Assembly (NCBI GenBank): GCA_000002445.1 | Contig: AL929603.2 | Location: 608,001 to 672,000, forward strand | Direction: 5' to 3' | Length of the DNA stretch: 64,000 nucleotides | Source: Trypanosoma brucei | Lineage: Eukaryota | Notes under the pieces: generated by a model | Database searches by the model: none | Seen by the model: only the letters and a program-made list of their open reading frames with translations | Told to the model about the DNA's origin: nothing | In this document: positions 1 to 64,000 of the stretch, piece by piece | Layout: every line of letters starts with the position of its first letter | Position numbering within the stretch: position 1 is the first letter of the stretch | Translations under genes and position numbers: made by a program

Positions 1-595
1 TGATGTGGACGCGCATGTACTGCAGGCTCATGGGGGGAGTTTGGCCTCCATCGTGGCGCTAGCGGTGCATGCTGCACTCAAAACTGTACGACTACCAAGT
101 GTTACCCTTCACGAAGCCTCCGCCGGGTTTTCACTGGAAGTGAACTACAGTAAACCGTATGCCACAGCAGTAAATTGGAGTCGGCTACCGGTGTTGAGTG
201 TTGTGCATGTGTCGCCCACGCGGCATTATGTGGTGGATCCAACGCGGTTGGAGGAGTTGGCGCTGCCGCAGCAGTTGCGTGTGGCAGTCAACAGCTTCGG
301 GCAAGTGTTTCACATGCGATTTCAGCAGTTGCCTTCGCGCCGCGGGAATGCCATGCGACTTATTCGCAGTCCGCGGGAGGAAGCTGGAAAGGATAACAGT
401 AACGATAATAGCGAGCGCGATGTTGATGGTGATGATGTGGACGACAGTAGTCGAAGAGGTTTTGATGCCGGTGTTAAGGGAACGGTGGGTGGGATGAATA
501 TGCCCGACATGGCGGCAGTTCTGCACGCGGCTGTTCACATTTCACAGGCCGTCATTGCAGAGTGCGACGAGGCACTTGCGGGGAGTAGTGGGTAA
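1..595 (+). CDS. C-terminal fragment (ORF open to the window edge) of an exosome RNase PH-like subunit; possible
   Basis: The reading frame is open from base 2, so the 5' end lies upstream of the window. The translation contains 'DAHVLQAHGGSLASIVALAVHAAL', which resembles the RNase PH signature 'V(L)QADGGTRTA...A..AL'. It is followed by a 'VVDPTRLEE' segment typical of RRP42/43/45-type C-terminal lobes, then an acidic low-complexity tail. GC3-rich codon usage is consistent with coding sequence. Confidence 0.45.
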   Translation, partial: DVDAHVLQAHGGSLASIVALAVHAALKTVRLPSVTLHEASAGFSLEVNYSKPYATAVNWSRLPVLSVVHVSPTRHYVVDPTRLEELALPQQLRVAVNSFGQVFHMRFQQLPSRRGNAMRLIRSPREEAGKDNSNDNSERDVDGDDVDDSSRRGFDAGVKGTVGGMNMPDMAAVLHAAVHISQAVIAECDEALAGSSG

Positions 596-1054
596 AAGGA
601 AAGTCGTACAAGATAGGCCGCAATGAAACAGGCACTCAATAGCAAAGACGGAAGGTGAAACACGCAGAATGAAGGACAATTTATGTGATGTGTCGCGGCT
701 GTAAACTGAGCCTCCTGTATTTCTCTTGCATATTATAAGAATGTAAACGCAAAGGTTCCCGTCTCGTCTTTTGAGTCGCTTCGCCATCTATTTTTTCCCC
801 TTGTTAAATGGTGATGTTGTGGTTTATGCACCGATTAACTTCTTTTCCCTCCGTAGTTTCACCGACTCTCCCATTTTATTTTATTTTATTGCGTCTCTTT
901 CCCATCACTGGGTTTCCCTCGTTACTTCGACTGCGCCCCTTCCCCCCCCCCTCTTTCTTTTCTTTTTCCCCCTTGCTCATCATATAGATATCACGAAGGG
1001 TGGCTGATGTGTTAGTTCCGCAGCGCCGCATTCGGTTTCATTACATCCTTTAGG

Positions 1055-1056
<2 letters not shown>

Positions 1057-1133
<77 letters not shown>
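1057..1133. repeat. (GT)n dinucleotide microsatellite, about 38 units
   Basis: Uninterrupted gtgtgt... run read directly in the sequence. Confidence 0.95.
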
Positions 1134-1134
<1 letters not shown>

Positions 1135-2029
1135 ATGGAAGGAGAGAAGGTGTCTTTGCTTCATATTAGAATCGATTTAGGCCCTTTAGTTGTGTGGGTG
1201 AACGGACAGAAAAGGCGGAGTGATAATATAAGAAGTAATATGCTTCAAAAATGGAAAAAAAAGCAGGGAAGCGGGAATTGAGTTGGAATCTGATCGGCAG
1301 AAAAACAGTATTCGTCCAACAATATCGAACGCTCATCAGCGTATTTACTTGTTTTGATGGAAGTTTTATTTGACTCTACACATGTAAGCGTACATGATCC
1401 TGAACGCTGTACTCTTGCATTTATGTGGCACCATTCATACGCTCCGTTTTTCTTAACCTTTTTTCTTGGTTTATTTAGCCCTAGAGTAGAAAGAGTAAAG
1501 TAAATTAAACTAAAGAAAAAGAAATATAAGACTAACTCACGCAATCCATCACCTTGTAACATTTCAACAACGGACGCATCCAGAAGGGAAGCGCAAAGAG
1601 TTAATATAAAGAAAGAGATAAGCAAAGGGAAAAGTATATATATATATATACGGAGTGAACTTGTGATAAGCATTACAATCGAAGGGGATTTAAACCCCCG
1701 AAGTGAAAAGGAAGAAAACAAATAAGGCGAAGACAACAAAGGAAGATAGCATTAGAGAAGATTAGAAGAAGGAAAAGCAAAGCAAAGCAAAAGCGTGGGG
1801 AAAGGGTAGAAGTAAAGGAAGAAAGGAAGTTAGTTTAGAAGAGGAAGGAAAGGGTGCGTAGAAAACGCACTTCATATACCTTCACGTGTAGCTCTATCTA
1901 CTTGGATATAAACTTACATTGCCGCTGGCTATCTCCCACGGTGGCATTTAAAAGAAAACAAAAAAGAAAACAAACGCAACGCAACACGACGCAAGTGACA
2001 CTACTAGTCAGCCTCCGTCACCAGTCATT

Positions 2030-4033
2030 ATGGAAGTACGCGATGTGAATACACATGGCGGAGGCCATACGGCAGGTGGAAGGCCTGCCATCATAAAGCG
2101 GGACGAGCAGTCCAGGGCCATTCCCTCTTCATCCACCGTAACTAACGAGCCCGCGACGCGCGTCAAGCCGGAGCGGCAGTCAAATGCCACGCAAACGGAG
2201 GCGGACATGTATGTGCCAAGTGTTTACCATGATGTGAACAATACAGTGGAACTGCAACGACCTGCAAGCGCTCCACCATTGAGTTACGCGGAGTGCCCGT
2301 GTGCGGCGTGTGCTCAACAACTCTCTTCCTACCCCGCAGCAGCTCCGATGCGGAGGCCCCCGACGAGCCCCTACGGAACAATCACCACGCAACAATATAA
2401 CACATATGCTGCGCCTCAAACACCACTGCAGTCGCACCAAAGTAGAAACCTATCTGTGCATCCGCAACAACGGACAACTGCTGCGGCAACGGCAACAGCA
2501 ACAGCGCCCCCGGTGCCGACCCTCTCGCGACCCGCCCCATCAACAAGCGGCGACTATGGTCATTACCAGCAGGAGCCGCATTACCCACCACAGCAGAAGG
2601 AACAACCGCAACAACATCAATATCCGCGCCATAATGTCATTCAGCATCAGCCCTATCAGCTGTACGCGCAACCGCGCCCCTCACAACAGCCACCCCCGAG
2701 CCAAGCGCCGATATATAGTAAAGCAGTGACGGCTCCAACGGCACTTGATGTCCATCCCCTCATTGATACCACCAGCGAGTTTCTTCGTAAATGTGCTGGG
2801 CGTGTGGTGGAACTGGCCTGCACGCCGGACGGTCGCTCGATGTTGATTAACGCCTTGTCCTCGCAGGATGCCGCTTTAGTGGATACCATGGTGAGGGAAA
2901 TCGCTGATGACTTGGAAAGGGTAGCACTTGATGTGCATGGCTGCCACGTGCTTCGTGCGCTGCAGAGCTACGCGAGCGCTGAGCACACGAGAATTCTTGT
3001 TTCATGCTTCACGGAGACACTAGTGCTGAACCTCTGTACGGCGACGCAGCACACCCGACACATCCTTGAGTCTCTTTTTCAGCGTCGGTTAATTGACCTC
3101 CAACCGATTATTGATGTGCTCGCCTCGCACTCGCGGTACCTTGCCGCCACGCAGCAGGGATGCATCTCTTTCATGCACATATTGGAATTCTGCAACGAAG
3201 CCCAAAAGAAGCAACTAATTTCCCCATTGGTACCGTACTTCGCCCATGTTGCCTTGGATCCGTTTGGAAACTACGTCGTGCAACGTATCATTCAGAGTAT
3301 TGGCCTTGACGCGTCGGAATACATTACATCGTGCTTCGCTGGGGAGCTGCTTAATATGAGCTGCAACAAGTTTGGCAGTAATGTCGTAGAAGAAACTATA
3401 AAGGTTTGTGGTGGGGTCCCGGCTGTACGAAGGCTCCTGATGGAAGAGCTGATCAGTAAGCCCGGTGCCTTGCAGCGTCTCGTGCAGGACAGTTTCGGGA
3501 ACTTTGTGGTGCAAACCTTCATTGGGAGTATCACCGACCAAAATGAATTGAAGTACGTCAACGAACGCCTTCGTCCGGTATTGCAGAACAGTCCGTACGC
3601 CGCCCGCATTGAGACGAGACTTCGCACTGCCCTTACAGCTGCATCCAAGAGAAACAGCCAGGCAAGTGCTCACTGTCAGCAACGCCAACCTCATCCCAAT
3701 CGCTGCTCGCAACATTATCCCACACACCCCGGTACGCCAACTCAATTGGCAGCCGATGCACCGCCGTGTTTTGCCCCTCCCTCATCATCATTTGCTCATG
3801 TTGCCACAACTGCCGCCTCCCATCATCAGCCGCGGCAACAGCCACAACAACAGCAGCAGCAGCAGCAGCAATTCATGAGCCCTCGCTATCAACCCCCACC
3901 ATGCAACAAAGCGGCCTTTCCGCAGCGTCAGCAAAATAGGCGGCAGAGCCATTCTCAACCGAGGCGACAGCCACAACAACAACATCATCATCAGCATCAG
4001 CAACAGGTTGATTGTGATGACGGAGAATGTTAG
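2030..4033 (+). CDS. PUF9: Pumilio/PUF family RNA-binding protein (667 aa) with Q/P/H-rich low-complexity N- and C-terminal regions
   Basis: The translation carries Puf-repeat core motifs: 'HGCHVLRALQ', 'FGNYVVQRIIQS', 'FGSNVVEETI', 'FGNFVVQTFIGS'. These lie in a central ~330-aa block. The long ORF has coherent codon usage. The symbol is assigned from remembered synteny with PF16 on T. brucei chromosome 1 and is not verified. Confidence 0.75.
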   Translation: MEVRDVNTHGGGHTAGGRPAIIKRDEQSRAIPSSSTVTNEPATRVKPERQSNATQTEADMYVPSVYHDVNNTVELQRPASAPPLSYAECPCAACAQQLSSYPAAAPMRRPPTSPYGTITTQQYNTYAAPQTPLQSHQSRNLSVHPQQRTTAAATATATAPPVPTLSRPAPSTSGDYGHYQQEPHYPPQQKEQPQQHQYPRHNVIQHQPYQLYAQPRPSQQPPPSQAPIYSKAVTAPTALDVHPLIDTTSEFLRKCAGRVVELACTPDGRSMLINALSSQDAALVDTMVREIADDLERVALDVHGCHVLRALQSYASAEHTRILVSCFTETLVLNLCTATQHTRHILESLFQRRLIDLQPIIDVLASHSRYLAATQQGCISFMHILEFCNEAQKKQLISPLVPYFAHVALDPFGNYVVQRIIQSIGLDASEYITSCFAGELLNMSCNKFGSNVVEETIKVCGGVPAVRRLLMEELISKPGALQRLVQDSFGNFVVQTFIGSITDQNELKYVNERLRPVLQNSPYAARIETRLRTALTAASKRNSQASAHCQQRQPHPNRCSQHYPTHPGTPTQLAADAPPCFAPPSSSFAHVATTAASHHQPRQQPQQQQQQQQQFMSPRYQPPPCNKAAFPQRQQNRRQSHSQPRRQPQQQHHHQHQQQVDCDDGEC

Positions 4034-7000
4034 TGGAATCCGTTCCCACACCTTCACTCATCCTCGTCTGTCTGCTCCTTTGATGTGAGGTCAGTTTGGT
4101 TTGGTTTTGGTTTTGAGTGAATGAGTGGAGGGCCGGCCGAGGCGGCGGCTCATCGCAATCTGCAATTATGTATAATTATATATATATATTTATATTTATA
4201 TATTTATATATAATCGTGTACTTATGTACTTTTATACATGTATGTGTGCATATATTTTTATATATATACACATATTTACGTATTCTTATTTATGTAAACT
4301 TTACTTGTGACTATATATATATATATATATATGTGTTATACACGTCTACATTGCCGTGTCGGTATTTTCCCTCTCATTCGGAAGGGGGATGCTCTCGCGT
4401 CATTGCTGCGGTCTTCATATGCCACTTTTATTATTATTACTACTACTGTTATTATTATATGTGTTTCACACGTGTACATTAATGTATTTCTACATTTGTA
4501 TATATATATATATATACATACATATATGTATGTATGTATGTGTGTGTGTGTGTGTGTTGACATTCTTTTTTGGATGGGGTTGCTTTAAAAGAATCTTTAC
4601 CGTTTTGTTTTGACTTTCGTGTTATTGAAGTGGGGGAGCCAAAAAGAAAAAAAGGAGGAGGAAGGGGAAGAGGAAAGGGAAGCGAAGGAGAAAAGAACCG
4701 CAAGAAATGGAAAAGATAAATAAATGAATAAAACGAGGAAATTTAGATGAGGAGTGGTGAAAGAGTTGAGAAAAGGGAAACTATGGCGGTTTAATTTCAA
4801 TTGGTGCGCTTTGCACATTCATTTCGGATATTCGCCTCCTACCTTTTATTTTGGGTTTTTTTTATCTTTCTTTTTTCTCCTCCCCCCCCCCCCCCCTCCT
4901 TCGTTCTTTCATTTTTGTGCCGCGTAATCTATTTCCTTATTCTTCTCTTATCATTGTGTGGCTCTTCCTTCACTTTCTTAGCAACTGTGCCTCTTTTGCT
5001 CTCCCAAATCCTTCAACCTGAACATATAAACTTACTCATTTTTTTTTTTTAGTTTTCCTCATTTTATTTTATTTTTCGTTTAGCCTTTTAGGTTTTTTAT
5101 TTTATTTTTGAGGCGAGCTGAGCCTGTGGGCTTCTCTCTCCTCATCGTCTATTTATTTCATTTTTTTTTTTTTGTGTGTGTGTCCAATTGTTTGTTTGTT
5201 TGTTTTGACTTCTGGCTCGTTGTTGTTGTTGTCATTTTTGTTTTTGTTTTTAGAGATATTCCACATGCGCTTAGTCATGCCTTCTTTTCTTCTTTTTTTT
5301 TTCGCCTTAATTTCACTATAAATGCTTTTGTGGTGTAGTTTTATGTTATTTTCAGAAACCTCTTTTTTTATTTTCCCTTTAGTTTTATTTGTTTTCCTCC
5401 TCCGTTCCGTGCAACTTTAGATTTCACACACAAATACACAAGTAATTATATATATATTTATTTATTTATATTCATTTATTCTGCTATTTACTTATGTGAT
5501 CGTTTATATATTATATAAATAATATATATTACGTGTGGGGGAACAAAATTTAAAAAAAAAAGAAGAGAAGGGAAGAGAAGAGAAGAGAAGGATTTTAAAT
5601 AAATAAATTTATTAAGAAGAGGTGGAGAAAATTTAATGATAATCAAAAAGAAAAGAGTAAAGGTATTGACGAGTGTGCTTCAGAACGAAAAGGGAAACAA
5701 AAACAAAATAGTTAACTAACTAATTAATTAATTAATTGTACAAAAAGATAAAAGATAAATAAGTAAGAAGTAAGTCGTGTTCGGGTTGTTCTTCTTATCA
5801 GTTTTTGTTACCATTTTTATTATTATTATTGTTGTTATTATATATATATATATATATATTTATATATTTTTTTTTTGATCTTACCTTTACTTTTCAATTT
5901 CACGAATGAAGAAAAGAAAAGAAAAAGAAAAGTTACACGGCTTCCATTCTATTTAGCGACTAGATTACATGCACACACACTTTCATTTTTTTTTTCCACA
6001 CACACACACACAGACCTGTATTTAATTTTATATCACTTCTCGGTGTTTTGTTTTTTGTTTTTGTTTTGTTTTTACGGTTGTTGGTTTGTGCGTCCTTTTG
6101 CTTTTTGTGTTTTTCTTTTTTTTTTCTTTTTTTCTTTTATATAATCGACAGCTCAAATAAAATTATATCATAAAATATATATTATATATATTATAATATA
6201 AGAAAAGGATGGGCATTTTCAACCATCAACAATTGATGGGCCCTTCATTTCAGTTCTCTTCTCTTCTGAAGAGGTTTTTTGTTGTTTTTTTGTTTTTTTT
6301 TGTTTTTTGTTTTGGGGTTTTGCAAATAAAATAAATAAATATATAATTAAGTTAAACAAATATATTCGAATATTTGAATGTTTGTTCGTTTGTTTTAGAA
6401 TTACTTTAACAAATTTTTTTTCTTCCTTTTTTTTTTTCCTGCTGCGCGGTTCTCTTTTTTTTTTTTTTTTGTTTCTTGTTGTTGTTGTTGGTATTTTTGT
6501 TTTTTTGCTTTTGTGCGTGTTTTCAACAACAACAAAAAAAACTTTCTGTCATTTATACGCATTTGGTCGCTGTTGATTATATTTTTGTTTTTTGGTTATT
6601 TTATGAATGATGTCGGAAGGAATAGTTTTCAAAAGGACAAAATTAAATCAAATTTAATTGGCGTTTTTTTTTCTTTTTTTTTTCCTTTCCCCCCCCCCCC
6701 CCGCCTTAACAAGAAAGAAAGAAAGGAAAAAAAGTATGAAGGGAAAATGAAGTTGAAGATGAAAAATGAAACAACAGATAATAATAATATTATTAATAAT
6801 AATAACAACAAAGGGGGAAAAGAGAAGGAAGTAAATAAATAAATACGGAAAAATAAATAATTTTTAAAATGGAGTGATTGAGTTATTATTGGATTTTGGT
6901 GGTGGTAAGAAGGAAGGAAAAGGAAGGAATGTGTCATGTATATTATTAGAATGTTTCAATGAGAAAAGAAAAGGAGGGGAGGGGAGGGGAGGAAATATTA

Positions 7001-8595
7001 ATATATAAATATTTATTAATTAATATATTTGTATAAGGGGAGATATGAAATATGAAATGTGGTAAGAAATAAATAAGAATACGAAAAGGAAAAGGAAAAG
7101 AAAAAAAAAGGAAACACGTTTCAAATAAATTTTAGTTCGATACATTCCGTCGAGCTCATTTCATTTATGCATCAAACTCTTTTCCATCTTCCATTGTTTC
7201 ATATTATTATTTTTTTCCCCTCTTCCCCCGTGTCTTTTCTCTCCTCTTTCCACCACGCGTAGGCGTCACCTCAACTCTTATGCGCATGTTTTGAAATTAA
7301 ATTAAATTAATTTGATTTGATTTGATTTGATTTTTCAAAAAGAAAAAAAAGAAAAGAAGTGATCCCCTGGGAGGGGCGCAACGCTGTGCAATCGCGTATT
7401 CGTGTCTCTGAAATTCCCTTTTTGTTTGTTTGTTTGTTTGTTTGTTTGTTTTTATTTGAAAAGGTAATAGTAAAAAAAAGAAAATAAACAAGCAAGCAAA
7501 TAAATAAATAAAGGGAATTTTTATTTTTTTAAAAAAAAAAAAGAGGAAAGGAAAGGAAAGGAAAACGAAATAAACGTGTATTTTTTCTTTTCTTTTCTTC
7601 TCTTTTTTTGGTATTACAAATAATATGATCATGTTGCGCCGTCCCCGTTTGTGTGCTGCTTATGCATGATGATGATGATGATGATGTTTTGTTTTTGTTT
7701 TTGTTTTTGTTTTCAGTTGTTGTTGTTGTTGTTGTTCTTTTTATTGTTTCATCTTTTTCTTTTTTTTTCCTTCTTTTCCATTACTTCTTGTTGAAGAAAT
7801 TAATTGTTTTTTGTTTTTGTTTTTTGTTTTTTGTTTGTTTTTTGTTTTTTGGATGTTTGCTTCTGTGCTTTTTTTTCCTCTTTTTGGAATGTTCCCGTCA
7901 CTCGTCAGTTTTCCAACTGCATTACTGAAAAGAGGCGGGAACATTCCAAAAAGAGGGAGAAATGAAGAGAAGAGAAGAGGGATTTTGTGAATCCCAAACA
8001 AGAGAAAGGAGAGAGAAAAGATATACAATAAACCACTTGCAAATGCAAATGCAAATGTAAAAAAAAATGATTGAATTAAATTAATAAGTTATATATGTAT
8101 CTGATTTAAATTGGTTTAAATTGACAAAAGAAAAAAACGTTCCCTTCTTTTTTTTCCTCTTTTTTTTCTCTTTTTTTATTTCTTTTTTTTTATTTTATTG
8201 GTTATACATCAGTATGGGGAAATATAAAACCAAGTAAAAGACACATATTAGTTATCATAGTAAATACACGCCATAAAAAAAAAAAAGTGGGGGAGAATAA
8301 CCTCGAACATCCCTTCGAAGTTGGCTAAGTTCAAAAACAAAAACAAAAAGGAAGGGGGTCACCCATACATATTTGTATTCATTAAACAAACGCAAAGAAA
8401 AGGAAAAAAAGAAAGATAGAAAAGAATAAAACAAAAGAGAAATATATATATATATATACGTACACATATAGAAGTAAGGAAGGAAAAAAAGAAAGAAAGA
8501 ATTTTTATAAAATAAGGGAAAGAGGAATAAAAAGAAGCAATAAATATTACTTTTGAAAAAGATATCTATCTATCTGATATATATATATATATATA
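4034..8595 (+). other. 4.5-kb ORF-poor low-complexity spacer (probable long 3'UTR/intergenic region with pyrimidine tracts, (TA)n, (GTTT)n, C14 runs)
   Basis: There are no ORFs with non-repetitive translations. Six-frame ORFs here translate to poly-F/L/K/C strings. A (tttg)n run lies at about 7425-7450 and 'gatttgatttgattt' at 7311-7330. C14 homopolymers lie at 4883-4896 and 6689-6702. Confidence 0.6.
6973..6992 (+). other. G-quadruplex-capable motif (GGGGAGGGGAGGGGAGG)
   Basis: Four G runs of at least 3 with 1-nt loops, read directly. Confidence 0.5.
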
Positions 8596-9552
8596 ATGAA
8601 GTCAGAGAAAGCAGAGAAGGCATTGCAGCTTTTTGCCTCACTTCAGGATACCATACAAGCTCAACAACAACAACAACCTCCATTTCATAGCAAATCACCA
8701 TCCACATCATGTGTCATTACTAATCATATAATTCCACAGCCGGAACCGTCACGGCCAACCACATCTGAAGAAAAGAATTTGTTGAGGCGGGCGGAGGCGG
8801 CGGAATGTTTGGCTCGACGCCTACACGAAAAAAATAAACAACTTTTAGGACAAATGAGTGCATTGGAGAGACGAGGAAGAGGAGGCGCTAATGATAATTA
8901 TGAAGCGGAAGCGCAACTGCTGCGGGACCTGCTGGCGGAACGGGATGTGGAAGTGCAATGGCTTCGTGAGCAATTGCATCAGATGGAGGAAAAACAAAAA
9001 CAGAAAAAACAACAATCAACTCAAATTCAAATTCAAAGTCAAAGTCAAAGTCAGAAGCAACAAAATCACAAAAAACAAAGTCCAAATCATCAAAAGTTGT
9101 TGTTGTTGCAAGCGGCAACAGCTGCAGTTGGTGGTATTAATGGGAAAAGCAGCCACAACGCCAGCATCAGAAGTGCTGACGGCAACAGTCACAACAGAAA
9201 TGGTCATAACAAACAGTTGAAATGTGCACATGAGGATAATGGTGAGGATGAGGAAGAAGAAGGAGTTATTATTGTGAAGCAAAGAAGGAGAAGTACGGCC
9301 AGCAACACCCATCACAGCAACATGAAAAATAATAATAATAATAATAGTGGCAGTGGTAGTGGTGGTGACAACAACAATAGTATTAACAACAGCATTAGCA
9401 GCATCAGTAATATTAATAATCATAATAATCATAATCTTCTTCATCATCATCATCATCATCATAGGAGCAGCACTGTATCCAGCAGAGGTCAACAGGAACT
9501 GCGGGAATGGTTGCCAGGAGCCAGTTCCAGTCGTACGGAAGTGTTGTATTAA
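8596..9552 (+). CDS. hypothetical protein, 318 aa, coiled-coil N-terminal half and Q/N/S/H-rich low-complexity C-terminal half (His7 tract)
   Basis: The ORF follows a pyrimidine-rich/TA-rich spacer. Residues 60-150 have heptad-like charged composition ('LRDLLAERDVEVQWLREQLHQMEEKQKQKK'). No catalytic motif is recognisable. The coding call is weakened by its low-complexity nature. Confidence 0.45.
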   Translation: MKSEKAEKALQLFASLQDTIQAQQQQQPPFHSKSPSTSCVITNHIIPQPEPSRPTTSEEKNLLRRAEAAECLARRLHEKNKQLLGQMSALERRGRGGANDNYEAEAQLLRDLLAERDVEVQWLREQLHQMEEKQKQKKQQSTQIQIQSQSQSQKQQNHKKQSPNHQKLLLLQAATAAVGGINGKSSHNASIRSADGNSHNRNGHNKQLKCAHEDNGEDEEEEGVIIVKQRRRSTASNTHHSNMKNNNNNNSGSGSGGDNNNSINNSISSISNINNHNNHNLLHHHHHHHRSSTVSSRGQQELREWLPGASSSRTEVLY

Positions 9553-9849
9553 TTAATTATTTATTTATTTTATTGTACCCATTTATTTATTCATTTTTGA
9601 GCCAGTGATGAAATGGATAAGTGAAGGAGGATGGAAAGGGGATAAGTATAAAACTGATGTTTGATTTTTTGCTTTCGTTGCTGTTGCTGTTGTTGTTATT
9701 ATTAGTGGCGGTGGTTTTAGTTTCGGCTCTTGATGAGCCTGTTGTTGCGTTTATGTGTAAGATTAAAGGAACTGCGGCAGGGATTCCACGCGGCTGTTTT
9801 CCATGCAAAAATAAACGCTCCAACACGTTTATTTATTTATATTTTTTTT

Positions 9850-9874
9850 CCCTCCCCTCCCCTCCCCTCCCCCC
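9850..9874 (-). other. C-rich tract (cctcccctcccctcccctcccccc) giving a G4-capable motif on the - strand
   Basis: Read directly. It mirrors the + strand G4 motif at 6973-6992. Confidence 0.5.
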
Positions 9875-10734
9875 TGTTTATGTCACGCACGCATTTCACT
9901 CCCAATGTTATTATTATTATTGTTATTGTTGATGTTGCTGCCATTTTCAGTGTTCCGCATCGCTGTGCCCTTCTGTGTTGTTGAGTTTGATGTTGAGCTT
10001 CTTGTTGTTGTTGTTGTTGTTGTTTTTTGTTGTTTTTGTTCAACTCTTCTCTCTTCTCAGTACTACCGTTATTGTTGTCATACTTGTAAAATGTTTTACT
10101 TTCTCTTTCCCTCTATTCTTTATTTATGTATATGTTTGTGTATGTTTCTATTTACCTTGTAATGTTTTTTTTCTTTAAAAATTATTATTATTATTATTTT
10201 CTTCTCGGAGATAATATGTCACTTACTGCTACTGCTGTTATCATCATTATCATTATTATTATTATTATTGTCCTCTTCTTTTCTTCTATTTTTTTTTTTG
10301 TTTTCTCTCTTTGGGGGTGGGTGGGGGGGTATTAAAATTTGTCAACATTTTTACCTCCATCTTCCGTATTTGTTAGACCGTTTAAACTGAAGGCGTATCG
10401 TAGGCGGTGACAAGGCACGGAAAAGTATTTTTTTAAAAAAAAAAGGAGAAGGAAGAATTATACATTTAGTTTTTTCTTTTTCCTTTTTCCTTTTTGCCCT
10501 TTTCTCCTCTTTTTAGGGAGAAACAAAAAAAAAAGAAGACAGAAAGGACAAGGTGAGCATTTAGTGAATATATATATATATATATTTACGACGGCAATTA
10601 GATAGACACGTAAAGAAGAAAAAGAAGAGGAAATTAAAAGGAGGAACAAGGAAAAGAAAAATATTTTGTAACAGCGCCAACAACACCAACAGTAGAAAGC
10701 AGTCAAGAAGAGAAGAGCTGCACAGTGGTTTTTT

Positions 10735-10770
10735 TTTGTCGTTGTTGTTGTTTCTTTAGCTTTCTAAAGG
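10735..10770 (+). promoter_or_regulatory. polypyrimidine tract, probable trans-splicing acceptor signal for the PF16 mRNA
   Basis: 'tttttttttgtcgttgttgttgtttctttagctttc' lies about 170 nt upstream of the ATG and is followed by AG dinucleotides. This is the standard kinetoplastid SL-addition signal architecture (established knowledge). The actual acceptor is unmapped. Confidence 0.4.
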
Positions 10771-10928
10771 ATAAAAGAAAGTGAGAAGGGAAAAGAAAAA
10801 AAGGTAAGAAGTGAGAAAGAAAGATAGATAGAAAAGGTTGGGGAGAAAGGGCGGAAGATTCTTCTTTTCCCTTTTTATCTAAGAGCAGGAAAAAGAATTT
10901 TTAAAAAAAAAAAAACTATCACATCACA

Positions 10929-12470
10929 ATGCCCAACAGGCAGATCATTCAGGTATTTGAGGAATACCAAAGGGCCCGTGTCAAGTTTGTACAGACGGTG
11001 GCAGATTTTGCTTCAAAACCACAACATATTGATGCCTTGCAGCAGGCCGGTGTCATGCAACTTCTTCGGCCACTGTTATTAGATAATGTACCTTCCATTC
11101 AACAGTCCGCAGCACTTGCATTGGGAAGGCTTGCCAATTACAATGAAGAACTTGCGGAAAGTGTCGTGTCCGGTGACATACTCGCGCAATTGGTTTATTC
11201 ACTCGGTGATCAGAGCCGTTTTTACAAAAAGTCAGCAGCGTTTGTGTTACGCAGCGTGGCACGACATAATGCGCAACTGGCGCAGGCGGTGGTGGGCAGT
11301 CAAGCCGTGGAGGCCCTCGTTGGATGTTTGGAGGATTTTGACCCAACGGTGAAGGAAAGCGCCGTATGGGCGTTGGGTTATGTGGCACGACATAATGCCC
11401 ATCTCGCGCAGGAGGTTGTTGACAAGGGCGCCATTCCGCCATTGGTATTATGCGTTCAGGAGCCGGAGCTTTCACTCAAGAGGACAGCGGCTTCAACACT
11501 CGCGGATATTGCGAAACATTTACCGGAACTTGCGCAAGCGGTGGTGGATCAGGACGCGGTTACGCACCTCGCGCCACTCATTGGCAGCAATGATGGAAAA
11601 CTGAAGCGACAGGTGTGTCAGTGTCTTGCGCAGATTGCGAAGCACAGCGTGGAGTTGGCAGAGTTGGTGGTGGAGGGAGAAATATTTCCCCGTATATTTT
11701 CGCTACTGAAGGATAGCGATGAAACGGTACGCAAGAATGCCTCCACATGTATTCGGGAGGTTGCCAAACACACACCGGAGTTAGCGCAGCTTATTGTAAA
11801 TGCGGGTGGCGTTGGAGCACTCGTAGACTACACAAATGAGTCTACTGGCAGCGCACGGTTGCCGGGAATTATGACACTCGGTTACATTTCTGCATTTTCT
11901 GAGACGCTCGCTCTCGCTGTCATTGTCTCCTGTGGTATTGAGCCATTGTCTAATGCACTGGAAAAGGAACAGGAGGATCACATAAAGTCTGCGGCCGCAT
12001 GGTCACTTGGGCAAATTGGCCGTCACAGTGCTGATCATGCAAAAGCTGTGGCAGACTGTAATGTACTTCCCAAACTGCTTGACCTCTACTTACATCCCAG
12101 CAGTTCGGATGATCTCCGCATGAAAAGTAAGCGGGCGCTCAAAAATATCATTCAGCGCTGCGTACAACTCCCCGCCTTGGAGCCATTGCTCCACCCGGAA
12201 GCACCAAAGAATGTTCTCAAGTACGTCTGTGGACAGTTTGCAAAGGTGTTACCAACAGATATCGCCGCCAAACGGGAGTTCGTAGCTAACCGTGGGCTTG
12301 CAACTGTGCAGCGCATTCAACCCGAACCCGGTTCCAAACTGGCGGAGTATATTCAAAGCATCAACAACTGCTACCCACCTGAGATTGTTCAATACTACTC
12401 GCCGCAGTATGCGCAGACATTCTTGGAGAAAATAGAAAACTACCATGTCCAACAAGTGCAGCAGCATTAA
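10929..12470 (+). CDS. PF16: PF16/SPAG6 armadillo-repeat protein of the flagellar central-pair apparatus (513 aa)
   Basis: The N-terminus 'QVFEEYQRARVKFVQTVADFASKPQHIDALQQAGVMQLLRPLLLDNVPSIQQSAALALGRLANYNEELAESVV' is near-identical in pattern to Chlamydomonas PF16 / SPAG6. Repeated 'ARHNAQLAQAVV / AKHLPELAQAVV / AKHSVELAELVV / AKHTPELAQLIV' units are the characteristic ARM repeats. Confidence 0.9.
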   Translation: MPNRQIIQVFEEYQRARVKFVQTVADFASKPQHIDALQQAGVMQLLRPLLLDNVPSIQQSAALALGRLANYNEELAESVVSGDILAQLVYSLGDQSRFYKKSAAFVLRSVARHNAQLAQAVVGSQAVEALVGCLEDFDPTVKESAVWALGYVARHNAHLAQEVVDKGAIPPLVLCVQEPELSLKRTAASTLADIAKHLPELAQAVVDQDAVTHLAPLIGSNDGKLKRQVCQCLAQIAKHSVELAELVVEGEIFPRIFSLLKDSDETVRKNASTCIREVAKHTPELAQLIVNAGGVGALVDYTNESTGSARLPGIMTLGYISAFSETLALAVIVSCGIEPLSNALEKEQEDHIKSAAAWSLGQIGRHSADHAKAVADCNVLPKLLDLYLHPSSSDDLRMKSKRALKNIIQRCVQLPALEPLLHPEAPKNVLKYVCGQFAKVLPTDIAAKREFVANRGLATVQRIQPEPGSKLAEYIQSINNCYPPEIVQYYSPQYAQTFLEKIENYHVQQVQQH

Positions 12471-12533
12471 AGTTGTAAGCGCAACCATTTCCCATGCTGG
12501 GGGAAGGAGAGAGAAAAAGAAAGGAGGGATTTG

Positions 12534-12539
<6 letters not shown>

Positions 12540-12574
<35 letters not shown>

Positions 12575-12582
12575 TTCCCCTC
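12540..12582. repeat. (TA)n followed by (TG)n microsatellite
   Basis: atatatatatatat gtgtgtgtgtgtgtgtgtgtg read directly just 3' of PF16. Confidence 0.9.
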
Positions 12583-14543
12583 CCTCCCTCTGCCTTTGGT
12601 GTCATATGACTTATCCTATCCTCCCATATAAATATATTCATATATTTATTTATGTGTGTCTCTTTCTGATGATATGACTGCATGATTGTGTGTTGACAGA
12701 AAATAAGAAGAGACGGAGGAAAGTGCATATGCGTTTGTTTTATTATTTCCTTTGTCAACCAACCAATCCCCTTCCTCTTCCCCCCTTCCTCCCTCACTCT
12801 CTTCTCTTTCCTCTCTCTTTTTTTTTTTTTTCGTTGTTGTTGTTGTTGTCGTTTTTACTTTTGTTTATTTGGTTCCTCCGTCTCTTGTAGGTCCTGTGGA
12901 GTACAAACCGAATAAATAAACAAACAAACAACCGAGATGATGGAAAGAGAAGAGAGTGAGGGAGGAAGGGTGGGGAAGGGAAAACAAAAAAAAAGAGGGA
13001 GAGGAAAGAGAAACGCATGGGATTTGGAAAGTGCGCTGGTGCTGATTTGGAAACGCATAATTTTTTTTTTTTTGAAGAAAAAAAAAAAGAAATGTATATG
13101 TACAGTTTTTTTGAGGTGCAAGTAGAGAGCAGGGCGGCAGCGGTGCAAAAGATGTGTTGGGTTTTCGTTTTGTTCGGTTTCATTGTTGTTGTTGTTGTTG
13201 TTTCTGTTGTGTTTTTGTTTTGTTTTTTATTTTCGTTTACTCTTTTCTCTTTTCTCTTTTCGCTTCATTCATTCATTTTTTTTTTTTTGACTGCAGGGCG
13301 CTCGTAATCAACCTCAGCAACAAATATCAACAAAAAAAACGCATTTATACTTATATACTTTTTTGTTTATATTTTTACACGTATATTACGTGTGTGCTGT
13401 ACGATGTGAGACTTTTTCTTTTTTCTTTTTTCTTTTTACCCGTTACGCAGCCTTCCCTTTACGGTCTGCAAAAAAAAAAAAGTACATATATATATATATA
13501 TATGAAATATGAAGGCTTGAAAGAAGGTAAAAAAAAAAAAAGTATCATGACAAAATACATTCATGCCTGCATATATTTACAAATATATGTTTGTGTGTTT
13601 GTTTGTTTGTTTGTTTGCTTGAGGTTGTAATAAATATGTAAAATTGCAAAAAAAAAAAAGTATGTGATTGAGTTCATGGGAATGAAAGATGTTGAAGTGA
13701 AATGAGGTCTTTCATCGTGTTCCTCACATGTACATGTGTGGGGGGGGAAAAAAAAAGAAAAGAGGGGAAGAGGTAATGGGGTTCAGGGAAACGGGAAAAG
13801 GAAGAAAAAAAAGAAAAAGAAAACGAAAACGGACAAATAACAACAACGACGACCAAAACCAAAACATGAAAACAATAAAGAAAAAAGAAAAGAAAAGAAA
13901 AGAAAAGAAAAACACCGCTTCACCCCGTCGCTGCCTCCTTGGCAACGTCTTTTCATTAATTATCTCCTCGCCATTTTATTTTTTGTTTGTTTGTTTGAGG
14001 TTGGGTTTCCTCAACCGTCATGATGTAAAATGCAAAAAAAAAAGGAATTGGCTTCGAATTAGCCTGAAATCTCAACAAATCTCTCTTTTTCGTCTTCTCT
14101 TCCCTTTTTTTTTCTCTCTTCTTCTTCTCTCGGTTTAATGAATGTTACGTCTCTTATCTTTAAATTTGCGGTAGGAGAATGCCTTTACCGAATTTAGATT
14201 AAAGAAAAAAATATCAAAGTCTGGGAAGGCGAACAAAAACAAAAACAAAAAAGAACAAAAGGAGTGCGTGCCCCCCCCCTTTTTTTTTTCCGCTTTTGAG
14301 GGAAGGGGCACCATTTAAAAAAAAAATAAGTAAAATAAGAAAATAAGCGCAGGTTCGTATCATTGTATTCACATATATATATATATATAGATATATATAT
14401 ATAGATATATCATATTGATTTAGTCGTTGGTTTGTTTGTTTGTTCGCTCGTCACATTATTCAGGGGTATTATTGTTTAGTAAAGCGGTGTGTCCCTTCCA
14501 TATCTTTTATCATCAGACATTTGTCATTTATTTTCATATTTAT

Positions 14544-15776
14544 ATGGAACAGTGCTGCGGGGCGGCCGCGATCACGGATGCTGTGGATTTGAGGGATGTT
14601 ATAACATCCAGCAGGAAGCGGCGACGCGTGGATGTGGGCGAGTGTGAGGAATTGTGGCAGCAAATAAACAAAATACTTCAAGAGACCTTCACTGAACCTC
14701 AAATGGTGGTGCAGAGAAATGAAAAGGAAATGGATACCATAACTGTTACGATTCTCGCACAGTTGTATCGTGTCTTACGCGATTGTTGGTGCTTCAGTGG
14801 AGATCCTTATGATCTGTTTGAACCTGTGACGAATTTGCACGACGTAACGAAAAGAGTCCTGATGACAAGCGGGGGTTATGTGCTGACGCCTGATTCGCAA
14901 AATCTCCTTCTCGGAAGTGATGCAAACATGGCGTATGTTGGAATCCTCCTTTCGAGGGTTTATCGAGTACTGGTGGGATTTGGGCACCTTCATTGCATCC
15001 CACCTGAAGATGCGGGAATAACAAATCTAGAAAATGAGGTGTGTATTGTGCTGAGAAATCGCCAAGGCCTCACTGGTGTTGAAAGTGATTTGATAAAAGA
15101 AATATGCTCTACCCTTCGGTCGCAACTGCAGGACCCCACAGGCACAGCAGTGGCATTGTTTGAAGAATGGCCGCTACTTGAAACCAGCGAATTCGCTCGA
15201 CTTGTGGCAGACTTCAACATGAAGTTTATCGAATTCCTTCCATTCCTGCCGACGGAAGGAAGTGGAGGGGCGGCCTTTTGCTTAATTCCAAGTAATAATT
15301 ATGACACGGTGTGGGGTCGCGTTGTGAGCTGTGGAAGTTGTTGGGTAGCGGGAAAGATGTGTGCGCAGTCGTTTCTTGTGAGCCCCAGTGGGCCATTAAT
15401 TGTACATTTATTGAGGTGTCAGCGGAAGGACGGAATTCCATATGATGGCGGTGCTCATGTGACGGTGTCCGGCAACGAAGATGAAGTGATTCTGAGAGAA
15501 TGGCTCCGTCAACGCCTGTGGACGCCACAACCTACCGTTATAGTTCAATGGTGGAGAGCAAATGTTTTATCTTCATGTGTTGACTTTCCATCCTCATTAA
15601 TAAGTGAAGTTGATAATGGACCTGGGAATCATAAGTTTGAGCGGTGCTGGCCGCAGTTCATTGATGGCGCAGCGGACTGCTTGCCTGCAGTTTGGGTGCG
15701 TGGGTTGCAAGTCGTTTCAAGTGTTAAGGTTGATGTTGAGTGTTGTGTGTGTCGTATGGTGTCGTGTCCGTGGTAA
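14544..15776 (+). CDS. hypothetical protein (~410 aa), no recognisable domain
   Basis: The ORF track gives 14427-15776. The first 39 codons overlap a T-rich pyrimidine tract, so the ATG at 14544 ('MEQCCGAAAIT') is the more likely start. The ORF is long and non-repetitive with coding-like composition. Confidence 0.5.
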   Translation: MEQCCGAAAITDAVDLRDVITSSRKRRRVDVGECEELWQQINKILQETFTEPQMVVQRNEKEMDTITVTILAQLYRVLRDCWCFSGDPYDLFEPVTNLHDVTKRVLMTSGGYVLTPDSQNLLLGSDANMAYVGILLSRVYRVLVGFGHLHCIPPEDAGITNLENEVCIVLRNRQGLTGVESDLIKEICSTLRSQLQDPTGTAVALFEEWPLLETSEFARLVADFNMKFIEFLPFLPTEGSGGAAFCLIPSNNYDTVWGRVVSCGSCWVAGKMCAQSFLVSPSGPLIVHLLRCQRKDGIPYDGGAHVTVSGNEDEVILREWLRQRLWTPQPTVIVQWWRANVLSSCVDFPSSLISEVDNGPGNHKFERCWPQFIDGAADCLPAVWVRGLQVVSSVKVDVECCVCRMVSCPW

Positions 15777-16699
15777 TGTTAAAGCGAAGGAACTTCCACT
15801 ACACCAAGTTTGATACAACTGCGGTGTGGTGGTTTTATCTCTTGAATTTACTTTACACGGGAAATGAGGGGACGGGGGGGAACCTTCCGATACATTTGCA
15901 CTATTTGGATATCCCACCACCACCCACGCGTGTTTTCCACACAGAAGAAAATTTTACATCTCTCTCTATTATTATTTTTTTTTCACCGTTTGCCTCCTCC
16001 TCCTCCCTGCCTGCCTGCCTGCCTGCACATATACTCACTAGCACATACATTTATTTGTTTGTTTACATATATATATATTCCTTACATCTTTCCCTTTTCC
16101 TTTTTTTTTTTTTGATTTTATCTCCTTTTATACAAACGACTTGTTGATCAATTGATTCAGCGTGTAAGCAAAGGGAACGAGGGGTTGGAAATTGGTTACA
16201 AGGGTCTTTTTTTTTTTGTTTTTTTCCTTTTTCTTTTTCTTTTTTTCAGTAGTTTACAGAAGGGTTGTCGCAGTTGCGGCCCAGCGGACAAGCTGGTGTT
16301 TCGCCCTGATCCGTAAAAGGTTCTAAAAAGTAGAGAGAATTGTACCGTTTCACACTTATTTATCCCTAGGCAGCAGCATAATTTAAGAATTTTTTGCCTT
16401 GTAAAAAAGAAAAAAAAAGAGAGAAGAGAGTGATAGTGATAGTGGCCTTGCGCACAGGCACGGAAGTTCAGAAGAAGCACAATTTCTTTTTTTTGTTTTG
16501 TTTTGTTTTTTTAAGAGTTTTGTACGAAAGATTAATAGAGCAGCTCGGGTCCCACGTACTGCGGGTCTAGATTTTATATCTATCTACCTATATATATATA
16601 TATTATTTATAACATTGAGGTCATATACCCTACCCATTTTTCACCTCCAGGGAGTGTGAAATTATTAGAAGGGTAGCGCGGCGGGCACGAAGTCATAGA

Positions 16700-18841
16700 A
16701 TGGACTCGCTACGCTCGCTTCCCGCGCATCCGCCTATTCGTAGCAGCAAAGAACGAGAAAAAGGTTTGCGGCGGCTACGAGTTATTGCATGTGGCATCGA
16801 AATTGACATCCCTGCAGAGGGTGAAACTTCAGTGAGGGCACTTATGCGAGCCGTCGTTTCGTTGGCATTTCCCGACCGCCGCTCTCATGGAACACATTGT
16901 TGCCTTTTCCATGGCGACAGAGCGCTACCGGAGTCAACACGAGTAGCTGAATTGCCTCCCAATGCGGTGTTGCATCTTCATTTTGTTGCAGATGGACTCG
17001 GCACGGGAATCACTCGTTCTGAGGAGCGGGATGCGGTGCCGTACACACACACTGTCCCTGGCGCAAACCGTGGCATTCTCCGTCATTCCGCCTCACCTGT
17101 GATGCTCTCACCACTTGACACAATACAACTGCAGCAGCGTGGAGGTTCTTATGATGGGCCGCGTATGCCAAATCGCATTAGTAGTGGCCCCAGTAGCACT
17201 TCACCAATGCCAAACCCTTTGCGTAGGTATGGACAGTGGCAACAACGGAATATAGGTCTTACGGCATCCGCTACAATGATGGGGAGTTCCACTGATGCAG
17301 GGACGGGAAGCCGTGCAACACTTCCTCTGCCTATGGGTTCTTACCCACGCTTGCGAAGGGAATACCAAACAACAAGCCCCGCAAGGGACCAATTGACCAC
17401 AGATGGAAGCAGAATTAGTATCACTGTCATGCTCTTAAAGCGAAACACAACTGAGGATAAGGATAACGCCAAGGGGGATGACCAACAGGCGACATCAGTC
17501 ACGTCGCTTGAGTGTGGCAGCGGTGGAGCAAGTTCCAGTGACGGAACTGTGGCGTATCGCCGTCTGCGTGTGGAAAGTGACTATCCCGTGGGAACACTGC
17601 GGGAATTCTTTGGAATAACCTCAGATTATTGTATTTACTTGGGTGAAACTGCCATTAAAGATGACAGGGCGCCATTCGGCTCGTTGCAAGGGGTGTCCAC
17701 GCAAACATTTAGCTTTCGTCCATACCCTACCGCTCGTGCAGGCTTGAGTCTTGCAACCACTAGTGTCAACGTGGCGCACACGAACGCGGGGAAGGCGAAA
17801 TCTAAAGTCGGTGAAGGCAAAGACAAAACCACCAAAAGCGTTAACAGTAACCTCTTAAGCAGCAGTAGCCCCAGTGGTGTGGGGAAAACCAAGTCGGAGT
17901 TGGATGAAACGAAGGAAAAGGAGAAGGAGAAGGTGGAGGTGGAGGTGGCAGCGGAAAAGGAAAAGGAAAAGGAAACTAGAAGTGAAACTGTAGAATATAT
18001 GAAGTTGAATGCAGTACCTGTTACGGATGTAAATAGCATCGGCGACAGCGACGGTGGTGGTGGTGGTGGTGGTGGTGTGAGTAGTGAAGGCCAACAGAAG
18101 AAACACAAGAAATGTGTCACCGCAGAGGGGCCCGAGTCAGTGGGTAAGGCCGGCAACTGTGAATGTTCAAGTAATGATGGCAATGCATCAACGGTAGGGG
18201 ACCCCCTTGAAACAACAATGCCTTTCGAGTCCCCATCAAAAGCCACGCGTAGCCGTCTTGCCGCGGAGGCATTGTTGTCTCAAACCCATCCGGGACCATT
18301 TTTGGGTAGTGGTGACGCTTTAAGTAAAGCGAGGAGTTTGGTCCGTGCAGAACTCATGGGAGAACCCCCGTTACATGAATTTGGTTCGTTGTCATTTGGT
18401 GCAGGGTTGGGGAGGAGATTCGGCGGTGGAAGAGTTGAGGCGGGGGGCGTACGTTTGGCTTTGCGACCCCATTCGTTAGCGCCGTTGGAAACCTCTGGGG
18501 ATGTGCGGGGTTGGCGAGAGGAGGGACAAACTCAACATCATTACGGAACCGTAACCATCACGCCACCAACGCCTACGGAACGGGGAACTGTTGTTGTGCC
18601 CGTCCCTCCACTACGTCCAGTAGATGTTTTAGTGGACGATACCAACGTGAAGGGTCATCACACATTGGCACCTTTAAGTGGAGTGTCACATCCCGTTTCT
18701 ATTCTTTCATCGGGTCTCATGCAAAGGCATCGTCGGAATGTTGTTGGTAGCGGCCCCGTTATTGTAGAGGAGAAGCAGCAAAACAATACTGTAAGCCAAC
18801 AAACCCCACCTTCTGTAGATCCAACAAAAGAAAAAAATTAA
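16700..18841 (+). CDS. hypothetical protein, 713 aa, S/G/K/E-rich with internal KEKEKE and Gly8 tracts
   Basis: The long ORF has non-repetitive N-terminal ~250 aa and C-terminal ~200 aa. It contains no overlapping alternative-frame ORFs of comparable length and no recognisable catalytic motifs. Confidence 0.5.
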   Translation: MDSLRSLPAHPPIRSSKEREKGLRRLRVIACGIEIDIPAEGETSVRALMRAVVSLAFPDRRSHGTHCCLFHGDRALPESTRVAELPPNAVLHLHFVADGLGTGITRSEERDAVPYTHTVPGANRGILRHSASPVMLSPLDTIQLQQRGGSYDGPRMPNRISSGPSSTSPMPNPLRRYGQWQQRNIGLTASATMMGSSTDAGTGSRATLPLPMGSYPRLRREYQTTSPARDQLTTDGSRISITVMLLKRNTTEDKDNAKGDDQQATSVTSLECGSGGASSSDGTVAYRRLRVESDYPVGTLREFFGITSDYCIYLGETAIKDDRAPFGSLQGVSTQTFSFRPYPTARAGLSLATTSVNVAHTNAGKAKSKVGEGKDKTTKSVNSNLLSSSSPSGVGKTKSELDETKEKEKEKVEVEVAAEKEKEKETRSETVEYMKLNAVPVTDVNSIGDSDGGGGGGGGVSSEGQQKKHKKCVTAEGPESVGKAGNCECSSNDGNASTVGDPLETTMPFESPSKATRSRLAAEALLSQTHPGPFLGSGDALSKARSLVRAELMGEPPLHEFGSLSFGAGLGRRFGGGRVEAGGVRLALRPHSLAPLETSGDVRGWREEGQTQHHYGTVTITPPTPTERGTVVVPVPPLRPVDVLVDDTNVKGHHTLAPLSGVSHPVSILSSGLMQRHRRNVVGSGPVIVEEKQQNNTVSQQTPPSVDPTKEKN

Positions 18842-19244
18842 TAACATGAAGTCATGATGCATGTGAGTTAAGAGGAATCGGGTGGAGAGATAAAATGCGT
18901 GTGTGCGTTACATTTCCTCGCAACTATTCCGATCCTCACGCAGCAGTTGCAGCATCCTTCCTACCTCCTCTCTCTTTTTTTTTGTACTCATGGTTTAGTT
19001 TCCTTTATATAATACTGCACATGGTTGTCGTGCGGTGTTGTTTCGTTTGTTTGTTTGTTTTCTGTTTATTATTATATATGTATGTTTGGGCGTGTTGTTG
19101 TTGTTGTTGTTGTTGTTTTTCTTTCATTTTCAATCCTCTCACACAAATTTACACCAATCGGTTGCAGACGCCAGTGACCCTGTGCCAAAAGACAAATATA
19201 AATTAAAATATGAAAACCTGACAGCGTGGCGCAACATCGGGCGC

Positions 19245-19279
<35 letters not shown>

Positions 19280-20873
19280 TATATTACAATGTGGTTTTGG
19301 AAGGTGCAGGGAAATGTGTGTGTTCACCAATGGTGTAGTAGTCCCTCACTTCGTTATTATAGCCGCAATGATGATGATGATAATAATAATAATAGCAATA
19401 ATAACGAAGCAAATGGAATGAGAATAGGTGTGTGCTTTTTTTTTCTTTTTTTTTTGAAACAGGAAATGAGGACGAAAGATTTTTTTGGAGGCAAATGAAA
19501 AAAAGAAAGTGGGGGAAGTAGAAAAGTGGGGAAATGTGTGAAGTTAATTTAGATACGCAAGTGGGAAACGGAAGATGGAAATGTTGCCGTGAGTTTTGTT
19601 GTTGCTGAGTTTTTGTTTTCTTTTTTTTTTCTCCCTCAAACGCCAACAGCAGCGGTTTGTTTTACCTCCTCTTCCTCCCGCTTATCATTTATTAATTTCA
19701 TCTTTTTTGTCCTTTTTTGTTCTTCGTCTGTTTTTTTTTGTTAATTTTATTGTTCACCGCAGTTACTGCTTGACTTCCACGGGTGAACAATCTCACTCCA
19801 CAGAAACACACGTTCCTTTTTTTTTTATTAAAAAGGACGGGCGTTGTTTTGTTTTTTTTTGTCTCTTTCCTTCATTCAAAAAGCCGAAAAAAAAAAAAAG
19901 AGAACTGTTCACAACTTTCAGGTGGACTAGACTTCATCTTCCGTATGCATTACTAAAACTACAACTTCCCTGCGCCCGAAACCAGATTCCCTTTTTTATT
20001 TTTATTTTGTCTTATTTTCTTCTTGTTGCCATGCTTTACATTATTAAATTCATTGGCCGCTTCCTCGCGATGTGCTGTCCACGTACTGCCGTCGAACAAT
20101 TTGCATACCTCATTTTCTTTCTTTCTTTACCACATATTTATAAATAAATATATGCTTCCCGCATTTCCCATTCCCTTTTGTGTTGTTGTTGTTGTTTTTG
20201 AATCATTCAAACAACTCCATATATATATATATATATATATATATATGCTTACTTAGTTGTTTAATTGTACATGTGTTTGTGTTTTTGTTTGTATGCGGGT
20301 GTGCGTGCAATTTTTTCCCTTGCATGTGTTTAGGAAGCGCTGATGATAATATGATGATGTTGAACATGTTTCTGCTACTATTCTTCAATCCGTATTTCTG
20401 TTATTATTTGTTCTTTTTATGTCCATCTGCCTTCTTTTTTTTTTGTTTAACTTCTTCTTTTCTTTGTATTTCATGCTACTATTCTTTCATTCATTCGTTC
20501 CATTATTTTCTCTTCTTTATGCACCTGCTAGATCAAAAGAGGGAAGGGAATAAGAGAAAAAAAAAGAATAAGGCGGTTAAATATAGTCAATAGGAAGGAA
20601 CAGAAGGCGTGCAAAAAAAAAAAAAAAGAGGAAACGCGCCACACACATACACACATAAACACACAAAACCCCGTAGTCTGGCCCTACCGTCATTTTGTTC
20701 TTCTTTTTTCTTTTTTTCTTTTGTCTATTGTTGTTGTTGTTGTTGTTGTTTTTAAATTTGGTATTTTTTTTGTTGTTATTTCTGTCGCGTGTGTTTCCCT
20801 CCCTTCCCCCTCCACAAACACACACACATACATACACGCAAGCACACAAATACCACCGCCGTCGGTTAACATT

Positions 20874-21938
20874 ATGTTTAGATTGTCATTTGCCGCATTC
20901 ACATCGGTAGCGGCAGGTAGCCGGAGTGTGGGATGCTCCACTACATTTAGCACAACAACATCAGCGGCAGCATCATCATCATCATCAGCAGCAGCAGCAA
21001 CGGGAAAAGAGGCATATGAAGCTTTGATGAAATTTCTCACCTCCAGTGGAGCTACTTTTGAAGGCGTGGCGGTACGACCGAGTGCTGAACAGTGCCGTGG
21101 CCTCATCGCAACACAAACCTTCCGTGAAGGCACAACAATTCTTTCAGTGCCCATGACAACTCTCTCCATTACAGCAGATCGATTGCTCAATACGGATTTT
21201 ATACGATCGCTCAACCCTCCCACACGCGATGATGTGCGGCGACTTCTCATGGCGCGTGGTGTTAATGATCCCGTGTTATGCGATCAGGTGCATTTGGCAC
21301 TTCTTGTCGCAGGTGAGAGAATTAATGTACACTCGCCATTTGCTCCATACTTTGATGTTTTACCATATCCAGCCATAGATGATACGGCAGTAATACAACG
21401 TTACAAAGATGTGTTGGACCCAACGCAATTGTTGGAGTGGGATGATCACCAACGTGACTGGGTGACGGTACTCCGAGCCTTAACGGATCAATGGGGAAAT
21501 GCAGGTCCACCAGTTGAAGTGTGTTATTGGGCTTGGAGAACTGTTCTTAGTCGAATGCATATGTTACCGGACAGGGGACTCGCACCAGCAGATGTGGGAT
21601 CAAGTTTACATTACTCCGCACTCGCCACATATGGCCGAGCTGAGCGACAAACTCGCATTATGAAACGACTTCGCGCCACCATCGGTGCGGTGTTTGGTAG
21701 TGATGGCGTGGCGGAGGATTATCGTCTTGTTCCCACATTACTTCCGTTACTTGATATGGTGGATCATTTACCTTCCAGTAATGTAAGCGTTGAGGTGCAA
21801 CCACGGGGTGATAGAGGGAGTTGTGGTGAATTGCAGGCATTGCGAGAAATACAAGCGGGGGAACATATTGGTTTTAGTTTTAACCGCTCGCAGGGAATTC
21901 CTTTCACGCTTTATCGCTTTGGGTTTCTGCCTCTATAG
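20874..21938 (+). CDS. SET-domain protein (putative protein-lysine methyltransferase, SETD6/Rubisco-LSMT-like), ~354 aa
   Basis: 'VRPSAEQCRGLIATQTFREGTTILSVPMTTLSI' matches the SET N-terminal motif (e.g. 'RGLVATRDIKAGEVILSVP'). C-terminal 'LLPLLDMVDHLPSSN...GEHIGFSF' resembles the post-SET/substrate-binding region of the LSMT family. The ORF track starts at 20721, but its first 51 codons translate a poly-T/poly-Y spacer, so the start at M(20874) is preferred. Confidence 0.55.
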   Translation: MFRLSFAAFTSVAAGSRSVGCSTTFSTTTSAAASSSSSAAAATGKEAYEALMKFLTSSGATFEGVAVRPSAEQCRGLIATQTFREGTTILSVPMTTLSITADRLLNTDFIRSLNPPTRDDVRRLLMARGVNDPVLCDQVHLALLVAGERINVHSPFAPYFDVLPYPAIDDTAVIQRYKDVLDPTQLLEWDDHQRDWVTVLRALTDQWGNAGPPVEVCYWAWRTVLSRMHMLPDRGLAPADVGSSLHYSALATYGRAERQTRIMKRLRATIGAVFGSDGVAEDYRLVPTLLPLLDMVDHLPSSNVSVEVQPRGDRGSCGELQALREIQAGEHIGFSFNRSQGIPFTLYRFGFLPL

Positions 21939-23268
21939 TATTGGAAAAAAAACAAACAAACAAAAAAGGAAAAAGGAAAAAGGAAATGAAAAAGAAAAAA
22001 GAATAACAGGAAGAGGAAGAAGAAAAAAAAGGGTAGAAAGGATTAGGATAAGGATAAGGAGCAAACAAACATACAAACAAGCAAGCAATGTAAATATTAT
22101 AGTTGAAAAGTTTAGATAAATAGAATGGAGTGAGGTTGAGGGAATTTGTGGTGTACAGTAATTAAAAGAAAGAGGAGGTGTACGGTTTTGTGAAGCAGAG
22201 GGGGGAAAACGGAAAATTAAAAAAAAAAGAGGTGAGATGTTTCATGTAAGCCGCGGCTGTGCGGCTCTTGTCGTACATTCACCCACCTATTCGTTGATGA
22301 TGCTGCTATTGTTTGTTTTGTTGTTGTTTTGCTTTATTTTTTATTGTTATTATATTATTATTTTTATATTTATTTTTTTTTGACGAGTACGCCGCCCCTT
22401 TTTTTTGTGTGTGTGATCGTCATCTTTTCCCTCTCCACTGAAAGAAAAAAAAACCATAGGCGCTTTCGCCTCGCGATGGCGTTTCTCTTCCATAGAAGCA
22501 CCACAGCAGATATTGTTTATTCCATTTATTTACCAACAGTCGTCTTGTTTTGTTTTGTTTTGTTTTTCTTTTCCTTTTCCTTTTTTTTTACAAAAAAGAA
22601 AAGTTTTGTTTTATTTTGCCACGTTTTAGATCTTCTATAGAAAAGAACAGAAAAAATTTTTTAATATATAAACATATATACATCCTTACTAAAATAAAAA
22701 TGCGTAACTGATTGAATGGTTATGATGGTAAGGGACTTTTAGGAACTGAATCGTTGCCTCCTGTGGGCGGCCGGTTAGTCCGGTTGTTTTTTTCCGCCAT
22801 TTGCGTATCATGAGAGGAAATGACGGCAATTCGTCGCGGATCCCCACAGGCGCTTTTGTTACTTTGGCTGAATGAAGCTACTATTACTATTATTGTTATT
22901 GTTATTGTTGCCTTTTATGTTTTTTTTTGTTTTTTAATATCTTGTTTTGTTGTTGTTTTTGGGTTCGGCATCCTTTTTTTCTCACCTTCTTCCCCTCCTC
23001 CCTTCCTCTTATATCCTCCTATACATCTAAAAATAAAAATAAAATAAATAATAGCAGAGGTGGAGAATAAAAGGGAAAGTGAACAAAGTAGAGAAGGAGC
23101 ACCGAGACAAGTGTGCGTCATCACGTGGCGTTTAGAGTTTACGGAAAGATTTACATACATGCCAGTCAGCAAAGGCGGTTTGAGTACTAAAAGGTGTGTG
23201 TTCATACATCCTTGTACTTTCCTCACATCTATATATATATATATATATATCTGTAGATATATATAAAT

Positions 23269-24888
23269 ATGCAAATGATGGGACGGGCCACAATGCATTT
23301 GCGCTCTGCTGCATCCTCTCTAGTTAGCAGGGCGCGACTCATCCCCAGCAGTTTCTTATGGCCTTGTTTAATACTCACGAAAGAATCGCTCCACGTGGGT
23401 GTTATTGCTTATCGCACATTTATCCATTCCCGCGTGCGGCTCGTGCTGCGGACCGCTGTTGGAGTACCCATCGCCTCCGTCTCGCTTTATCTTTCTTATG
23501 CCCTTTTCGCCTGGTATCCGGAGCCAACAGCTGCAGTGAGTACCGATTCCGTTGCTGACAGGCCGCTGTTGCGATGCACAAGTGATTTGCTTGAGTTTGG
23601 CCGCAGTTGTGCTGGTCGCTACCATCGTATCGAAAGCAACAGTACCGCAGGAATGACGGGTTGGGGAAGGAAACTCCCCGAGTCGGAAAGAAATGAAGTA
23701 GTGGGCGATGTGCTTTACATTCTGCGGTGTATAGAGGCCATTAGAGGAACCTTTGAGGAGCGGCAACTTGTAACACCTCGTGCGGATCATGGTGCCGCGT
23801 GTCCTGCGGAAGAACTGCTGCGGATTGTTTTGGCCATCTCCCTCGATCAGGAATGGTTTGATATTGTGGAGGCCGCTCGCGAGATGTTTGAGCAAGTCGT
23901 CAGGGACCGGCCGGTGCCTGTGCAGGCAAATGTGACCAGCGCTATTGCTGACCTTTGCGCACTTTCCTACGAACTGGAGCATTGCACGGACTCATCAGAG
24001 GTGACTGTAACCCAGCGGCAACGTGTGGCACGGGCTGTTGATTCCTTTCGTCCGGAAAAGTCTGTGCGGGAACTGTGCACCATCGCAGCTGAGATCGCCG
24101 TGCTTCCGCTCGTGGACCTTGACGAAACCACGCGTTGCCTCATGTTGACGCGAAATAGCCCGGGCTACCGTCCACAGCTTATCATAACATTCATTGGCAC
24201 GAATAGCTGGCGGAGTTGGTTGACAAACTTAAGATATTGGCCGAGAGCGCCTCCTGCTGGATTGTTCGGCACTCAACTTCGTGTTCACGCGGGCTTCTTG
24301 GAAATGTTGCAATCCATTCATTTCGCTGAGGCTGCGGAGGACTTTGATCAAATCATTCTCATTGGACACAGCATGGGTGGTGCTCTGGCGCAACTTGCTG
24401 GAGTGTGTCTTGCCAATGGTAAGTCGTCTCGTCGTGTCACAGTGCTGACAGTCGCGTCTCCCCGCGTATTTGCGGTTCGGCACGGCACTTTATGGCCCTT
24501 AAGGAGTTGGCTAAGTGGAACAGAACTGACAAAAAATGAGAAGGTTGTGATTGCAGGTGCTGAGGAAGGGAGGGAAATTGATGATGAAAAGAATCAACAT
24601 GTGCAATACAGCGACTGTGAGGCAGACGTGTCGCGGGCTCTCCCCGAAAACTACCGCCATATTCGAGTTTTTATGTATGCCGATGTGGTGCCGAAACTCC
24701 CCCCGGTGTTTCTGGGTTACCACCACGTCGGGACGCCGCTGCCGTTGCACACGGGTTGCCCGACACGCAAGTCATTTGTTGGTTGGGGACTGTGGTCCCA
24801 ATGTTTCCACAGTGCAGAAATGTATAAAGCCGTGCTTGAGCGGCCCGTCGTGGCGCAGCGGCAGCGGTATTACAAATCCTTATCATAA
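23269..24888 (+). CDS. class 3 (fungal-type) lipase-like alpha/beta hydrolase, 539 aa
   Basis: Nucleophile elbow 'IILIGHSMGGALAQLAGVCL' (GHSxG) preceded by 'LRVHAGFLEMLQS' is the canonical Lipase_3 arrangement. The N-terminus is hydrophobic/R-rich (possible targeting peptide). Confidence 0.7.
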   Translation: MQMMGRATMHLRSAASSLVSRARLIPSSFLWPCLILTKESLHVGVIAYRTFIHSRVRLVLRTAVGVPIASVSLYLSYALFAWYPEPTAAVSTDSVADRPLLRCTSDLLEFGRSCAGRYHRIESNSTAGMTGWGRKLPESERNEVVGDVLYILRCIEAIRGTFEERQLVTPRADHGAACPAEELLRIVLAISLDQEWFDIVEAAREMFEQVVRDRPVPVQANVTSAIADLCALSYELEHCTDSSEVTVTQRQRVARAVDSFRPEKSVRELCTIAAEIAVLPLVDLDETTRCLMLTRNSPGYRPQLIITFIGTNSWRSWLTNLRYWPRAPPAGLFGTQLRVHAGFLEMLQSIHFAEAAEDFDQIILIGHSMGGALAQLAGVCLANGKSSRRVTVLTVASPRVFAVRHGTLWPLRSWLSGTELTKNEKVVIAGAEEGREIDDEKNQHVQYSDCEADVSRALPENYRHIRVFMYADVVPKLPPVFLGYHHVGTPLPLHTGCPTRKSFVGWGLWSQCFHSAEMYKAVLERPVVAQRQRYYKSLS

Positions 24889-25364
24889 ATATGTGTTGCT
24901 CATGCGCAGCCCAAAACACGCATACGGTTACATATATATATTTATATATTTATATGTTCACGCCTATGCCAGTGTCTATGTGTATGTGTATTGCTGAGGT
25001 GCGATAGACAGCTCAAACGGGGTACCTTCCACCGTTGTTGATTATATATTTCTACTGTTTGAACGCTTGGAAAAATATTTTATTTCATTTCATGTACGTC
25101 ACCCGCCTTCCTTTGTCATGTTTTGGTGCTCTTGAAGGCTGGTAATCACCCCTTTCTTTTACATATTTTTCCTCGCTGACTAAATGTCAATAGTGGAAGG
25201 CGCAGCGCGTGCACTAATAGTAAAGGGAGAAGAGAAAGCAAAGAGAATAAATTCTGTCGCGCGAGTGAAACAGACGAGAAGGAAAACGAAAAGCGAAAGA
25301 GTATAGGCAGGCAGAAGGGGGGGAGAGAAGGAAGGATACAAAAAAAAAGGAAAAAGGAAGAGTC

Positions 25365-25871
25365 ATGGAGTCAGGGAAGAATGCTCACCGCCTGAACCGC
25401 ATCTTCCGCAAGCCCAAGACGATGGTGGCCCCACGTGCCTGGCGCCCAGCGGCAGATGGAGAAGGCGAACGGCAGCAGCCTTTCAGCGGTGTTTCGCTTC
25501 AACGGATAAACGCCATGATCAGCGAACTCTCCGAAGAGGAGCGAACTCGGGCGTTGGCCCAACAGGATCCCCCAACAGTCGTACAAGAGGAACTCGCCAA
25601 ACGGGCGGCGCGATTTGGCCTCACAATAGAGCGAGCAGACGCGGGCAACAATGAAAAGACGGCCTCGAGTGAAATTACACCAGAGGTGCAGGCGGTGTTT
25701 CAGAGACGCATGGAGCGATTTGGGCAGTCCGCGGCGGAGGAAGCCATGCAAAAACGCGTGGCTCGGTTTGGTAATGCAGCCACGTCTGCTGAAGGCCCCG
25801 GAGTGGAGCTGAAGTTGTCGGAAGCGGATCGTGAGGCAATGCAGCGCAGGCAGAGCCGCTTTGGGGGCTAA
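25365..25871 (+). CDS. small basic/acidic protein with four R-x-x-RFG repeats; SARNP/Tho1-like (possible mRNA export/TREX-associated factor), 168 aa
   Basis: Translation repeats: 'AKRAARFGLT', 'QRRMERFGQS', 'QKRVARFGNA', 'QRRQSRFGG*'. RxxRFG repeats are the hallmark of Tho1/SARNP C-terminal regions (from memory). A long antisense ORF (25371-25883) fully overlaps, so the strand choice rests on the repeat logic and synteny with neighbouring + strand genes. Confidence 0.45.
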   Translation: MESGKNAHRLNRIFRKPKTMVAPRAWRPAADGEGERQQPFSGVSLQRINAMISELSEEERTRALAQQDPPTVVQEELAKRAARFGLTIERADAGNNEKTASSEITPEVQAVFQRRMERFGQSAAEEAMQKRVARFGNAATSAEGPGVELKLSEADREAMQRRQSRFGG

Positions 25872-26815
25872 GGCGGCTAACAATCTCTAGAGGCAGGCCG
25901 ACTTACGCAACTGGGCGTCTCTTTTGGTGGTGTTGTGTGTTTGGTGGGGATAACTTTTGGTGGTGCTTTGTTTTGTTTTTGTTTTTGTTTTCTTTTTTTG
26001 GGAGCACTTTTGCTATTGTTACCCTCAATGTTCCTTTTTTTGTTTTTTTCTTCATTCGTTTCGTATACAAGCACACAGCGTTGTAGCTATTTCCGCCCGT
26101 CGTCACATAATTATGTGGGTTTCCATCTACCGATGTGGGGCCCGCGCGACTTTACCGCAGGCACAGAGAGGGAAAGAGGATGAGGAAGGCTTTGAGGCGG
26201 AGGTGGTAAAAGTTAAAGAGGATTAAGAGGAAGGAATCGGGAGGGAAAAAAGAGGGGGAAAGTGAAGCGGTGACGTAAGGGGAGAGATGACCCTGCACGT
26301 GCTTTGGCTGGTCGACTAATTGGGTTGGAGGGAAGAGGAATTAGGAAGAAAAGGGTAAGGAAAGAGGATATACATGCACGAACCGTCTGGGAAGTGTGGC
26401 GCCTAATTATTTATTTTTAACCCATCCCCATTTCTTGTTGTCTTCTCAGTGGTTCTTAATTTTTATAACTCCCCTACGCACTGTGAAAGCACTCACATCC
26501 TTCTCCCCTCCCCCCTCATATCAGTTGCCCTTTTTGTGCTTTTGGCATCACATGTCATGGTGCATATGTTCATCATATCCTCCGAGTCCGCCTGCGCGGG
26601 TCCACTTAACGCATCTGTAACATAAAAAGCATATAAACACACGGGCACAAACAACGTGTATTCCATGCGCGGGAATGCAGCCGGCACCCCCATGTCCCAC
26701 TGCTGTCGTGGAGACACAAACAAACGAGCGTCTCCCATTATTTTTGTTTTTGTTTTTGTTTTTGTTTTGCTCTTTACTTACCATCGAGCGAAGCAAAAAG
26801 TAACAGACAGTAGAA

Positions 26816-28027
26816 ATGTCGGTCAGTTCCCCGCTCGCCAGCAGCGGTGAGAGGGAGCAATATGGCCCGCAGGAACAGCGGCAATATGGATTCGTTCCCG
26901 TTCAAATGACAAATTTAGTTCCCGTACGCGTGGTCAGTGTGCACGGCGACTTTTTCGATATGGAAATACATCAGGACGCACCGCTGCATATAGTTCAGAG
27001 AGCAGCTGAGGACTGCTTTAAGGTCCGCCCTGAGTTGCAGTTACTGACGCACAACCGGAAGCCAATAAACCCCAATCAGTCTCTGAGGCGCAATGGTTGT
27101 CTGCTATTGAAAGGCGATCCGTTTGTCAAAATTGTGCTTGATGTGAAGAAGGGGTCAAGGCTAAACATTGTCTGCCAAATGGCCCACTGCGAACCCATAC
27201 CGCTCGCTTGCGAGGCTGAAGACACGATTTGGGATGTCAAAAAGAAGTTCTGCTCATCTTTAGAAAAGTCGGAGGTCACACCGCAGCGCATTCGCCTGTT
27301 GTGGCGCTACTGGGAGCTGAACGATAAGGCCACAGTTGACTATTACCACATCCCCACCAATTCAAAACTGACTGTGATGAAGAAACGGGACATCTTAGGG
27401 GGACAACAAACAGAAAGACGCAGGGCGCCCTCACAGAGACGGAGACAAGATGTCCAGAGACGTCACGAACGCTGCGACGCCGATACCGATGATGTGGCAG
27501 CGTGGCCGAAAGCACCATCAGTTGTTCCACCATACGAAAAGTATAGACAAGCATCCGGCCGTGAACCGCTGGAAGGCGAAGATAATCGCTCAAAAACGCC
27601 AAATGCGAATGGTAGCGCCCAAGTGGTGGAAGGTGGGGCGGATCGGGACAGCCATCATCCCCCAATTCGGGCGTGGCCCGCCTTGCCCCAAGAGCAATTT
27701 GGCCGGGCTGTAATTCCTCTTTATCCGATAGTCCCGCCCCTCTCCGGAGGAAGTTATTATAGAGAGCCTCGCGCACAAACGCCCGACAGGCGACCCGCCG
27801 TAGTGCCGGTGGCAGAGGCAACACAAGTTGTGGATTTTACCGAGGTTCAACGCCTGAGGATGGAGGTGGAGGAGTTAGGACGGCGTATGGAGACCTGCGT
27901 CACAGATCGGGCGGAGTTTTCGGCGATGGAGGAATCATTCCGCGCCGCTGTGACGCGAGTGTCGGAATTGGAGGCATCCGTTGGCCGGGTTCAGAACCTA
28001 CTGAAACGAGCGCTTCACTTGATGTGA
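26816..28027 (+). CDS. hypothetical protein with ubiquitin-like fold segment(s) and a C-terminal coiled coil, 403 aa
   Basis: 'EDTIWDVKKKFCSSLEKSEVTPQRIRLLWRYWELNDKATVDYYHIPTNSKLTVM' has the beta-grasp/ubiquitin-like pattern. The C-terminal 'QRLRMEVEELGRRMETCV...VSELEASVGRVQNLLKRAL' is heptad-like. This is the last + strand gene before the strand switch. Confidence 0.5.
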   Translation: MSVSSPLASSGEREQYGPQEQRQYGFVPVQMTNLVPVRVVSVHGDFFDMEIHQDAPLHIVQRAAEDCFKVRPELQLLTHNRKPINPNQSLRRNGCLLLKGDPFVKIVLDVKKGSRLNIVCQMAHCEPIPLACEAEDTIWDVKKKFCSSLEKSEVTPQRIRLLWRYWELNDKATVDYYHIPTNSKLTVMKKRDILGGQQTERRRAPSQRRRQDVQRRHERCDADTDDVAAWPKAPSVVPPYEKYRQASGREPLEGEDNRSKTPNANGSAQVVEGGADRDSHHPPIRAWPALPQEQFGRAVIPLYPIVPPLSGGSYYREPRAQTPDRRPAVVPVAEATQVVDFTEVQRLRMEVEELGRRMETCVTDRAEFSAMEESFRAAVTRVSELEASVGRVQNLLKRALHLM

Positions 28028-28504
28028 AGAGGGTATAACACGGTGTGTGGGTCTTGTGTTTTTCGTGGTGGGAGCACTGTGTTTGTAATGTGTATATTCC
28101 TGTTTCGTCACGTGTGTTTTACACGGAGATGAAGGAAGCATGACGCTGCGACTCTGCAAGTTTTGCTTAAGAGCACATATCACACACTCGAGGGTGTTGT
28201 GGGTCTGAGCGATTGAAGGGAGGGGAATAAAGTGGAGGGCAGCGGTCAGTCACGCTGCACGAGATCCCTGTTTCTCACATTCCTCTTCATCTGTGCCGTT
28301 CTTTCACTTCTGTCACCGACGGCCGCCGTTTGCCCATACCCCCCCCCCTCCCAATCCCTTTATTGTCCCTTCCTGAATATTACCAAACGCTGTGAAGCGG
28401 CGATTAGGATAGTAATACATGGTGTTGGATGATTGTACATCTGGGACTGGATCTCGAGTATCAGTTGTTCTACAGGTTTAGTGCATGTCGGACACGTAAA
28501 TGCG

Positions 28505-28508
<4 letters not shown>

Positions 28509-28540
<32 letters not shown>
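28509..28540. repeat. (CA)n microsatellite
   Basis: cacacacacacacacacacacacacacacacg read directly. Confidence 0.9.
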
Positions 28541-28541
<1 letters not shown>

Positions 28542-29376
28542 CACGGATACACCATTCCATGACGACGGCGGACACGTGACCTCCGTACAACAGGAAAGTG
28601 AATGGTCGGGAACTCGGTCGCTTAAAGTGGAACGACCAAGATGCCGGTGGGGGATGCAGTTAGTTTAAGGGAAAAAAATCTGTTACCGCGTAGGCTCTTC
28701 AGCAGTTAGCTCCGACTGCCCCACAGTTGCCACGCACGCCTGATTGCGGTGCCAGTGTGAACTGGGTTGTCTTTCCGGTGCCAGTAAAGGCAGAGCAAAC
28801 AGCAGTGACTCGCACCCGCTACTGCAAGAGCAAAAACTGGCACGTTTAGGTGACGTTGCGTTGCATCATCTCAAAACATGTTTCCACCACTTGCGGGAAG
28901 GTCCAGCAACCTCAGTTACAAAATTTTGCCGCGCGGCGAACTGGCACGCACACGTACAGCAGGGGTTTTTGCATCTCACCGGTGGAATTTCTGCCCCTCC
29001 ATGAAAGGATAGACAAAAAAAAGGAGGATCTCTCAAATGTCATGGCGCGGAGTCTTATGAGGAAGCGAAAATTAGAGGAAAACGGTTTAGCGAGCCTCTC
29101 CACGGGGACACCGTGCGTATGTTACAAAACAAGCTTTGGCGCGTTTACACACCACCCGCTGTAAGATGGCTATGGAGTGCGGACTTGGGAAAGACGGACT
29201 CACAGAATCCGTAGGAATGGACTGAAGGGAGGGGGGCGATGGAACAGCCAGAAAACAAGTCACAAGCGTGTCAACTTTTACCTAGCGACCCACACTGATT
29301 TCCCTCATCTGCCTTTGAGGTCGGAGCCCGCGAAAGTGATGGATGGGAAACACATCCTTAAGCGAGTAAGGAATAA

Positions 29377-29662
29377 AGAATGTCTCCTGCAGTTTCGGTG
29401 TGTATGGGCGTTTCGTGGCATAAGAGTCAGTTCGCGAATGCCTGTGCGGAAGCCCAACGAATACGACCCTACTACGCAGCTGCCTCAGCGCATGAACTGG
29501 TATCATGGCAACTGCCACGCGGTGGAAGAGGATTAAAGGCCTAAACAATTTGAGAGTGCTTTGTTAATATAAACAACGGGTAAAAATGTGATAACACTTG
29601 GCAGCATGCCATCAGCAGTATCATCCGCACTAATCTGCTGCTGGCCGGTGATGTGGAAGAGA
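29377..29662. repeat. left arm of a 286-bp perfect or near-perfect inverted repeat (partner 31561-31846)
   Basis: The reverse complement of 29377-29662 matches 31561-31846 base for base over every stretch I checked by hand. For example, 'cacttggcagcatgccatcagcagtatcatccgcactaatctgctgctggccggtgatgtggaagag' pairs with 'ctcttccacatcaccggccagcagcagattagtgcggatgatactgctgatggcatgctgccaagtg'. The same 88-aa translation also appears on opposite strands (ORFs 29282-29548 - and 31675-31857 +). Confidence 0.9.
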
Positions 29663-31560
29663 GGGGAAGGCAGGGGGTGTTGTCTCCAGTGAAGGAGAGG
29701 TCCATCACGTTGCTTACCCGATTTGCTTTCGGAAACGTGGCCGCATCTGTGCTTGCTTCCGTCTCGCTCCCTCAGTGGCGAGGGGTCCTTGTCTCTTCCC
29801 TAATGCTACCGCGATGTCTCGAGTTCTGTGCTCTTGCTTGTGGTGCGTTGTGGATTCGCCCCTCGATTTCGTTGTGTGATCACATTCCCGATTTTTGGGT
29901 GGAAGTTGTGTCCTTCTGTCTTTCCGAACTCCGGACGCTTCTCTTCCCTTCTTCAAATGCACTATTGCACTCATTGGGTACAGTTGCCGTGGAGTTACAT
30001 TCGGGTGCCGGACTCTTCGGTGGTTTGTTAATCCACCCTTGGACTTGGGTACAAAAGAACACAGGGCACACTGAAGAGTGTTCTCCGATTCTGTTGTTTG
30101 TTCACTTCCCTCTGGGTTTTCTGTTGTTCCGCGCGGTGGTGCTACACCCGAGTGTGCGGTCTCTCTGTGCCTTGTTTGCCAAGTCTTCGATTTGAAGGTC
30201 CTCTCGCAGATCAAGCAGGGATACATAATAGTATCCGCAGCGGTTTGCGGTGTTTCTGTGTTTGGCGGCGGTTCGGGAGGTGGGAGGGCCAAATTGGAAT
30301 CCTCCTCCATCTCCTCGCGGGAATTCGAGTCGCCGTTTGCCCTGCTCGTATGGCACTCCATGGGTTCGTTGCATGTGTATAGCGCCATTTTGCCGGTCCG
30401 AGCATCGCAGCCCACAAATTGGGCAAACTGTTGGATCGCTTGCACGTGTGGATGTTGGTCTCACACTCACGAGCTCCACTGTCTGGCTTTTTGCCACATT
30501 GCACCACCATTTCCATGTGTTGGGGATATTAGGGTTCAATTTCCTGTCCAACCCACCCGTACGTAGGTGATGCACCCGTGCGGAGTTGAGTGAGTAGGGT
30601 TTATTCCTTTCTGGACAGCGAGGTCTTGAGGTTTGTGTTCTTCCAGTGTCCAGTAAGTGTGGCCCTATGTGTTTGTGGCTTTTCCCTTGTAGTGCGCAGC
30701 AGCCTTTTCGCTGCTGCAACCACATCCGGTATCCATGCAGTTCGCATTTGTGGTTGCTCTGCTGTGTCAGCTTGCTCATTACCCGCTATTCCACAGTGAC
30801 CAAATATGAACTGAATACGAATCCGTCCTCCTTTACTTTGGAGTTGGATGAGTAGTGTCCATATTTAGCGCAGTACTGTGTCCGTAACTGTAAGCGGGCC
30901 CGTGTGCAGAGCTGCTACCATTGACCATGAGTCCGTAAATATCAATAATCGGAAGTTTTGTTTTTCTGCTTTATCGATCTCTTTGGACAGTTGTTTCAGG
31001 CCAATTATTAGGACTACACATTCAGCTCTATAGCTGCATGCAAGTCGTCCCGTTCCTTCGAGCACTTTGTGCAGGAGTTTGCCATTCTTGACGATGAGAG
31101 CTGCCGCTCCTGATTTTCCTCCAGTGTTACAGATCCGTCTGTCCACACTTCGTAGTGTGATAGAACGACAGGGTTATTGCCCTTTTCTTCTAATAACGGC
31201 GCTTTATCCATCTTTCGGATGTCTCACGTTTGAGTTCTTCCTCCGAGTCTCTCTTCACATTCGGGGGAATGGCGTAGTGAAACAGACATCTGTTCGCTGT
31301 ATCCAGAAATATGGACACCACTCTGTGGTGTATGCGGATTCTACCTGAAGTTGTGGGTATTCTTTCTTCACATTAAGTAGAAGTTGACGAACAGGACGAG
31401 TGGGGTTATACACCAGCGTTGAGCTCTCATTTAGGGCACCCCCACTGGATCCGCAGCATAATAGGTAGACTACTCCTCGGAGTGTTGCCTCTTCACGTAA
31501 TCTCTCCTTGAGTTTGCCCAGCGCAGTTCCACCGCGCCCCGCTCAACGACGGGCCAATAT
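29663..31560 (-). mobile_element. degenerate 3' fragment of an ingi/L1Tc-clade non-LTR retroposon (DIRE-like): RNase H domain plus C-terminal C2H2 zinc-finger region, frameshifted
   Basis: - strand ORF 31014-31211 contains 'VWTDGS' (RNase H N-terminal motif). ORF 30865-31146 contains 'LLIFTDSWSMVAAL' (RNase H core). ORFs 30102-30779 and 29714-30445 contain C2H2 fingers: 'VCPICGLRCSDRQNGAIHMQRTHG' and 'YPCLICERTFKSKTWQTRHRETAHSG'. The domains lie in different frames, which indicates decay. Domain order (RNase H then ZF) matches the L1Tc/ingi ORF C-terminus (established knowledge). There is no intact RT or endonuclease. Confidence 0.6.
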
Positions 31561-31846
31561 TCTCTTCCACATCACCGGCCAGCAGCAGATTAGTGCGGAT
31601 GATACTGCTGATGGCATGCTGCCAAGTGTTATCACATTTTTACCCGTTGTTTATATTAACAAAGCACTCTCAAATTGTTTAGGCCTTTAATCCTCTTCCA
31701 CCGCGTGGCAGTTGCCATGATACCAGTTCATGCGCTGAGGCAGCTGCGTAGTAGGGTCGTATTCGTTGGGCTTCCGCACAGGCATTCGCGAACTGACTCT
31801 TATGCCACGAAACGCCCATACACACCGAAACTGCAGGAGACATTCT
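31561..31846. repeat. right arm of the 286-bp inverted repeat; its distal 68 bp (31778-31846) is also the first bases of the transporter tandem-repeat unit
   Basis: See the left-arm entry. 31778 onward ('acaggcattcgcgaactgactcttatgccacgaaacgcc...') recurs at 35773, 39771 and 43774. Confidence 0.9.
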
Positions 31847-33278
31847 GTTGCTGCTAGCCCCACGGTGGATGATGGGCCATCTCACACTCCCACAACTGTG
31901 CCTTAATGTACAACACGGAAAGTACAGCAAGAAGACGCAGCGGCCACCAACTCTTTCGCAACGTTGCGTAACCACGTTGATATCCTCTCGGATCAGCAGA
32001 AAACTTTCGCCCGCTGATTGCCCGACCTACACCTCAACATTGTTATCGGCGGAAGGAAGCACCACCGAGAATCTCAAATATAATCACCGTGGTCCCACCA
32101 CCACTTTCAGCGCTACAGCTTCTAATCCCATCATCTTTCCCAATTAATATCCCCCTTACTCAAATATGCATCCCCCTGGGGCATGCCATCGTAATAGATA
32201 ATATAAACCTTACCCCTCCACATCAGAAATGGAGGCATCATCCAAGTTATATCCCATGTTACAACCCACCCTCCTCATCCTCACAGGACATATCGTTTGT
32301 TATCCAACCAGCAAGAGCGCAATATTCTCTCATGTCCCCCTTTTGTTTCTGGTCAGTCCAACAGTTGCAAAACTAACAAATTTCGACCCCGTATTCTTGT
32401 GGTCGAGGAATGGAACAAAGCATATGCAACGCTCACTGAAAGCGGCATGACGCCACACTAGAGAAACTATACCAGCATCGATAGTAGTCAAACACTGGGT
32501 GGGATAATAACAGCCAACATGTGCATCCAAATAACCCTTTTTCCTCCTATGCAAGCCTAAATCAGCCAACAGAAAACAAGAGGCAGCGCAATGATAACAA
32601 AGGAAGGTTAGGGGGCACCACCTGTACATAACGAGAGCAGCAGCAAGCAACGGTAAAGGAAGGAGGTTGTGATGCTGCCAAATAGTTGGGAGCACTCAAC
32701 AGCAGAAAATAAAACAAGAAAAGGTAAACAAAATGAAACGGTAAGAAAATGAAGAAAATAATAAGTAAGGTGCTCTGGAAGAAAATAAATATAATATGTA
32801 GAGTACAACATTATGACTAAAGAACGAAACTACGAGAAAATAAAACACCATTGACATGGAGGAAAGTTAGACATCAAAAGAAAAGCACCAGCGGCCACAC
32901 AGTGCGAGCACACGGGTAAGCTGAGTTTGCGTCTATTTGCACAATACGTGCTTTGACTTCCAAAGACGGACACAAGTGCGCGCTGATTTCATGAGTGAGG
33001 AACGAAGTGGTGTTGCAGATTTATAACAAAAGTCACAGAGGAGAAATAATAGGGTGGTAATATAAATAAAAGGGTAAGTTACGGCACCGAGAGTGACTTT
33101 TCACAATTTCTTGGAAAGTAGAAATAAAAGGAGCAATGCTCCGTACAACAATGTTGAGGTGCTGATGCAAAGGAAAACAACATATTCATGTATTTGTTAA
33201 GGGAGAAAAGTAATAAGAATTCGTTTTCAATATTATTGCACGGCCCACCTGACATTAGTGCCAACGATACGAGCCGCG

Positions 33279-35237
33279 TCAGGACCTCTTGGGCGCGATC
33301 CCGTTGCCCTCCGCATTGGGTGTCACATCGCTGTCCCCTTCACAGACAGTTTCTTTCCCCTCAGGGGAAACATCAGCCGCCACCTTCCTCACGGGTTTGC
33401 CGTCTCCATCCAACTCCTCGTCCATGCGAGCATCGGGGAGAAGAGTAAAGATGAGAGGGATCTGAATGCACGGTGCCACGAAGCCGGAAATGAGCACAAG
33501 CCACTTTACATTGGCGAAGTCACATGGCACCAGTGTTTTCACAGGCAGAGCATATTCCATTATAACTGACCCAAGGGAACTACCCACCGTGCTACCGAAA
33601 TTGCTCGATGCAGCAAGAATAGCGTACACAGTACTCTCGCTTCCACGAGGACACAACCGTGAAAGAATAATGGTTAACGGCATCCAGTTCATCATCCCGA
33701 TCACAGGAGATATGACGACATCGCAGCAGAAGTAAATCAAGTAGTCACTGACGTATGGCCGGTTCCATCGCATCACTATAATGAAGTCGAAGATGTTGGA
33801 GACGATGAGGAACACCAGTGTCAAGAAGTAAGTCATCCGATAAGTCTTTTTTGAAAGGAAGTAATTGAACAGCACGACACCCAGAGCTGAAGTGACACTT
33901 CCAACTGTTCCACCAACAGTCTGCAGGAAAAAAAGACTGAAGTGAGGTCCACCCGGATTGCAATCGGGTCCGCTCAGGAAGAACGGGGTGACAGCACCAC
34001 CAAAAGACACCGTAGACGCATTGTTCAAGTAACTGAACAGATTCACCTTCGCGACCGCCCACGACAGCGCATAGAAATTGAAAGAGCAGTGCCCCACGGA
34101 AACGACAGCCGCGGCAATGAGTAAATGCAGCCTCGATCCAAACAAGGAGGTTATGGCAACACCAACAACAAAGAATGCTATTAGCACGCTGTATATTGTC
34201 TCACGCTTGTTGCGCTCAAGGACCTCTTCGTTCATCTGGAACACACCGCAGCAGCACTCACGAGGCTCCCTGAACACAAATGGCTTCACAGCTGCCTCAC
34301 CGCCGTCAGCGTTAGGCCCCGCCACCGGCTCGCTGTTTGTCACTTGGCGCTCCACCATCCCACCATTTACGTCAATTGGATCATTGTCATCAGCCACCGG
34401 AGGGGTGTCCTTAGCCTCTTTTAACTTCTGCTCGTGGAGCACATGGGCATCGATGTACCGCTCCTCACGGTTGGGCAGTTCACCAAACCAATTGAACAGG
34501 AAGAATGGTGCCACCAGCAGCTGGACAGCGCTACCTATCATGGGAGATATCTGCGGTATGCCAGCGTCACCCAAAGGACCAACAATAACGGAAACAAAGA
34601 GACCAGCCAGGATAATGAACCACCAAACCCAACTCACCAGAGCAGGCCCTGGACCAGGCACACGGCGCATCATCCGGCTGTATAGTCCCTGCGATAGAAT
34701 GTCCGTACATGCCCTGCTGAGCCCAGAGAAGAAGAGGAACACGGAAGCAATTGCTGCACTCGATGGCTGCGCTGGGAGCAGAGCAAAGCCAAGGGAGAAT
34801 GCGGGACCGACGAGATTCGCCACAAACATGTACCACCGTTTGGTATAACCGAAGAACGGGAATATGTCGCTGATAGCAGCCAAAAGAGGCTTCACAGACC
34901 ACCCCATGCCGGCGATGTTAGTTAGCCGCTGGTAGACAAGACCCTCGACAGTGAAACGGTTCAAAAACATCGCAATAATGGATCCACCAACAAGTCCGTC
35001 AGCAAGACCCTTACACAAGAAATACGATAATCCAATGGAAAGCACGGGCTTAGGACCATAGCCCTCAGCTGCCTCCCCGAACAAGGGGATGTGCCGAAGA
35101 CACGGAACCTTGTTGAACAGGGCCCGTGCCTCGGGGTGCACAAACGTTGCCTCCTTAGATTCCTCACTGTGTAGCTCAGCGACGAGTACGGCATCACCAC
35201 CCCGCGCATCGAACGAACCATCTTCCTGTCGACCCAT
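33279..35237 (-). CDS. folate/biopterin (pteridine) transporter, BT1/FBT family, 652 aa (array copy 1, promoter-distal)
   Basis: Polytopic membrane protein with about 12 hydrophobic segments. The N-terminal 'PLFGEAAEGYGPKPVLSIGLSYFLCKGLADGLVGGSIIAMFL' matches the conserved BT1-family N-terminal motif of Leishmania/Trypanosoma pteridine and folate transporters. There is a long cytosolic loop between TM6 and TM7 (from memory). Confidence 0.85.
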   Translation of the reverse strand: MGRQEDGSFDARGGDAVLVAELHSEESKEATFVHPEARALFNKVPCLRHIPLFGEAAEGYGPKPVLSIGLSYFLCKGLADGLVGGSIIAMFLNRFTVEGLVYQRLTNIAGMGWSVKPLLAAISDIFPFFGYTKRWYMFVANLVGPAFSLGFALLPAQPSSAAIASVFLFFSGLSRACTDILSQGLYSRMMRRVPGPGPALVSWVWWFIILAGLFVSVIVGPLGDAGIPQISPMIGSAVQLLVAPFFLFNWFGELPNREERYIDAHVLHEQKLKEAKDTPPVADDNDPIDVNGGMVERQVTNSEPVAGPNADGGEAAVKPFVFREPRECCCGVFQMNEEVLERNKRETIYSVLIAFFVVGVAITSLFGSRLHLLIAAAVVSVGHCSFNFYALSWAVAKVNLFSYLNNASTVSFGGAVTPFFLSGPDCNPGGPHFSLFFLQTVGGTVGSVTSALGVVLFNYFLSKKTYRMTYFLTLVFLIVSNIFDFIIVMRWNRPYVSDYLIYFCCDVVISPVIGMMNWMPLTIILSRLCPRGSESTVYAILAASSNFGSTVGSSLGSVIMEYALPVKTLVPCDFANVKWLVLISGFVAPCIQIPLIFTLLPDARMDEELDGDGKPVRKVAADVSPEGKETVCEGDSDVTPNAEGNGIAPKRS

Positions 35238-37276
35238 CGTCAGCTTTTATGACCAATGCTTAGCTAACATTCACGAGCCACACACAAAACAATACGAAAA
35301 ACAAAGAGGTGAGAAGATATGTTGAGGAATCAAATAATAAAAGAAACGCACACACGAACCACAGGGCACCAACGTTTCAACAACACCGTGCCTCAGCATA
35401 ACTATGGCACACCAAAACCTCGCACACACAAATACACAAACACGTACTTGCGCATCGGGACATCAACCAACTCTGCGAAGTTAACATTAGAGTCGATTTC
35501 CACAGCCCCTTCCTGTCTCCAGAGGGTCCTTACAGCAACCATGATTAAACGACAAAGCGTCCCTCCACAGATATAGGGAAAATTAGGTAAATATCTGCAG
35601 TAGTCCATTTATAGCACGTTCATTCTTCACATGTCAGTTAGTGGGGGAAAGGTAACATGTACGTGACGGCCGGTCCTATTATCAAGAAGTAATAGAAAAG
35701 GCACTACATACGCGTAGCCACACAACTCATGATGTGAGGATATGCAACAACACTATGATTAGCAAAAATGATACAGGCATTCGCGAACTGACTCTTATGC
35801 CACGAAACGCCCATACACACCGAAACTGCAGGAGACATTCTGTTGCTGCTAGCCCCACGGTGGATGATGGGCCATCTCACACTCCCACAACTGTGCCTTA
35901 ATGTACAACACGGAAAGTACAGCAAGAAGACGCAGCGGCCACCAACTCTTTCGCAACGTTGCGTAACCACGTTGATATCCTCTCGGATCAGCAGAAAACT
36001 TTCGCCCGCTGATTGCCCGACCTACACCTCAACATTGTTATCGGCGGAAGGAAGCACCACCGAGAATCTCAAATATAATCACCGTGGTCCCACCACCACT
36101 TTCAGCGCTACAGCTTCTAATCCCATCATCTTTCCCAATTAATATCCCCCTTACTCAAATATGCATCCCCCTGGGGCATGCCATCGTAATAGATAATATA
36201 AACCTTACCCCTCCACATCAGAAATGGAGGCATCATCCAAGTTATATCCCATGTTACAACCCACCCTCCTCATCCTCACAGGACATATCGTTTGTTATCC
36301 AACCAGCAAGAGCGCAATATTCTCTCATGTCCCCCTTTTGTTTCTGGTCAGTCCAACAGTTGCAAAACTAACAAATTTCGACCCCGTATTCTTGTGGTCG
36401 AGGAATGGAACAAAGCATATGCAACGCTCACTGAAAGCGGCATGACGCCACACTAGAGAAACTATACCAGCATCGATAGTAGTCAAACACTGGGTGGGAT
36501 AATAACAGCCAACATGTGCATCCAAATAACCCTTTTTCCTCCTATGCAAGCCTAAATCAGCCAACAGAAAACAAGAGGCAGCGCAATGATAACAAAGGAA
36601 GGTTAGGGGGCACCACCTGTACATAACGAGAGCAGCAGCAAGCAACGGTAAAGGAAGGAGGTTGTGATGCTGCCAAATAGTTGGGAGCACTCAACAGCAG
36701 AAAATAAAACAAGAAAAGGTAAACAAAATGAAACGGTAAGAAAATGAAGAAAATAATAAGTAAGGTGCTCTGGAAGAAAATAAATATAATATGTAGAGTA
36801 CAACATTATGACTAAAGAACGAAACTACGAGAAAATAAAACACCATTGACATGGAGGAAAGTTAGACATCAAAAGAAAAGCACCAGCGGCCACACAGTGC
36901 GAGCACACGGGTAAGCTGAGTTTGCGTCTATTTGCACAATACGTGCTTTGACTTCCAAAGACGGACACAAGTGCGCGCTGATTTCATGAGTGAGGAACGA
37001 AGTGGTGTTGCAGATTTATAACAAAAGTCACGGAGGAGAAATAATAGGGTGGTAATATAAAAAAATAAAAGGGTAAGTTACGGCACCAAGAGTGACTTTT
37101 CACAATTTCTCGGGAAGGATAAATTAAAAGAACAATGCTCCGTACAACAATGTTGGAGTGCTGATGCAACAAAAACAACATATTCATGCGTTTGTTAAGA
37201 GAGAAAAGTAATAAGAATTCATTTTCAATATTATTGCACGGCCCACCTGACATTAGTGCCAACGATACGAGCCGCG

Positions 37277-39235
37277 TCAGGACCTCTTGGGCGCGATCCC
37301 GTTGCCCTCCGCATTGGGTGTCACATCGCTGTCCCCTTCACAGACAGTTTCTTTCCCCTCAGGGGAAACATCAGCCGCCACCTTCCTCACGGGTTTGCCG
37401 TCTCCATCCAACTCCTCGTCCATGCGAGCATCGGGGAGAAGAGTAAAGATGAGAGGGATCTGAATGCACGGTGCCACGAAGCCGGAAATGAGCACAAGCC
37501 ACTTTACATTGGCGAAGTCACATGGCACCAGTGTTTTCACAGGCAGAGCATATTCCATTATAACTGACCCAAGGGAACTACCCACCGTGCTACCGAAATT
37601 GCTCGATGCAGCAAGAATAGCGTACACAGTACTCTCGCTTCCACGAGGACACAACCGTGAAAGAATAATGGTTAACGGCATCCAGTTCATCATCCCGATC
37701 ACAGGAGATATGACGAGATCGCAGCAGAAGTAAATCAAGTAGTCACTGACGTATGGCCGGTTCCATCGCATCACTATAATGAAGTCGAAGATGTTGGAGA
37801 CGATGAGGAACACCAGTGTCAAGAAGTAAGTCATCCGATAAGTCTTTTTTGAAAGGAAGTAATTGAACAGCACGACACCCAGAGCTGAAGTGACACTTTC
37901 AACTGTTCCACCAACAGTCTGCAGGAAAAAAAGACTGAAGTGAGGTCCACCCGGATTGCAATCGGGTCCGCTCAGGAAGAACGGGGTGACAGCACCACCA
38001 AAAAATAACGTAGACGCATTGTTCAAGTAACTGAACAGATTCACCTTCGCGACCGCCCACGACAGCGCATAGAAATTGAAAGAGCAGTGCCCCACGGAAA
38101 CGACAGCCGCGGCAATGAGTAAATGCAGCCTCGATCCAAACAAGGAGGTTATGGCAACACCAACAACAAAGAATGCTATTAGCACGCTGTATATTGTCTC
38201 ACGCTTGTTGCGCTCAAGGACCTCTTCGTTCATCTGGAACACACCGCAGCAGCACTCACGAGGCTCCCTGAACACAAATGGCTTCACAGCTGCCTCACCG
38301 CCGTCAGCGTTAGGCCCCGCCACCGGCTCGCTGTTTGTCACTTGGCGCTCCACCATCCCACCATTTACGTCAATTGGATCATTGTCATCAGCCACCGGAG
38401 GGGTGTCCTTAGCCTCTTTTAACTTCTGCTCGTGGAGCACATGGGCATCGATGTACCGCTCCTCACGGTTGGGCAGTTCACCAAACCAATTGAACAGGAA
38501 GAATGGTGCCACCAGCAGCTGGACAGCGCTACCTATCATGGGAGATATCTGCGGTATGCCAGCGTCACCCAAAGGACCAACAATAACGGAAACAAAGAGA
38601 CCAGCCAGGATAATGAACCACCAAACCCAACTCACCAGAGCAGGCCCTGGACCAGGCACACGGCGCATCATCCGGCTGTATAGTCCCTGCGATAGAATGT
38701 CCGTACATGCCCTGCTGAGCCCAGAGAAGAAGAGGAACACGGAAGCAATTGCTGCACTCGATGGCTGCGCTGGGAGCAGAGCAAAGCCAAGGGAGAATGC
38801 GGGACCGACGAGATTCGCCACAAACATGTACCACCGTTTGGTATAACCGAAGAACGGGAATATGTCGCTGATAGCAGCCAAAAGAGGCTTCACAGACCAC
38901 CCCATGCCGGCGATGTTAGTTAGCCGCTGGTAGACAAGACCCTCAACACCGAGACGATCCAAAAACATCGCAATAATGGATCCACCAACAAGTCCGTCAG
39001 CAAGACCCTTACACAAGAAATACGATAATCCAATGGAAAGCACGGGCTTAGGACCATAGCCCTCAGCTGCCTCCCCGAACAAGGGGATGTGCCGAAGACA
39101 CGGAACCTTGTTGAACAGAGCCCGTGCCTCGGGGTGCACAAACGTTGCCTCCTTAGATTCCTCACTGTGTAGCTCAGCGACGAGTACGGCATCACCACCC
39201 CGCGCATCGAACGAACCATCTTCCTGTCGACCCAT
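37277..39235 (-). CDS. folate/biopterin (pteridine) transporter, BT1/FBT family, 652 aa (array copy 2)
   Basis: About 99% identical to copy 1. It differs at a few residues, e.g. 'FLDRLGVEGL' versus copy 1 'FLNRFTVEGL', 'NASTLFFGG' versus 'NASTVSFGG', 'GGTVESVTS' versus 'GGTVGSVTS', 'CCDLVIS' versus 'CCDVVIS'. Confidence 0.85.
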   Translation of the reverse strand: MGRQEDGSFDARGGDAVLVAELHSEESKEATFVHPEARALFNKVPCLRHIPLFGEAAEGYGPKPVLSIGLSYFLCKGLADGLVGGSIIAMFLDRLGVEGLVYQRLTNIAGMGWSVKPLLAAISDIFPFFGYTKRWYMFVANLVGPAFSLGFALLPAQPSSAAIASVFLFFSGLSRACTDILSQGLYSRMMRRVPGPGPALVSWVWWFIILAGLFVSVIVGPLGDAGIPQISPMIGSAVQLLVAPFFLFNWFGELPNREERYIDAHVLHEQKLKEAKDTPPVADDNDPIDVNGGMVERQVTNSEPVAGPNADGGEAAVKPFVFREPRECCCGVFQMNEEVLERNKRETIYSVLIAFFVVGVAITSLFGSRLHLLIAAAVVSVGHCSFNFYALSWAVAKVNLFSYLNNASTLFFGGAVTPFFLSGPDCNPGGPHFSLFFLQTVGGTVESVTSALGVVLFNYFLSKKTYRMTYFLTLVFLIVSNIFDFIIVMRWNRPYVSDYLIYFCCDLVISPVIGMMNWMPLTIILSRLCPRGSESTVYAILAASSNFGSTVGSSLGSVIMEYALPVKTLVPCDFANVKWLVLISGFVAPCIQIPLIFTLLPDARMDEELDGDGKPVRKVAADVSPEGKETVCEGDSDVTPNAEGNGIAPKRS

Positions 39236-41279
39236 CGTCAGCTTTTATGACCAATGCTTAGCTAACATTCACGAGCCACACACAAAACAATACGAAAAAC
39301 AAAGAGGTGAGAAGATATGTTGAGGAATCAAATAATAAAAGAAACGCACACACGAACCACAGGGCACCAACGTTTCAACAACACCGTGCCTCAGCATAAC
39401 TATGGCACACCAAAACCTCGCACACACAAATACACAAACACGTACTTGCGCATCGGGACATCAACCAACTCTGCGAAGTTAACATTAGAGTCGATTTCCA
39501 CAGCCCCTTCCTGTCTCCAGAGGGTCCTTACAGCAACCATGATTAAACGACAAAGCGTCCCTCCACAGATATAGGGAAAATTAGGTAAATATCTGCAGTA
39601 GTCCATTTATAGCACGTTCATTCTTCACATGTCAGTTAGTGGGGGAAAGGTAACATGTACGTGACGGCCGGTCCTATTATCAAGAAGTAATAGAAAAGGC
39701 ACTACATACGCGTAGCCACACAACTCATGATGTGAGGATATGCAACAACACTATGATTAGCAAAAATGATACAGGCATTCGCGAACTGACTCTTATGCCA
39801 CGAAACGCCCATACACACCGAAACTGCAGGAGACATTCTGTTGCTGCTAGCCCCACGGTGGATGATGGGCCATCTCACACTCCCACAACTGTGCCTTAAT
39901 GTACAACACGGAAAGTACAGCAAGAAGACGCAGCGGCCACCAACTCTTTCGCAACGTTGCGTAACCACGTTGATATCCTCTCGGATCAGCAGAAAACTTT
40001 CGCCCGCTGATTGCCCGACCTACACCTCAACATTGTTATCGGCGGAAGGAAGCACCACCGAGAATCTCAAATATAATCACCGTGGTCCCACCACCACTTT
40101 CAGCGCTACAGCTTCTAATCCCATCATCTTTCCCAATTAATATCCCCCTTACTCAAATATGCATCCCCCTGGGGCATGCCATCGTAATAGATAATATAAA
40201 CCTTACCCCTCCACATCAGAAATGGAGGCATCATCCAAGTTATATCCCATGTTACAACCCACCCTCCTCATCCTCACAGGACATATCGTTTGTTATCCAA
40301 CCAGCAAGAGCGCAATATTCTCTCATGTCCCCCTTTTGTTTCTGGTCAGTCCAACAGTTGCAAAACTAACAAATTTCGACCCCGTATTCTTGTGGTCGAG
40401 GAATGGAACAAAGCATATGCAACGCTCACTGAAAGCGGCATGACGCCACACTAGAGAAACTATACCAGCATCGATAGTAGTCAAACACTGGGTGGGATAA
40501 TAACAGCCAACATGTGCATCCAAATAACCCTTTTTCCTCCTATGCAAGCCTAAATCAGCCAACAGAAAACAAGAGGCAGCGCAATGATAACAAAGGAAGG
40601 TTAGGGGGCACCACCTGTACATAACGAGAGCAGCAGCAAGCAACGGTAAAGGAAGGAGGTTGTGATGCTGCCAAATAGTTGGGAGCACTCAACAGCAGAA
40701 AATAAAACAAGAAAAGGTAAACAAAATGAAACGGTAAGAAAATGAAGAAAATAATAAGTAAGGTGCTCTGGAAGAAAATAAATATAATATGTAGAGTACA
40801 ACATTATGACTAAAGAACGAAACTACGAGAAAATAAAACACCATTGACATGGAGGAAAGTTAGACATCAAAAGAAAAGCACCAGCGGCCACACAGTGCGA
40901 GCACACGGGTAAGCTGAGTTTGCGTCTATTTGCACAATACGTGCCTTGACTTCCAAAGACGGACACAAGTGCGCGCTGATTTCATGAGTGAGGAACGAAG
41001 TGGTGTTGCAGATTTATAACAAAAGTCACAGAGGAGAAATAATAGGGTGGTAATATAAAAAAATAAAAGGGTAAGTTACGGCACCAAGAGTGACTTTTCA
41101 CAATTTCTCGGGAAGGATAAATTAAAAGAACAATGCCCCGTACAACAATGTTGGAGTGCTGATACAACAAAGGAAAAACAACATATTCATGCGTTTGTTA
41201 ATAGAGAAAAGTAATAAGAATTCATTTTCAATATTATTGCACGGCCCACCTGACATTAGTGCCAACGATACGAGCCGCG

Positions 41280-43238
41280 TCAGGACCTCTTGGGCGCGAT
41301 CCCGTTGCCCTCCGCATTGGGTGTCACATCGCTGTCCCCTTCACAGACAGTTTCTTTCCCCTCAGGGGAAACATCAGCCGCCACCTTCCTCACGGGTTTG
41401 CCGTCTCCATCCAACTCCTCGTCCATGCGAGCATCGGGGAGAAGAGTAAAGATGAGAGGGATCTGAATGCACGGTGCCACGAAGCCGGAAATGAGCACAA
41501 GCCACTTTACATTGGCGAAGTCACATGGCACCAGTGTTTTCACAGGCAGAGCATATTCCATTATAACTGACCCAAGGGAACTACCCACCGTGCCGCCGAA
41601 ATTGCTCGATGCAGCAAGAATAGCGTACACAGTACTCTCGCTTCCACGAGGACACAACCGTGAAAGAATAATGGTTAACGGCATCCAGTGCATCATCCCG
41701 ATCACAGGAGATATGACGACATCGCAGCAGAAGTAAATCAAGTAGTCACTGACGTATGGCCGGTTCCATCGCATCACTATAATGAAGTCGAAGATGTTGG
41801 AGACGATGAGGAACACCAGTGTCAAGAAGTAAGTCATCCGATAAGTCTTTTTTGAAAGGAAGTAATTGAACAGCACGACACCCAGAGCTGAAGTGACACT
41901 TCCAACTGTTCCACCAACAGTCTGCAGGAAAAAAAGACTGAAGTGAGGTCCACCCGGATTGCAATCGGGTCCGGTCAGGAAGAACGGGGTGACAGCACCA
42001 CCAAAAGACACCGTAGACGCATTGTGCAAGTAACTGAACAGATTCACCTTCGCGACCGCCCACGACAGCGCATAGAAATTGAAAGAGCAGTGCCCCACGG
42101 AAACGACAGCCGCGGCAATGAGTAAATGCAGCCTCGATCCAAACAAGGAGGTTATGGCAACACCAACAACAAAGAATGCTATTAGCACGCTGTATATTGT
42201 CTCACGCTTGTTGCGCTCAAGGACCTCTTCGTTCATCTGGAACACACCGCAGCAGCACTCACGAGGCTCCCTGAACACAAATGGCTTCACAGCTGCCTCA
42301 CCGCCGTCAGCGTTAGGCCCCGCCACCGGCTCGCTGTTTGTCACTTGGCGCTCCACCATCCCACCATTTACGTCAATTAGATCATTGTCATCAGCCACCG
42401 GAGGGGTGTCCTTAGCCTCTTTTAACTTCTGCTCGTGGAGCACATGGGCATCGATGTACCGCTCCTCACGGTTGGGCAGTTCACCAAACCAATTGAACAG
42501 GAAGAATGGTGCCACCAGCAGCTGGACAGCGCTACCTATCATGGGAGATATCTGCGGTATGCCAGCGTCACCCAAAGGACCAACAATAACGGAAACAAAG
42601 AGACCAGCCAGGATAATGAACCACCAAACCCAACTCACCAGAGCAGGCCCTGGACCAGGCACACGGCGCATCATCCGGCTGTATAGTCCCTGCGATAGAA
42701 TGTCCGTACATGCCCTGCTGAGCCCAGAGAAGAAGAGGAACACGGAAGCAATTGCTGCACTCGATGGCTGCGCTGGGAGCAGAGCAAAGCCAAGGGAGAA
42801 TGCGGGACCGACGAGATTCGCCACAAACATGTACCACCGTTTGGTATAACCGAAGAACGGGAATATGTCGCTGATAGCAGCCAAAAGAGGCTTCACAGAC
42901 CACCCCATGCCGGCGATGTTAGTTAGCCGCTGGTAGACAAGACCCTCAACACCGAAACGGTTCAAAAACATCGCAATAATGGATCCACCAACAAGTCCGT
43001 TGGCAAGACCCTTACACAAGAAATACGATAATCCAATGGAAAGCACGGGCTTAGGACCATAGCCCTCAGCTGCCTCCCCGAACAAGGGGATGTGCCGAAG
43101 ACACGGAACCTTGTTGAACAGAGCCCGTGCCTCGGGGTGCACAAACGTTGCCTCCTTAGATTCCTCACTGTGTAGCTCAGCGACGAGTACGGCATCACCA
43201 CCCCGCGCATCGAACGAACCATCTTCCTGTCGACCCAT
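41280..43238 (-). CDS. folate/biopterin (pteridine) transporter, BT1/FBT family, 652 aa (array copy 3, promoter-proximal)
   Basis: About 99% identical to copies 1 and 2. Copy-specific residues include 'KGLANGL', 'FLNRFGVEGL', 'DNDLIDV', 'YLHNAS', 'FFLTGPD', 'MMHWMP', 'SNFGGTVG'. Confidence 0.85.
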   Translation of the reverse strand: MGRQEDGSFDARGGDAVLVAELHSEESKEATFVHPEARALFNKVPCLRHIPLFGEAAEGYGPKPVLSIGLSYFLCKGLANGLVGGSIIAMFLNRFGVEGLVYQRLTNIAGMGWSVKPLLAAISDIFPFFGYTKRWYMFVANLVGPAFSLGFALLPAQPSSAAIASVFLFFSGLSRACTDILSQGLYSRMMRRVPGPGPALVSWVWWFIILAGLFVSVIVGPLGDAGIPQISPMIGSAVQLLVAPFFLFNWFGELPNREERYIDAHVLHEQKLKEAKDTPPVADDNDLIDVNGGMVERQVTNSEPVAGPNADGGEAAVKPFVFREPRECCCGVFQMNEEVLERNKRETIYSVLIAFFVVGVAITSLFGSRLHLLIAAAVVSVGHCSFNFYALSWAVAKVNLFSYLHNASTVSFGGAVTPFFLTGPDCNPGGPHFSLFFLQTVGGTVGSVTSALGVVLFNYFLSKKTYRMTYFLTLVFLIVSNIFDFIIVMRWNRPYVSDYLIYFCCDVVISPVIGMMHWMPLTIILSRLCPRGSESTVYAILAASSNFGGTVGSSLGSVIMEYALPVKTLVPCDFANVKWLVLISGFVAPCIQIPLIFTLLPDARMDEELDGDGKPVRKVAADVSPEGKETVCEGDSDVTPNAEGNGIAPKRS

Positions 43239-46200
43239 CGTCAGCTTTTATGACCAATGCTTAGCTAACATTCACGAGCCACACACAAAACAACACGAAA
43301 AACAAAGAGGTGAGAAGATATGTTGAGGAATCAAATAATAAAAGAAACGCACACACGAACCACAGGGCACCAACGTTTCAACAACACCGTGCCTCAGCAT
43401 AACTATGGCACACCAAAACCTCGCACACACAAATACACAAACACGTACTTGCGCATCGGGACATCAACCAACTCTGCGAAGTTAACATTAGAGTCGATTT
43501 CCACAGCCCCTTCCTGTCTCCAGAGGGTCCTTACAGCAACCATGACTAAACGACAAAGCGTCCCTCCACAGATATAGGGAAAATTAGGTAAATATCTGCA
43601 GTAGTCCATTTATAGCACGTTCATTCTTCACATGTCAGTTAGTGGGGGAAAGGTAACATGTACGTGACGGCCGGTCCTATTATCAAGAAGTAATAGAAAA
43701 GGCACTACATACGCGTAGCCACACAACTCATGATGTGAGGATATGCAACAACACTATGATTAGCAAAAATGATACAGGCATTCGCGAACTGACTCTTATG
43801 CCACGAAACGCCCATACACACCGAAACTGCAGGAGACATTCTGTTGCTGCTAGCCCCACGGTGGATGATGGGCCATCTCACACTCCCACAACTGTGCCTT
43901 GATGTACAACACAGTCTTGCCAGCTAATTTCATTGATCTTTATAGGGGATAGAGGACTGTTTTTCGGTATGAATACTAATGTTATGATATCTTCGAGTTT
44001 GTTATCTGAATAATCTATGATCTCATTTCCTGTTGCGGAATAGGAAAGTACCAACCAACGCCATAATGTACCTACGCATTACAAGAATTTATTCCATGTT
44101 TAACTTCAGTGTCGTTCTCGGGCGCACTTAAGCATTCTTGCCGTTGCCGAGTATTCGCCAAATGTAATGTGTTTGAAGTGCCTTCTCTCCCCCCTCTTAA
44201 GCTCCTTACTAGTACATGTTTTGTGGCTTTGACTGTGATGTGATTCATGGGGGGCTGTTCTTCAATTCTGTTCAGTTTCTGGTGGCATGCAGGTGTTTTT
44301 CCAGGTATGTATTGCTTATCACCTCAGTTGCTCCTACCAATGGAACGCAAATGTGCGTTGCCTTTCAGTGTTATAGATGTGTCTGTCAGATTGCATGACA
44401 CGTATGTGCTACTTTATGAACATCTCCTTTTGAAATCCGTTGGCTCCAGCACCGCTATCACCACGTCTCTTTGTAAAATGCATCATGTAGGCTCCATCCA
44501 CATGACCTCCATTGTTCACTTCCCCACCACCACCCAACCCCCTCCCTTCACCTTTGGATGTCACCGTCCCCTATTGGTTAATGGATGCATCCGTCAGTAG
44601 TGGTTTTGTGACTGCCAGAGTTGGGGTGGTTTGACGGGGGTACTCTTCATTGCATCAATCCACTTTCAGCCAACCATCGATTTGTGAGGAGGTGATTCCG
44701 CTGGATCTTTGTCCTTTCATGCACTGCGCTGAAGTTGTGAGAACTGCTGAAGCATCATCCTCAAAAAAGAAGTGGCATGTAAAAGCTGATCCCGATCGCG
44801 CACCTGCGCTGCAGATCTCGACCGACGTGAAGCTACCTAATTCTTTCACCGTGGGCCTTCCAAGGGGTGTCGATCCACTGAGCGTTCCTGCCTTTTTTTT
44901 TTCTTCCACTCAAAGGAACTGGACCTCTTGTGGTTAAACAGCTCCAGGAGAAGTCACAGCCCTTTATCAGTGTCGTTTTATTCCACCACCCCCCCCCTCC
45001 CTCCCCTGCTGCTGCGCCCTGTCGCACATCTTCCTGCTACAGTATTTACCCCCACTGCTACCCACTCTTTTTTTTTCAGCCTGTCCAAAAAGCCGTCGTG
45101 AGTCCAAACGCGTATTTTTAGCTAAGTCGGTAATGTACGCCACGTTTTCAGCGCCCCAGAGTTGTCTGCCAGTCCTCTCTATTGCGTGCGAAATGTCTGG
45201 ACCGTATTGACAGTACAGCGGGAGCTGAGAGATCTCCACAGACCACCCCGTCTCCGTCCGATATCGAAAGTCCGTGTATGTACCACCCGGCAAACCCACC
45301 TAGAAAAAAAAAAAGAAGGCCCGCAAACAAAAGATGGTAACTACCTCGTCATGCAGCGCAAATTGCGCCCCGGCGAAACAGTCTCCTCGTAGTCCTCCTG
45401 GCATATTTTTTTTCTGTTTGGGTAATGAACAGCCTTCTTCGTAGCAACCTTTTTTCCTCACGCTATTGTAAAAGGAGCTAATGGTAAAAGAAAACTACCC
45501 ATTATGCAGCGGTTGAGGCCGATACTTCCGTAACCACCCGCGTCGTTTCCTTTCGCATTTCATCCGCTTCGGAATTCGTGAACAGGGCTCCTGTCCCTAA
45601 CTCCAGCCCACTCAAGTGACAATATGTTAACGTCCCCTTGTTGCGGTACCATTCGCTACAGCTCCTCTTGAGCAGCTATCTCTCACGATGAGTGCTTCGA
45701 AGAATGCCGCTGCTGCTCTGAAGAGACGGCCCTGTCTGATCACATGTTACTTCCCAGGATTCCCCATAAAGTAGTTAATTCTTCTTTCCCTCTCTAGAGG
45801 AGCGTCTCCAACAAAAACGCCTCATTTAACAGATCGAACTAAGCCCTTAGTTGTTTGTGTCTCGGTGGGGGAACTCTATTAGGTCCTTATGTTTTTCTAG
45901 GGAACTAATTTCGATAATTTTTCGGAGTGCTCCCCAACCGATGTTGATTCTTTCCCTCACCCGATGTTGGCAAGCCAATTTTTTTCTTTCCAAACGGCGT
46001 TATCCCGCCCCATTGGCCACCCCCAACCCACACCAGCTACGGTACAATGTACTCTTTTCCGTTGTCAGAGTTTTGCCTATAAGTTTGAGTTACCACCTCT
46101 CTACAGGACATGCTTGTCCCCATCGATTGATGTTTCCGCCTAAAGACCTGCAAGAAACATCTATCCCGGTGTTCTACGTGGATCCAGTAACGCTAACAGG

Positions 46201-48592
46201 GTCACTGTGTTATGAACTGAACCGTTTTCAGTCAGTTACAGGGCTATAACGAATAAGGGAGCATTCCCCCGCCTATATCCCTAAGTTGTGCTTCCCAGTA
46301 AATCTACCGAGTTGCTTCGTTGCGAGTATTCTTTGTTTCCAAGCTTACTGTGCTCACATCGTCTTCTTCTTTGTTTTTATGATTAGCCTTTCAAAGCCCA
46401 GGAAGCTATGGACAGGACGTGACTTAAGGTCGGAACTGGAATCACCTCGAACACAGACCTTTGAAGGGGCAAGAGCCTGTAGTGGTCCGAATAACATCTA
46501 TCCATGACCTGTAGTGCTTTGTCTTAACTTTTGAGAGTTCGCTTCCCCAGACATAAACACTTTTTTTGGATTAGATTTCTTTTTAAACTGTTTCATGTCC
46601 GACCTCCGGATGTTTCCACTCGTGCTTCGCCCTCGGGTGCTGAATCCCAATATTTCCCTTTCCCCGGGTCTCAAAGTTTCTGGGGCAGGTAGTTGGTTTC
46701 CCTCTTTGTCACTTGGTCCTTCGGACCACTCGAGTAGCATGTTGATCTGTTACGCACAGCGCAGGAGCATCGGTAACACCGTGCAGTGCTCGAAGGAAGT
46801 TGCGAATTTTTCTTTTTATATTCGCTTTTTGAATTGCCTGGTGACTGGAGTCATCTTCCTTTACTTGGACCCCATACTGCTATTTCCAAATTCTCAATTC
46901 CCTGTCCGTGGGCTTGCCCTCGCCACCTACATGGCTCAGAAGTACTCATGCAGCGTGCCTTCCAGTCAAGCATGTTCTTACAGGAAACATCCTCTGGCCA
47001 AGTTGCTCTTCTCCATAGCAGAGAAGTGTGGCACGTTTTTCCCAGTTCAAATTCCCCCTTGATAGATGATGAAAACACCACACTACAGGGCGCCAGCGGT
47101 TTTTCGGATGACATTGTTAGTATGTACCCCATCGTCCCTTCACATGAGTGGATACTTTCCTCTCGCCCTGAAACCACTTTCAATCAGTTTTTCATACGCG
47201 CACACACACCAAAACCATACCTGCCGAAGACGTCGACGAGAGGCAGGGCCGCGTCGGTTTGGCAGCTGGTGCTGGGGCGGACCTGGCATCTTGGATAGCG
47301 GGACAGTCTCGCCACGGTGCGGATCGTCAGTTTTGTTGATCTTCCAGTTGTGTTTACAAAGTGGGGGTCGCACCCGCAGTTCGTCCACGAAAGACACAGC
47401 CCTAGTCGGAAAACTCGGAAACCGTGTCCGTTTCACCTTCGCTTCTTAGAGTCATTGCACAAGCCGGGCGACGAGTCGGTAAGTTACAGTTTTCGAGCAT
47501 TTGCCCTTGCGCAACCTGGTTTGATGGGGAGGTTTCATTTCCTCTCTCTTTTTTTTTTCTTTATTTGGAAGGAGGAGGATTATGTGCGAACGTGAGCCCA
47601 CGTATGCTCGCCTCCCGTTATGGCCCGTCAACGAGGCGAAAAATGGTCGGCGTGTCAACCGTTTTGCATTGCAGGCGCCCGCGCGCGAGTCTCCGCTGTA
47701 GTTGTTGTTATTGTTTTTGCAGAGTTCTACTCGCGCCGTCGTGAGAGTCAGACACCCGCGGCCGTAGCCGCAAGCCGCGACACAAGACACTTTTCGGTCG
47801 CAAAAGTACCGCCGCGCGGGGCAACATGGCGCGAAAAGGCGGAGCCAAGAAATCATGGAGGGTGGCTGCTGCTTAAGCGGCCGCGGTGACTGAAAGGGGT
47901 GTGGTGCAACCGCGCAAATTCGGGGACTAACACCGGGGGTACTCTTGAAGCAAGCTGTTCACCACGGGCAACAACTTGAAGCACGAGTACTCGGACATGA
48001 CGTTGCATGCCGCTGAGCGGAAAGCGTGTGAGTGCCCATTTCACTGTTACCCTTTACCCGGGTATTCTTTCGCGAAGGCTCAAGCCTGCAAACGGTTGCT
48101 GCTTTATCAGCAACCTTGGAGAACCTGAAGGGAAGCTACAGTATGTACTTTGGTGCCGTCATGTGTGCCGCTGATGTTATCCTTCTACTCTCGGTATTTT
48201 GATTGGAGCAGCAGCAGTGAGCCCACATGCGCTAGTTACACGCACATGGAATTAATATGAGCTTACTAAAATAAGTGAGGTGCCCCATCTGCTAACATGT
48301 AAGGGAAATGGGTTTGCACGGACCCCTTATCCCATTCCAGTAGTAGGGGTTAAACCACACGTGTGTGCAGGAACCCGTAACTGCGTTTCCTTTGATAATG
48401 ACCCTATAAAAAGGAATAAGAAGATGGTTTAATGAGTCTAAACTCCTAAATCTGTGTGGGGAAGTGAGCGAATGATGTTAAATTGATACCCGCCTATGAA
48501 CCTGAGCTATCTCGTTGAACTGAATCTCTCCTTTCTGGCATCTGTCTCTGCATCTTGTCATTAGCGCTGTTGGAAACCCCCATACATCAACA
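43239..48592. other. divergent strand-switch region: ~5.3 kb without supportable CDS between the - strand transporter array and the + strand unit starting at 48593 (inferred Pol II transcription-start zone)
   Basis: Six-frame ORFs in 43913-48590 are all under 171 aa, mutually overlapping in different frames and without recognisable motifs. Composition is less pyrimidine-skewed than the inter-CDS spacers. Flanking genes diverge from it. Confidence 0.6.
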
Positions 48593-49333
48593 ATGAAACA
48601 TGTTTCTGAAATGTTCATCCCTGGCATGACATTATCGCACCTTGTTTCTCCCTTGCTCAGCATGCCAACTGCCACGAATCGTTTCTACGCACTTTACGGC
48701 CATTATAGCGTGCGTGAGGGGGATAGTGATGCAACAGAAAGCTCATTGATAGTTGAGGCCGTAGTGAGAGTCGTGTTACCCCTACATGCAGCGCCGCCAG
48801 AGGAGACAAAATTTATAGGTTTTGCTTCCGTGAAAAAGTCCAGTCCACACAAACTCTCATATGAAGAGACAAGGTTGCTTCGAGGGGATACTGAACCCGC
48901 AGAGTCATTCTTGCAAAAAAGTGATCGGTCCTACCCAATGTTGCTGCTTTTAGTGACAACACCTCTCGAGGTCCCTGTAGCAAAGAGTACAAAAAAGGTG
49001 GAATACAGTGTCTTTGAGTGCAAAACAGGCTCAGCGGACTTTTCTGAAAAAGCGATACCCCTTAAGGTAGATAACATGGTCGACTCTTTTTCCGCGTTTG
49101 TCCGGCTCAGCAATTTGGGGAGTCATGCTCTGGTTCGCAAGCAGTCCTCACCACCTACGCAGAGTTCACCCTCAGCGAACGAACTCAGTTTTCAATCCTC
49201 CATTAGCCAGTTAGAAGTGGCGAGTGCTAAAAGGCAGACGCTTCTAAAGCGTTTGGCCGAAGTGGAACGACTCCTTGAGCGTAAACAAACGGGGATGCTG
49301 AGAGCAGATGAACAGAAGCCCAACCGTATTTGA
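48593..49333 (+). CDS. hypothetical protein, 246 aa, C-terminal coiled-coil segment
   Basis: First ORF after the divergent region, preceded by the pyrimidine tract 'ctctcctttctggcatctgtctctgcatcttgtc' plus AG. The C-terminal 'ISQLEVASAKRQTLLKRLAEVERLLERKQ' is heptad-like. No known domain is present. Confidence 0.45.
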   Translation: MKHVSEMFIPGMTLSHLVSPLLSMPTATNRFYALYGHYSVREGDSDATESSLIVEAVVRVVLPLHAAPPEETKFIGFASVKKSSPHKLSYEETRLLRGDTEPAESFLQKSDRSYPMLLLLVTTPLEVPVAKSTKKVEYSVFECKTGSADFSEKAIPLKVDNMVDSFSAFVRLSNLGSHALVRKQSSPPTQSSPSANELSFQSSISQLEVASAKRQTLLKRLAEVERLLERKQTGMLRADEQKPNRI

Positions 49334-49657
49334 GCAAGCATCCCTTGGTGGGTTTTATTTCGTCCGTCACACTGCTGAGCACTGACTTGCACCGTAATTG
49401 TATGTATATTTGTGATCGGAAGTTTTTGTTGTTTTCTTTTTTTTTTTTGCGGAGATTATGAAAGGAGGTTGTAAGGTATCCAACCAATATTTCTTTTATT
49501 GTGAGGGGTTTTGGAGTATATCTTGTTGCTGCTAATGCTAACAGAAAGATTATAATGTCTTCGCAATGCGTAATGGCCTGTGGAACACGTGAGCCGAGTC
49601 ACACGCTTTACTTTTAGCGGCTATTACCATTGGTGAGAGGTCGATGACTACACCCAA

Positions 49658-49661
<4 letters not shown>

Positions 49662-49690
<29 letters not shown>
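49662..49690. repeat. (AT)n microsatellite
   Basis: atatatatatatatatatatatatatat read directly. Confidence 0.9.
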
Positions 49691-49691
<1 letters not shown>

Positions 49692-50814
49692 CGTAAGTCT
49701 ACCCTGCTACACCGTATGTCCTGTATGTGTTTGATTTAACAGTTAAAGTTAGCTTTTCCTGACAAGTTGTGCGCACTGGCAACAGCCACATATTCATAAC
49801 GCTTTCGAGTGTGAGGGTGTGATGTTTGGGATGAGCTTCTGATTATGTTCCTATGTAGGAGGGGGCATAAGGATGTGGTGCCTTACCTGCGCGTCCAATA
49901 TTGCCGTGGCATAGTCAAGTAGTACTTTCTTTTAGAGGTGGTTCCGCGTCACGCATGAATTTGGCAGGGCATTGTCTCCGCATTCCCTTCGTCAGCGTCT
50001 CAGATAAGCATTTCAGATTTGTATTTCCTGTGGAATACCACCACCGATGAAGAACATGTCCGAATTGCTATCCAGTCTGTTGTGTTGGCCGCATCACAGC
50101 ATTCGCAGTGTATGACGTTGGAATGCTTTTCGTAAGGAACTGGACGTAAGCCACCTGAACGTAGAACAGTGCACTTGCCTCAACCGGTTTTTTGGTAGTG
50201 GTGCCTCCGTACCCTGGCCACGCAAGAAAAGGAAAAGGCTCACGAACGTCACGTGGTTTTTGTAAAGGTACTGAAGAATAGGAGGCCACATCTAGGCATC
50301 TAAAGTGTCGTAACGTGATGGTCTTTGTCGGGTCGAGTTGGTGAGAAAGTTTGACTGGTGATTTTGGTTCCTTCGTTTTCCACAACGAATGGCATAGATT
50401 GTTTATTGTCGTGGGATATTGTGCCACTCTAACATCAGTCTAACACTGAAGCGTAAACGAAAAGATGGGCTTAAGCGGACTGGTGTGTGTGGTGTCAATT
50501 TAAGTACCGTGCATTCTAGATGGAAAGCTTTCCACCGTGTTTTTTTTTTTAACCACCAACATTAAAGCGGGAAATTATTTTCGTCGGCGTACTATATGTA
50601 CCGAGTCAAACTCAGCCACTTCATGTAGTCGTCCCCCCCCTTTGGTCTGTCACTCTGTTATGGTAACAAGAGGGGTGGCCGAAATAGGTGGTGTCTTCAC
50701 TGCCGTGAACGCAGATTGGAAGTGTTACATCAAAGTTTCCAAGGACTACTTCTGGAGCAAAAAAAAAAGAAGTTTCGCTAAATGACTACAGTATACATGC
50801 TGATATAAATACAT

Positions 50815-53800
50815 ATGCTTTTTGGGGGAAATGGTTCGCATAGCGAAATGCAATGCAGTGACGGGAAAACATGTGAATGTAGCCCTCGACTCACGAAAAA
50901 GTACACTTTTATTCCATTATGTTCAAGTCGTTTTACCATGTTGTTGTCCATCCCGGTAAGAAGTGGGTGCGAAGCAAACAGTTTAACGGTAACAAGGGAT
51001 AGAAAACATGGAACAAGTAATTGCGCTCCTCCATCAGTTGAGGTGTCACCCTGCGCATCTTCGTTTCTGGTAGGTGACGCCGCACAAATTGTTGTTTGCC
51101 TCCTGAAGTCACCGAGCGTGTACCAAATCTGTGGAACCGTTTTGTTCCGTCAACATCGAGTTGGCTCACTCGCGTGTTGCTTTGTGGAACCTGAGGGCCG
51201 GTGGGGCGACTTTGGTTGTTCAGCAGTGACAACTCTCACATCGAATGAATCTAAGAACATACACATCGGCGAGGGGAGCGATATAGTGTACTTTTCTTTT
51301 ATGTCCTCGACTGAGGTGATGGCAGTATCGTACGGGGCTTGCGTTGGGTACATGCAACTGAGCGCTGACAAACACATTATAAAAGGGAAGAGCATGCAAT
51401 TGGACGGCTTGTCAAACGTATCTTGTGCCTGTTTGGTCAATGAGCTGTCGTTATTGGTGGTACTGACCGAGAGGTATGTATGTGGAGTGGTGGATATTCG
51501 CAGCGGTTGTATTCTGGAGGTTGTATGCGACAGCATGCCGGTTAAATTAGGCATCCCGTCATCGTGCGTCCTGCTACAGCTAGGAGATAGTGGCACAATT
51601 GATATCATGGTGAACTTCCCCTCAAGTGTAGAACCACATATACTCACTTTGCGGAGAAAACAATGTGAACCCCCCTCCGCTGACGCGCAAAAGCGTGTCA
51701 AAGCCAAGCATAATTCTCACCTCAAGGATCTAACAGGTGGGCTGTGCACCAAGCGTTGCGAAGATTTTTCCCTTGTGGCATCCGTTGGGTGGGAAATGGT
51801 GAAGTTTCTAGTCATGCAAAAGGGGAAATTGCGGGGCCTCGCTAATTTTGAAAACGAAACTGGTACGCCCTTTTTCTCTGGATTTTGGGCCGGTGATCAT
51901 TTTGTTGCTATCCGTGCCGATGGTTTGGTTGTATTCCTGTCGGTTGAGTTGCACCAGGGGCACTTCGATAAGCTTGAGATTTCCACGTTGGGAAGCATGG
52001 ACCTCATATCTTGCAGCGCTGCACTCTTGTACGAACAGTCCGATCGCTTCTTTGTTTTAGCGGTGAAAAACATGGAGGCACTATGGAACAACGCATCTGA
52101 TGCAGTCTGCATATCGGATAGCAACAACGCAAGACGTATGCTCAAGTGTCATACCGCCCCTGTATGCCCGACGGGCACCGTATTGGTTGACACGGTGTTC
52201 TTTCGTGATGGAATTGCTCTGCTCACCGTCGAGTCTTCCGGAGACTGCTCAGCGACATTTTTAACTGCGTCGGGAGCCCCATCACTGCTATTGGCGAGGG
52301 AAAAAAATCCAGAAGATATTGCCAGTTGCCTGTTGTACGACCAAAGAGAAACAATTTTCGTCACGGGGCACCAAGACGGAACACTGCATGTTTGGATTAC
52401 GGTACAACTTAGACACATCGTTCATACAGGACACGCAGGGCCGGTGGACAAGGTAGTGTTACTACCCGAAGGCGGAAAACGGTGTAGTTACGGCTTCATA
52501 TCCGTCTGTACGCAACGTGGGAGCGTGGTAGTGCATCACGCCGAGACATTTGAATGTGTATGCGTGGTGCAGGCGCCAAGTGCCCCACTTACCAGTCTAC
52601 TGTGGGATCCGTCGAGTGAGTGCATGATTGCAATCAGTGGAACTCTCGGAAACCTTTGGCACGCACCCACACATTGTATTCGGTTCGCTTTTCACACTTC
52701 GTTGTGCACTGCTGAGGGCCTAAAACGACCGGATCTACTGCGGTATCCATACAGGAGTGAAGACGTGGAGGTAGATAAAATCTCCGTGTGTGGAAGAACT
52801 TATCTTTCCATCCGTGTAGATGTGGCGTCCCTTCTCGACGCACTGAGTCAGCGCGGTGCGGGTGAATTAAGACCAAGTAGCCGGATCGTGCTGTCTCTTT
52901 TATTTTCTCGACTCAGTCAAGTTATAAAGCAGTTAAGGGAGTTTGCTGGGTCTACGAATACCTCGAAGGATGGTCATGAGTTTTTTAGTCCAGTCAATGG
53001 GGTTCAGTCTGGCACGTATACATTAGCTACTTCCATTGCGTGCAAATTACTTAGCGGCTCGCGGGGATCCGCGGATCTTGAGAAGGTGATATACGGAAAG
53101 GAACTTTGTGACTCGCTTTTGAACTCAGGTTGTATTGCGGAGGTGCCGACACCCGAAGACATTATTATCCAAGCGTTTCCGCTTCTGTTAAAACTGACAG
53201 AAGTAGCACGAAAGGCAGTCCGTCAGTCCATCAGGGCAGCAATGGCTTTGCTTCCAACACAGAGGTTAAACGACCTGGTGAAAAATCTCCTCAACAGTGC
53301 CTCCAGCGACTCATCGATACGTCGTTGGTTTGGGGTGTCATATTCAACTTCAAACGTTGATGTGTGGTGCTATAGCCTGTTGATTCAGCTGACCATTGCT
53401 AGTGAGGCACCAGCAGCTGAATGTGCGGACGCAGTGTCTTCTGTGGTACAAAGCCTTCGTACGGAAACGCCGTGCTTTGCGAAGGTGCTCGTAGCCGAAG
53501 GCGAAACTCAACGCCTTCTATTTTTTTTACTCGTTCTTAGAGACTACTACGCGTACATGGCCGGAAACCTACTAACCGACTTACAACCCGTGGCTGACGC
53601 CGTGGCGACACTGGCATTCGAAGCAGATGGTAATGTTTCTGCGTCAGCAGTGAAAACCCTGCTAGTGATCACCATCACAGAAGGAAGACCTTTCATACAA
53701 GACTACCTAAATAGGTGGTATAGTACCAATGTCCACTGGAGACCCCGCCTACTTGGGTTCTTGGGAAGCCTAATTCAGGTGGCGCCTCTTCAGTCGTACA

Positions 53801-54354
53801 TTTCATTTTCAACAATGAGGGAACTGTTCCTACAGGCGTATGATCCACACAATCCCAGTAGGGTAGAGAGGGACGCGTGTGCAATGCCAGCGCTTCGTTT
53901 GATTGGTCTAGCGGTTACTTACCTTCCCAACGTTTCCTTTCAGCAGCAGCTGCAGTACCTAGCTGTAGGCAACCACGACGGTGTTGTACAGGTCATCGAT
54001 TTAAAAACAACCGGTATCATCGCCTCATTTGCCTCCCACACAGAAGCTATCCTTTGTGTCTCATATAGTAGCAACACGTCGAGCCATGACATCGCGGTTC
54101 TTGGCGAAAAAATGAATCAGGTAAAGGTGTGGCATGGAAGCCGCTCCACTGGTGTATTCGGTGCACTGTTTTCGGGCCCCACGATTGAATTTCGTCTCAG
54201 ATTCGTCGTTGATATACCACTACTCACGACATTCGATCCGGTGTCGTGTGACCTGCAGCTATTAGTTACCAAGTGCAAGCTGAAGTGGCTCTCGCCGCGA
54301 TGTGTTGAACTGTGCACACCAGTTCATGACAGATTGAGACTAACTGTTCCGTAA
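50815..54354 (+). CDS. large WD40/beta-propeller-containing hypothetical protein, 1179 aa
   Basis: WD-repeat-like units: 'VTGHQDGTLHVWITVQL...HTGHAGPVDKVVLL' and 'LAVGNHDGVVQVIDLKTTGIIASFASHTEAILCVSYSS'. The ORF is long with uniform coding composition. The true start may be an internal Met. Confidence 0.55.
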   Translation: MLFGGNGSHSEMQCSDGKTCECSPRLTKKYTFIPLCSSRFTMLLSIPVRSGCEANSLTVTRDRKHGTSNCAPPSVEVSPCASSFLVGDAAQIVVCLLKSPSVYQICGTVLFRQHRVGSLACCFVEPEGRWGDFGCSAVTTLTSNESKNIHIGEGSDIVYFSFMSSTEVMAVSYGACVGYMQLSADKHIIKGKSMQLDGLSNVSCACLVNELSLLVVLTERYVCGVVDIRSGCILEVVCDSMPVKLGIPSSCVLLQLGDSGTIDIMVNFPSSVEPHILTLRRKQCEPPSADAQKRVKAKHNSHLKDLTGGLCTKRCEDFSLVASVGWEMVKFLVMQKGKLRGLANFENETGTPFFSGFWAGDHFVAIRADGLVVFLSVELHQGHFDKLEISTLGSMDLISCSAALLYEQSDRFFVLAVKNMEALWNNASDAVCISDSNNARRMLKCHTAPVCPTGTVLVDTVFFRDGIALLTVESSGDCSATFLTASGAPSLLLAREKNPEDIASCLLYDQRETIFVTGHQDGTLHVWITVQLRHIVHTGHAGPVDKVVLLPEGGKRCSYGFISVCTQRGSVVVHHAETFECVCVVQAPSAPLTSLLWDPSSECMIAISGTLGNLWHAPTHCIRFAFHTSLCTAEGLKRPDLLRYPYRSEDVEVDKISVCGRTYLSIRVDVASLLDALSQRGAGELRPSSRIVLSLLFSRLSQVIKQLREFAGSTNTSKDGHEFFSPVNGVQSGTYTLATSIACKLLSGSRGSADLEKVIYGKELCDSLLNSGCIAEVPTPEDIIIQAFPLLLKLTEVARKAVRQSIRAAMALLPTQRLNDLVKNLLNSASSDSSIRRWFGVSYSTSNVDVWCYSLLIQLTIASEAPAAECADAVSSVVQSLRTETPCFAKVLVAEGETQRLLFFLLVLRDYYAYMAGNLLTDLQPVADAVATLAFEADGNVSASAVKTLLVITITEGRPFIQDYLNRWYSTNVHWRPRLLGFLGSLIQVAPLQSYISFSTMRELFLQAYDPHNPSRVERDACAMPALRLIGLAVTYLPNVSFQQQLQYLAVGNHDGVVQVIDLKTTGIIASFASHTEAILCVSYSSNTSSHDIAVLGEKMNQVKVWHGSRSTGVFGALFSGPTIEFRLRFVVDIPLLTTFDPVSCDLQLLVTKCKLKWLSPRCVELCTPVHDRLRLTVP

Positions 54355-54972
54355 GCGCCCCGCTTTGGACACGGGATCTCTTTGAATTTGCTCGTGCCAT
54401 CGCCCCCAAGTGAAGTTTGTTCCTGCATGAAACCGTGTATGCCAGGCGCATTCAGCGCGAAAAGGCAACTGTTGTTTCCCAAAATCAGCAAGAACACTTC
54501 AACGAGCACTCCTTGTTTTCACTAAACAGTCACCTCCATACATGCACGCGAGGCGCGTCTGTCTTCGCTTATTCGTTGTTGTTTGCTTCGTTTGGCTTAC
54601 AGGTGTTTAGTTGCTGATACAAAAAGCGACGGAATAACAGCTCTCGGTAACGGCTGCTTACTTGCCTAGCTTCACAACGGTTCGTTTCGGAAAGTGGGAT
54701 GGGGGAGGGGGGTGACGAGGCTGCTTCCCGGATCAATTATTGTTAGTGTTACCGCTAAACCCGCCTACAACCCCTAAGGATCATTAGTTGTTCCTCGATG
54801 ATGTAGCACGTTTGCTCGCCCCTAAAGGACGTAACAGCAGAGGTACTGTATTGCTAATGGTGGCACATATGCCCCCTGTATAGCAACGACTTGCGTTAAC
54901 CTGCTACGCACACGCACCTATTCCCTAACTTTTCTTTTTTATAAACCGAAGCTCAGTTGTGTAAGAAGCGAA

Positions 54973-55269
54973 ATGGCCGGGGAAGCGGGACTTCCATGGG
55001 TGGCACGCTTCATTAACCACATCTTAACGCCCGGATCGGCCCTCTCGCCGGTGGTTTGGTGCGCGTTCAACGTTGTGATGGCCGCACTGCTCCTGTGCTG
55101 GCTACCGTTGCTTATTTCTATGCCATCGAATATACACCTCTGGGTGTTCGGCTTCCTTGGCGCCGGTCTGGCCTTCTCCACCAATTGGTTCTTCAGGGAA
55201 CTTTCCGCCAGGCCCCCAAGTGCTGCAGAAGCTACCGAGCACGAAGTTCGTGAGAAAAGGAACCAATGA
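54973..55269 (+). CDS. small two-transmembrane protein, Pkr1-like (V-ATPase assembly factor family), 98 aa; possibly unannotated
   Basis: Translation 'VARFINHILTPGSALSPVVWCAFNVVMAALLLCWLPLLISMPSNIHLWVFGFLGAGLAFSTNWFFRELSA' has two hydrophobic helices. By my recollection of yeast Pkr1 it aligns as follows: '..PG(T)S..L....V.....LLL..W..........NIH(F/L)(Y/W).........W(F)..ELS'. It sits in a 1.3-kb gap between two + strand genes with GC3-rich codons. Confidence 0.45.
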   Translation: MAGEAGLPWVARFINHILTPGSALSPVVWCAFNVVMAALLLCWLPLLISMPSNIHLWVFGFLGAGLAFSTNWFFRELSARPPSAAEATEHEVREKRNQ

Positions 55270-55657
55270 CACACAAAAAGGGGGTGAGAAAGGACGGGGC
55301 TAGCAGGCACTAGGGCTCTTAAAGCGTTTGTGGGAAAGCGACTGTTGGAATGTAAACGGTGCTAGGATCGATTCGGACATGTTTCCCCATGCGATACGAA
55401 TCCTTTCGCCTCTTCGCTTGCGCTCATATGGTTTTTCCAACACCCGCACCACTGGCCTGTCCGGTTTTCAAGAGTATTTTTGCGCAAAGGGCAACAGAAA
55501 TGGCAGCAACCCAAGAAACAACACAATCTCTTTTCTCATACTACCTGTTATTCCCTAACACCATGTTCACTTATTTGACTTGTTTGCTTGTTCGTTGCAC
55601 TTCGTTACGTCTCCCGTCCGCTGCCCATTAACGTTCCCCTTTCACACGTAGACTCTG

Positions 55658-58600
55658 ATGTTAACCCCGACACGGCGGCTCCCGAAGGCGCTTTCCCCCT
55701 ACGCCCAAGCGCTGAGGCACGTCGCTCTCAGGGGTGCCACCGCTTTTGGCCCGGGCGCAAAAGAGATGGAATTGGATATGCTCCGGAAAGGAACGCTGCC
55801 AGCCGACTACAGGCCACCTGTCCAAGGAAGGTGGGACGATACCATTGAGCGGTGGGCGTATGCCTGGCAGTTCCCAGCAGAAGAAGAGCAAGATGACATT
55901 ACCAAATCGGTGGAACGCAATGCGTCAGGCATGCAAGCGCTATTGGAGATTGGAAACAAGTTGCTGCGCTCGCCGCCATCTCCAGAACCCCTCTCTGGGA
56001 AAGCTTCCAAGTTGTATCCACCGGTTGGGGACATGTCGAGTGGAAATACCGCATTGCTTCCACCCAACCCCACCTACGATGTACTGGAGCAGGACGTGTC
56101 GGAGCTGATGGCAGAAGACGCAGTGGTTGTGGCTTCCCAGCCCCGTCTACGCGCAGAGGAACTCTCAGCGAAGTACAACGTTCCCATGGCTTACATCGAT
56201 GACAGCTCAGAGGCCAGTAATGCGAGTAAAAGCCTTGCCCTCGTGATGGAGGATGTCGGTTTAGAATTTACAGAGGATGGTCTTACCGTAGTCATATCTG
56301 CCCTATCGAGGCAAGGGTACGGCACCATTGGTCGAGCTATTTTTGATTTTGCCTCCACCATGGGGCTGGGGCCTTCTGCCGAGATGTACAAAGCATTGAT
56401 GAAGTACGCCTCACGACGCGGAGATGTGAACGAATCCATGGCTCTCATTGAAGAAATGAAGGGAAATGGAATTACACCCCGCATCGGCAACTGGCACGAA
56501 CTTATGTACACCTTCTACAAGGCAAAGGACTACCCTGCAGTGAGTCAAATAGTGGATAACATGAAAATGTATGCCAATATCGAACCCAATGAAGTCACGT
56601 TTGTACTTCAACTTAAAGCACTGGCCAAAGACAACTCCCAGTTGAACTCTCTCCCCGAGGCAATTCAGTTGTTTGATCAAATGGAAAATGTCTATGGCTT
56701 TATAGCGTCACGTCCCCATTATGATGCCATGATGTTTCATCTAAGTCAGAGTCCGCGACCGGAAATGAGGCTCCGGTGCGAGGAATTGGCCCACAAAATG
56801 GAGTTGATGGGGATTGTATGGAATGCCAACACATATCTTAACCTTATTCGCTCAGCCCAGGTAGTCGGTGATGTTGCGGCTGTTGAAAAGTACCTCAGTA
56901 GAATGCGCGAGGAGGGGATCCCAGCAAGCATCGGGCACCTAACATGGGCCGTTCAAGCGCACGTACAAAGCATGATACGGATAGATTACGATGCGCTGAA
57001 GGAAAAGGATGAAAGCCCCCTTCCTACTTGGCTCGAGCATCTTGAAACGTGTTTTGGTATCTACGAGCTAGTCGTCCGACGCGGATGGGTAATGCAGCTC
57101 CCCTTCGTGAACGCACTTCTTCGCCTAACCTGCCAAGCTACCATCCTTTCCATGGAGCGCACGCCAGATGAAGCAGAGACCATCGGTAGGTTCGAGGAGC
57201 AAGCCAACAAAATTTGGAATCATACATTTGACGAATGGCAACTGCAAAAGGACGTCTACAGCTACGAATGTTACATTGCGCTTCTGGCACACCAGCAGCG
57301 CATCGATGAGGCTGAGAAACTTTTTCAAGAAATGATACTAAAGAAGGATCTGTCACCGTCTAGGAGAACATATCACTGTATGATCTTCATGCACCTGTCG
57401 TCGGGTGAGGAAGGAGGAACTGCGAGGGCCCTCAGATATCTGGAGGCAATGGAGCGCGCCGGTATCCAGGTTAGGCCATCCCTTTTGAAGAAAATCGTTC
57501 GGGTAAATAACGCTGCGGGGTACAAACGAGATATGAAGCGGCGTGCGCGGCGTATCATGCAGGCGAGGGAGGAATACCTTGCTAGGAAGGCAGAGGGCGT
57601 TAGCTTCGGGGAAGGAGGGAAGGAAGGAGCTTCGAATCAAAGGGCAGATGTTGACGCGGAGGGAAACTCCATCCTAGAGCCTCTCGCTGTTTCTCCCACT
57701 TCAACGCTAGCTTGGTGGGAAAAGTGGAAGCGGGAGACCGTGAGTAAGCACGAGCTGTTTACTGAGGAGGGAGCTGACGGCACTCCAAAGGGAGAAACGT
57801 TCGAAGAAAAAAATGAAGCTCTCCGGATGATGGGCATCACGTCCTCATTTCAAACGAAGGATCTCGTCCCGCAACCCGACAGACAGAAACTGCTGCCTCT
57901 CATCAGAAGGGAAGAGGGGGAAATCGCGGGTAGCCTTTGGGCAATGGATGGTGGTGAGTTGTCGTATCCGAAGGATGGGGGCGGCCCACAAGGTTGGGGT
58001 GTCCGGCTCTGGCGTGAGCGGCAGCTTGTCAAGCGGGAATACCAGAAAGTTTTGGACGGATATCGTCCTGTTCCCCAGCTTTCAACACTTGGAAACTCTG
58101 TCCGAACGGCCGGTGACCAATTAGATATTGAGAGGAGTGGGGCGCAGACGCCTGGGGAATTGTCCGATTATCGAAACTTTCCTGATAACCGCTTTGACGG
58201 AGGTCAGCTGAAACCCGAGTCAGAGGCAGCTCCAGCAGTTCCCTTTTCCGCAGAACTGGTCTGGCAAGGGGAAGCCAATGACAAGCTCTCGCCCTACAAG
58301 TCCGACGAGGAAATTGCCCTTGAAAACGACAACACTTTCTTTTCAAGCCTTTCCAAGGAAACGGAGGGAAAGCTAAGTATAGCGGTGAAGGCGATGCAAA
58401 ACAAAGAGGAGAATTCTGTGGATGTTAGAGGAAAGGGGGTGACGAGACGTTCTAAGTTTGATTACTTGGAAAAGTGGAGAGACATGTATCGGCACGGCAC
58501 ACTGGAGGTGCCTGAGGGACCAACACTGAATTTTGGCCGCACGCCAGACGATCACAAGGAGACAATGGCAGCTTTGGTTCGCGGTTGGTATCAACGCAAT

Positions 58601-58732
58601 AGGAAGGAGCCAGCATCCGAAGAAGAACTGAAGAGGTGGAGGGTCGATGAGCAGCGAAGCAGCGAAACATCGGCCTCGCGTGCGGCGCTCAAGAAGCGAA
58701 AGCAGGTACGAAGTCGTCACAGAAATAAATAG
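55658..58732 (+). CDS. pentatricopeptide-repeat (PPR) protein, probably mitochondrial, 1024 aa
   Basis: Degenerate 35-aa helical repeats of PPR type. Examples: 'EMYKALMKYASRRGDVNESMALIEEMKGNGITPRIGNWHELMYTFYKAKDYPAVSQIVDNMKMYANIEPNEVTFVLQLKAL' and 'YSYECYIALLAHQQRIDEAEKLFQEMILKKDLSPSRRTYHCMI'. The N-terminus 'MLTPTRRLPKALSPYAQALRHVALRGA' is R-rich and amphipathic (presequence-like). Confidence 0.6.
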   Translation: MLTPTRRLPKALSPYAQALRHVALRGATAFGPGAKEMELDMLRKGTLPADYRPPVQGRWDDTIERWAYAWQFPAEEEQDDITKSVERNASGMQALLEIGNKLLRSPPSPEPLSGKASKLYPPVGDMSSGNTALLPPNPTYDVLEQDVSELMAEDAVVVASQPRLRAEELSAKYNVPMAYIDDSSEASNASKSLALVMEDVGLEFTEDGLTVVISALSRQGYGTIGRAIFDFASTMGLGPSAEMYKALMKYASRRGDVNESMALIEEMKGNGITPRIGNWHELMYTFYKAKDYPAVSQIVDNMKMYANIEPNEVTFVLQLKALAKDNSQLNSLPEAIQLFDQMENVYGFIASRPHYDAMMFHLSQSPRPEMRLRCEELAHKMELMGIVWNANTYLNLIRSAQVVGDVAAVEKYLSRMREEGIPASIGHLTWAVQAHVQSMIRIDYDALKEKDESPLPTWLEHLETCFGIYELVVRRGWVMQLPFVNALLRLTCQATILSMERTPDEAETIGRFEEQANKIWNHTFDEWQLQKDVYSYECYIALLAHQQRIDEAEKLFQEMILKKDLSPSRRTYHCMIFMHLSSGEEGGTARALRYLEAMERAGIQVRPSLLKKIVRVNNAAGYKRDMKRRARRIMQAREEYLARKAEGVSFGEGGKEGASNQRADVDAEGNSILEPLAVSPTSTLAWWEKWKRETVSKHELFTEEGADGTPKGETFEEKNEALRMMGITSSFQTKDLVPQPDRQKLLPLIRREEGEIAGSLWAMDGGELSYPKDGGGPQGWGVRLWRERQLVKREYQKVLDGYRPVPQLSTLGNSVRTAGDQLDIERSGAQTPGELSDYRNFPDNRFDGGQLKPESEAAPAVPFSAELVWQGEANDKLSPYKSDEEIALENDNTFFSSLSKETEGKLSIAVKAMQNKEENSVDVRGKGVTRRSKFDYLEKWRDMYRHGTLEVPEGPTLNFGRTPDDHKETMAALVRGWYQRNRKEPASEEELKRWRVDEQRSSETSASRAALKKRKQVRSRHRNK

Positions 58733-59006
58733 TAAAAGTGAAAGGAAACGGAAACGGAAACGGAGGGAAGGCACAGAGGATGCACCCAGAGGGGGGAAAA
58801 GAGTGCCTCTTTTTTGTGTTATCATCACCCGCCTTATCTGCCGAAACCGGCGTGATTTCTATCTGTTATCACCATTTAAGTGACACTTTTATGTAGCTGC
58901 ATCAGTGAGCGTGGCGTGGTTACCGCCACTTGAACATGTTCGCTTCTTCCCACTTGGACTGTGGTCATTTTCTTCAGAAGTCTCAAAACCAACACTGCCC
59001 CCGAGC

Positions 59007-60215
59007 ATGACGTTTATCAGCTCCCTAATACAGGCCGTGCAGCCAGAAGTGGTGCAATGGCGACGTCACATCCATGAAAATCCGTGCCTAAGCCATAAAG
59101 AGCAACAAACAGCAGATTATGTTGAATCCATTCTGAGAAGCATGCCCGCAAAGCTTGACATCAGGCGGCTGACACCTAGTAGTGTCGTCGCTGACCTCCG
59201 CGGTGGGGCGGGTGATGGACCTACGTACGCACTGCGCGCTGACATGGACGCCCTTCCGCTGCAGGAAGAAAGTGGGGAGCCCTTCAGCTCAAAGCTACCG
59301 GGCGTGATGCACGCGTGTGGTCATGACGCCCACACAGCCATTCTCCTTGGGGCTATCAAGGTCTTGTGTCATGTAAAAGACAAAATATGCGGCACTATTC
59401 GGTTTATCTTCCAGCATGCCGAGGAGGTTATTCCAAGTGGTGCAAAGCAACTTGTTCAGCTCGGTGTGCTGGACGGCGTTAAGATGATATTTGGGCTTGC
59501 CGTTGACGTTTCCAACCCACCGGGAACAGTGCTGTGTAAGAGCGGTGTTTTAACAAGCGCATGCAACGACTTTGACATCGTGATTCAGGGGGCTAGCGGA
59601 CATGCCTCACAGCCAGAATTGTGCATTGACCCCATCGTAATAGGCGCACAGGTGGTAATGAGCCTCCAGACAATTGTGTCAAGACGTATAGGGGCACTTA
59701 CAACACCTGTGCTAAGTATAGCAACCTTTCAAGGCGGCAGGGGAGGCTACAACGTCATTCCTGACACGGTGCATCTACGTGGCACGCTGCGTTGCCTGGA
59801 TAGTGGGGTGCAGAAGCGGGTTCCGGCCATGGTGGAGGAAATCGTGGCAGGAATTACCAGTGCCCACGGCGCTAAACACACGGTGAGCTGGCTAGAGCCC
59901 AATATCGTAACATATAATAACGAAGCCGCATACGACGTTGTGAAGCGGGTTGCAGAACACGTCGTTTCCGGTATAACCTTTGTCGAGCTCCCAACGGCAA
60001 TGACGGGAGTAACGGACTTTGGTGAGTATGGTGCTGTGATACCTGGATGTCTGTTTCTTCTTGGTGCAGGGAATGAAACTAACAATTCAGTGAGCAATCA
60101 TAACTACAGCTCTCGGTTTAGGCTGAATGAGAACGTCATGGTGGATGGAGTGAGGATGTTCGTTGGGTTGATGATGACTCTTGCTGTTCCAGACGCTCCT
60201 AGTCCAGGAACGTAA
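59007..60215 (+). CDS. peptidase M20D-family amidohydrolase (aminoacylase / hippurate-hydrolase / ILR1-like), ~402 aa
   Basis: Metal-binding motif '[20 protein letters not shown]' together with downstream 'FIFQHAEE' is diagnostic of the M20D amidohydrolase family. The ORF track starts at 58905, but M35 (59007, '[26 protein letters not shown]') aligns with the family N-terminus. Confidence 0.75.
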
Positions 60216-60785
60216 CGGTGGAAAGGGAATTTTTTGATCCGTTGCTTCCTGCGCTTGAGGTGCCATGCCTTGTCATAGCTCATTCGCGGGTCGCCGGTCG
60301 GTTGCGTCTCCGTTAACATGCTTCTGTTTTTCTTTCTCTCTCTTATCACTTGGTGTATGTGCGGGCGTCGCCACTTTTCCCAACAACCTTAGCAGCGTTT
60401 ACAGTGATACTGGGGAACGGACGGGTAGGTGAAACAGTGGGTGAGCAACACACTTTGTTTCGGAGCTACGCGGGTAAGCAATGAACAGGCGGGATACTCC
60501 TCGTTAAGTTCGGCCCAACAGCTCCACGTCTACCACTCCCTCTTTTCTCGGAGCACGTCCCCGCGCGTGTACATGTTTACCCACGCCTCACTTGCGTACG
60601 CACGTCGTATTATCAGTGATAATGTTTTATTGCTCTTGCTATAATTACGGTAACCTTCCACAAGACGGCGCTGCCGGACTTCCTGCGCTTACTTTCCCCC
60701 TCCCACGCTGTCCTTACGTAACCGAAAGTGAACTGCTCGTTTACCCCTTGAGGAATACAAACAAAAAAGAAAGGGAAACGGAAAC

Positions 60786-61910
60786 GTGGGAATGCGGACG
60801 TTCCTGGCACCGACTTTCCCCCGATGGTGTGGACTTTTTGCCAAATCTCCCGTCCTCCTGATGTCCATTTCAGAGACCGGACTGCAATCGGCCTTCCGTC
60901 GTGCGTGCGCTGAAGAGGGCGTGGACCTCAGGGAGGGGTTGCCAGAGGATGTTCTTGCCGCCGTCATCGCTGCCCCTGGGCAGGTCACTGTGGAGGAGGC
61001 GCGAGCGCAGCTGAACTCTTCAACGTCATTTCGGGTTGATGCGGGTCTAGTGCACTTGACCGCGGATGGTGCGCGGGAACAAAGCCAAATGGAGACGATG
61101 CTGCTAAAATTAGCGACAAAGATCCCCCCAACCGGTGTGAGCGGGGCGCAGTTTCGGGCCATCCTTGAAGACGAAGCACCGCACTTTCAGCCGTCTGCGG
61201 TGGGTGCGCTTTCACTAAAAGAGGCGGTGCAACGCTACCCTCGCTTGTTTGATGTTGAGACAGACACTACAGGTAAGTGGTTTGTGCGACCGGCTGGTGT
61301 GGGAAAAGACGGTAGGGCGTCAGTGGGGAAGAATAGCGGACCAATTAGCATTATCAATTTCTGCAGTGAGAGGGCGTTGATGGGAAACCAGGCCGACTAT
61401 GTTCCCCTCCATGTGGCTATGAGGGAGGAGAGCGTGGCGAGTGAGGGGGTGTTGAGAGACCTAGTGGATAGTGAGGAACTCAGCAAGCAACTGCAAATAC
61501 GGTTCTCAGTGAGATTGCGACCCAAACGACCAGTAACGAACGCGTTTTGTTTTGTTGATGGTGATGAAATTGGTTTGGAGGCTGTAGATGCAATATGGAA
61601 GGAAATGAATTTGTCTGACAAGTCCACTCGTCTTGTGGCTCGGCAGCCAACCTCGCGTAAACACAACAGCAGTGACATTGTCGCCCCAGCGGACATGCCG
61701 ACATACGCTGTTGTGGAGCGTAAGGCGCGGGAGTTGTCTCTCACACAGTCTGTTGTCCTTCAGGACGTTATTTACATGTGTTCGTTGAGGCAATTTTCTC
61801 TTTATGCAGACCATATAGCTAAGTTGAATGCTTTTCCGGATGCAGATGTGTATGTTTGCTGCCCGAGTAAGGTGAAGCTTGTGGCTCAGAAACAGTTTGT
61901 TCCGCTGTAA
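60786..61910 (+). CDS. hypothetical protein, 374 aa
   Basis: Long non-repetitive ORF between two well-supported + strand genes. No motif recognised. Confidence 0.45.
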   Translation: MGMRTFLAPTFPRWCGLFAKSPVLLMSISETGLQSAFRRACAEEGVDLREGLPEDVLAAVIAAPGQVTVEEARAQLNSSTSFRVDAGLVHLTADGAREQSQMETMLLKLATKIPPTGVSGAQFRAILEDEAPHFQPSAVGALSLKEAVQRYPRLFDVETDTTGKWFVRPAGVGKDGRASVGKNSGPISIINFCSERALMGNQADYVPLHVAMREESVASEGVLRDLVDSEELSKQLQIRFSVRLRPKRPVTNAFCFVDGDEIGLEAVDAIWKEMNLSDKSTRLVARQPTSRKHNSSDIVAPADMPTYAVVERKARELSLTQSVVLQDVIYMCSLRQFSLYADHIAKLNAFPDADVYVCCPSKVKLVAQKQFVPL

Positions 61911-62281
61911 CCTCCCCTCCTTCTTGTCCTGAGAACGCGCGTAGCTGGGAGGGTTTCAGGCACTTCTTTATTTACAGGAAGAGCCTTCAAAAGGGCGGAT
62001 GGGGCATGACCGGACATCAAGACGCGGAAAAGAGGAAGCCCAACCGCGGCACTGCCCCGTCTCGCGATCTTACACAGTTCCGCGCACATGCCGACTGCAT
62101 TATTCTCATCCCCTCGTTGGGGGGCACTTTCCCTGTCCTCACTCCGTTAACTTCTGTAACAGCGGGAACTGCCGCTACCGTCGTTGTTCAACCCTCTGCT
62201 TCCCTTTGCTTCACCTAACTACGTCGTGATTAGTGTTTGTTGGGCGCCGGTGGGGTCAGGGGGGGCGCCTCCTTGCTGAAG

Positions 62282-63532
62282 ATGTTGCGTCGCCTCGGTG
62301 TACGTCACTTCCGGCGAACGCCGCTCCTTTTTGTCGGTGGGGACGGCAGCATTTTTGAGCGCTACACAGAAATCGACAACTCCAACGAGCGGCGGATTAA
62401 TGCGCTGAAGGGATGCGGTATGTTTGAGGATGAGTGGATTGCCACTGAGAAGGTTCATGGAGCGAACTTCGGTATCTACTCCATTGAAGGTGAGAAAATG
62501 ATCAGATACGCAAAGCGCAGTGGCATTATGCCTCCGAACGAGCACTTCTTTGGCTATCATATATTGATCCCTGAGTTGCAGCGATACATAACTTCTATTC
62601 GTGAGATGTTGTGCGAGAAGCAGAAGAAGAAGCTACACGTTGTGCTCATTAATGGAGAGTTGTTTGGAGGAAAATATGACCACCCTAGCGTTCCAAAGAC
62701 ACGGAAAACGGTCATGGTGGCTGGTAAGCCGCGAACAATAAGCGCCGTGCAGACCGACTCTTTTCCCCAATATAGCCCAGATCTCCACTTTTACGCATTC
62801 GACATAAAGTACAAGGAGACAGAGGATGGAGACTACACTACTCTCGTCTACGATGAAGCCATAGAGCTGTTTCAGCGCGTTCCCGGGCTCCTGTACGCGA
62901 GGGCGGTCATTCGAGGGCCAATGTCAAAGGTTGCTGCATTTGATGTGGAACGCTTTGTCACAACCATCCCCCCTCTTGTTGGTATGGGCAACTACCCACT
63001 GACGGGCAACTGGGCTGAGGGGCTTGTCGTGAAGCACTCGAGGCTGGGAATGGCGGGATTCGACCCCAAAGGTCCAACGGTGTTGAAGTTTAAATGCACA
63101 GCGTTCCAGGAGATATCCACAGACCGAGCGCAAGGGCCTCGCGTAGATGAAATGAGGAACGTACGAAGGGACTCCATCAATCGCGCCGGTGTGCAATTGC
63201 CAGACTTAGAGAGTATTGTGCAAGATCCAATTCAACTCGAAGCTTCGAAACTACTCCTTAATCATGTGTGCGAGAATCGTCTCAAAAATGTGCTATCAAA
63301 GATCGGCACGGAGCCCTTCGAGAAGGAGGAAATGACACCAGACCAGTTGGCCACACTTCTTGCCAAAGACGTCCTGAAAGACTTTCTAAAAGATACCGAA
63401 CCCTCCATTGTAAATATACCGGTACTCATCCGCAAGGATCTGACTAGGTACGTTATATTTGAGTCCAGGCGGCTAGTTTGCTCACAGTGGAAGGACATTC
63501 TGAAGCGTCAGTCTCCTGACTTTAGCGAATGA
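62282..63532 (+). CDS. KREL2: kinetoplastid RNA-editing ligase (ATP-dependent RNA ligase, Rnl2-like), 416 aa
   Basis: The nucleotidyltransferase motif I with the catalytic lysine, '[13 protein letters not shown]', is characteristic of kinetoplastid REL1/REL2. Motif IV-like '[11 protein letters not shown]' and motif V-like '[12 protein letters not shown]' lie downstream. Starting at M16 of the ORF gives 416 aa. I recall this as the REL2 length and locus context (chromosome 1, downstream of pteridine transporters), which favours REL2 over REL1. The symbol comes from memory and synteny and is unverified. Confidence 0.75.
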
Positions 63533-64000
63533 AAAGATATGGCTCCCCAGAGAGCGTGGAAATAATGCATGGCTGCGGAGAATTGGTGGTGGGAGGGAAG
63601 CAAAGAAAAAGAAAAGCACCTCTTGGCACGGTAAGCAGTAGCATTCTAAATCCCCCATGCCCCCCGTACGCACACGCACACCTTTGTATGCACGTCTGTA
63701 TTTACTTATCCCCACATACGTGTTTAAAAACAGACGTGCACTTCTGTTCCTTGTTTACTCACCAATTATCATATAGGCTTTGAGGTACTCTCCAAAGGGC
63801 TAGCGCTGTGGTCAGACGAGACCAGAGCGGGGTGAGAAGGGGAGCAAATGCGCACGTTCAGTCGTACGGCGCGGATCACCTCGAGCGCGGCTTGCGTAGG
63901 TCGATTTGAGCACCAAGGAGTGTCGCGTGACGCGGTGCTTGCGCGGTGGAGCTTACAAGTGGTCAAACCTAACGCGATGAAGACTGGAGGCCTAATCGGC

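Follow-up and report, generated by a model that had tools for sequence, protein, structure and literature searches.

The closest described relatives of the locus analysed here are the gaps between converging Pol II polycistrons, catalogued as CTU1-CTU50 (Tschudi 2012) or as cSSRs (Reynolds 2016); our locus occupies such a gap. In the data of PMC3447711 used here, siRNAs were found at 49/49 surveyed convergent units and depended on DCL2, so that an inverted repeat is not required for siRNA production. The same data report siRNAs, from arms and spacer alike, for 7/7 long inverted repeats. These repeats, Tb927 IR1-IR7, have near-identical inverted arms of 422-10,011 bp a few kb apart, whose "remarkably high sequence identity" was remarked on by Tschudi 2012 (PMC3447711). 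Two questions were left open by that work: the near-identity of the long inverted repeats, and the roughly thousand-fold spread of siRNA output among convergent units. Besides, DIREs, the degenerate remnants of ingi-clade retroposons, are typical of strand-switch regions, and head-to-head DIREs stand at the centromere of chromosome 4 (PMC1868937).

We describe a 286-bp perfect inverted repeat that encloses a dead ingi-family relic at a convergent region of Trypanosoma brucei chromosome 1, and whose enclosed body stands in opposite orientations in different strains. In the plastid single-copy flip-flop, the yeast 2-micron plasmid and the emerin/filamin region of human Xq28, segments likewise invert between identical inverted repeats, and the same recombination homogenises the arms. 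Our locus shares with these systems the occurrence of both orientations and the homogenised arms; it differs by its short arms (286 bp), by the lack of an encoded site-specific recombinase, and because the segment is a dead retroposon. The spacer inversion between strains, the concerted evolution of the arms and the independence of orientation from haplotype relatedness are new; the idea that the site is an siRNA locus is already known.

The window, i.e. the whole 64-kb stretch analysed, belongs to chromosome 1 of strain TREU927. The convergence of two polycistrons, part of the original prediction, is borne out: long + strand ORFs extend to 28027, the - strand BT1 genes occupy 33279-43238 and the next + unit begins at about 46.6 kb, which places the locus where two Pol II polycistrons meet with their 3' ends. 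The centre of the repeat (30611) is 42 nt off the midpoint of the gene-free gap (5.25 kb). The flanking genes are as follows.

26816..28027, + strand: gene that ends the + strand polycistron; its 403-aa product, a ubiquitin-like domain protein, matches TREU927 CAJ16445.1 exactly
33279..35237, - strand: BT1 copy 1, 652 aa, the gene that ends the - strand polycistron (ORF, Pfam, exact protein match)
31778..43912, - strand: three tandem pteridine-transporter (BT1) units of about 4 kb and a partial fourth (repeat search, blastn, Pfam)

[quoted passage not shown] For T. congolense, no record of an orthologous locus was found. The transporter units span 31778-35772, 35773-39770 and 39771-43773, the partial fourth 43774-43912 (139 bp). 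Their genes are identified as BT1 by Pfam (E 7e-116) and exact protein matches, and correspond as a set to Tb927.1.2820/2850/2880 (PMC5114424). No tRNA gene marks the strand switch, none being found in the 64-kb window, and Rfam, run at gathering score on the whole window and at E up to 10 on 29200-32000, returned a single match at chance level and no HDV-like ribozyme.

The single inverted pair given by repeat search, and seen again by blastn, is 29377-29662 with 31561-31846: two arms of 286 nt, 100% complementary, separated by 1898 nt, which are exactly the arm extents first proposed. For comparison, the longest perfect inverted repeat expected by chance is 12-22 nt, from 30 shuffles of the surrounding 13 kb. 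An arm-GAAA-arm molecule is predicted to fold with -601 kcal/mol, 572 of its 576 nt being paired. The locus thus has the two near-identical inverted arms, a few kb apart, that characterise IR1-IR7, its arms being shorter than the shortest listed (422 bp); Table 3 of PMC3447711 gives no inverted repeat for chromosome 1.

29377..29662, no strand: left arm of the inverted repeat (repeat search, blastn), kept in gambiense and equiperdum
29377..29445, - strand: outer 69 nt of this arm, which carry the transporter repeat unit edge in inverted orientation (inverted pairs, blastn)
31561..31846, no strand: right arm of the inverted repeat, whose outer 69 nt (31778-31846) are the opening bases of transporter unit 1

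This 69-nt outer segment equals the transporter-unit edge, which is found at 31778, 35773, 39771 and 43774. The left arm had been taken as the array edge copied in inverse orientation; such a copy is indeed present, of 69 nt rather than 68, but the inner part of the arm is the 5' coding end of a retroposon.

The retroposon relic proposed for the spacer is confirmed.

29663..31560, - sense in TREU927: internally deleted, degenerate ingi-clade retroposon body (DIRE), invertible (six-frame translation, Pfam, homologues)
30005..30425, - strand: three C2H2 zinc-finger motifs (Pfam zf-C2H2, E 3.8e-8, two stretches; translation)
30766..31169, - strand: remnant of an RNase H domain, interrupted by one stop codon and one frameshift (Pfam PF00075, E 1.8e-9)
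31550..31609, - strand: N-terminal 2A-like peptide relic SSIIRTNLLLAGDVEENIGP, crossing the arm/spacer border and followed by ARWNCAG

Six-frame translation of the spacer meets stops and frameshifts, and its homologues are annotated "Tbingi protein" (E 3e-44), those of T. theileri and T. grayi sharing 45-49% identity with the RNase H remnant. In ingi/L1Tc-type elements the C2H2 fingers make up the C-terminal nucleic-acid-chaperone region; ARWNCAG is where the AP-endonuclease domain begins. RNase_H, zf-C2H2, the homologues and the 2A-like peptide with WNCAG are the degenerate ingi/L1Tc protein domain remnants that define a DIRE. By translation and Pfam, the RT domain is absent from the T. brucei relic and the endonuclease nearly gone; the T. 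vivax element at the syntenic place does have RT.

Elements of the ingi/L1Tc type bear an N-terminal 2A sequence. In the relic, the consensus D(V/I)ExNPGP is replaced by DVEENIGP in 3/3 strains, with Ile for the first Pro, the allele of gambiense and equiperdum being SNAIRTKMPLSGDVEENIGP. As the frame has stops upstream and downstream, the peptide is, to judge from its sequence, a relic and not a working 2A. A protein search with the frameshift-corrected N-terminal translation (2A-like peptide and endonuclease start) returned no candidates, so that its assignment as 2A-like draws on the motif and on what is established for such elements; for L1Tc, the N-terminal 2A sequence is given in a figure legend of PMC4748587.

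The Pr77 hallmark of such elements (77-79 nt, CGTG motif, 5' end) gave no match in the arms by nhmmer with 20 published Pr77 sequences, at E up to 100, and the pairwise alignment scores of the arms fall inside the shuffled range. We therefore abandoned the idea of an inward-facing retroposon promoter in each arm. The 3' side of the element adjoins the inverted arm directly; no A-run, hence no poly(A) tail, stands between them, and no direct repeats flank the element as a target-site duplication would. Like other DIREs, the relic is a degenerate ingi-clade coding remnant located where the coding strand switches and synteny breaks. It differs from them by its internal deletion, by the lack of a detectable Pr77 and of an observed poly(A) tail or target-site duplication, and by the inverted duplication of its 5' end and flank at its 3' end.

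Indeed, the 286-bp block consists of non-element flank, including the 69-nt transporter-unit edge, followed by the retroposon 5' coding end to the middle of the 2A-like peptide; the same block stands inverted at the other end of the element as a second copy. By eye, the border between flank and element can be placed from a CCCT start about 90 nt inward of the outer arm end, a position unsupported by profile search. Twin-priming of the retroposon was considered as the origin of the repeat and rejected, because the arms hold at least 69 nt of flank outside the element, common with the transporter array.

In the comparison of related strains that had been suggested, the 286-nt repeat is also found in the independent assemblies of T. 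b. gambiense DAL972 (100% complementary) and T. b. equiperdum IVM-t1 (99%). An assembly artefact, named at the outset as what would undo the prediction, is therefore not what produces the repeat: the same 286-nt arms appear at the same place in three independent assemblies, with strain-specific substitutions, and the spacing of the flanking genes is unchanged in Lister 427 (8,694 bp vs 8,718 bp). A Sanger read, being longer than 286 nt, can cross an arm. Certainly the repeat is hard for assemblers, as the short-read contig L001 of T. equiperdum OVI stops 32 nt inside the left arm, and the DAL972 contigs were ordered against TREU927. But a reference-guided orientation of contigs would yield the TREU927 orientation, not its reverse, and we find it scarcely credible that assembly generated the repeat or the inversion described below.

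The spacers of TREU927 and gambiense are 97.9% identical when one is reverse-complemented and 41.6% as read, the gambiense orientation coming from a single Sanger assembly with contigs ordered against TREU927, for which a spurious flip is unlikely, not impossible. The junction sequences are swapped precisely at the inner arm borders. With equiperdum, TREU927 shares 98.4% identity as read, i.e. the same orientation. The orientation differences seen are all between strains, not between isomers within a cell. At the same time, the arms differ between TREU927 and gambiense at 14 sites, and 14/14 substitutions are present in both gambiense arms. Taken at the level of assembled sequences, these data show that the 1.9-kb spacer flips between strains, and does so recently or recurrently; what had been conjectured at first was an old inversion or duplication that created or bounded the array. 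Strains differ in spacer orientation because the two arms recombine with each other; such arm-to-arm recombination both keeps the arms identical within a genome, by concerted evolution, and flips the 1.9-kb body. For IR1-IR7 the cause of arm identity was a matter of speculation in PMC3447711, whereas it is demonstrated at the present locus.

The spacers of gambiense and equiperdum differ by 0.63% and stand in opposite orientation; those of TREU927 and equiperdum differ by 1.64% and stand in the same one. In these alignments, spacer orientation is decoupled from haplotype relatedness, and since closely related haplotypes have opposite orientations the flipping must be recent. One could see there a functional switch, by which strains regulate termination, chromatin or the 3'-end formation of the transporter mRNA through the orientation of the relic, which lies just 1.4 kb downstream of the last transporter gene. 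Recent flipping would agree with it. The segment is nevertheless devoid of recombinase, promoter or intact ORF, the promoter hallmark Pr77 being undetected, and both orientations leave identical arm sequence beside both flanks: the internal relic alone changes strand. Moreover, homologous recombination between 286-bp repeats requires no purpose, and we judge a switch very improbable. Recombinase-driven switches like Hin/Gin or FLP are no better model, as no recombinase domain was found by Pfam in the 5 spacer ORFs and the frameshift-corrected translations. The 286-nt arms indicate general homologous recombination.

The original prediction of an siRNA locus very probably coincides with a published hotspot, CTU1 (chr1 636-642 kb). 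The assignment rests on CTU1 being the only chromosome-1 convergent unit of matching size: the gap measures 5.25 kb here against 5.66 kb in the coordinates of strain 427, and 3.0 kb for the one other cSSR that was a candidate. It rests also on the position in gambiense (408 kb, to which we add some 229 kb as our estimate of the subtelomere offset) and on gene numbers below those of the centromere genes Tb927.1.3670-3750. From supplement 3 of PMC3447711, chr1 636000-642000 gave 28,345 AGO1-bound small RNAs, 14,746 on the top strand and 13,599 on the bottom strand. Of the wild-type amount, dcl1-/- retains 94% and dcl2-/- 3%, and CTU1 ranks third highest among the convergent units listed there. 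In PMC4721609, the chr1 cSSR 636,387-642,042 has 69 RPM of small RNA, and "cSSR 1.4, 635-637 kb" served as a dual-strand transcribed locus. The published counts at chr1 636-642 kb are thus AGO1-bound, from both strands and DCL2-dependent, and we infer that this interval is 28-34 kb of the window. Both papers handle CTU1 as a plain convergent unit, and their accessible text and tables (PMC3447711, PMC4721609) make no mention of a 286-nt inverted repeat, an enclosed DIRE or a strain inversion.

Do the siRNAs owe anything to the repeat? They might come solely from overlapping read-through of the two polycistrons, the inverted repeat being a neutral by-product of recombination around the relic. 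The siRNAs of all surveyed convergent units, most of which presumably have no such repeat, and the equal top and bottom reads of CTU1, as overlap predicts, speak for this possibility. On the other hand, about 28,000 reads at CTU1 against tens to a few thousand at most units indicate that something sets CTU1 apart, every known long inverted repeat is an siRNA source, and a 286-bp perfect duplex is an obvious Dicer substrate, if transcribed. Read-through as the sole source thus appears rather unlikely, though it keeps some weight. We consider it probable that the locus is a recombining 286-bp repeat around a dead ingi-family relic in a convergent region, transcribed into a source of DCL2-cut siRNAs. 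According to the anatomy and the published counts, Pol II that does not stop after the final gene, in either polycistron, would copy both arms into RNA; each read-through transcript could fold into the 286-bp perfect duplex, and those arriving from opposite sides would overlap over the relic. DCL2, the nuclear Dicer, would then cut the dsRNA into 23-26-nt siRNAs to be loaded on AGO1. Repeat and relic may explain why the output of CTU1 ranks in the top three of the convergent units.

To the question of near-identity this recombining repeat brings a concrete answer, as its arms recombine, shown by the concerted substitutions and the spacer flipped between strains. To that of the output spread it brings a testable lead: a convergent unit with one of the three highest outputs very probably holds a perfect hairpin-forming repeat around a retroposon relic. 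We give little credence to a more ambitious extension, in which the flipping relic would be a self-renewing siRNA trap against ingi/DIRE elements, like a small piRNA cluster, and in which arm-to-arm recombination would explain the perfect identity of T. brucei long inverted repeats in general. There, the change of strand of the relic would allow sense and antisense ingi-family RNA to be made from one polycistron, over time or in heterozygotes. In any case, the locus is a simple structural polymorphism, scorable by PCR, within the chromosome core.

A perfect inverted repeat surrounds a degenerate retroposon relic in the gap between converging genes of chromosome 1, and its arms recombine, homogenise and flip the relic. 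Repeat search and blastn recovered it, with the arm extents originally predicted and a spacer of about 1.9 kb, as the single long inverted repeat of the window: the 286-nt arms (29377-29662 and 31561-31846) are 100% complementary and lie 1898 nt apart. The longest perfect inverted repeat in 30 shuffles of the surrounding 13 kb was 22 nt, and arm-GAAA-arm is predicted to fold as RNA at -601 kcal/mol, pairing 572 of its 576 bases. The features around and inside the repeat are listed below; four predicted proteins are identical to annotated T. brucei brucei TREU927 chromosome 1 proteins (CAJ164xx), and neither tRNA genes nor Rfam families were found in the window.

Genes, transporter units and relic remnants
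2030-4033, + strand: PUF9 (Tb927.1.2600), ORF
23269-24888, + strand: lipase-like gene (Tb927.1.2740), ORF
ending at 28027, + strand: 403-aa ubiquitin-like-domain gene, ORF
about 30425-30005, - strand: three C2H2 fingers (Pfam zf-C2H2, 3.8e-8)
about 31169-30766, - strand: RNase H remnant (Pfam PF00075, 1.8e-9)
31609-31550, - strand: decayed 2A-type peptide SSIIRTNLLLAGDVEENIGP (translation against canonical D[V/I]ExNPGP)
31778-35772, 35773-39770 and 39771-43773, - strand: transporter array units of ~4 kb each (repeat search, blastn)
33279-43238, - strand: three 652-aa BT1 pteridine transporters (Tb927.1.2820/2850/2880), ORFs
43774-43912, - strand: partial fourth transporter unit, 139 bp (repeat search, blastn)
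start near 46.6 kb, + strand: next + strand unit, ORFs

Because the + strand ORFs stop at 28027 and the - strand BT1 genes occupy 33279-43238, the 5.25 kb in between (28028-33278) are a convergent strand-switch region, as supposed when the repeat was placed at converging polycistrons; the midpoint of this gap falls 42 nt from the repeat centre. A (CA)n microsatellite in the gap (28508-28527) varies in length, with 20 nt in TREU927 and 7 nt in equiperdum, and is absent from gambiense. Further upstream, 4.5 kb without genes downstream of PUF9 (4034-8595) have a G+C of 29-32% versus 42-55% elsewhere and are rich in low-complexity repeats (T-rich, (TTG)n, (TA)n), and a perfect (TG)39 occupies 1056-1133.

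Read on the - strand, the spacer is a degenerate ingi-clade retroposon, a DIRE, in line with the relic predicted between the arms: besides the two Pfam domains, 'Tbingi protein' entries of T. theileri and T. grayi share 45-49% identity with its domain region (E 3e-44). Its frame is interrupted by stops and frameshifts, and neither translation nor Pfam revealed a reverse transcriptase in the TREU927 relic, which is therefore internally deleted. L1Tc/ingi elements are known to carry a 2A sequence at the N-terminus, according to an L1Tc figure legend (PMC4748587). Here the 2A-type peptide precedes ARWNCAG, with which the AP-endonuclease domain starts. Elements of this type normally open with Pr77. 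This promoter/ribozyme hallmark was not found in the arms, either with 20 published Pr77 sequences (pairwise and as a profile) or with Rfam, and we claim no promoter there; neither a poly(A) tail nor a target-site duplication was seen at the relic. The window's best Pr77-profile match, at 28736-28761 (+), covers profile positions 16-41 without reaching significance (E 0.28). It is in the left flank, 640 nt short of the left arm, and may be either the decayed 5' end of a SIDER/DIRE or a product of chance.

The right arm had been said to overlap the transporter array by 68 bp; the overlap is real, and the first 69 nt of transporter unit 1 are the outer 69 nt of this arm, so that the left arm carries this edge a fifth time, inverted. 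The arms are nevertheless not merely an array edge, since their border with the spacer cuts the 2A-type 5' end of the relic, after GDVEE. They are made up of non-element flank plus the relic's 5' coding end, present as an inverted duplicate at the relic's other end. At the array's upstream end the 139-bp partial unit is 99.3% identical, and the same 139-bp sequence flanks the array on both sides, as it would if the array had arisen by unequal crossing-over between flanking direct repeats.

We found the loci of T. b. gambiense DAL972 and T. b. equiperdum IVM-t1 via the neighbouring 403-aa gene. Both have the 286-nt repeat at the same place (arms 100% and 99% complementary respectively), and in Lister 427 v10 fixed points in the lipase and transporter genes are 8,694 bp apart versus 8,718 bp in TREU927. 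This rules out an assembly artefact, the alternative named at the outset, as the source of the repeat itself. In T. equiperdum OVI a short-read contig ends 32 nt inside the left arm.

The comparison of related strains proposed with the original prediction revealed an inversion. The three-way alignment of the gap broke down solely in the spacer and solely for gambiense: against TREU927 the gambiense spacer has 41.6% identity as read and 97.9% as reverse complement, and that of equiperdum 98.4% as read. The junction sequences at the inner arm borders are swapped exactly between TREU927 and gambiense, with collinear flanks, the outcome that reciprocal recombination inside the arms should produce. 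Spacers diverge by 0.63% between gambiense and equiperdum, in opposite orientations, and by 1.64% between TREU927 and equiperdum, oriented alike. Orientation is thus decoupled from ancestry, and at least one flip must be recent. Because of the inversion an annotated 'gene' changes strand between two reference genomes: the 224-aa gene inside the gambiense relic (14010-14684 of that locus, +) corresponds to a 225-aa ORF on the opposite strand in TREU927 (30102-30779). The gambiense genome paper gives only two large inversions, both on chromosome 10.

The arms themselves evolve in concert: 14 positions separate the TREU927 arms from those of gambiense, all 14 being changed in both gambiense arms, and the two arms are identical within each of these genomes; those of equiperdum differ at 3 sites. 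Twelve of the 14 changes are packed into 63 nt of the inner, 2A-coding end (29584-29646 and 31577-31639), ~19% divergent between TREU927 and gambiense/equiperdum versus ~2% in the adjoining spacer, and they alter the 2A-like peptide from SSIIRTNLLLAG to SNAIRTKMPLSG. This clustering suggests ectopic conversion, with another ingi-family copy as the putative donor of the tract.

Tschudi et al. 2012 (PMC3447711) described two convergent transcription units on chromosome 1, CTU1 (636000-642000) and CTU2 (721000-736000), the latter being the centromeric region (see also PMC1868937). CTU1 ranks third highest among the convergent units they list, with 14,746 top and 13,599 bottom AGO1-bound reads, and dcl1-/- cells retain 94% of its wild-type small RNA, dcl2-/- cells 3%. 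Reynolds et al. 2016 (PMC4721609) gave 69 RPM of small RNA for a chromosome 1 convergent strand-switch region (cSSR) at 636,387-642,042 in strain 427 coordinates, and used 'cSSR 1.4, 635-637 kb' to illustrate dual-strand transcription. Our gap is in all likelihood this 636-642 kb interval, because its size compares (5.25 kb versus 5.66 kb, the only other mid-chromosome cSSR having 3.0 kb), its gene numbers (27xx-2820) lie below those of the centromere genes (3670-3750), gambiense 408 kb plus an offset of ~229 kb (estimated for the TREU927 left subtelomere missing from the gambiense record) leads to 636-642 kb, and a window start at 608,001 would put the gap at 636,028-641,278. From these coordinates and the published counts, the siRNA locus has very probably been published before, as CTU1.

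Read-through from either side would give a transcript with both arms, able to form a 286-bp duplex, while opposing transcripts overlapping on the relic would form double-stranded RNA; DCL2 may dice both into siRNAs bound by AGO1. In the main rival reading siRNAs arise from the convergent overlap alone, the repeat being incidental; on the other side all seven long inverted repeats of Tschudi et al. (PMC3447711), at least 422 bp and none on chromosome 1, yield siRNAs from arms and spacer. The same authors wondered at the near-identity of such arms. With its 286 nt on chromosome 1, our locus differs from these, and is a small, new example of a class already known in T. brucei, the inverted-repeat/convergent siRNA loci. 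The original observation is confirmed, and its interpretation is supported in the main points. A regulatory 'switch' by spacer orientation has no support, the locus being without recombinase, intact ORF or promoter hallmark. The inverted repeat inside this locus, its composition of flank and retroposon 5' end, the concerted evolution and the strain inversion do not appear in the literature examined.

In T. vivax (NLFJ01000187.1) the 403-aa gene's orthologue is followed after ~1 kb by a degenerate ingi-like relic (about 11900-13600, +) that retains traces of reverse transcriptase ('FADD' box) and of RNase H (tblastn 1e-25); it is syntenic with the T. brucei relic and oriented as in gambiense. 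No inverted repeat was found in the 3.2 kb from gene to contig end, where the contig stops before a possible second arm. Downstream of the T. theileri orthologue (NBCO01000014.1, 11499-19185) the + strand goes on with a DUF423 gene and three GP63 (Peptidase_M8) genes, and neither a strand switch nor a retroposon or BT1 gene is present; a synteny break therefore coincides with the convergent region of T. brucei. Since the T. vivax relic is syntenic and none of the T. brucei right-hand genes was found at the outgroup loci, the site is an old, retroposon-bearing break.

Follow-up and report, generated by a model that had tools for sequence, protein, structure and literature searches.

In a 64,000-nucleotide stretch of Trypanosoma brucei DNA (the window), the two arms of a perfect 286-nt inverted repeat (29377-29662 and 31561-31846, 286/286 positions complementary) enclose a spacer, exactly 29663-31560, whose minus strand carries what is, judged by its sequence, a decayed retroposon relic of the ingi clade and not a cellular RNase H. 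The relic is recognisable over about 2.0-2.1 kb, from 29663 up to at least 31666, a point beyond the spacer and inside the right arm. The explanation that best accounts for the locus, and that we hold to be very likely, is a DIRE-type element which had lost an internal segment and its 3' end, and onto whose broken 3' end a 286-bp copy of its own front and the adjoining array sequence was later placed in inverted orientation.

The identity of the element is carried by its RNase H domain. On the minus strand of 29663-31560 this domain is followed by three intact and one degenerate C2H2 fingers, the whole being spread over three frames and broken by stops. The RNase H motifs and the three frames had been pointed out in an earlier note on this DNA, which had however counted two fingers where three are intact. 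Upon translation, VWTDGS occupies 31148-31131 in one minus-strand frame, while a second minus-strand frame contains IFTDSWSMVAAL (with IFTDS at 30942-30928), SYRAE (31035-31021) and HCGIAGNEQAD (30798-30766); none of the four catalytic RNase H motifs is missing. After repair, the RNase H translation matched the Pfam family PF00075 with E=1e-9 (39.2 bits, the cut-off being 25.8), and the repaired stretch retrieved a 'Tbingi protein' of T. grayi with E=1.7e-41 from a library of 5.8 billion proteins, a value which sets the match to ingi-type proteins far beyond chance. The RNase H matches to 'Tbingi protein' entries range from E=1e-41 to 1e-32, at 44% (P0003), 46% (P0004) and 51% (P0005) identity. 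The closest proteins overall, in libraries and a comparison set without T. brucei proteins or T. brucei ingi, are the 'Tbingi protein' entries of T. grayi and T. theileri with 45-49% identity; the elements of T. vivax and T. congolense (Tvingi/Tcoingi type) and L1Tco come next with 32-36%. A profile search, for which the query was an alignment of the ORFs of the window with their T. grayi matches, yielded 313 matches at E<=1e-10 with trypanosome ingi-type proteins on top, and the nine best named matches that were looked up are retroposon proteins of T. theileri, T. grayi, T. vivax, T. congolense and Novymonas. The zf-C2H2 matches in Pfam are weak. A cellular RNase H1 or zinc-finger gene, which the earlier note had named as the finding that would contradict it, was rejected: the ORF is broken, and the close matches are all retroposon proteins (RT plus RNase H, or annotated as Tbingi), the best of them belonging to the ingi clade. 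The motifs, PF00075 and the Tbingi matches thus bear out the description of a decayed, frameshifted, DIRE-like non-LTR retroposon of the ingi/L1Tc clade with RNase H and a C2H2 tail.

The anatomy of the relic and of the repeat is set out in Table 1. Over about 1.8 kb, the reading frame of the relic changes five times or more and is broken by at least two in-frame stops; with that many frameshifts in addition to several stops, no protein product is possible, and it seems that no activity as a retroposon is left. An alignment of P0023, a 'Tbingi protein' of T. theileri, covers 31488-30706 with 39.7% identity (E=1.7e-54, local search). The linker that follows the RNase H domain, interrupted by an in-frame TAA (30601-30603) and a frameshift at about 30545, aligns with ARFRTGVSHRYGW...TCRWC of T. 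grayi, and the intact finger at 30425-30360 lies in a frame that differs from that of the other two.

Table 1. Segments of the retroposon relic, in minus-strand order, and arms of the inverted repeat (positions in the window)
Feature	Position	Strand	Basis
N-terminal leader and 2A-like ribosome-skipping motif SSIIRTNLLLAGDVEENIGP (31609-31550)	31550..31666	-	alignment to full-length relatives
APE endonuclease start, first 13-20 residues (SLSGARWNCAGQTQGEI), ending at the putative internal deletion junction	31490..31549	-	N-terminal alignments
Segment between RT and RNase H (GGALNESSTLVYNPTRPVRQLLLNVKKEYPQL...), with three frame changes	31170..31488	-	P0023 alignment
RNase H domain, with a frameshift at about 31125 and an in-frame TAA at 30865-30867	30700..31160	-	PF00075, P0003/P0004/P0005
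Post-RNase H linker, with conserved LTQLRTG...YGW motif and degenerate CxWC (TWKWWC)	30500..30603	-	T. grayi alignment
Three intact C2H2 fingers, CX2CX12HX4H	30425-30360, 30217-30152, 30070-30005	-	T. grayi finger array alignment
Degenerate fourth finger (29887-29828), open stretch to the stop at 29714-29716, and 51-nt tail	29663..29887	-	translation
Right arm, original copy; its inner part is the relic leader and 2A codons to ...GDVEE	31561..31846	.	array homology and reading frame continue
Left arm, derived inverted copy, adjoining the cut 3' end of the relic at 29662/29663	29377..29662	.	cut at both ends

The 5' part of the element was found where none had been expected. The earlier note had regarded the relic as a 3' portion truncated at its 5' end right at the inverted-repeat arm, a view that has to be abandoned, since the frame crosses that boundary into the element's own 2A and endonuclease start (31666-31499). 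Across 31561/31560 the frame runs ...SSIIRTNLLLAGDVEE/NIGP (the slash marking the boundary of the right arm) and then ARWNCAG, the start of the endonuclease. The 2A-like GDVEENIGP occupies 31576-31550, with the canonical NPGP changed to NIGP (P to I) and an in-frame stop upstream. The 2A-like region aligns to the N-termini of at least six full-length relatives, P0087 (E=3.6e-6), P0102, P0091, P0073, P0041 and P0180, and the 2A codons share 76% DNA identity with L1Tco over 37 nt. The motif GD[VI]ExNxGP occurs a single time in the window and in 0 of 200 shuffles. In ingi-clade elements the 2A stands immediately before the endonuclease (PMC3708506), and '(L)RVxQWNxxG' directly follows the 2A in every full-length relative. 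The 77/79-bp 5' signature (Pr77) was searched for in several ways: nhmmer with ten reference signatures gave no match, a sliding alignment came out at rank 1836 of 31950, and the conserved T. brucei Pr77 core GCCGGCCACCTCAAC is absent at up to three mismatches. A decayed Pr77 that seemed visible by eye at two places, CCCT at 31756 and TCCTGCAG at 31838, was rejected, its local alignment to L1Tc scoring 23 against a shuffle mean of 21.5 and the nhmmer, sliding-alignment and core searches being negative. No HDV-like ribozyme or other RNA was detected by Rfam at the locus or in the window, and no tRNAs were found.

Retroposon protein matches at E<=1e-4 are confined to 30104-31488, and a tblastn search with about 170 relatives returned no RT or APE match in the whole 64 kb. 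Residues 113-138 of P0041 align at 31591-31511 and its residues from about 1104 onward at 31154; P0023 aligns from its residue 3 onward, starting at 31488. On these alignments, the loss of the endonuclease and RT is best read as an internal deletion of about 2.6-2.8 kb at about 31.49 kb (junction about 31500-31480) and not a 5' truncation. No other retroposon pieces were found in the window. Where the element does stop at an arm, at 29663, it is its 3' end that is cut: the C-terminal 'ETPxHxLxxCP' domain, which L1Tco keeps along with its poly(A), is missing, the C-terminal ORF of T. grayi has no counterpart in the relic, and there is no A-run at or near 29663. No target-site duplication, which in this clade measures about 12 bp, is recognisable, the true ends of the element being uncertain, and by inspection neither the ingi4 nor the ingi6 insertion motif (PMC3820030) fits the sequence that precedes the two candidate 5' ends. 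The earlier suggestion that the repeat and the truncation arose in a single rearrangement stays plausible, provided that the truncated end is the 3' one (29663) and not the 5' one; the corrected anatomy, an internal deletion together with a 3' truncation, reverses the inference on which end the rearrangement cut.

Two other ways of accounting for the joint near 31.49 kb have to be weighed. The relic may be a chimera, in which an ingi/RIME-type 5' fragment came to lie beside the 3' fragment of a different, older DIRE through two events, either nested insertion or recombination; we consider this unlikely. Dispersed copies often recombine with one another, the 2A peptide resembles what we take to be the T. 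brucei ingi 2A sequences (SSIIRTKMLLSGDVEENPGP), and the 3' part is just 45-49% identical to the best available relatives. Internal-deletion derivatives that keep the 2A and the endonuclease start are nevertheless the norm in this clade (NARTco sequence; RIME/NARTc, PMC3820030), which argues against two separate origins. The two pieces moreover have the same orientation and a colinear order and are both decayed, and no second poly(A), target-site duplication or Pr77 was found at the joint. A very unlikely alternative is that nothing but the 3' part of an autonomous element is left, with its 5' truncation exactly at the start of the inverted-repeat arm. Non-LTR insertions most often end up truncated in this way, and the protein matches (E<=1e-4) do stop at 31488, with RT and most of the endonuclease absent; yet a copy of this kind would not keep the extreme N-terminus, whereas the frame ...SSIIRTNLLLAGDVEE/NIGPSLSGARWNCAG across 31561/31560 fits the N-terminal 2A and endonuclease start of full-length relatives, and a chance 2A motif arose in none of the 200 shuffles.

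As the earlier note had it, the locus lies in a convergent strand-switch region. On the plus strand the genes stop at 28027, on the minus strand they begin at 33279, and the cumulative GC skew peaks at 30-31 kb. The relic adjoins the last unit of a three-copy folate-transporter (BT1) array, at a point where synteny breaks as well. That degenerate elements of the ingi type occur at strand-switch regions and breaks of synteny is textbook knowledge of trypanosome genomes. In the position downstream of the orthologous ubiquitin-like gene, T. vivax has an unrelated Tvingi relic, and T. cruzi and T. theileri have GP63 arrays; this neighbourhood marks a site of recurrent rearrangement and insertion. 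The layout of the array in the window is unlike the description given for TREU927.

The internally deleted, 3'-truncated relic was, in our preferred explanation, present before the inverted repeat was made. The outer 69 nt of the right arm (31778-31846) are part of a 139-nt segment, r, that is repeated in every unit of the folate-transporter array, and 31778-32300 is identical to 35773-36295 and to 39771-40293. The left arm contains 69 of the 139 nt of r, and its 2A codons end after DVEE and are followed by the antisense of the relic tail. The right arm is the original, because array homology runs on outside it and the reading frame runs on inside it, and the left arm is the secondary copy, because neither of its ends continues into its natural context. 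A later rearrangement at the DNA level, by template switch or break repair, would have joined to the broken 3' end of the relic an inverted 286-bp copy of its front together with the adjoining array sequence, and the outcome would be a perfect inverted repeat with the body of the relic as its 1.9-kb spacer. The homology of the left flank (27900-29376) to array units that would be expected from a simple insertion into a unit was not found, and no microhomology is visible at the junction 29662/29663.

The outer junction (29376/29377) recurs in a second Trypanozoon assembly, base for base identical over 32 nt in the T. equiperdum contig CZPT02001577.1; this contig ends 32 nt into the left arm, and what it supports is the outer junction only. 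Over the adjacent 1.37 kb the sole difference between the window and T. equiperdum is a microsatellite and, with the strains differing by so little, the perfect identity of the arms is uninformative on age or gene conversion. The exact-match Logan contig of the locus measures 1.5 kb, and exact look-up of the folate-transporter protein and of two spacer ORFs returned no record.

It is highly improbable that the inverted repeat resulted from retrotransposition itself, by twin priming or by template jumping of the RT, and not from a later DNA rearrangement. Twin priming does create inverted segments in LINE insertions, and a layout like that of L1Tco, in which the 2A ends at nt 299, would put the 5' end of the element at about 31848, near the outer end of the arm at 31846. 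The outer 69 nt of the arms, however, match a segment of every folate-transporter array unit and consequently look like host sequence, and they contain no Pr77; from twin priming one would expect target-site duplications and a 3' segment that carries a poly(A), neither of which is present, and a duplicated overlap of 286 nt would be atypical. Most improbable of all is an assembly artefact at a locus with a single 286-bp copy: the arms are 100% identical and the sole other assembly found breaks inside the left arm, but a contig break inside the repeat is expected from a true repeat, the independently assembled T. equiperdum contig has the novel junction between left flank and inverted array segment (32 nt), and essentially identical long inverted repeats are documented in T. 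brucei, two of them verified by PCR (PMC3447711).

As a retroposon relic the feature is routine, and its nearest counterparts are found among known elements. DIREs (PMC3820030; PMC4748587) are likewise vestigial ingi-clade retroposons with frameshifts and stops, immobile, and associated with strand-switch regions and synteny breaks; they are however long (about 5 kb) and carry a 5' signature of 77-79 nt, whereas the relic measures about 2.1 kb, is internally deleted and 3'-truncated, and its signature is undetected. With Tbingi, Tvingi, Tcoingi, L1Tc and L1Tco it shares the domain order of 2A-like peptide, APE start, ... RNase H and C2H2 fingers, but it is devoid of the endonuclease/RT body, of the C-terminal domain and of a poly(A), and has NIGP in place of NPGP. 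In RIME, NARTc and NARTco too, a 5' end and a 3' portion of the parent meet with nothing between them (PMC3820030), and the 5' end of NARTco includes the 2A codons and the endonuclease start; these are elements of 0.26-1.0 kb, multi-copy, with poly(A) and target-site duplications, whereas the 3' portion of the relic is 1.8 kb, decayed and truncated. The repeat, for its part, resembles IR1-IR7 and the convergent units of Tschudi et al. 2012 (PMC3447711) in being a near-perfect inverted repeat with a kilobase-scale spacer under converging Pol II transcription. IR1-IR7 measure 422-10,011 bp against 286 bp here, and the present repeat is absent from their list; it is a perfect inverted repeat below the size so far reported in T. 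brucei, in which the front of a retroposon is combined with folate-transporter array sequence.

The only plausible activity of the locus would appear to be that of a source of hairpin RNA and siRNA. The predicted stem has 286 pairs and -601 kcal/mol on either transcript. Read-through transcription from either of the converging clusters would give an RNA with a perfect 286-bp stem, and this RNA would be diced into Argonaute-bound siRNAs. In T. brucei, AGO1-bound small RNAs are produced by 7/7 long inverted repeats and 49/49 surveyed convergent transcription units, the smallest published siRNA-producing repeat being 422 bp with few reads, and siRNAs at two tested convergent units left mRNA levels unaffected (PMC3447711). 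Segment r is found 1.37-1.5 kb downstream of every TbFT/BT1 stop codon and probably lies inside the FT 3' UTRs, because the next polypyrimidine tract and splice acceptor lie downstream of it. It is tempting to go further and to see in this locus a hairpin-RNA gene, with a stem made in part of host sequence, that regulates a drug-relevant transporter array by endogenous RNAi. We judge such a role distinctly unlikely; if it were true, siRNAs from the stem would match all three FT mRNAs with perfect complementarity, and those from the inner stem would be complementary to the 5' regions of related retroposons. The TbFT1-3 genes determine antifolate uptake (PMC5114424), and the candidate hairpin siRNA source that adjoins them is easily tested.

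The RNase H motifs and C2H2 fingers that had been read on the minus strand in three different frames are confirmed by translation (listed below), and the repaired RNase H translation exceeds the Pfam threshold. Used as a query, the repaired 214-residue sequence matches three T. grayi proteins (44-51% identity, E=1.7e-41 to 4e-32) that bear the labels 'Tbingi protein' or hypothetical. A profile made of the window ORFs and these T. grayi matches was run over 1.84 billion representatives and yielded 1412 hits in total. Names were checked for ten hits, chosen among the best and the longest: a T. theileri 'Tbingi protein', a T. vivax 'reverse transcriptase', a Novymonas 'RNase H', two JGI entries 'ribonuclease HI' and a T. 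congolense IL3000 protein without a name, the remaining looked-up hits, most of the full-length proteins (1200-1700 aa) among them, being nameless as well. In the RNase H region the identity of the relic is highest with the elements of T. grayi and T. theileri (45-49%), and falls to 34-36% with the proteins of T. vivax and T. congolense and to 32% with the published L1Tco. The best matches were not cellular genes, and the ingi/L1Tc-type origin first proposed is borne out; by these alignments, which cover T. grayi, T. theileri, T. vivax and T. congolense proteins and L1Tco, the relic is confirmed as a member of the ingi clade, at clade level.

Coordinates of the relic motifs and of the neighbouring transporter array in the window
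Feature	Position	Strand	Frame	Basis or detail
VWTDGS	31148-31131	minus	first	translation
SYRAE	31035-31021	minus	second	translation
IFTDS	30942-30928	minus	second	translation
HCGIAGNEQAD	30798-30766	minus	second	translation
LTQLRTG linker	30594-30574	minus	second	translation
CX2CX12HX4H finger 1	30425-30360	minus	first	translation
Fingers 2 and 3	30217-30152, 30070-30005	minus	third	translation
Degenerate finger 4	29887-29828	minus	third	translation
Stop	29714-29716	minus	third	translation
BT1/folate-transporter genes	33279-35237, 37277-39235, 41280-43238	minus		652 aa each
Array of three transporter genes	31778-43912			tandem units, 3995-4003 bp
139-nt segment r, four copies	starts 31778 (to 31916), 35773, 39771, 43774			recurs as part of the array unit

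The interval 29663-31560, described in the earlier note as an element 5'-truncated at the arm of an inverted repeat, is the exact spacer between the arms of a perfect 286-nt inverted repeat (left arm 29377-29662, right arm 31561-31846). The truncation was wrongly placed, since the frame crosses the arm boundary: the minus strand reads ...WQHAISSIIRTNLLLAGDVEE/NIGPSLSGARWNCAGQTQGEI across 31561/31560, that is, a -GD(V/I)ExNPGP- 2A signature with one substitution, and then directly the APE endonuclease start 'QWNxxG'. In all ingi-clade elements 2A is reported to stand directly ahead of the APE endonuclease (PMC3708506). A six-frame translation of the window contains this motif a single time, and 200 shuffles contain it in no case; in a small local search the 2A region aligns to the N-terminus of the full-length relative P0087 (E=3.6e-6) and to those of five others (P0102, P0091, P0073, P0041 and P0180), and over 37 nt its 2A codons share 76% identity with the 2A region of L1Tco. 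Inward, homology is next recognised in a segment that precedes RNase H by about 110 residues, residue 3 of the T. theileri 'Tbingi protein' P0023 aligning from 31488, and no similarity to reverse transcriptase or to further endonuclease was found within the 64-kb window. On these grounds, the relic retains its own front, the endonuclease/RT body having been removed by an internal deletion at about 31.49 kb; the loss is estimated at about 2.6-2.8 kb from P0041, in which 2A occupies residues 113-126 and RNase H lies at about residue 1119. The published NARTco has a similar architecture, with Pr77, 2A and endonuclease start joined to the 3' end.

The truncated end of the relic is its 3' end. In the T. 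grayi element the corresponding fingers are followed by additional ones and then by a C-terminal '...LLSCPALKGLR...' domain, and at the 3' end of L1Tco 'ETLHHILHECNEARRIL' precedes a short tail and then poly(A); a counterpart of the T. grayi domain or of the L1Tco end was not found in the window, nor an A-run or a target-site duplication near the 3' end of the relic, where the stop at 29714 is followed by 51 nt and then by the left arm. The 5' truncation is replaced by another reading, that of an internally deleted and 3'-truncated element whose own front was duplicated, inverted, onto the broken tail. On the T. grayi contig JMRU01000872.1, the stretch 28-1062 directly ahead of the ingi-type fragment holds ORFs of another sort (for example '...IDNTTVMHIMQKGNTHSD...NNPADGISR'), which may come from a second retroelement and hint at a nested cluster.

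The right arm passes outward into the array, its last 69 nt (31778-31846) falling inside segment r, and inward the 2A/endonuclease frame continues past the boundary. The left arm holds 69 of the 139 nt of r, no array homology was found in the flank beyond 29376, and its 2A codons stop after DVEE, followed by the antisense of the relic tail. With a break at each of its ends, the left arm is the secondary inverted copy; the right arm, which joins its neighbouring sequence without interruption on either side, is the original. The event is most simply explained by a DNA-level rearrangement, outside retrotransposition, because the left arm includes array-shared sequence; no microhomology was found at the junction 29662/29663. 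Contig CZPT02001577.1 of assembly GCA_001457755.2, which we take to be T. equiperdum OVI, is about 99% identical to window 16785-29408 and has the identical outer junction, ...GGAATAA/AGAATGTCTCCTGCAG..., base for base, which speaks against a single-assembly artefact. This contig ends after the first 32 nt of the left arm (contig 12549-12580, window 29377-29408), as expected if the assembler failed to resolve the repeat. Over the 1.37 kb from the ubiquitin-like (UBL) gene to the arm, the two sequences differ only at a (TG/CA)n microsatellite (28505-28552); with local divergence otherwise nil, the perfect identity of the arms is uninformative on age or gene conversion.

In ingi, RIME, DIRE and SIDER elements the 5' end is defined by a 77-79-nt signature (Pr77/HDV-like ribozyme). 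An HMM of ten signatures (PMC4035085 supplement) found nothing at the locus, a sliding Pr77 alignment ranked its best candidate only 1836th of 31950, an Rfam search gave no match of any kind, and the 15-nt Pr77 core that served to target 470 T. brucei elements (PMC12975129) is absent allowing up to 3 mismatches. The L1Tc Pr77 (PMC8190864 supplement) aligned at the locus no better than to shuffles. The 2A ends at nt 265 in Tvingi and nt 299 in L1Tco, and this spacing puts the 5' end of a complete relic at about 31814-31848, within the array-homologous part of the arm, where the signature was not found. The relic is recognisable to 31666, its true limit lies somewhere between there and the array boundary at 31777, and its first 70-110 nt are probably lost or decayed.

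Plus-strand genes extend up to the UBL gene (403 aa, 26816-28027; identically encoded on the T. equiperdum contig), the minus-strand block 33279-43238 comprises three BT1-family transporters of 652 aa (Pfam PF03092, E=7e-116), almost identical to one another, in ~4 kb units, and gene orientation returns to the plus strand from about 46.6 kb. Since the plus-strand genes end at 28027 and the minus-strand block begins beyond, the relic lies in a convergent strand-switch region; cumulative GC skew in the window reaches its maximum at 30-31 kb, and the sign of the AT skew reverses at about 32 kb. The relic is an ordinary DIRE-type remnant in the expected place, with a small structural twist. The transporter block is the folate-transporter (TbFT1-3) locus known from chromosome 8, with a layout that differs from the array described in TREU927, which shows 96% identity and is interrupted by the unrelated gene Tb927.8.3640 (PMC5114424). 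The array opens and closes with segment r, the pattern expected from unequal crossing-over between flanking repeats. The r piece of the left arm (69 nt, 29377-29445) has the opposite orientation to all four r copies (e.g., 43774-43842), and therefore 29446-43773, with the relic and the three transporter genes, is bracketed by 69-nt perfect inverted repeats. There is a hint here that this minus-strand block, within an otherwise plus-strand region, is now or was formerly invertible.

The UBL gene marks a synteny break. Its next homologues, in libraries without T. brucei proteins, belong to T. congolense, T. conorhini, T. rangeli, T. theileri, T. grayi, T. cruzi and T. vivax. Downstream of it and on its strand, T. 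theileri has DUF423 and GP63 (Peptidase_M8) genes and T. cruzi GP63 genes, with no transporter block beside UBL in either, whereas in the window it is followed by the relic and the oppositely oriented folate-transporter block. Each of these two species has a lineage-specific gene-family array beyond the break. In T. vivax (NLFJ01000187.1), a frameshifted plus-strand Tvingi-type fragment (11840-13544, RT end to RNase H) begins some 750 bp past the UBL orthologue. It differs from the relic in subtype and orientation and, because the relic is only about 35% identical to the Tvingi type, the two seem to have come independently to a single fragile or permissive site. Such an interpretation agrees with the published accumulation of ingi-type elements at strand-switch regions (PMC4748587).

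Without enzymes, promoter signature or intact frame, the relic is inactive as a retroposon. A read-through transcript from either converging cluster would carry both arms, which in one RNA would pair into a perfect 286-bp stem with a 1.9-kb loop (predicted stem energy -601 kcal/mol when a short linker joins the arms). AGO1-bound small RNAs arise in T. brucei from each of seven inverted repeats (422 bp to 10 kb) and from all 49 surveyed convergent units; they mostly require the nuclear Dicer DCL2, and mRNA levels were unchanged at two tested convergent units in DCL2-null cells (PMC3447711). Given this precedent, siRNA production from the relic locus would be rather likely and, given the unchanged mRNA, a biological role for it unlikely. 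Segment r follows every transporter stop codon at a distance of 1.37-1.5 kb and comes before the next polypyrimidine tract and AG (35350-35262), so that the 3' UTRs of the transporters probably include it. That stem-derived siRNAs would match all three transporter mRNAs is one supposition stacked on another, and we regard it as highly improbable. The siRNA-producing repeat IR5 (chromosome 8, 1,048,400-1,059,500; 1,743-bp arms; PMC3447711 Table 3 and supplement) lies, by gene numbering, near the expected place of the folate-transporter genes; no repeat like it was found within the window. Window 4001-11000, between plus-strand ORFs, has a G+C of 0.27-0.39 against about 0.5 elsewhere and is rich in T-rich and (TA)n/(TG)n simple repeats.

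Follow-up and report, generated by a model that had tools for sequence, protein, structure and literature searches.

A three-unit tandem array of putative pteridine transporter genes on chromosome 1 of Trypanosoma brucei and its probable concerted evolution

Results

Organization of the array

Self-BLAST of the window (the whole 64,000-nucleotide stretch of T. brucei DNA that was analyzed) bounded 3.03 head-to-tail units between positions 31778 and 43912, with start-to-start spacings of 3995, 3998, and 4003 bp and pairwise unit identities of 99.2-99.4%. The spacings are those of the repeat families, and both the three-copy array of ~4-kb units and the ~99% identity proposed in the initial annotation were confirmed. 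A 12-kb repeat at 99% identity far exceeds what chance can explain, and the regular period, single-strand location, and head-to-tail order are those of a concertedly evolving tandem gene array. Because all three encoded proteins (3/3) exactly match entries of TREU927 chromosome 1, the locus is the Tb927.1.2820/2850/2880 array of Trypanosoma brucei brucei TREU927, whose genes carry the name "pteridine transporter, putative" (PMC5114424). The features of the array are as follows.

31778-43912, minus strand: whole array, three full units and a 139-bp partial unit
31778-35772, minus strand: unit 1 in plus-strand coordinates, transcribed last, 3995 bp
35773-39770, minus strand: unit 2, 3998 bp
39771-43773, minus strand: unit 3, transcribed first, 4003 bp
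43774-43912, minus strand: partial fourth unit, 139 bp, at the upstream array end (4 mismatches over the 910-bp stretch ending here)
33279-35237, minus strand: CDS of copy 1, 652 aa, BT1; exact match to CAJ16453/XP_001218979, presumably Tb927.1.2820 from accession order
37277-39235, minus strand: CDS of copy 2, 652 aa, BT1; exact match to CAJ16462/XP_001218982, presumably Tb927.1.2850
41280-43238, minus strand: CDS of copy 3, 652 aa, BT1; exact match to CAJ16465/XP_001218985, presumably Tb927.1.2880
32657-33278, minus strand: putative 3′ UTR of copy 1, 622 nt, placed by the published poly(A) site 622 nt from the stop codon (PMC2504296)
36655-37276 and 40658-41279, minus strand: putative 3′ UTR equivalents of the other copies, placed by the same poly(A) mapping
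31778-32656, minus strand: spacer past the poly(A) site, identical in the three units over 879 bp

Each unit would thus consist of ~0.5 kb of upstream sequence, a 1959-bp CDS, a 622-nt 3′ UTR, and ~0.9 kb of spacer. A polypyrimidine tract and AG acceptors were found directly 5′ of the ATG, within the upstream part of each unit. Neither a Pfam-matching ORF nor an Rfam match was found in the spacer at 31778-32656; its small ORFs (85-121 aa) were regarded as spurious, as were the 256-aa plus-strand ORFs inside each CDS, which start with TTG, run antisense to the gene, and have no Pfam match. A real fourth unit at 43774-44073, suggested by a "60%" repeat-family member, was rejected, the match being limited to the first 139 bp. 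The same 139-bp terminal partial unit was present in the DAL972, IVM-t1, and OVI assemblies.

Family, predicted fold, and relatives

All three copies matched the Pfam BT1 family (PF03092) with E ~1e-116 and 388 bits against a cut-off of 22, covering profile positions 1-430 of 432, and their initial assignment to BT1-family transporters therefore holds. The AlphaFold2 model (pLDDT 82, pTM 0.81) featured two helical halves parted by a disordered loop: six long helices at residues 62-247, a loop at 248-343 (disordered at 283-315), and a helical second half at 344-599. The top 50 Foldseek matches in the PDB were all major-facilitator-superfamily carriers; a sequence search found no solved structures of the BT1 family itself. 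The model is thus consistent with a major-facilitator-type fold of two helical bundles joined by a central cytosolic loop.

In a neighbour-joining tree, the array proteins fell into a Trypanosoma-only clade, in which T. congolense FT3 groups with them and the chromosome 10 paralogue is placed further off. T. congolense FT3, T. congolense FT1, and Tb927.10.9080, which make up one Trypanosoma-specific clade with the array proteins, are their nearest relatives (64%, 63%, and 57% identity, respectively). The two T. congolense proteins have been tested for diamidine sensitization only (bioRxiv 10.1101/2020.07.28.224543). Tb927.10.9080, the chromosome 10 pteridine transporter, is single-copy, unlike the three-gene chromosome 1 array, but its mRNA is DRBD3-dependent, as is that of the array (PMC2504296). 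The T. brucei proteins FT1-3 (Tb927.8.3620/3630/3650) and ESAG10 share the BT1/FBT family with the array proteins, yet they are only ~41% identical to them and form a separate clade. FT1-3 are also encoded by tandem, near-identical copies (96% nucleotide identity; PMC5114424), although that chromosome 8 array is broken by an unrelated gene, whereas the chromosome 1 array is uninterrupted. Leishmania BT1, FT1/FT5, and AdoMetT1 belong to the same Pfam family and presumably use the same 12-helix carrier mechanism, but their identity to the array proteins is ~40%. The tree contained no one-to-one Leishmania BT1 orthologue; the Leishmania sequences retrieved for it included FT5-like proteins and none labelled BT1.

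Sequences flanking the array

A perfect 286-bp inverted repeat was found at the downstream side of the array, and a putative strand-switch region lies at the opposite side.

29377-29662, no strand: left arm of the perfect 286-bp inverted repeat, just past the downstream array end
29663-31560, no strand: segment between the arms, 1898 bp, in the opposite orientation in T. b. gambiense DAL972 and collinear with the window in IVM-t1
31561-31846, no strand: right arm of the 286-bp inverted repeat, comprising 217 bp of flank and the first 69 bp of the array
43913-45900 (right limit approximate), no strand: putative divergent strand-switch region separating the minus-strand array from plus-strand genes, placed by ORF orientation and GC-skew turning points

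The inverted repeat would lie at the transcription-termination end of the array. A retroelement relic between its arms was unsupported, as the ORFs there gave only sub-threshold C2H2 zinc-finger matches; their sole homologue was a DAL972 "hypothetical protein, unlikely". The idea that a degenerate, inverted version of the entire unit lies to the left of the array was also discarded, since sensitive BLAST found just the 69 bp belonging to the inverted-repeat arm. Elsewhere in the window, the AT-rich stretch at 4.0-8.5 kb was considered as centromeric or rRNA-associated, a reading that was dropped: there were no Rfam hits and no tRNAs, and the sole tandem repeat was a (TG)39 tract.

The array genes stand alone on the minus strand, with plus-strand gene clusters on both sides. 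For this reason the array is probably its own short polycistronic transcription unit, as read from ORF orientation and skew. A homopolymer scan located a C9 run at 44989-44997 inside the putative strand-switch region, and small conserved plus-strand ORFs occur at this region in other strains.

Differences among the three copies

The "handful" of differing positions first reported among the 652-aa proteins amounted to 13. Copy 1 (33279) has one private residue, T96, at an otherwise conserved glycine, and copy 2 (37277) has six (D93, L95, L410, F411, E446, and L507). Copy 3 (41280) also has six, at positions 80, 287, 405, 422, 517, and 549, matching the earlier estimate of about six. Copy 3 represents the "H isoform" (H405, H517, and G549), which was also found in DAL972 and IVM-t1. 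Its N80 is common to all DAL972, IVM-t1, and OVI copies, while its L287 and T422, together with D93, L95, and E446 of copy 2, were seen in the 927 assembly only. Other assemblies contained both of the alternative residues at 8 of the 13 sites that vary.

When residues 93-97 were examined, copies 1, 2, and 3 read NRFTV, DRLGV, and NRFGV, respectively, exactly as initially described. The AlphaFold2 model, however, placed residues 93-96 where the first long helix (62-94) ends and in the four-residue turn leading into the second (99-125), that is, at the TM1/TM2 turn and not near TM2-TM3, where the initial annotation had located this cluster. At the nucleotide level, this patch and a second one in the 3′ UTR were delimited.

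34947-34961, minus strand: 15-nt patch with 6 variable nucleotides, codons 93-97
33037-33223 (equivalents 37032-37221 and 41030-41224), minus strand: variable 3′-UTR patch, 56-242 nt past the stop codon

Within the 15-nt patch, copy 3 resembles copy 2 at 34947-34952 and copy 1 at 34955-34961. The 622-nt 3′ UTR holds 24 of the 46 differences among the units, and its variable patch falls into two old haplotypes, both of them present in each of the multi-unit arrays (927, DAL972, and IVM-t1). Overall, the differences among units are clustered (runs test, P=0.006).

Comparison of arrays among strains

The 927 array was compared with those of DAL972 (T. b. gambiense), IVM-t1 (a PacBio assembly), and OVI. 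Unit number varied between strains, with 3.03 units in the 927 assembly and 4.03 in IVM-t1. The DAL972 array contains a 100-N gap, which makes its unit count unreliable and its unit order uncertain, and OVI has one collapsed unit at a contig end, so that its count is unreliable as well. The proneness to copy-number variation and assembly collapse that had been foreseen for this array is supported by these assemblies.

The initial annotation had deduced ongoing gene conversion from a mosaic pattern among the three copies. Three copies alone cannot show a mosaic, because any biallelic site among three sequences singles out one copy, and this part of the argument was insufficient; the homogenization itself, whether by conversion or unequal crossing-over, is supported by the runs test and by the cross-strain comparison. 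At 25 sites, all 927 (and OVI) units were fixed for a different nucleotide from all DAL972 and IVM-t1 units, so that variants are shared within a genome against all copies of another. Spacer divergence was 0.00% within 927 and 0.74% between the array types. In the four-gamete test, 585 of 1770 informative site pairs failed (Rmin 12). This result and the runs test point to recombination among copies, in agreement with the published PHI test (p<0.001) and nine GARD breakpoints for the same array (Jackson et al., 2010; PMC2854126, Table 2, array 5). The same study reported three copies and two isoforms shared with T. b. gambiense (PMC2854126). In our comparison, H405, H517, and G549 occurred in one copy each of 927, DAL972, and IVM-t1, interleaved with strain-specific homogenized sites (2026, 2134, and 2225).

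Discussion

Very probably, the locus comprises the BT1-family, major-facilitator-type carriers Tb927.1.2820/2850/2880, encoded by three head-to-tail genes that evolve in concert. The sequence comparisons support ongoing homogenization by gene conversion or unequal crossing-over. Unequal crossing-over would change the unit number (three versus four), short-tract gene conversion would yield mosaic copies, and a few old differences, the "H isoform" and the two 3′-UTR types, would persist in single copies across strains. The ISG65, BARP, amino-acid transporter, and hexose transporter arrays of T. brucei have the same dynamics, with mosaic copies, strain-specific isoforms, and non-coding sequence that is often less variable than coding sequence. 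Unlike them, the chromosome 1 array is small (3-4 units) and forms its own opposite-strand island.

The greater identity within than between strains would also be given by recent independent duplications in each strain, the units being near-identical through young age with no need for conversion. This is extremely improbable, as the H isoform and the two copy-specific 3′-UTR haplotypes are common to several strains, all four assemblies have the same array boundaries and the same 139-bp partial unit, and the four-gamete failures demand recombination or many recurrent mutations. It is somewhat less improbable, though still very unlikely, that some copy differences are assembly artefacts, either sequencing errors or diploid allelic variants folded into one array. 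Such a reading could call on the 5 of 13 amino-acid variants restricted to the 927 assembly, on the 1-nt deletions in two IVM-t1 CDSs that resemble PacBio errors, and on the warning of Jackson et al. (2010) that the number of units in an assembly can be arbitrary and that variation between copies is difficult to separate from variation between alleles (PMC2854126). However, the variants lie in tracts and are not scattered, and the other 8 sites have both residues in independent assemblies built by different technologies; most of the substitutions are therefore not sequencing errors, one of the outcomes that had been named as refuting the initial annotation.

A further suggestion, tentative and less likely, is that the copy differences are kept by selection as distinct isoforms (H-type versus N-type, and TM1/TM2-turn variants) and as two differently regulated 3′-UTR classes. 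Nonsynonymous to synonymous differences were 14 to 6 among the 927 copies and 1 to 6 among those fixed between array types (Fisher p=0.024), but these counts are small and the p-value is marginal and post hoc. Omega was 0.63-0.95 among the 927 copies versus 0.07-0.10 for copy 1 against DAL972 unit 1 or IVM-t1 unit 4; positive selection was not detected in these comparisons of array copies, omega never exceeding 1, and relaxed constraint explains the figures equally well. One copy in each of three strains retains the H-type residues while neighbours 50-100 nt away are homogenized, an interleaving that very short conversion tracts could give without selection. The spacer is identical across units whereas the CDS and 3′ UTR vary, but near-neutral variation that is greater in coding than in non-coding sequence is the general pattern of T. 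brucei arrays and has been ascribed to gene conversion (Jackson, 2007; PMC1855330). In favour of selection, qPCR and RNA-seq studies have treated the UTRs as a means of detecting the copies separately (PMC4214818; PMC5879877); against it, several variant residues, among them T96, at a family-wide glycine, and E446, look mildly deleterious, not adaptive. More doubtful still is a joint reading in which selection keeps apart at least two isoforms (the N-type and an H-type defined by N405H, N517H, and S549G) as well as two 3′-UTR classes across T. brucei subspecies despite homogenization, while the 286-bp inverted repeat may flip the 1.9-kb segment and its arms could form double-stranded RNA.

Trypanosomatids are auxotrophs for pterin and folate. 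The substrates known across the family include biopterin, folate, and S-adenosylmethionine (PMC5114424), and with this diversity the substrate of the array proteins cannot be read from membership. "Pteridine" in the transporter name is a putative annotation only; the guess usually made, drawn from the family alone, is biopterin or some other pterin. The initial annotation had further linked the array to antifolate sensitivity, with dosage affecting drug response. In its favour, Leishmania FT1/FT5/BT1 and T. brucei FT1-3 are family members that alter the methotrexate response (PMC5114424); T. congolense FT1 and FT3 expressed in T. brucei also give ~2-fold sensitization to diminazene (bioRxiv 10.1101/2020.07.28.224543). 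This link is very improbable and, for classical antifolates in bloodstream forms, largely refuted. Neither the pteridine transporter genes of chromosome 1 nor that of chromosome 10 gave a signal in genome-wide methotrexate or raltitrexed RNAi screens (Dewar et al., 2016; PMC5114424), which argues against classical antifolates as substrates, and biopterin does not compete for folate/methotrexate uptake (PMC5114424). The antifolate carriers are FT1-3 of chromosome 8, which mediate folate and methotrexate uptake and whose loss of function leads to resistance (PMC5114424); the array proteins, at just 41% identity, belong to a different clade.

[quoted passage not shown] Annotation of the reference genome already includes the locus; published work has tested it for recombination, and the regulation of its mRNA has also been a subject of study. 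The whole interpretation offered by the initial annotation was already in print (PMC2854126; PMC1855330). To this the present analysis adds a fourth unit, seen in IVM-t1, the way in which retained sites are interleaved with homogenized ones, and the adjacent inverted repeat.

The importance of the array beyond housekeeping is small, and the useful points are cautionary: sequencing reads are not uniquely assignable among the three genes, the number of units is not the same in every assembly, and citing the locus, with its putative name, as a determinant of antifolate sensitivity should be avoided. Because trypanosomes, to our knowledge, have no gene-specific promoters, tandem copies would raise dosage and the 3′ UTR would set the level of expression. 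If selected isoforms and UTR classes were real, the copies would differ in substrate preference or life-cycle regulation, and the array would not be a mere dosage device.

Organization and identity of the array

The three-copy tandem array of BT1-family genes proposed in the initial annotation was recovered in full. Self-BLAST set the repeat limits at 31778-43912, comprising three full units and a 139-bp partial unit with 99.2-99.4% identity between unit pairs, and direct-repeat families within 28-48 kb of the window gave start-to-start spacings of 3995, 3998, and 4003 bp. Each unit carries a single minus-strand ORF of 652 aa, and all three ORFs matched Pfam BT1 (PF03092) across the entire profile (E about 1e-116).

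Features of the array
31778-35772, full unit 1
33279-35237, minus strand, ORF of copy 1, 652 aa
35773-39770, full unit 2
37277-39235, minus strand, ORF of copy 2, 652 aa
39771-43773, full unit 3
41280-43238, minus strand, ORF of copy 3, 652 aa
43774-43912, partial unit, 139 bp

All three proteins are identical in sequence to entries of the T. b. brucei reference TREU927 (hereafter 927; 1,064,672-bp record), each named 'pteridine transporter, putative'. The chromosome 1 cluster corresponds to Tb927.1.2820, Tb927.1.2850, and Tb927.1.2880 (Dewar et al. 2016, PMC5114424); from accession order, we infer which copy bears which locus tag.

Every unit consists of ~0.5 kb upstream of the ATG, ending in a polypyrimidine tract with AG dinucleotides at most about 35 nt from the ATG, a CDS of 1959 bp, a T-rich 3' UTR with a mapped poly(A) site 622 nt after the stop (Estévez 2008, PMC2504296), and a spacer of ~0.9 kb. 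The spacer and antisense ORFs had no match in Pfam, and Rfam and tRNA scans of the region were empty. Aligned with one another, the three units show 46 differences when every indel is scored as a single event.

Distribution of differences among the three 927 units
Upstream of ATG, 535 bp: 2 differences
CDS, 1959 bp: 20 differences
3' UTR, 622 nt: 24 differences, mostly 56-252 nt after the stop
Spacer past the poly(A) site, 879 bp: 0 differences

Recombination and concerted evolution

The initial annotation had taken the mosaic pattern of the three copies as a sign of gene conversion. Along the unit, the identity of the odd-one-out copy was clustered (runs test P=0.006 overall and 0.018 in the CDS), and at 34947-34961, where six variable nucleotides fall within 15 nt, copy 3 agrees with copy 2 at 34947-34952 and with copy 1 at 34955-34961. 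A mosaic is unprovable from three sequences alone, because each biallelic site just marks one copy; the same locus was therefore compared in T. b. gambiense DAL972, T. b. equiperdum IVM-t1, and T. equiperdum OVI. With these assemblies added, 585 of 1770 informative site pairs failed the four-gamete test and at least 12 recombination events were required, so that the conclusion of the initial annotation was supported even though its three-copy argument was insufficient. Twenty-five sites were uniform across the 927 units and OVI and different from every DAL972 and IVM-t1 unit; these array-type-fixed sites bear the signature of concerted evolution.

Some copy-specific variants predate the strains. 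H405, H517, and G549 (H-type) are combined in one copy each of 927, DAL972, and IVM-t1, and among the units of these three multi-unit arrays two haplotypes of the 3' UTR (sense positions 2644-2665) are found repeatedly. The retained H-type sites (1748, 2084, and 2179-2180) are interleaved with strain-homogenized sites (2026, 2134, and 2225), an arrangement explicable only by very short conversion tracts or by selection that favors the H-type residues. Nonsynonymous and synonymous differences stood at 14:6 among the 927 copies versus 1:6 among those fixed between array types (Fisher p=0.024); omega was 0.63-0.95 among the 927 copies and 0.07-0.10 for copy 1 against DAL972 unit 1 or IVM-t1 unit 4. 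Relaxed constraint and mild diversifying selection are both compatible with these values. Omega did not exceed 1 in the comparisons made, and positive selection is therefore not claimed.

These results extend earlier work. Jackson et al. (2010, PMC2854126) listed this locus as array 5 (sample identifier Tb927.1.2880), with three copies per subspecies, two isoforms shared and one only in T. b. brucei, PHI p<0.001, and nine GARD breakpoints. For T. brucei arrays generally, near-neutral evolution with copies in concert and coding regions often more variable than non-coding ones were attributed to gene conversion (Jackson 2007, PMC1855330).

Copy number and assembly quality

The warning that such arrays vary in copy number and collapse in assemblies was borne out. 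The PacBio assembly of IVM-t1 (CM010672.1; loci L007, 6456-20258, and L009, 1-14592) contains 4.03 units, that is, four full units and a 139-bp partial unit, with boundaries as in 927. Two of its four CDSs carry 1-nt deletions, probably long-read errors, and a single BT1 gene is therefore called there. In DAL972 (FN554964.1), the array is interrupted by a 100-N gap (locus L001, 9823-9932), so that both the number of units (three) and their order are uncertain there. In transcriptional order, the H-type copy comes last in DAL972 and first in 927 and IVM-t1, the result of a genuine reshuffling or else of misordering in the scaffold. OVI showed one unit, at a contig end.

Sequencing error had been raised as a possible source of the copy differences. 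For 8 of the 13 amino acid differences, both alternative residues were found in other assemblies, and these are thus not errors; D93, L95, E446, L287, and T422 occurred in 927 only, among the assemblies compared.

Protein differences, predicted structure, and relatives

The three proteins differ at 13 positions, including, as first reported, residues 93-97 (NRFTV, DRLGV, and NRFGV in copies 1, 2, and 3), and copies 3, 2, and 1 have six, six, and one private residues, respectively. An AlphaFold2 model drawing on 31 homologues was confident (pLDDT 82, pTM 0.81) and featured two helical halves joined by a partly disordered loop. Its top 50 Foldseek matches in the PDB were all major-facilitator-superfamily transporters, and a sequence search returned no solved structure of any family member. 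The first and second long helices span residues 62-94 and 99-125, which places the variable patch 93-96 at the TM1/TM2 turn rather than near TM2-TM3 as initially suggested. G96 is kept in all outgroup family members examined and stays in copies 2, 3, and OVI, whereas T96 (codon at 34950-34952) is found in copy 1 and every DAL972 and IVM-t1 copy.

In a neighbor-joining tree, the array grouped with T. congolense FT3 and was then joined by the chromosome 10 paralogue and a 'pteridine transporter' of T. congolense, forming a clade restricted to Trypanosoma; FT1-3/ESAG10 and the retrieved Leishmania sequences fell outside it.

Chromosomal setting

The neighboring ORFs, among them a PUF protein, an armadillo-repeat protein, a lipase, an M20 peptidase, and an RNA ligase, are in keeping with an ordinary chromosome core of a trypanosome. 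To the left of 28027 and to the right of 48593, every large ORF is on the plus strand, and the cumulative GC skew changes direction at ~30 kb and ~47 kb, so the array forms an isolated minus-strand island, probably a three-gene transcription unit flanked by convergent and divergent strand-switch regions. A C9 run (G9 on the sense strand of the array) at 44989-44997, ~1.1 kb upstream of the array, falls inside the putative divergent region; in T. brucei, G-runs have been associated with regions of transcription start.

Directly past the downstream end of the array, at the putative convergent strand-switch, is a perfect inverted repeat of 286 bp.

Arms of the inverted repeat
29377-29662, left arm
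31561-31846, right arm, extending 69 bp into the array

Relative to the window, the segment enclosed by the arms (29663-31560, 1898 bp) is inverted in DAL972 and collinear in IVM-t1. Arm-to-arm identity is 100% in 927 and DAL972 and 98.95% in IVM-t1, whereas between 927 and IVM-t1 the arms share only about 95% identity; the arms thus co-evolve. Tschudi et al. (2012), who surveyed large inverted repeats, listed seven of at least 422 bp, none on chromosome 1, and the present repeat is not one of them. The invertible segment holds overlapping minus-strand ORFs (29714-30445 and 30102-30779; 243 and 225 aa) with weak, sub-threshold C2H2 zinc-finger matches and, as sole homologue, a DAL972 'hypothetical protein, unlikely'; given such matches, a suspected retroelement relic was unsupported.

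Elsewhere in the window, 4.5 kb of 24-38% G+C (4034-8595) lie downstream of the PUF-domain gene, with C15 and C14 runs (4882-4896 and 6689-6702) and no ORF of at least 180 aa. A centromeric array was ruled out there because tandem repeats, Rfam matches, and tRNAs were absent. A (TG)39 microsatellite occupies 1056-1133, and a related CA/TG tract (28505-28552) directly follows a 403-aa ubiquitin-like gene.

Expression and the antifolate question

DRBD3 binds the array mRNAs, whose levels fall upon its depletion (Estévez 2008, PMC2504296), and late procyclic forms show 4- to 4.6-fold up-regulation (Imhof 2014, PMC4214818; Naguleswaran 2018, PMC5879877). TblncRNA-23 is reported to pair with the array 3' UTR, reducing the mRNA (2025 paper, PMC12008373). 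A pteridine-transporter role of the chromosome 1 proteins is a putative annotation; the nearest functional data concern T. congolense FT1-3, of which FT1 and FT3 expressed in T. brucei gave about 2-fold diminazene sensitization (bioRxiv 10.1101/2020.07.28.224543).

The relevance to antifolate sensitivity assumed initially does not carry over, as the antifolate carriers are FT1-3 on chromosome 8 (Dewar et al. 2016, PMC5114424), 41% identical to the array proteins. In the same study, genome-wide RNAi screens with methotrexate or raltitrexed gave no signal for the chromosome 1 genes. Drug-related significance is therefore not applicable to this locus; the observation of the array is correct and its main interpretation right, and both are already published.

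Follow-up and report, generated by a model that had tools for sequence, protein, structure and literature searches.

The 4.7-kb interval at positions 43913–48592 of the window analyzed here is an ordinary, previously described divergent RNA polymerase II (Pol II) start region of T. brucei; very probably it is a strand-switch region in which initiation is dispersed and bidirectional within a central core, each of the two transcription units yielding a processed “leader” RNA before its first mRNA. The window covers 64,000 nucleotides (608,001–672,000) of chromosome 1 of T. b. brucei TREU927, and a window position equals the chromosome position minus 608,000, this offset being constant between the GeneDB ORF coordinates and the ORFs of the window; a neighboring protein of 1179 aa matches a TREU927 protein with 100% identity. 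The strand-switch region (chromosome ~651.2–656.6 kb) is flanked on the left by the pteridine-transporter array, transcribed from the minus strand, and on the right by Tb927.1.2970, on the plus strand (Table 1).

The divergent gene layout read from the sequence in the earlier note is borne out, since BT1 coding sequences on the minus strand extend up to 43238 and plus-strand coding sequences begin at 48593, with concordant strands of the mapped splice acceptor sites (SAS). The proposal of a candidate Pol II start zone is likewise backed by, and was already contained in, published data: Table S14 of Kolev et al. 2010 (PMC2936537) places Tb927.1.2880→2820 (minus) and Tb927.1.2950→3320 (plus) among the putative Pol II transcription units of type “Divergent”. 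The text of the same paper (PMC2936537) states that all divergent units are enriched in 5′-triphosphate reads, both sense and antisense, so that by published typing the 5′-triphosphate RNA ends that characterize a Pol II start region are ascribed to this locus as well. The Kolev tables hold no sign of a transcript reading through the region on one strand.

Within the pteridine transporter (BT1) array, Tb927.1.2880 is the final and promoter-proximal copy, its gene ID being taken from PMC5114424 in combination with the coordinate offset; the minus unit that it opens is very short, comprising three transporter genes. The repeat-unit spacer on its 5′ side shares 99.6% identity with the two remaining transporter spacers (35238–35911 and 39236–39909), and the SAS that it carries places the first exon base at 43264 (chromosome 651264, 24 reads), the plus-strand CT at 43265–43266 corresponding to the minus-strand AG. 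The lncRNAs of the transporter-array spacers are up-regulated in bloodstream forms. On the other side, the Tb927.1.2970 protein shares 99% identity with its T. b. gambiense and 54% with its T. congolense counterpart (4 substitutions, or 0.54%, against gambiense); its mRNA has 48565 as first exon base and a 5′ UTR of 28 nt. The 5.35 kb separating the two flanking coding sequences seems long for such a gap. Divergent strand-switch regions as Pol II transcription start regions of T. brucei were reportedly also described by Siegel and colleagues in 2009.

Table 1. Features of the strand-switch region and its flanks (window positions)
Feature	Position	Strand	Basis or remark
Tb927.1.2880, BT1/pteridine transporter, left flank	41280..43238	-	652-aa ORF, Pfam BT1 E=6.6e-116
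Repeat-unit spacer 5′ of last transporter copy	43239..43912	-	carries spliced-leader acceptor site of Tb927.1.2880
Tb1.NT.32, 1894-nt novel transcript	43405..45299	- (probable)	Kolev Table S7: start 653299, end 651405
Pyrimidine tract (ccttcttttttttttttct) + AG, directly 5′ of Tb1.NT.32 start	45300..45320	-	read from sequence
2.27-kb core, putative dispersed bidirectional Pol II initiation zone	45300..47571	.	no processed transcript mapped, either strand
GC-/CpG-rich island across first plus-strand splice acceptor site	47400..47900	.	GC up to 0.60
First trans-splice acceptor signal of plus unit, 29-nt pyrimidine tract + AG	47537..47571	+	sequence; published SAS
Tb927.1.2950 transcript, ~850 nt, trans-spliced and polyadenylated	47572..48420	+	SAS chr 655572, PAS chr 656420
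Tb927.1.2950 annotated ORF, 89 aa	47620..47889	+	reading frame not conserved
TATA-like 13-mer ccctataaaaagg	48402..48414	+	sequence position
Tb927.1.2970 splice acceptor signal, pyrimidine-rich tract + AG	48525..48564	+	SAS chr 656565, 69 reads; sequence
Tb927.1.2970, conserved hypothetical protein, right flank	48593..49333	+	246 aa; first conserved CDS of plus unit

The interval had been called gene-free, a description that fails at the transcript level, where two published processed RNAs, Tb1.NT.32 and Tb927.1.2950, lie inside it. Tb1.NT.32, the first processed RNA of the minus unit, is of low abundance (0.04 RNAs/cell; Kolev Table S7, PMC2936537). Table S7 prints its strand as “+”, yet its start exceeds its end, a pattern common to all “−” entries of that table; its end at 43405 and the 3′ end of Tb1.NT.30 are exactly homologous positions (+8001); and the pyrimidine tract with AG on its 5′ side ends exactly at 45300, a coordinate convention that matches the Tb1.NT.31 SAS at 40549. 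Judging from these signals, Tb1.NT.32 would be transcribed from the minus strand. Its boundaries come from Table S7 plus sequence signals, SAS and poly(A)-site (PAS) rows for it being absent from the Kolev tables, and on this basis it has the properties (SAS and PAS, length above 200 nt, no conserved ORF) that define T. brucei lncRNAs.

The same properties, with both SAS and PAS mapped, are found in Tb927.1.2950 on the plus side. Its SAS lies at chromosome 655572 (14 reads), with 655575 represented by 1 read, and its PAS at 48420 (chromosome 656420) by 1 read only; the acceptor signal is kept in T. b. gambiense save for a 1-nt T deletion. The annotated 89-aa ORF scores 0.03 for codon usage, as against 0.13–0.30 for real coding sequences, and its frame is shifted in T. 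b. gambiense DAL972 (L002), and likewise in L003, by an insertion of 7 nt that alters the C-terminal half and introduces an earlier stop. Because of this frameshift in T. b. gambiense the Tb927.1.2950 RNA is probably non-coding, as far as can be judged from the reading frame. Its fold z-score is −1.1.

Between the two transcripts, that is between chromosome 653299 and 655572, the Kolev tables, whose SAS, PAS and novel transcripts derive from procyclic forms only, list no SAS, PAS or novel transcript. The start zone proposed over 4.7 kb thus stands as a start region and not in its full extent, narrowing to the 2.27 kb (45300–47571) that the outermost splice acceptor sites delimit; we infer that Pol II initiation is confined to this core, and the exact start positions are likewise inferred. 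In the mechanism that we propose, Pol II would initiate in both directions inside the ~2.3-kb core, in a dispersed and motif-poor manner, and trans-splicing would cut each nascent polycistronic RNA at the first usable pyrimidine tract followed by AG, namely at 45299 on the minus and 47572 on the plus strand. Since the first usable acceptor would be the one chosen, the first product of each side would be a low-abundance, non-coding leader RNA, Tb1.NT.32 and Tb927.1.2950, respectively, both of them presumably without function; the first real mRNAs, Tb927.1.2880 (SAS 43264) and Tb927.1.2970 (SAS 48565), would follow.

The uniqueness that the earlier note had attributed to 43913–48592 within the window is confirmed, the sole match from 43913 onward being a 25-nt pyrimidine tract, and no tandem repeats were found in the region. 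As to its base composition, held to differ from that of the pyrimidine-skewed spacers, the difference is genuine for the GC content, which is CDS-like, and does not extend to the pyrimidine skew: with a C+T fraction of 0.576 the stretch 43913–47200 is the most pyrimidine-rich of the plus strand (spacers 0.45–0.57), and its GC content of 0.47 compares with 0.29–0.39 for most spacers of the upstream plus cluster, one of which reaches 0.49. The spacers of the downstream plus unit reach 0.43–0.55. The GC-rich stretch is real: 47600–47899 has a GC content of 0.60, within the top 0.5% of 300-nt windows, and contains 37 CpG (observed/expected 1.38), which is the maximum for the 64 kb; when 300-nt windows of the 64 kb are ranked by CpG density, the top five begin within 47501–47701. 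This stretch is contained in the Tb927.1.2950 RNA, the 5′ UTR of which measures 48 nt. The CpG-dense island sits right at the 5′ border of the plus unit.

That at least one real protein-coding gene is hidden in the region, Tb927.1.2950 (89 aa) or Tb927.1.2930 (155 aa) being examples, is quite improbable, even if the RNA of the former is spliced and polyadenylated and the ORF of the latter is open in four of four strains with a borderline codon score (0.139). As noted from the sequence alone, no product is recognizable: a six-frame Pfam scan of stop-masked translations returned 0 families, and neither Pfam nor strain comparison found a conserved CDS in the region. GeneDB v4 annotates as “hypothetical, unlikely” seven ORFs of the gap between the flanking coding sequences (43239–48592), all except one inside the 4.7-kb interval, and those of the core (Tb927.1.2920, Tb927.1.2930 and Tb927.1.2940) display no detectable transcript in the Kolev tables and no coding constraint. 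In T. b. gambiense, from which the region diverges by 1.7–4.2% (coding sequences 0.5–1.2%, spacers 1.6–1.7%), four of the seven longest ORFs are disrupted; in the two still open, nonsynonymous changes outnumber synonymous ones by 5:1 and 8:1. The 155-aa ORF itself has accumulated 8 nonsynonymous against 1 synonymous change, mostly at codon position 1, and a search of 1.84 billion representatives, carried out for this ORF alone, retrieved a single match (95% identity) within the T. brucei group and no relative beyond it. According to a different explanation, the unique 4.7 kb would be decayed former coding or mobile-element sequence, maybe now also serving as start region, a history compatible with the dispersed bidirectional start region preferred here. 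Such an origin would account for the CDS-like GC content (0.47–0.55, most spacers of the upstream unit having 0.29–0.39) and could be read into the chain of overlapping plus-strand ORFs that runs in shifting frames from 46595 to 47889. It is nevertheless unlikely, in that six-frame Pfam searches at E ≤ 5 detected no trace of such sequences, reverse transcriptase and endonuclease included, and the 4.7 kb bear no similarity to the rest of the window; furthermore, the downstream plus-unit spacers are also GC-rich (0.43–0.55), and the GC content is therefore not diagnostic of decayed sequence.

The suggestion of an ncRNA locus holds for two low-abundance processed RNAs devoid of a conserved ORF and not for a structured, Rfam-type ncRNA. 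A discrete structured small RNA gene in the gap (snoRNA, snRNA-like or Pol III product) is highly improbable, although Kolev Table S14 includes units “next to tRNA/snRNA”, some T. brucei start regions adjoin tRNA, snRNA or snoRNA genes, and one 120-nt window (44933–45052, minus strand) folds with z = −4.2. The Rfam scan that had been recommended yielded no match at gathering scores anywhere in the window and, in E-value mode over 43200–48700, two noise matches only (E = 2.3 and 3), far below family thresholds; ARAGORN found 0 tRNAs, and no repeats of the snoRNA-cluster type were found. The fold z-scores of the region average 0.00, with 6 of 154 windows below −2 as against 9 of 152 in the control region, so that the distributions are equal and stable windows are not in excess, and the sole outlier, the window at 44933–45052, spans a G9/C-rich low-complexity tract. 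A nanopore lncRNA survey lists nothing novel at the region. As for the TATA-like element, it is present as claimed, at a distance of 191 nt from the downstream ATG (48593); what fails is its interpretation as a start signal. A focused TATA-box core promoter at ~48.4 kb, starting the plus unit ~190 bp before the Tb927.1.2970 ATG, has hardly any probability: the 13-mer is identical across four T. brucei-group strains, yet the conservation of 13 nt at ~2–3% strain divergence is uninformative, and TATAAAA is common, with 19 copies in the window as against ~10 expected by chance. TATA boxes are not known from the Pol II protein-coding units of trypanosomatids. The SAS at 47572 (14 reads) is in use 830 nt upstream of the 13-mer and the resulting RNA ends 6 nt past it, at the PAS at 48420; polymerase is therefore already transcribing through the 13-mer, which, because of these two distances, is not the promoter of the plus unit, the first ORF of which is Tb927.1.2950 and not Tb927.1.2970 in the Kolev listing. 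The next SAS (48565) follows 151 nt downstream of the 13-mer, which resembles a TATA box by chance and belongs to the 3′ end of the Tb927.1.2950 RNA; in the proposed mechanism the 13-mer would be an A/T-rich word of a polyadenylation zone coupled to that downstream splice site.

The start region preferred here resembles several known systems to different extents. In the Leishmania major chromosome 1 strand-switch region the start sites are said to fall within <100 bp of a 1.6-kb gap and to involve C-tracts, whereas the T. brucei core spans ~2.3 kb and is deduced from transcript boundaries, not from nucleotide-level start sites. Common to both is bidirectional Pol II initiation from one inter-cluster region without TATA-type promoters (Martinez-Calvillo et al. 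2003, cited in PMC2936537). From the T. brucei divergent start regions of Kolev et al. 2010, with their units diverging from a few-kb gap without conserved CDS and their low-abundance RNAs at unit 5′ ends, the locus differs in nothing substantive, being a listed instance of them. With the GT-rich promoters (Wedel et al. 2017, PMC5579346) it shares a start region devoid of canonical motifs of the core promoter, a stretch of G9 in the minus (sense) strand at 44989–44997, which is the longest run of the region (no G10 runs were found), and a short minus-strand (GT)n at 47200–47211. On the other hand, the 157 coding-strand 10-mers of that study (Dataset EV1; PMC5579346) are not enriched in 42–48 kb, with 4 plus- and 10 minus-strand matches, half of the latter falling in the repeated transporter spacer; AT-rich spacers outside this stretch carry them at a much higher density (up to 88 on the plus strand in one 2-kb intergenic bin); the region is therefore without the published GT-rich promoter signature. 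Tb1.NT.32 and Tb927.1.2950 resemble T. brucei lncRNAs (Kolev 2010 “NT”; Guegan et al. 2022, PMC9200285) in being of low abundance, in lacking a conserved ORF and in carrying the normal processing signals of an mRNA. Unlike the grumpy lncRNA, they contain no embedded snoRNA and no structure signal, and Tb927.1.2950 is GC-rich, whereas the class is described (PMC9200285) as less GC-rich than mRNAs.

The mammalian CpG-island bidirectional promoters, an analogy drawn by Kolev et al. (PMC2936537), share broad divergent initiation with the locus, where the densest CpG 300 nt of the window lie at the 5′ end of the plus unit; in contrast to those islands, the one found here lies mostly past the first splice acceptor site and lacks a counterpart on the minus side, and nothing indicates a role of CpG density in trypanosomes. 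The chance is very slim that the sequence of the CpG-dense island at ~47.2–47.9 kb defines a CpG-island-like promoter or nucleosome-organizing element, with Tb927.1.2950 as a promoter-associated lncRNA tuning the neighboring units. If this were true, a CpG-island-like promoter class would exist that is not the published GT-rich class, and the tuning by Tb927.1.2950 might extend to the stage-regulated pteridine-transporter array.

The gap between the pteridine transporter genes and Tb927.1.2970 has the divergent layout ascribed to it in the earlier note, a transporter CDS ending at 43238 on the - strand and the CDS of Tb927.1.2970 starting at 48593 on the + strand. The interval 43913–48592 is also unique, as had been claimed, in that it matches nothing else in the window except one 25-nt pyrimidine tract and contains neither tandem nor meaningful dispersed repeats; its left edge coincides exactly with the end of the transporter repeat unit, whose spacer at 43239–43912 shares 99.6% identity with the two remaining transporter spacers. 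Published chromosome coordinates (chr) were converted into window coordinates by a constant offset of 608,000, by which the GeneDB v4 ORFs in Kolev et al. 2010 (PMC2936537) fall on those of the window, which is thereby placed at 608,001–672,000 of chromosome 1.

Coordinates of the features in and around the divergent gap (window positions unless marked chr; SAS, spliced-leader acceptor site; PAS, poly(A) site)
Feature	Position	Strand	Remarks
286-nt inverted repeat, arms	29377–29662 / 31561–31846		100% complementary; 1898 nt apart
lncRNAs, one in each transporter spacer	35401–36551, 39398–40549	-	trans-spliced
Three 652-aa ORFs		-	BT1-family transporters = pteridine transporters Tb927.1.2820/2850/2880
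Tb927.1.2880 SAS	43264	-	Kolev et al. 2010
Tb927.1.2890	43320–43577		in repeat-unit spacer; the other six ORFs of the gap lie within 43913–48592
Tb1.NT.32	45299→43405 (chr 653299→651405)	- (putative)	1894 nt; 0.04 RNAs/cell; Kolev Table S7 (PMC2936537)
Tb927.1.2900	44247–44600 (chr 652247–652600)		GeneDB v4 ORF in Kolev et al. 2010
G-quadruplex-type motifs	44522–44546, 44989–45006	-	
GC-rich stretch	47600–47899		GC 0.60
Tb927.1.2950 SASs	47572 (14 reads), 47575	+	Kolev et al. 2010
TATA-like 13-mer	48402–48414		191 nt before ATG
Tb927.1.2950 PAS	48420	+	Kolev et al. 2010, single read
Tb927.1.2970 SAS	48565 (69 reads)	+	Kolev et al. 2010
Tb927.1.2970 CDS	from 48593	+	246 aa; next conserved CDS right of the gap
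Tb1.NT.33	49749–50828	+	novel spliced transcript, 1079 nt; 1.9 RNAs/cell
Tb927.1.2980	50815–54354	+	1179-aa ORF; 5' UTR 'NA'
Tb927.1.2980 main SAS	50928 (chr 658928)	+	83 reads; inside the ORF

On the transporter side, Tb1.NT.30 and Tb1.NT.31 (Kolev 2010, PMC2936537) are the nt_255.1 and nt_256.1 of a nanopore survey, which reports them as differentially expressed, all such lncRNAs but one other being up in bloodstream forms according to the legend of its table; a supplementary table of the survey that looks like differential expression lists Tb927.1.2820 and Tb927.1.2880 with values > 5. Farther left, in the zone where the + unit that ends at 28027 and the transporter array converge, lies the perfect inverted repeat, whose right arm overlaps the transporter repeat unit, so that a piece of transporter spacer recurs inverted at 29377. 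No ORF situated between the two arms matches a Pfam family, and the repeat may form a hairpin that acts in termination or recombination. On the opposite side, Tb1.NT.33 occupies the spacer that separates Tb927.1.2970 from Tb927.1.2980. The product of the latter gene, which matches a T. b. brucei TREU927 protein with 100% identity, contains WD40 words and a DUF7048 part, with which a protein search returned no match; given the position of the main acceptor site, its true start codon probably lies farther downstream, and gene callers make its counterpart 1138 aa long on two other assemblies. A full-text literature search for Tb927.1.2950, Tb927.1.2970 and Tb927.1.2980 found no mention of them.

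The suggestion that the gap is a Pol II start zone was right, though published in 2010: Table S14 of Kolev et al. (PMC2936537) types both flanking putative Pol II units, Tb927.1.2880→2820 (-) and Tb927.1.2950→3320 (+), as “Divergent”, and the same study reports every divergent unit to be enriched for 5'-triphosphate ends in the sense as well as the antisense direction. The acceptor and poly(A) sites of that study were mapped in procyclic forms, to which the transcript data considered here are confined. They contradict the description of the interval as gene-free, its right-hand ~850 nt, including the GC-rich stretch, being a trans-spliced and polyadenylated RNA (Tb927.1.2950), as indicated by the mapped sites together with the agreeing sequence signals: a 29-nt pyrimidine tract (47537–47565) followed by AG (47570–47571) before the acceptor at 47572, and a pyrimidine-rich tract followed by AG (48563–48564) before that at 48565.

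The left-hand part yields the published RNA Tb1.NT.32, the strand of which is printed “+” in Table S7, yet its start exceeds its end, as in every “-” entry there. In the transporter repeat, its end at 43405 occupies exactly the position (+8001 nt) homologous to that at which Tb1.NT.30, a - strand RNA, has its 3' end, and a 19-nt pyrimidine tract plus AG on the - strand ends exactly at 45300, in the same coordinate convention as the acceptor sites of Tb1.NT.31 and Tb927.1.2880; this homology and this splice signal argue for a - strand Tb1.NT.32. The nanopore survey has no novel lncRNA inside 43913–48592, its novel - strand ones lying only in the transporter spacers. With 45299 (-) and 47572 (+) thus the outermost acceptor sites, bidirectional initiation would be confined to a 2.27-kb core, 45300–47571; the first product on each side would be a scarce non-coding leader RNA, after which the first real mRNA would come. 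Odd RNAs at unit starts are regarded by Kolev et al. 2010 (PMC2936537) as by-products of coupled trans-splicing/polyadenylation.

The TATA-like element pointed out in the earlier note, 'ccctataaaaagg', was located at about the stated distance from the ATG, and the window has 19 occurrences of TATAAAA vs ~10 expected. With the first + acceptor 830 nt upstream of it, the PAS 6 nt and the next acceptor 151 nt farther on, the element belongs to the zone in which polyadenylation is coupled to splicing at 48565 and is not a promoter.

As to base composition, the GC-rich stretch noticed earlier is real, and, among the 300-nt windows in the 64 kb, the five densest in CpG have their starts within 47501–47701; the supposed contrast with pyrimidine-skewed spacers holds only in part, 43913–47200 being itself the most pyrimidine-rich + strand stretch (C+T 0.576), but its GC of 0.47 does set it apart, being CDS-like whereas most spacers of the upstream + cluster have 0.29–0.39 and one has 0.49. 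The base skew at 43.9–47.2 kb had raised the idea, since rejected, of + strand transcription from ~43.9 kb; the published Tb1.NT.32 with its - strand splice signal argues against taking direction from the skew. The G-quadruplex-type motifs are not commoner here than elsewhere in the window. Compared with the GT-rich promoters of Wedel et al. 2017 (PMC5579346), whose 157 coding-strand-enriched 10-mers were used for a scan, 42–48 kb holds only 4 matches on the + and 10 on the - strand, half of the latter in the repeated transporter spacer. Since the start region shows neither enrichment of these 10-mers nor a G10 run, it is without the published GT-rich signature, which is consistent with the apparent heterogeneity of T. 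brucei promoters remarked on by Staneva et al. 2022; the sole unusual feature of its sequence is the CpG-dense island bordering the + unit.

Could the gap nevertheless conceal a conserved CDS or a structured RNA? Its seven GeneDB v4 ORFs (Tb927.1.2890–2940 and.2960, in 43239–48592) are “hypothetical, unlikely” and without detectable transcript (Kolev et al. 2010), and the stop-masked translations of all six frames matched none of the Pfam families with the cut-off as loose as E ≤ 5. Three T. brucei-group loci were compared (L001, T. equiperdum; L002, T. b. gambiense; L003). The region is 1.7–4.2% divergent from T. b. gambiense DAL972 and from another assembly, at or above the spacers (1.6–1.7%) and well above the CDSs (0.5–1.2%); four of the seven largest ORFs gain stops or frameshifts, a 7-nt insertion puts the 89-aa ORF of Tb927.1.2950 out of frame, and the two ORFs that stay open have nonsynonymous:synonymous ratios of 5:1 and 8:1 and no third-position excess. 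Codon scores lie under those of real CDSs, with borderline exceptions in a 155-aa ORF (0.139) and a 92-aa ORF at 47317–47595 (0.137); for the former, 1.84 billion representative proteins yielded a single match, with 95% identity. Over 41000–56000, TREU927 differs by ~2.2% (15 kb) from T. b. gambiense DAL972 and GCA_003543875.1 and is nearly identical (99.4–99.8%) to T. equiperdum GCA_001457755.2; the transporter CDS copy of L003 is broken by a 1-nt deletion, which may be an assembly error.

The proposal of an ncRNA locus stands insofar as two processed RNAs, Tb1.NT.32 and Tb927.1.2950, are made there, but fails for structured ncRNA: Rfam gave nothing at gathering scores and no more than two noise matches in E-value mode, no tRNAs were found, the Tb927.1.2950 RNA folds with z = -1.1, and a sliding-window fold scan revealed no excess of stable structure (mean z 0.00; z < -2 in 6/154 windows vs 9/152 in the control). 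The sole 120-nt window of the region with a strongly negative z (-4.2), 44933–45052 on the - strand inside Tb1.NT.32, spans a C9/G9 run and the second G-quadruplex-type motif, and its score is probably a low-complexity effect. Neither a hidden structured ncRNA nor a conserved CDS is present.

Thus, the earlier observation was largely accurate, its “gene-free” and “TATA” parts being wrong in detail, and the locus is ordinary, already known biology published in 2010: one T. brucei divergent start region, behaving like the others, among those catalogued since 2009–2010 (~60 “Divergent” rows by a rough tally of Kolev Table S14). Its significance is small beyond tidy annotation, the absence of the published GT-rich signature and the presence of a CpG-dense island instead being a mildly interesting residue. 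TATA-like words in trypanosome genomes are not to be taken for promoters, and “empty” trypanosome strand-switch gaps usually hold the non-coding, spliced leader RNAs with which each unit begins, the mapped acceptor sites here shrinking the initiation zone from 4.7 kb to 2.27 kb.

Follow-up and report, generated by a model that had tools for sequence, protein, structure and literature searches.

The small open reading frame (ORF) described here is the known Trypanosoma brucei gene Tb927.1.2985, and its product is very probably the T. brucei orthologue of Pkr1, a hairpin membrane protein of the endoplasmic reticulum (ER) which, by homology, would serve as an assembly factor for the V0 sector of the V-ATPase. 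The gene has an annotation, a mapped transcript, evidence of translation, a localised product and an entry in a phenotypic screen. It lies in a stretch of 64,000 nucleotides (hereafter the window) that corresponds to positions 608001-672000 of chromosome 1, where the ORF (54973..55269, + strand) begins with ATG, ends with TGA and specifies 98 aa plus the stop codon, with the translation MAGEAGLPWVARFINHILTPGSALSPVVWCAFNVVMAALLLCWLPLLISMPSNIHLWVFGFLGAGLAFSTNWFFRELSARPPSAAEATEHEVREKRNQ. A preliminary description, made from the DNA letters alone, had placed it by itself in a gap of 1.3 kb between a WD40 gene and a PPR gene, all on the same strand, and this arrangement was confirmed. The gap (54355..55657) measures 1303 bp and is bordered by two long ORFs of the + strand: the upstream one ends at 54354, specifies 1179 aa when counted from the first ATG, and has matches to DUF7048, DUF7051 and WD40/beta-propeller models, and the downstream one (55658..58732) specifies 1024 aa with matches to PPR repeat models.

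The protein is identical to CAJ16494.1 / XP_001218996.1 of T. brucei brucei TREU927 (UniProt Q4GYS5), and a single residue separates it from the 'ER protein Pkr1, putative' of T. b. gambiense and T. equiperdum. Published coordinates for Tb927.1.2985 on Tb927_01_v4 are 662973..663269, between Tb927.1.2980 at 658938..662354 and Tb927.1.2990 at 663658..666732 (PMC4210626). The coordinates of the CDS in the window coincide with these, so that the ORF and the TREU927 gene are one and the same, with no difference between them. Its naming is less uniform, as the UniRef name for the exactly matching protein is 'ER protein Pkr1' and TriTrypDB has 'ER protein Pkr1, putative' (PMC9136415), whereas the same protein is still called 'hypothetical protein, conserved' in GenBank. 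The expectation that a gene of this size would be easily missed by gene callers does not hold for Tb927.1.2985, which is present in GenBank, RefSeq and TriTrypDB and was called in every Trypanosoma genome examined. The related expectation, that such ORFs are often absent from trypanosomatid annotations, has some truth further out, among the Leishmaniinae and Strigomonadinae, where the orthologues (from Leptomonas, Angomonas and Strigomonas) score 21-27 bits on the Pfam Pkr1 model PF08636, just under its cut-off, and are labelled only 'hypothetical protein'. The features of the gene and its product are collected in Table 1.

Table 1. Features of the Pkr1 gene of T. brucei and of the protein it specifies, in window coordinates.
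Feature	Coordinates	Strand	Basis
Polypyrimidine tract CTTTTCTTTTTT, guides trans-splicing of the Pkr1 mRNA	54929..54940	+	Sequence; 10 nt upstream of the mapped acceptor AG
AG trans-splice acceptor	54950..54951	+	First AG past the polypyrimidine tract; Jensen 2014 (PMC4210626)
5'UTR, 21 nt, downstream of the spliced leader	54952..54972	+	PMC4210626 additional file 6
Pkr1 CDS (Tb927.1.2985)	54973..55269	+	ORF, Pfam, exact protein match, footprints, purifying selection
Short N-terminal helix, residues 9-17 (WVARFINHI), predicted	54997..55023	+	AlphaFold2, low to moderate pLDDT
Pro20-Gly21 ('PG' of the LTPGS motif), just before TM1	55030..55035	+	Invariant in 42 members
TM helix 1, residues 26-49, predicted	55048..55119	+	Kyte-Doolittle; AlphaFold2, block of highest pLDDT
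Asn53-Ile54-His55, short uncharged inter-helix turn	55129..55137	+	H55 invariant in 42, consensus NIH
TM helix 2, residues 54-78, predicted	55132..55206	+	AlphaFold2; moderate hydropathy
Charged C-terminal tail, residues 79-98	55207..55266	+	Charge distribution

Published transcript and ribosome-profiling data show that Tb927.1.2985 is a real gene, whose mRNA receives the spliced leader 21 nt before the ATG and is translated. A trans-splice site had been anticipated somewhere within 54700-54970, and Jensen et al. 2014 place the start of the 5'UTR at chromosome 1 position 662952, equivalent to window position 54952 and the base directly after the AG (PMC4210626 additional file 6). This site accounts for 5466 reads, or 99.15% of the spliced leader (SL) reads of the gene, and is the same as in TriTrypDB v5 (PMC4210626). 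The transcript interval given by Vasquez et al. 2014 is 662952-663269. Ribosome footprints, which the preliminary description had also proposed to look for, are found in three life-cycle samples, with normalised counts near 71 in the procyclic sample, 110 in slender bloodstream and 186 in cultured bloodstream, the mRNA counts for the same samples being about 248, 189 and 433 (PMC4210626). In that study the annotated start codon was accepted, and Tb927.1.2985 was not among the genes removed as non-coding (PMC4210626). The ribosome profiling of Vasquez et al. 2014 gave translation efficiencies of 0.79 and 1.25.

Membership of the Pkr1 family had been suggested from the order of the motifs, together with the size of the protein and its two hydrophobic segments, and a scan against Pfam bears this out. 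The only significant family is Pkr1 (PF08636; E=6.6e-11), with a score of 42.6 bits against a gathering score of 27.7, and the alignment joins residues 12-79 of the protein to positions 6-70 of the 73 in the profile. The NCBIfam library gave no match, as is expected of a collection centred on prokaryotes. When a profile built from 10 Trypanosoma sequences was scored against 1.84 billion representatives, it retrieved 122 of them at E<=1e-3, those with names including proteins of Diplonema and Cryptobia, a hypothetical protein of Collybiopsis, and the fungal 'Pkr1-domain-containing protein' of Saitoella and 'V-type ATPase assembly factor PKR1' of Tilletia. Proteins of Ectocarpus and transcriptome sequences of marine eukaryotes (MMETSP) came from a second named search, and nearly all of these carry PF08636. 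Across a 42-sequence alignment of diverse Pkr1 members, P20, G21 and H55 are invariant and L66, S69 and W72 are conserved in at least 90%, and all of these residues are present in the window protein. The motifs stand in the order that had been described, with PGSALSP at residues 20-26, NIHLW at 53-57 and FFRELS at 73-78; in family terms these are the PG before the first transmembrane (TM) helix, the NIH at the turn, and S-x-N-W-F..E at the end of the second. The PG, NIH and NWF..E motifs are common to the trypanosome protein and the fungal members recovered, with which it shares about 26-31% identity.

Within the genus Trypanosoma, orthologues bearing PF08636 have been called in T. congolense, T. 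vivax, T. grayi, T. conorhini, T. cruzi, T. theileri and T. melophagium, the last under the name 'V-type ATPase assembly factor Pkr1'. Identity to the window protein is 99% in T. b. gambiense and T. equiperdum, 68% in T. theileri, 66% in T. congolense, 64% in T. melophagium, 62% in T. cruzi and 61% in T. grayi, and reaches 76% in T. vivax over 81% of the query; 40 of the 98 positions are invariant in ten Trypanosoma sequences. Codon alignments with T. cruzi, T. theileri and T. grayi have differences at the three codon positions of roughly 30, 20 and 58, and the proportion of synonymous differences (pS 0.74-0.80, with synonymous sites near saturation) contrasts with a pN of 0.23-0.27, or 0.12-0.18 for the core alone. 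The + frame is under strong purifying selection. Trypanosomatid orthologues agree with the T. brucei gene in length class, motifs and gene neighbourhood, and the order of WD40/DUF7048-DUF7051 gene, Pkr1 and PPR gene is kept in T. cruzi (L001 and L002), T. theileri and T. grayi. The same WD40-Pkr1-PPR order occurs in a further kinetoplastid assembly (L004) and in Leptomonas seymouri of the Leishmaniinae. Syntenic conservation, which had been proposed as a check in T. cruzi and Leishmania, is thus seen in T. cruzi itself and in a close relative of Leishmania. Two homology searches, both limited by their word index, recovered no Pkr1 from a named Leishmania species, the only relatives on that side being those of Leptomonas, Angomonas and Strigomonas. 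The 'hypothetical protein' orthologues of the Leishmaniinae and Strigomonadinae could be renamed on the strength of orthology and synteny.

The core of the protein is predicted to be a helix-turn-helix membrane hairpin, and its length of 98 aa lies within the range of about 80-130 aa taken as typical of Pkr1. It had been said to contain two clear hydrophobic helices, and this is correct for TM1 (around residues 24-50), which is strongly hydrophobic, with Kyte-Doolittle 19-residue means of 1.6-2.36 across residues 21-54. TM2 (around residues 54-74) is not so clear; its hydropathy is moderate, with a maximum of 1.33 that lies below the classical threshold, and it is rich in glycine, alanine and aromatic residues. 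An AlphaFold2 model computed from 10 Trypanosoma sequences is of moderate confidence (mean pLDDT 62.9, pTM 0.31) and has helices at residues 9-17, 26-49, 54-78 and 85-97, the two TM helices being 24-25 residues long and joined by a turn of four residues. The conserved GL..S.NWF..E motif (residues 65-76) would sit within the second TM helix. In the short N-terminal helix, which probably lies in the cytosol or at the membrane interface, A11, R12, N15 and H16 are invariant in the Trypanosoma orthologues. A dilysine motif must be exposed to the cytosol for COPI to bind it. Because no charge falls between positions 13 and 74, the helices are separated by a turn of only some four residues, and the charged tail has a dilysine end in most relatives, both termini of Pkr1 are likely to be cytosolic and the NIH turn lumenal. 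Structural databases added little: a PDB search with the single protein gave only insignificant matches of transmembrane composition, PDB sequence and family-profile searches recovered no solved structure containing a Pkr1 family member, and a Foldseek search of the model against the PDB returned nothing better than E=7.9, which says little for a small hairpin modelled with moderate confidence.

An N-terminal fusion of Tb927.1.2985 made by TrypTag is annotated as 'endoplasmic reticulum, nuclear envelope' (PMC9981465 supplementary file 2); C-terminal tagging was also attempted, and that cell line is not recorded (PMC9981465). In yeast, assembly of V0 takes place in the ER and uses five dedicated factors, Vma21p, Vma22p, Vma12p, Pkr1p and Voa1p (PMC3164464, PMC6249795, PMC7483274). 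Pkr1p is credited as an ER assembly factor for V0 to Davis-Kaplan et al. 2006 by the papers that cite that work (PMC3164464, PMC7483274). [quoted passage not shown] PKR1 is not mentioned in Vanwalleghem 2015, nor is Tb927.1.2985 listed in the supplements of PMC5790291. The S. cerevisiae Pkr1p, founder of PF08636, and the T. brucei protein are small two-helix proteins of one family, both localised to the ER and both linked genetically to V-ATPase function in their own organism; the V0-assembly role is known for the yeast protein and is putative, by homology, for that of the trypanosome. It can be proposed that Pkr1, as a 98-residue, ER-resident, two-helix hairpin membrane protein, promotes assembly of the membrane V0 sector in the ER as its yeast homologue does, and it may do so in direct contact with V0 subunits. 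With less Pkr1, fewer pumps would be assembled and endosomes and lysosomes would be less acidified, with less lysis by APOL1 as a consequence, and the appearance of the Pkr1 knock-down among the determinants of resistance to human serum (APOL1) would be explained by reduced V-ATPase assembly.

It is unlikely that the protein is a true Pkr1-family member of the ER membrane whose main job in trypanosomes is something other than V-ATPase assembly. Its task might then be that of a general chaperone of the ER membrane, or it might regulate some other ER complex as a small subunit, and the serum phenotype would be indirect. Pkr1 function has been tested in yeast only, and one review describes PKR1 as a putative assembly factor that is 'not confirmed' beyond the original yeast work (PMC9280200). 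Mammals have no Pkr1p orthologue (PMC7483274), so some lineages assemble their V-ATPase without it, the resemblance to fungal members is modest, and the literature retrieved held no direct biochemistry, either of binding to V0 subunits or of loss of V0 assembly, for T. brucei Pkr1. Against this reading, the T. brucei gene is listed, in the table cited above, in the company of V-ATPase subunits and RAV1, as would be expected of a biogenesis factor, and its ER localisation fits the site of V0 assembly.

The ORF could instead specify a different small two-TM factor for the V-ATPase, either Vma21 or a free-standing hairpin of the Vma12/TMEM199 type, but an identity of this kind is very improbable. 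Vma21 is likewise a small two-TM ER protein, and Vma21p/VMA21 and Pkr1 are alike in size, two-TM hairpin, ER residence and V0 assembly pathway; even the KKXX signal with which Vma21 ends has its counterpart in the dilysine end shared by most Pkr1-family members. Their conserved motifs are different, however, and there is no sequence-family match between them. Pfam gives Pkr1 alone for the window protein, with no VMA21 or Vma12 model appearing even at E<=10, and a Vma21 identity is excluded on this basis. For Vma12, the Pkr1-family profile has a weak match (E=0.04) to yeast Vph2/Vma12, in its C-terminal TM hairpin (8eat_B residues 133-208), with an hhalign probability of 45% over 40 columns. 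This faintly suggests a kinship between Pkr1 and the Vma12/Vph2 membrane hairpin, but the similarity is below significance and transmembrane composition alone could explain it. Hardly credible at all is the idea that the ORF arose by chance between genes, or that the real feature is the 123-aa ORF on the opposite strand (54939..55310, - strand). The + strand ORF is short, and the longer frame lies open opposite it, but the + frame has the PF08636 match, purifying selection, synteny, the SL site and ribosome footprints, and a chance ORF was rejected by its conservation and expression. The antisense frame is interrupted by one or two stop codons in T. cruzi, T. theileri and T. grayi, and it opposes a run of genes on the + strand; among the species compared it is open in T. 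brucei only, and for this reason is regarded as spurious.

One peculiarity of the T. brucei Pkr1 lies at its extreme C-terminus, which reads KRNQ, with lysine at -4 and arginine at -3, and so does not conform to the dilysine ER-retrieval signal KKxx or KxKxx. The KRNQ end is that of Pkr1 in Trypanozoon, whereas all eight orthologues from Trypanosoma species outside Trypanozoon end in KKxx. One or other form of the signal ends 73 of 166 Pkr1 family matches, compared with about 3% expected by chance from the composition of the tail, although a dilysine end, common as it is among Pkr1 proteins, does not form part of the Pfam definition of the family. The N-terminally tagged T. brucei protein is annotated to the ER despite its KRNQ end. 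In the Trypanozoon lineage, arginine may have replaced lysine at -3 of the KKxx end that other Trypanosoma species keep and may weaken retrieval by COPI, and the Pkr1 hairpin may be a distant, free-standing relative of that of Vma12/TMEM199, but the two readings together are improbable. The first of these readings turns on the change of a single residue, and the second on the profile match at E=0.04 and 45% probability. If retrieval by COPI were weaker, Pkr1 would accompany the nascent V0 sector for a greater distance, or some other retention mechanism would operate; if the kinship were true, two V0 assembly factors thought to be unrelated would be tied together.

Seen as a positive control, the gene is a case in which a 98-aa member of a protein family was correctly recognised in raw sequence. 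As a putative V0 assembly factor, Pkr1 is also of modest biological interest, since V-ATPase activity governs the sensitivity of trypanosomes to human serum (APOL1). It would represent a parasite/fungal-type component in the biogenesis of an essential pump, one for which mammals have no orthologue (PMC7483274).

Pkr1 ends in KRNQ in Trypanozoon and in KKxx in all of the other Trypanosoma orthologues (8/8), and across the family a dilysine end (KKxx or KxKxx) is carried by 73 of the 166 matches, against about 3% expected by chance. Position -3 of the Trypanozoon protein is an Arg encoded by AGG, a single base away from AAG (Lys). In COPI retrieval signals, the Lys at -3 is commonly held to be critical.

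The Pkr1-family profile also gave a weak, non-significant match (hmmsearch E=0.04; hhalign probability 45%) to yeast Vph2/Vma12, which is a V0 assembly factor like Pkr1; the matched segment, residues 133-208 of PDB 8eat chain B, is its C-terminal transmembrane hairpin. The two share, in register, an Asn near the start of TM1, a His in the turn and a Lys-rich tail. The similarity may stem solely from transmembrane composition.

Orthologues from outside Trypanosoma are labelled 'hypothetical protein' and score 21-27 bits with PF08636, less than the gathering score of 27.7 bits. One of these, from a kinetoplastid assembly (L004), was called as a product of 178 aa, longer than the 124-aa form in the same cluster, which suggests that its start is over-extended. 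No match from a named Leishmania species was returned by the homology searches, which were limited by a word index, so absence is not implied. On the opposite strand of the T. brucei gene, an ORF spanning the entire Pkr1 CDS was considered as a gene and rejected; its frame is interrupted by one or two stop codons in each of T. cruzi, T. theileri and T. grayi, and it is therefore a by-product of the sense ORF.

Coordinates of the features discussed
Feature	Sequence	Position	Strand
Pkr1 C-terminal KRNQ, last four codons	window	55255-55266	+
Pkr1 residues 25-97, aligned to Vph2/Vma12	window	55045-55263	
123-aa ORF, GTG start, antisense to Pkr1	window	54939-55310	minus
5' extension of first-ATG ORF, WD40 gene Tb927.1.2980	window	50815-50937	+
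5' end region of PPR gene Tb927.1.2990 (published SL site)	window	55650-55657	+
PPR gene end to aminoacylase gene	window	58733-59006	
F-actin-capping-protein beta region	T. cruzi (L001)	12017-13474	
F-actin-capping-protein beta region	T. theileri (L006)	9940-11400	
F-actin-capping-protein beta region	T. grayi (L007)	9906-11321	
Pkr1 orthologue	Leptomonas seymouri (L008)	7001-7300	
Pkr1 orthologue	Angomonas deanei (L009)	7001-7375	
Pkr1 orthologue	kinetoplastid assembly (L004)	8001-8537	
Distant Pkr1-like protein, 179 aa	L003 (Logan SRR7467761)	8001-8540	

For the WD40 gene upstream of Pkr1, the ORF read from the first ATG specifies 1179 aa and begins 123 nt (41 codons) 5' of the annotated start at window 50938; the latter gives 1138 aa, in agreement with the orthologues (T. 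cruzi, 1138 aa; T. theileri, 1139 aa). The published spliced-leader (SL) site, chr1 658568 (window 50568), is 5' of both candidates, so the earlier in-frame ATG falls within a 370-nt 5'UTR. That of the PPR gene is only 6 nt, its published SL site at chr1 663652 (window 55652; 2113 reads, 99.9% usage) being directly preceded by the acceptor AG at 55650-51.

Downstream, an F-actin-capping-protein beta gene separates the PPR and M20 peptidase/aminoacylase genes in T. cruzi, T. theileri and T. grayi. In T. brucei, the PPR gene is separated by just ~270 bp from Tb927.1.3000, the aminoacylase gene, whose start has been published as chr1 667007 (window 59007), and the capping-protein gene is therefore missing from this position. 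Further afield, the distant Pkr1-like protein of L003, without a Pfam match at E<=0.01, is encoded between a PUF protein gene upstream and genes for LRR and RRM/MLLE proteins downstream, and the WD40-Pkr1-PPR order is thus not universal among euglenozoan-like assemblies.
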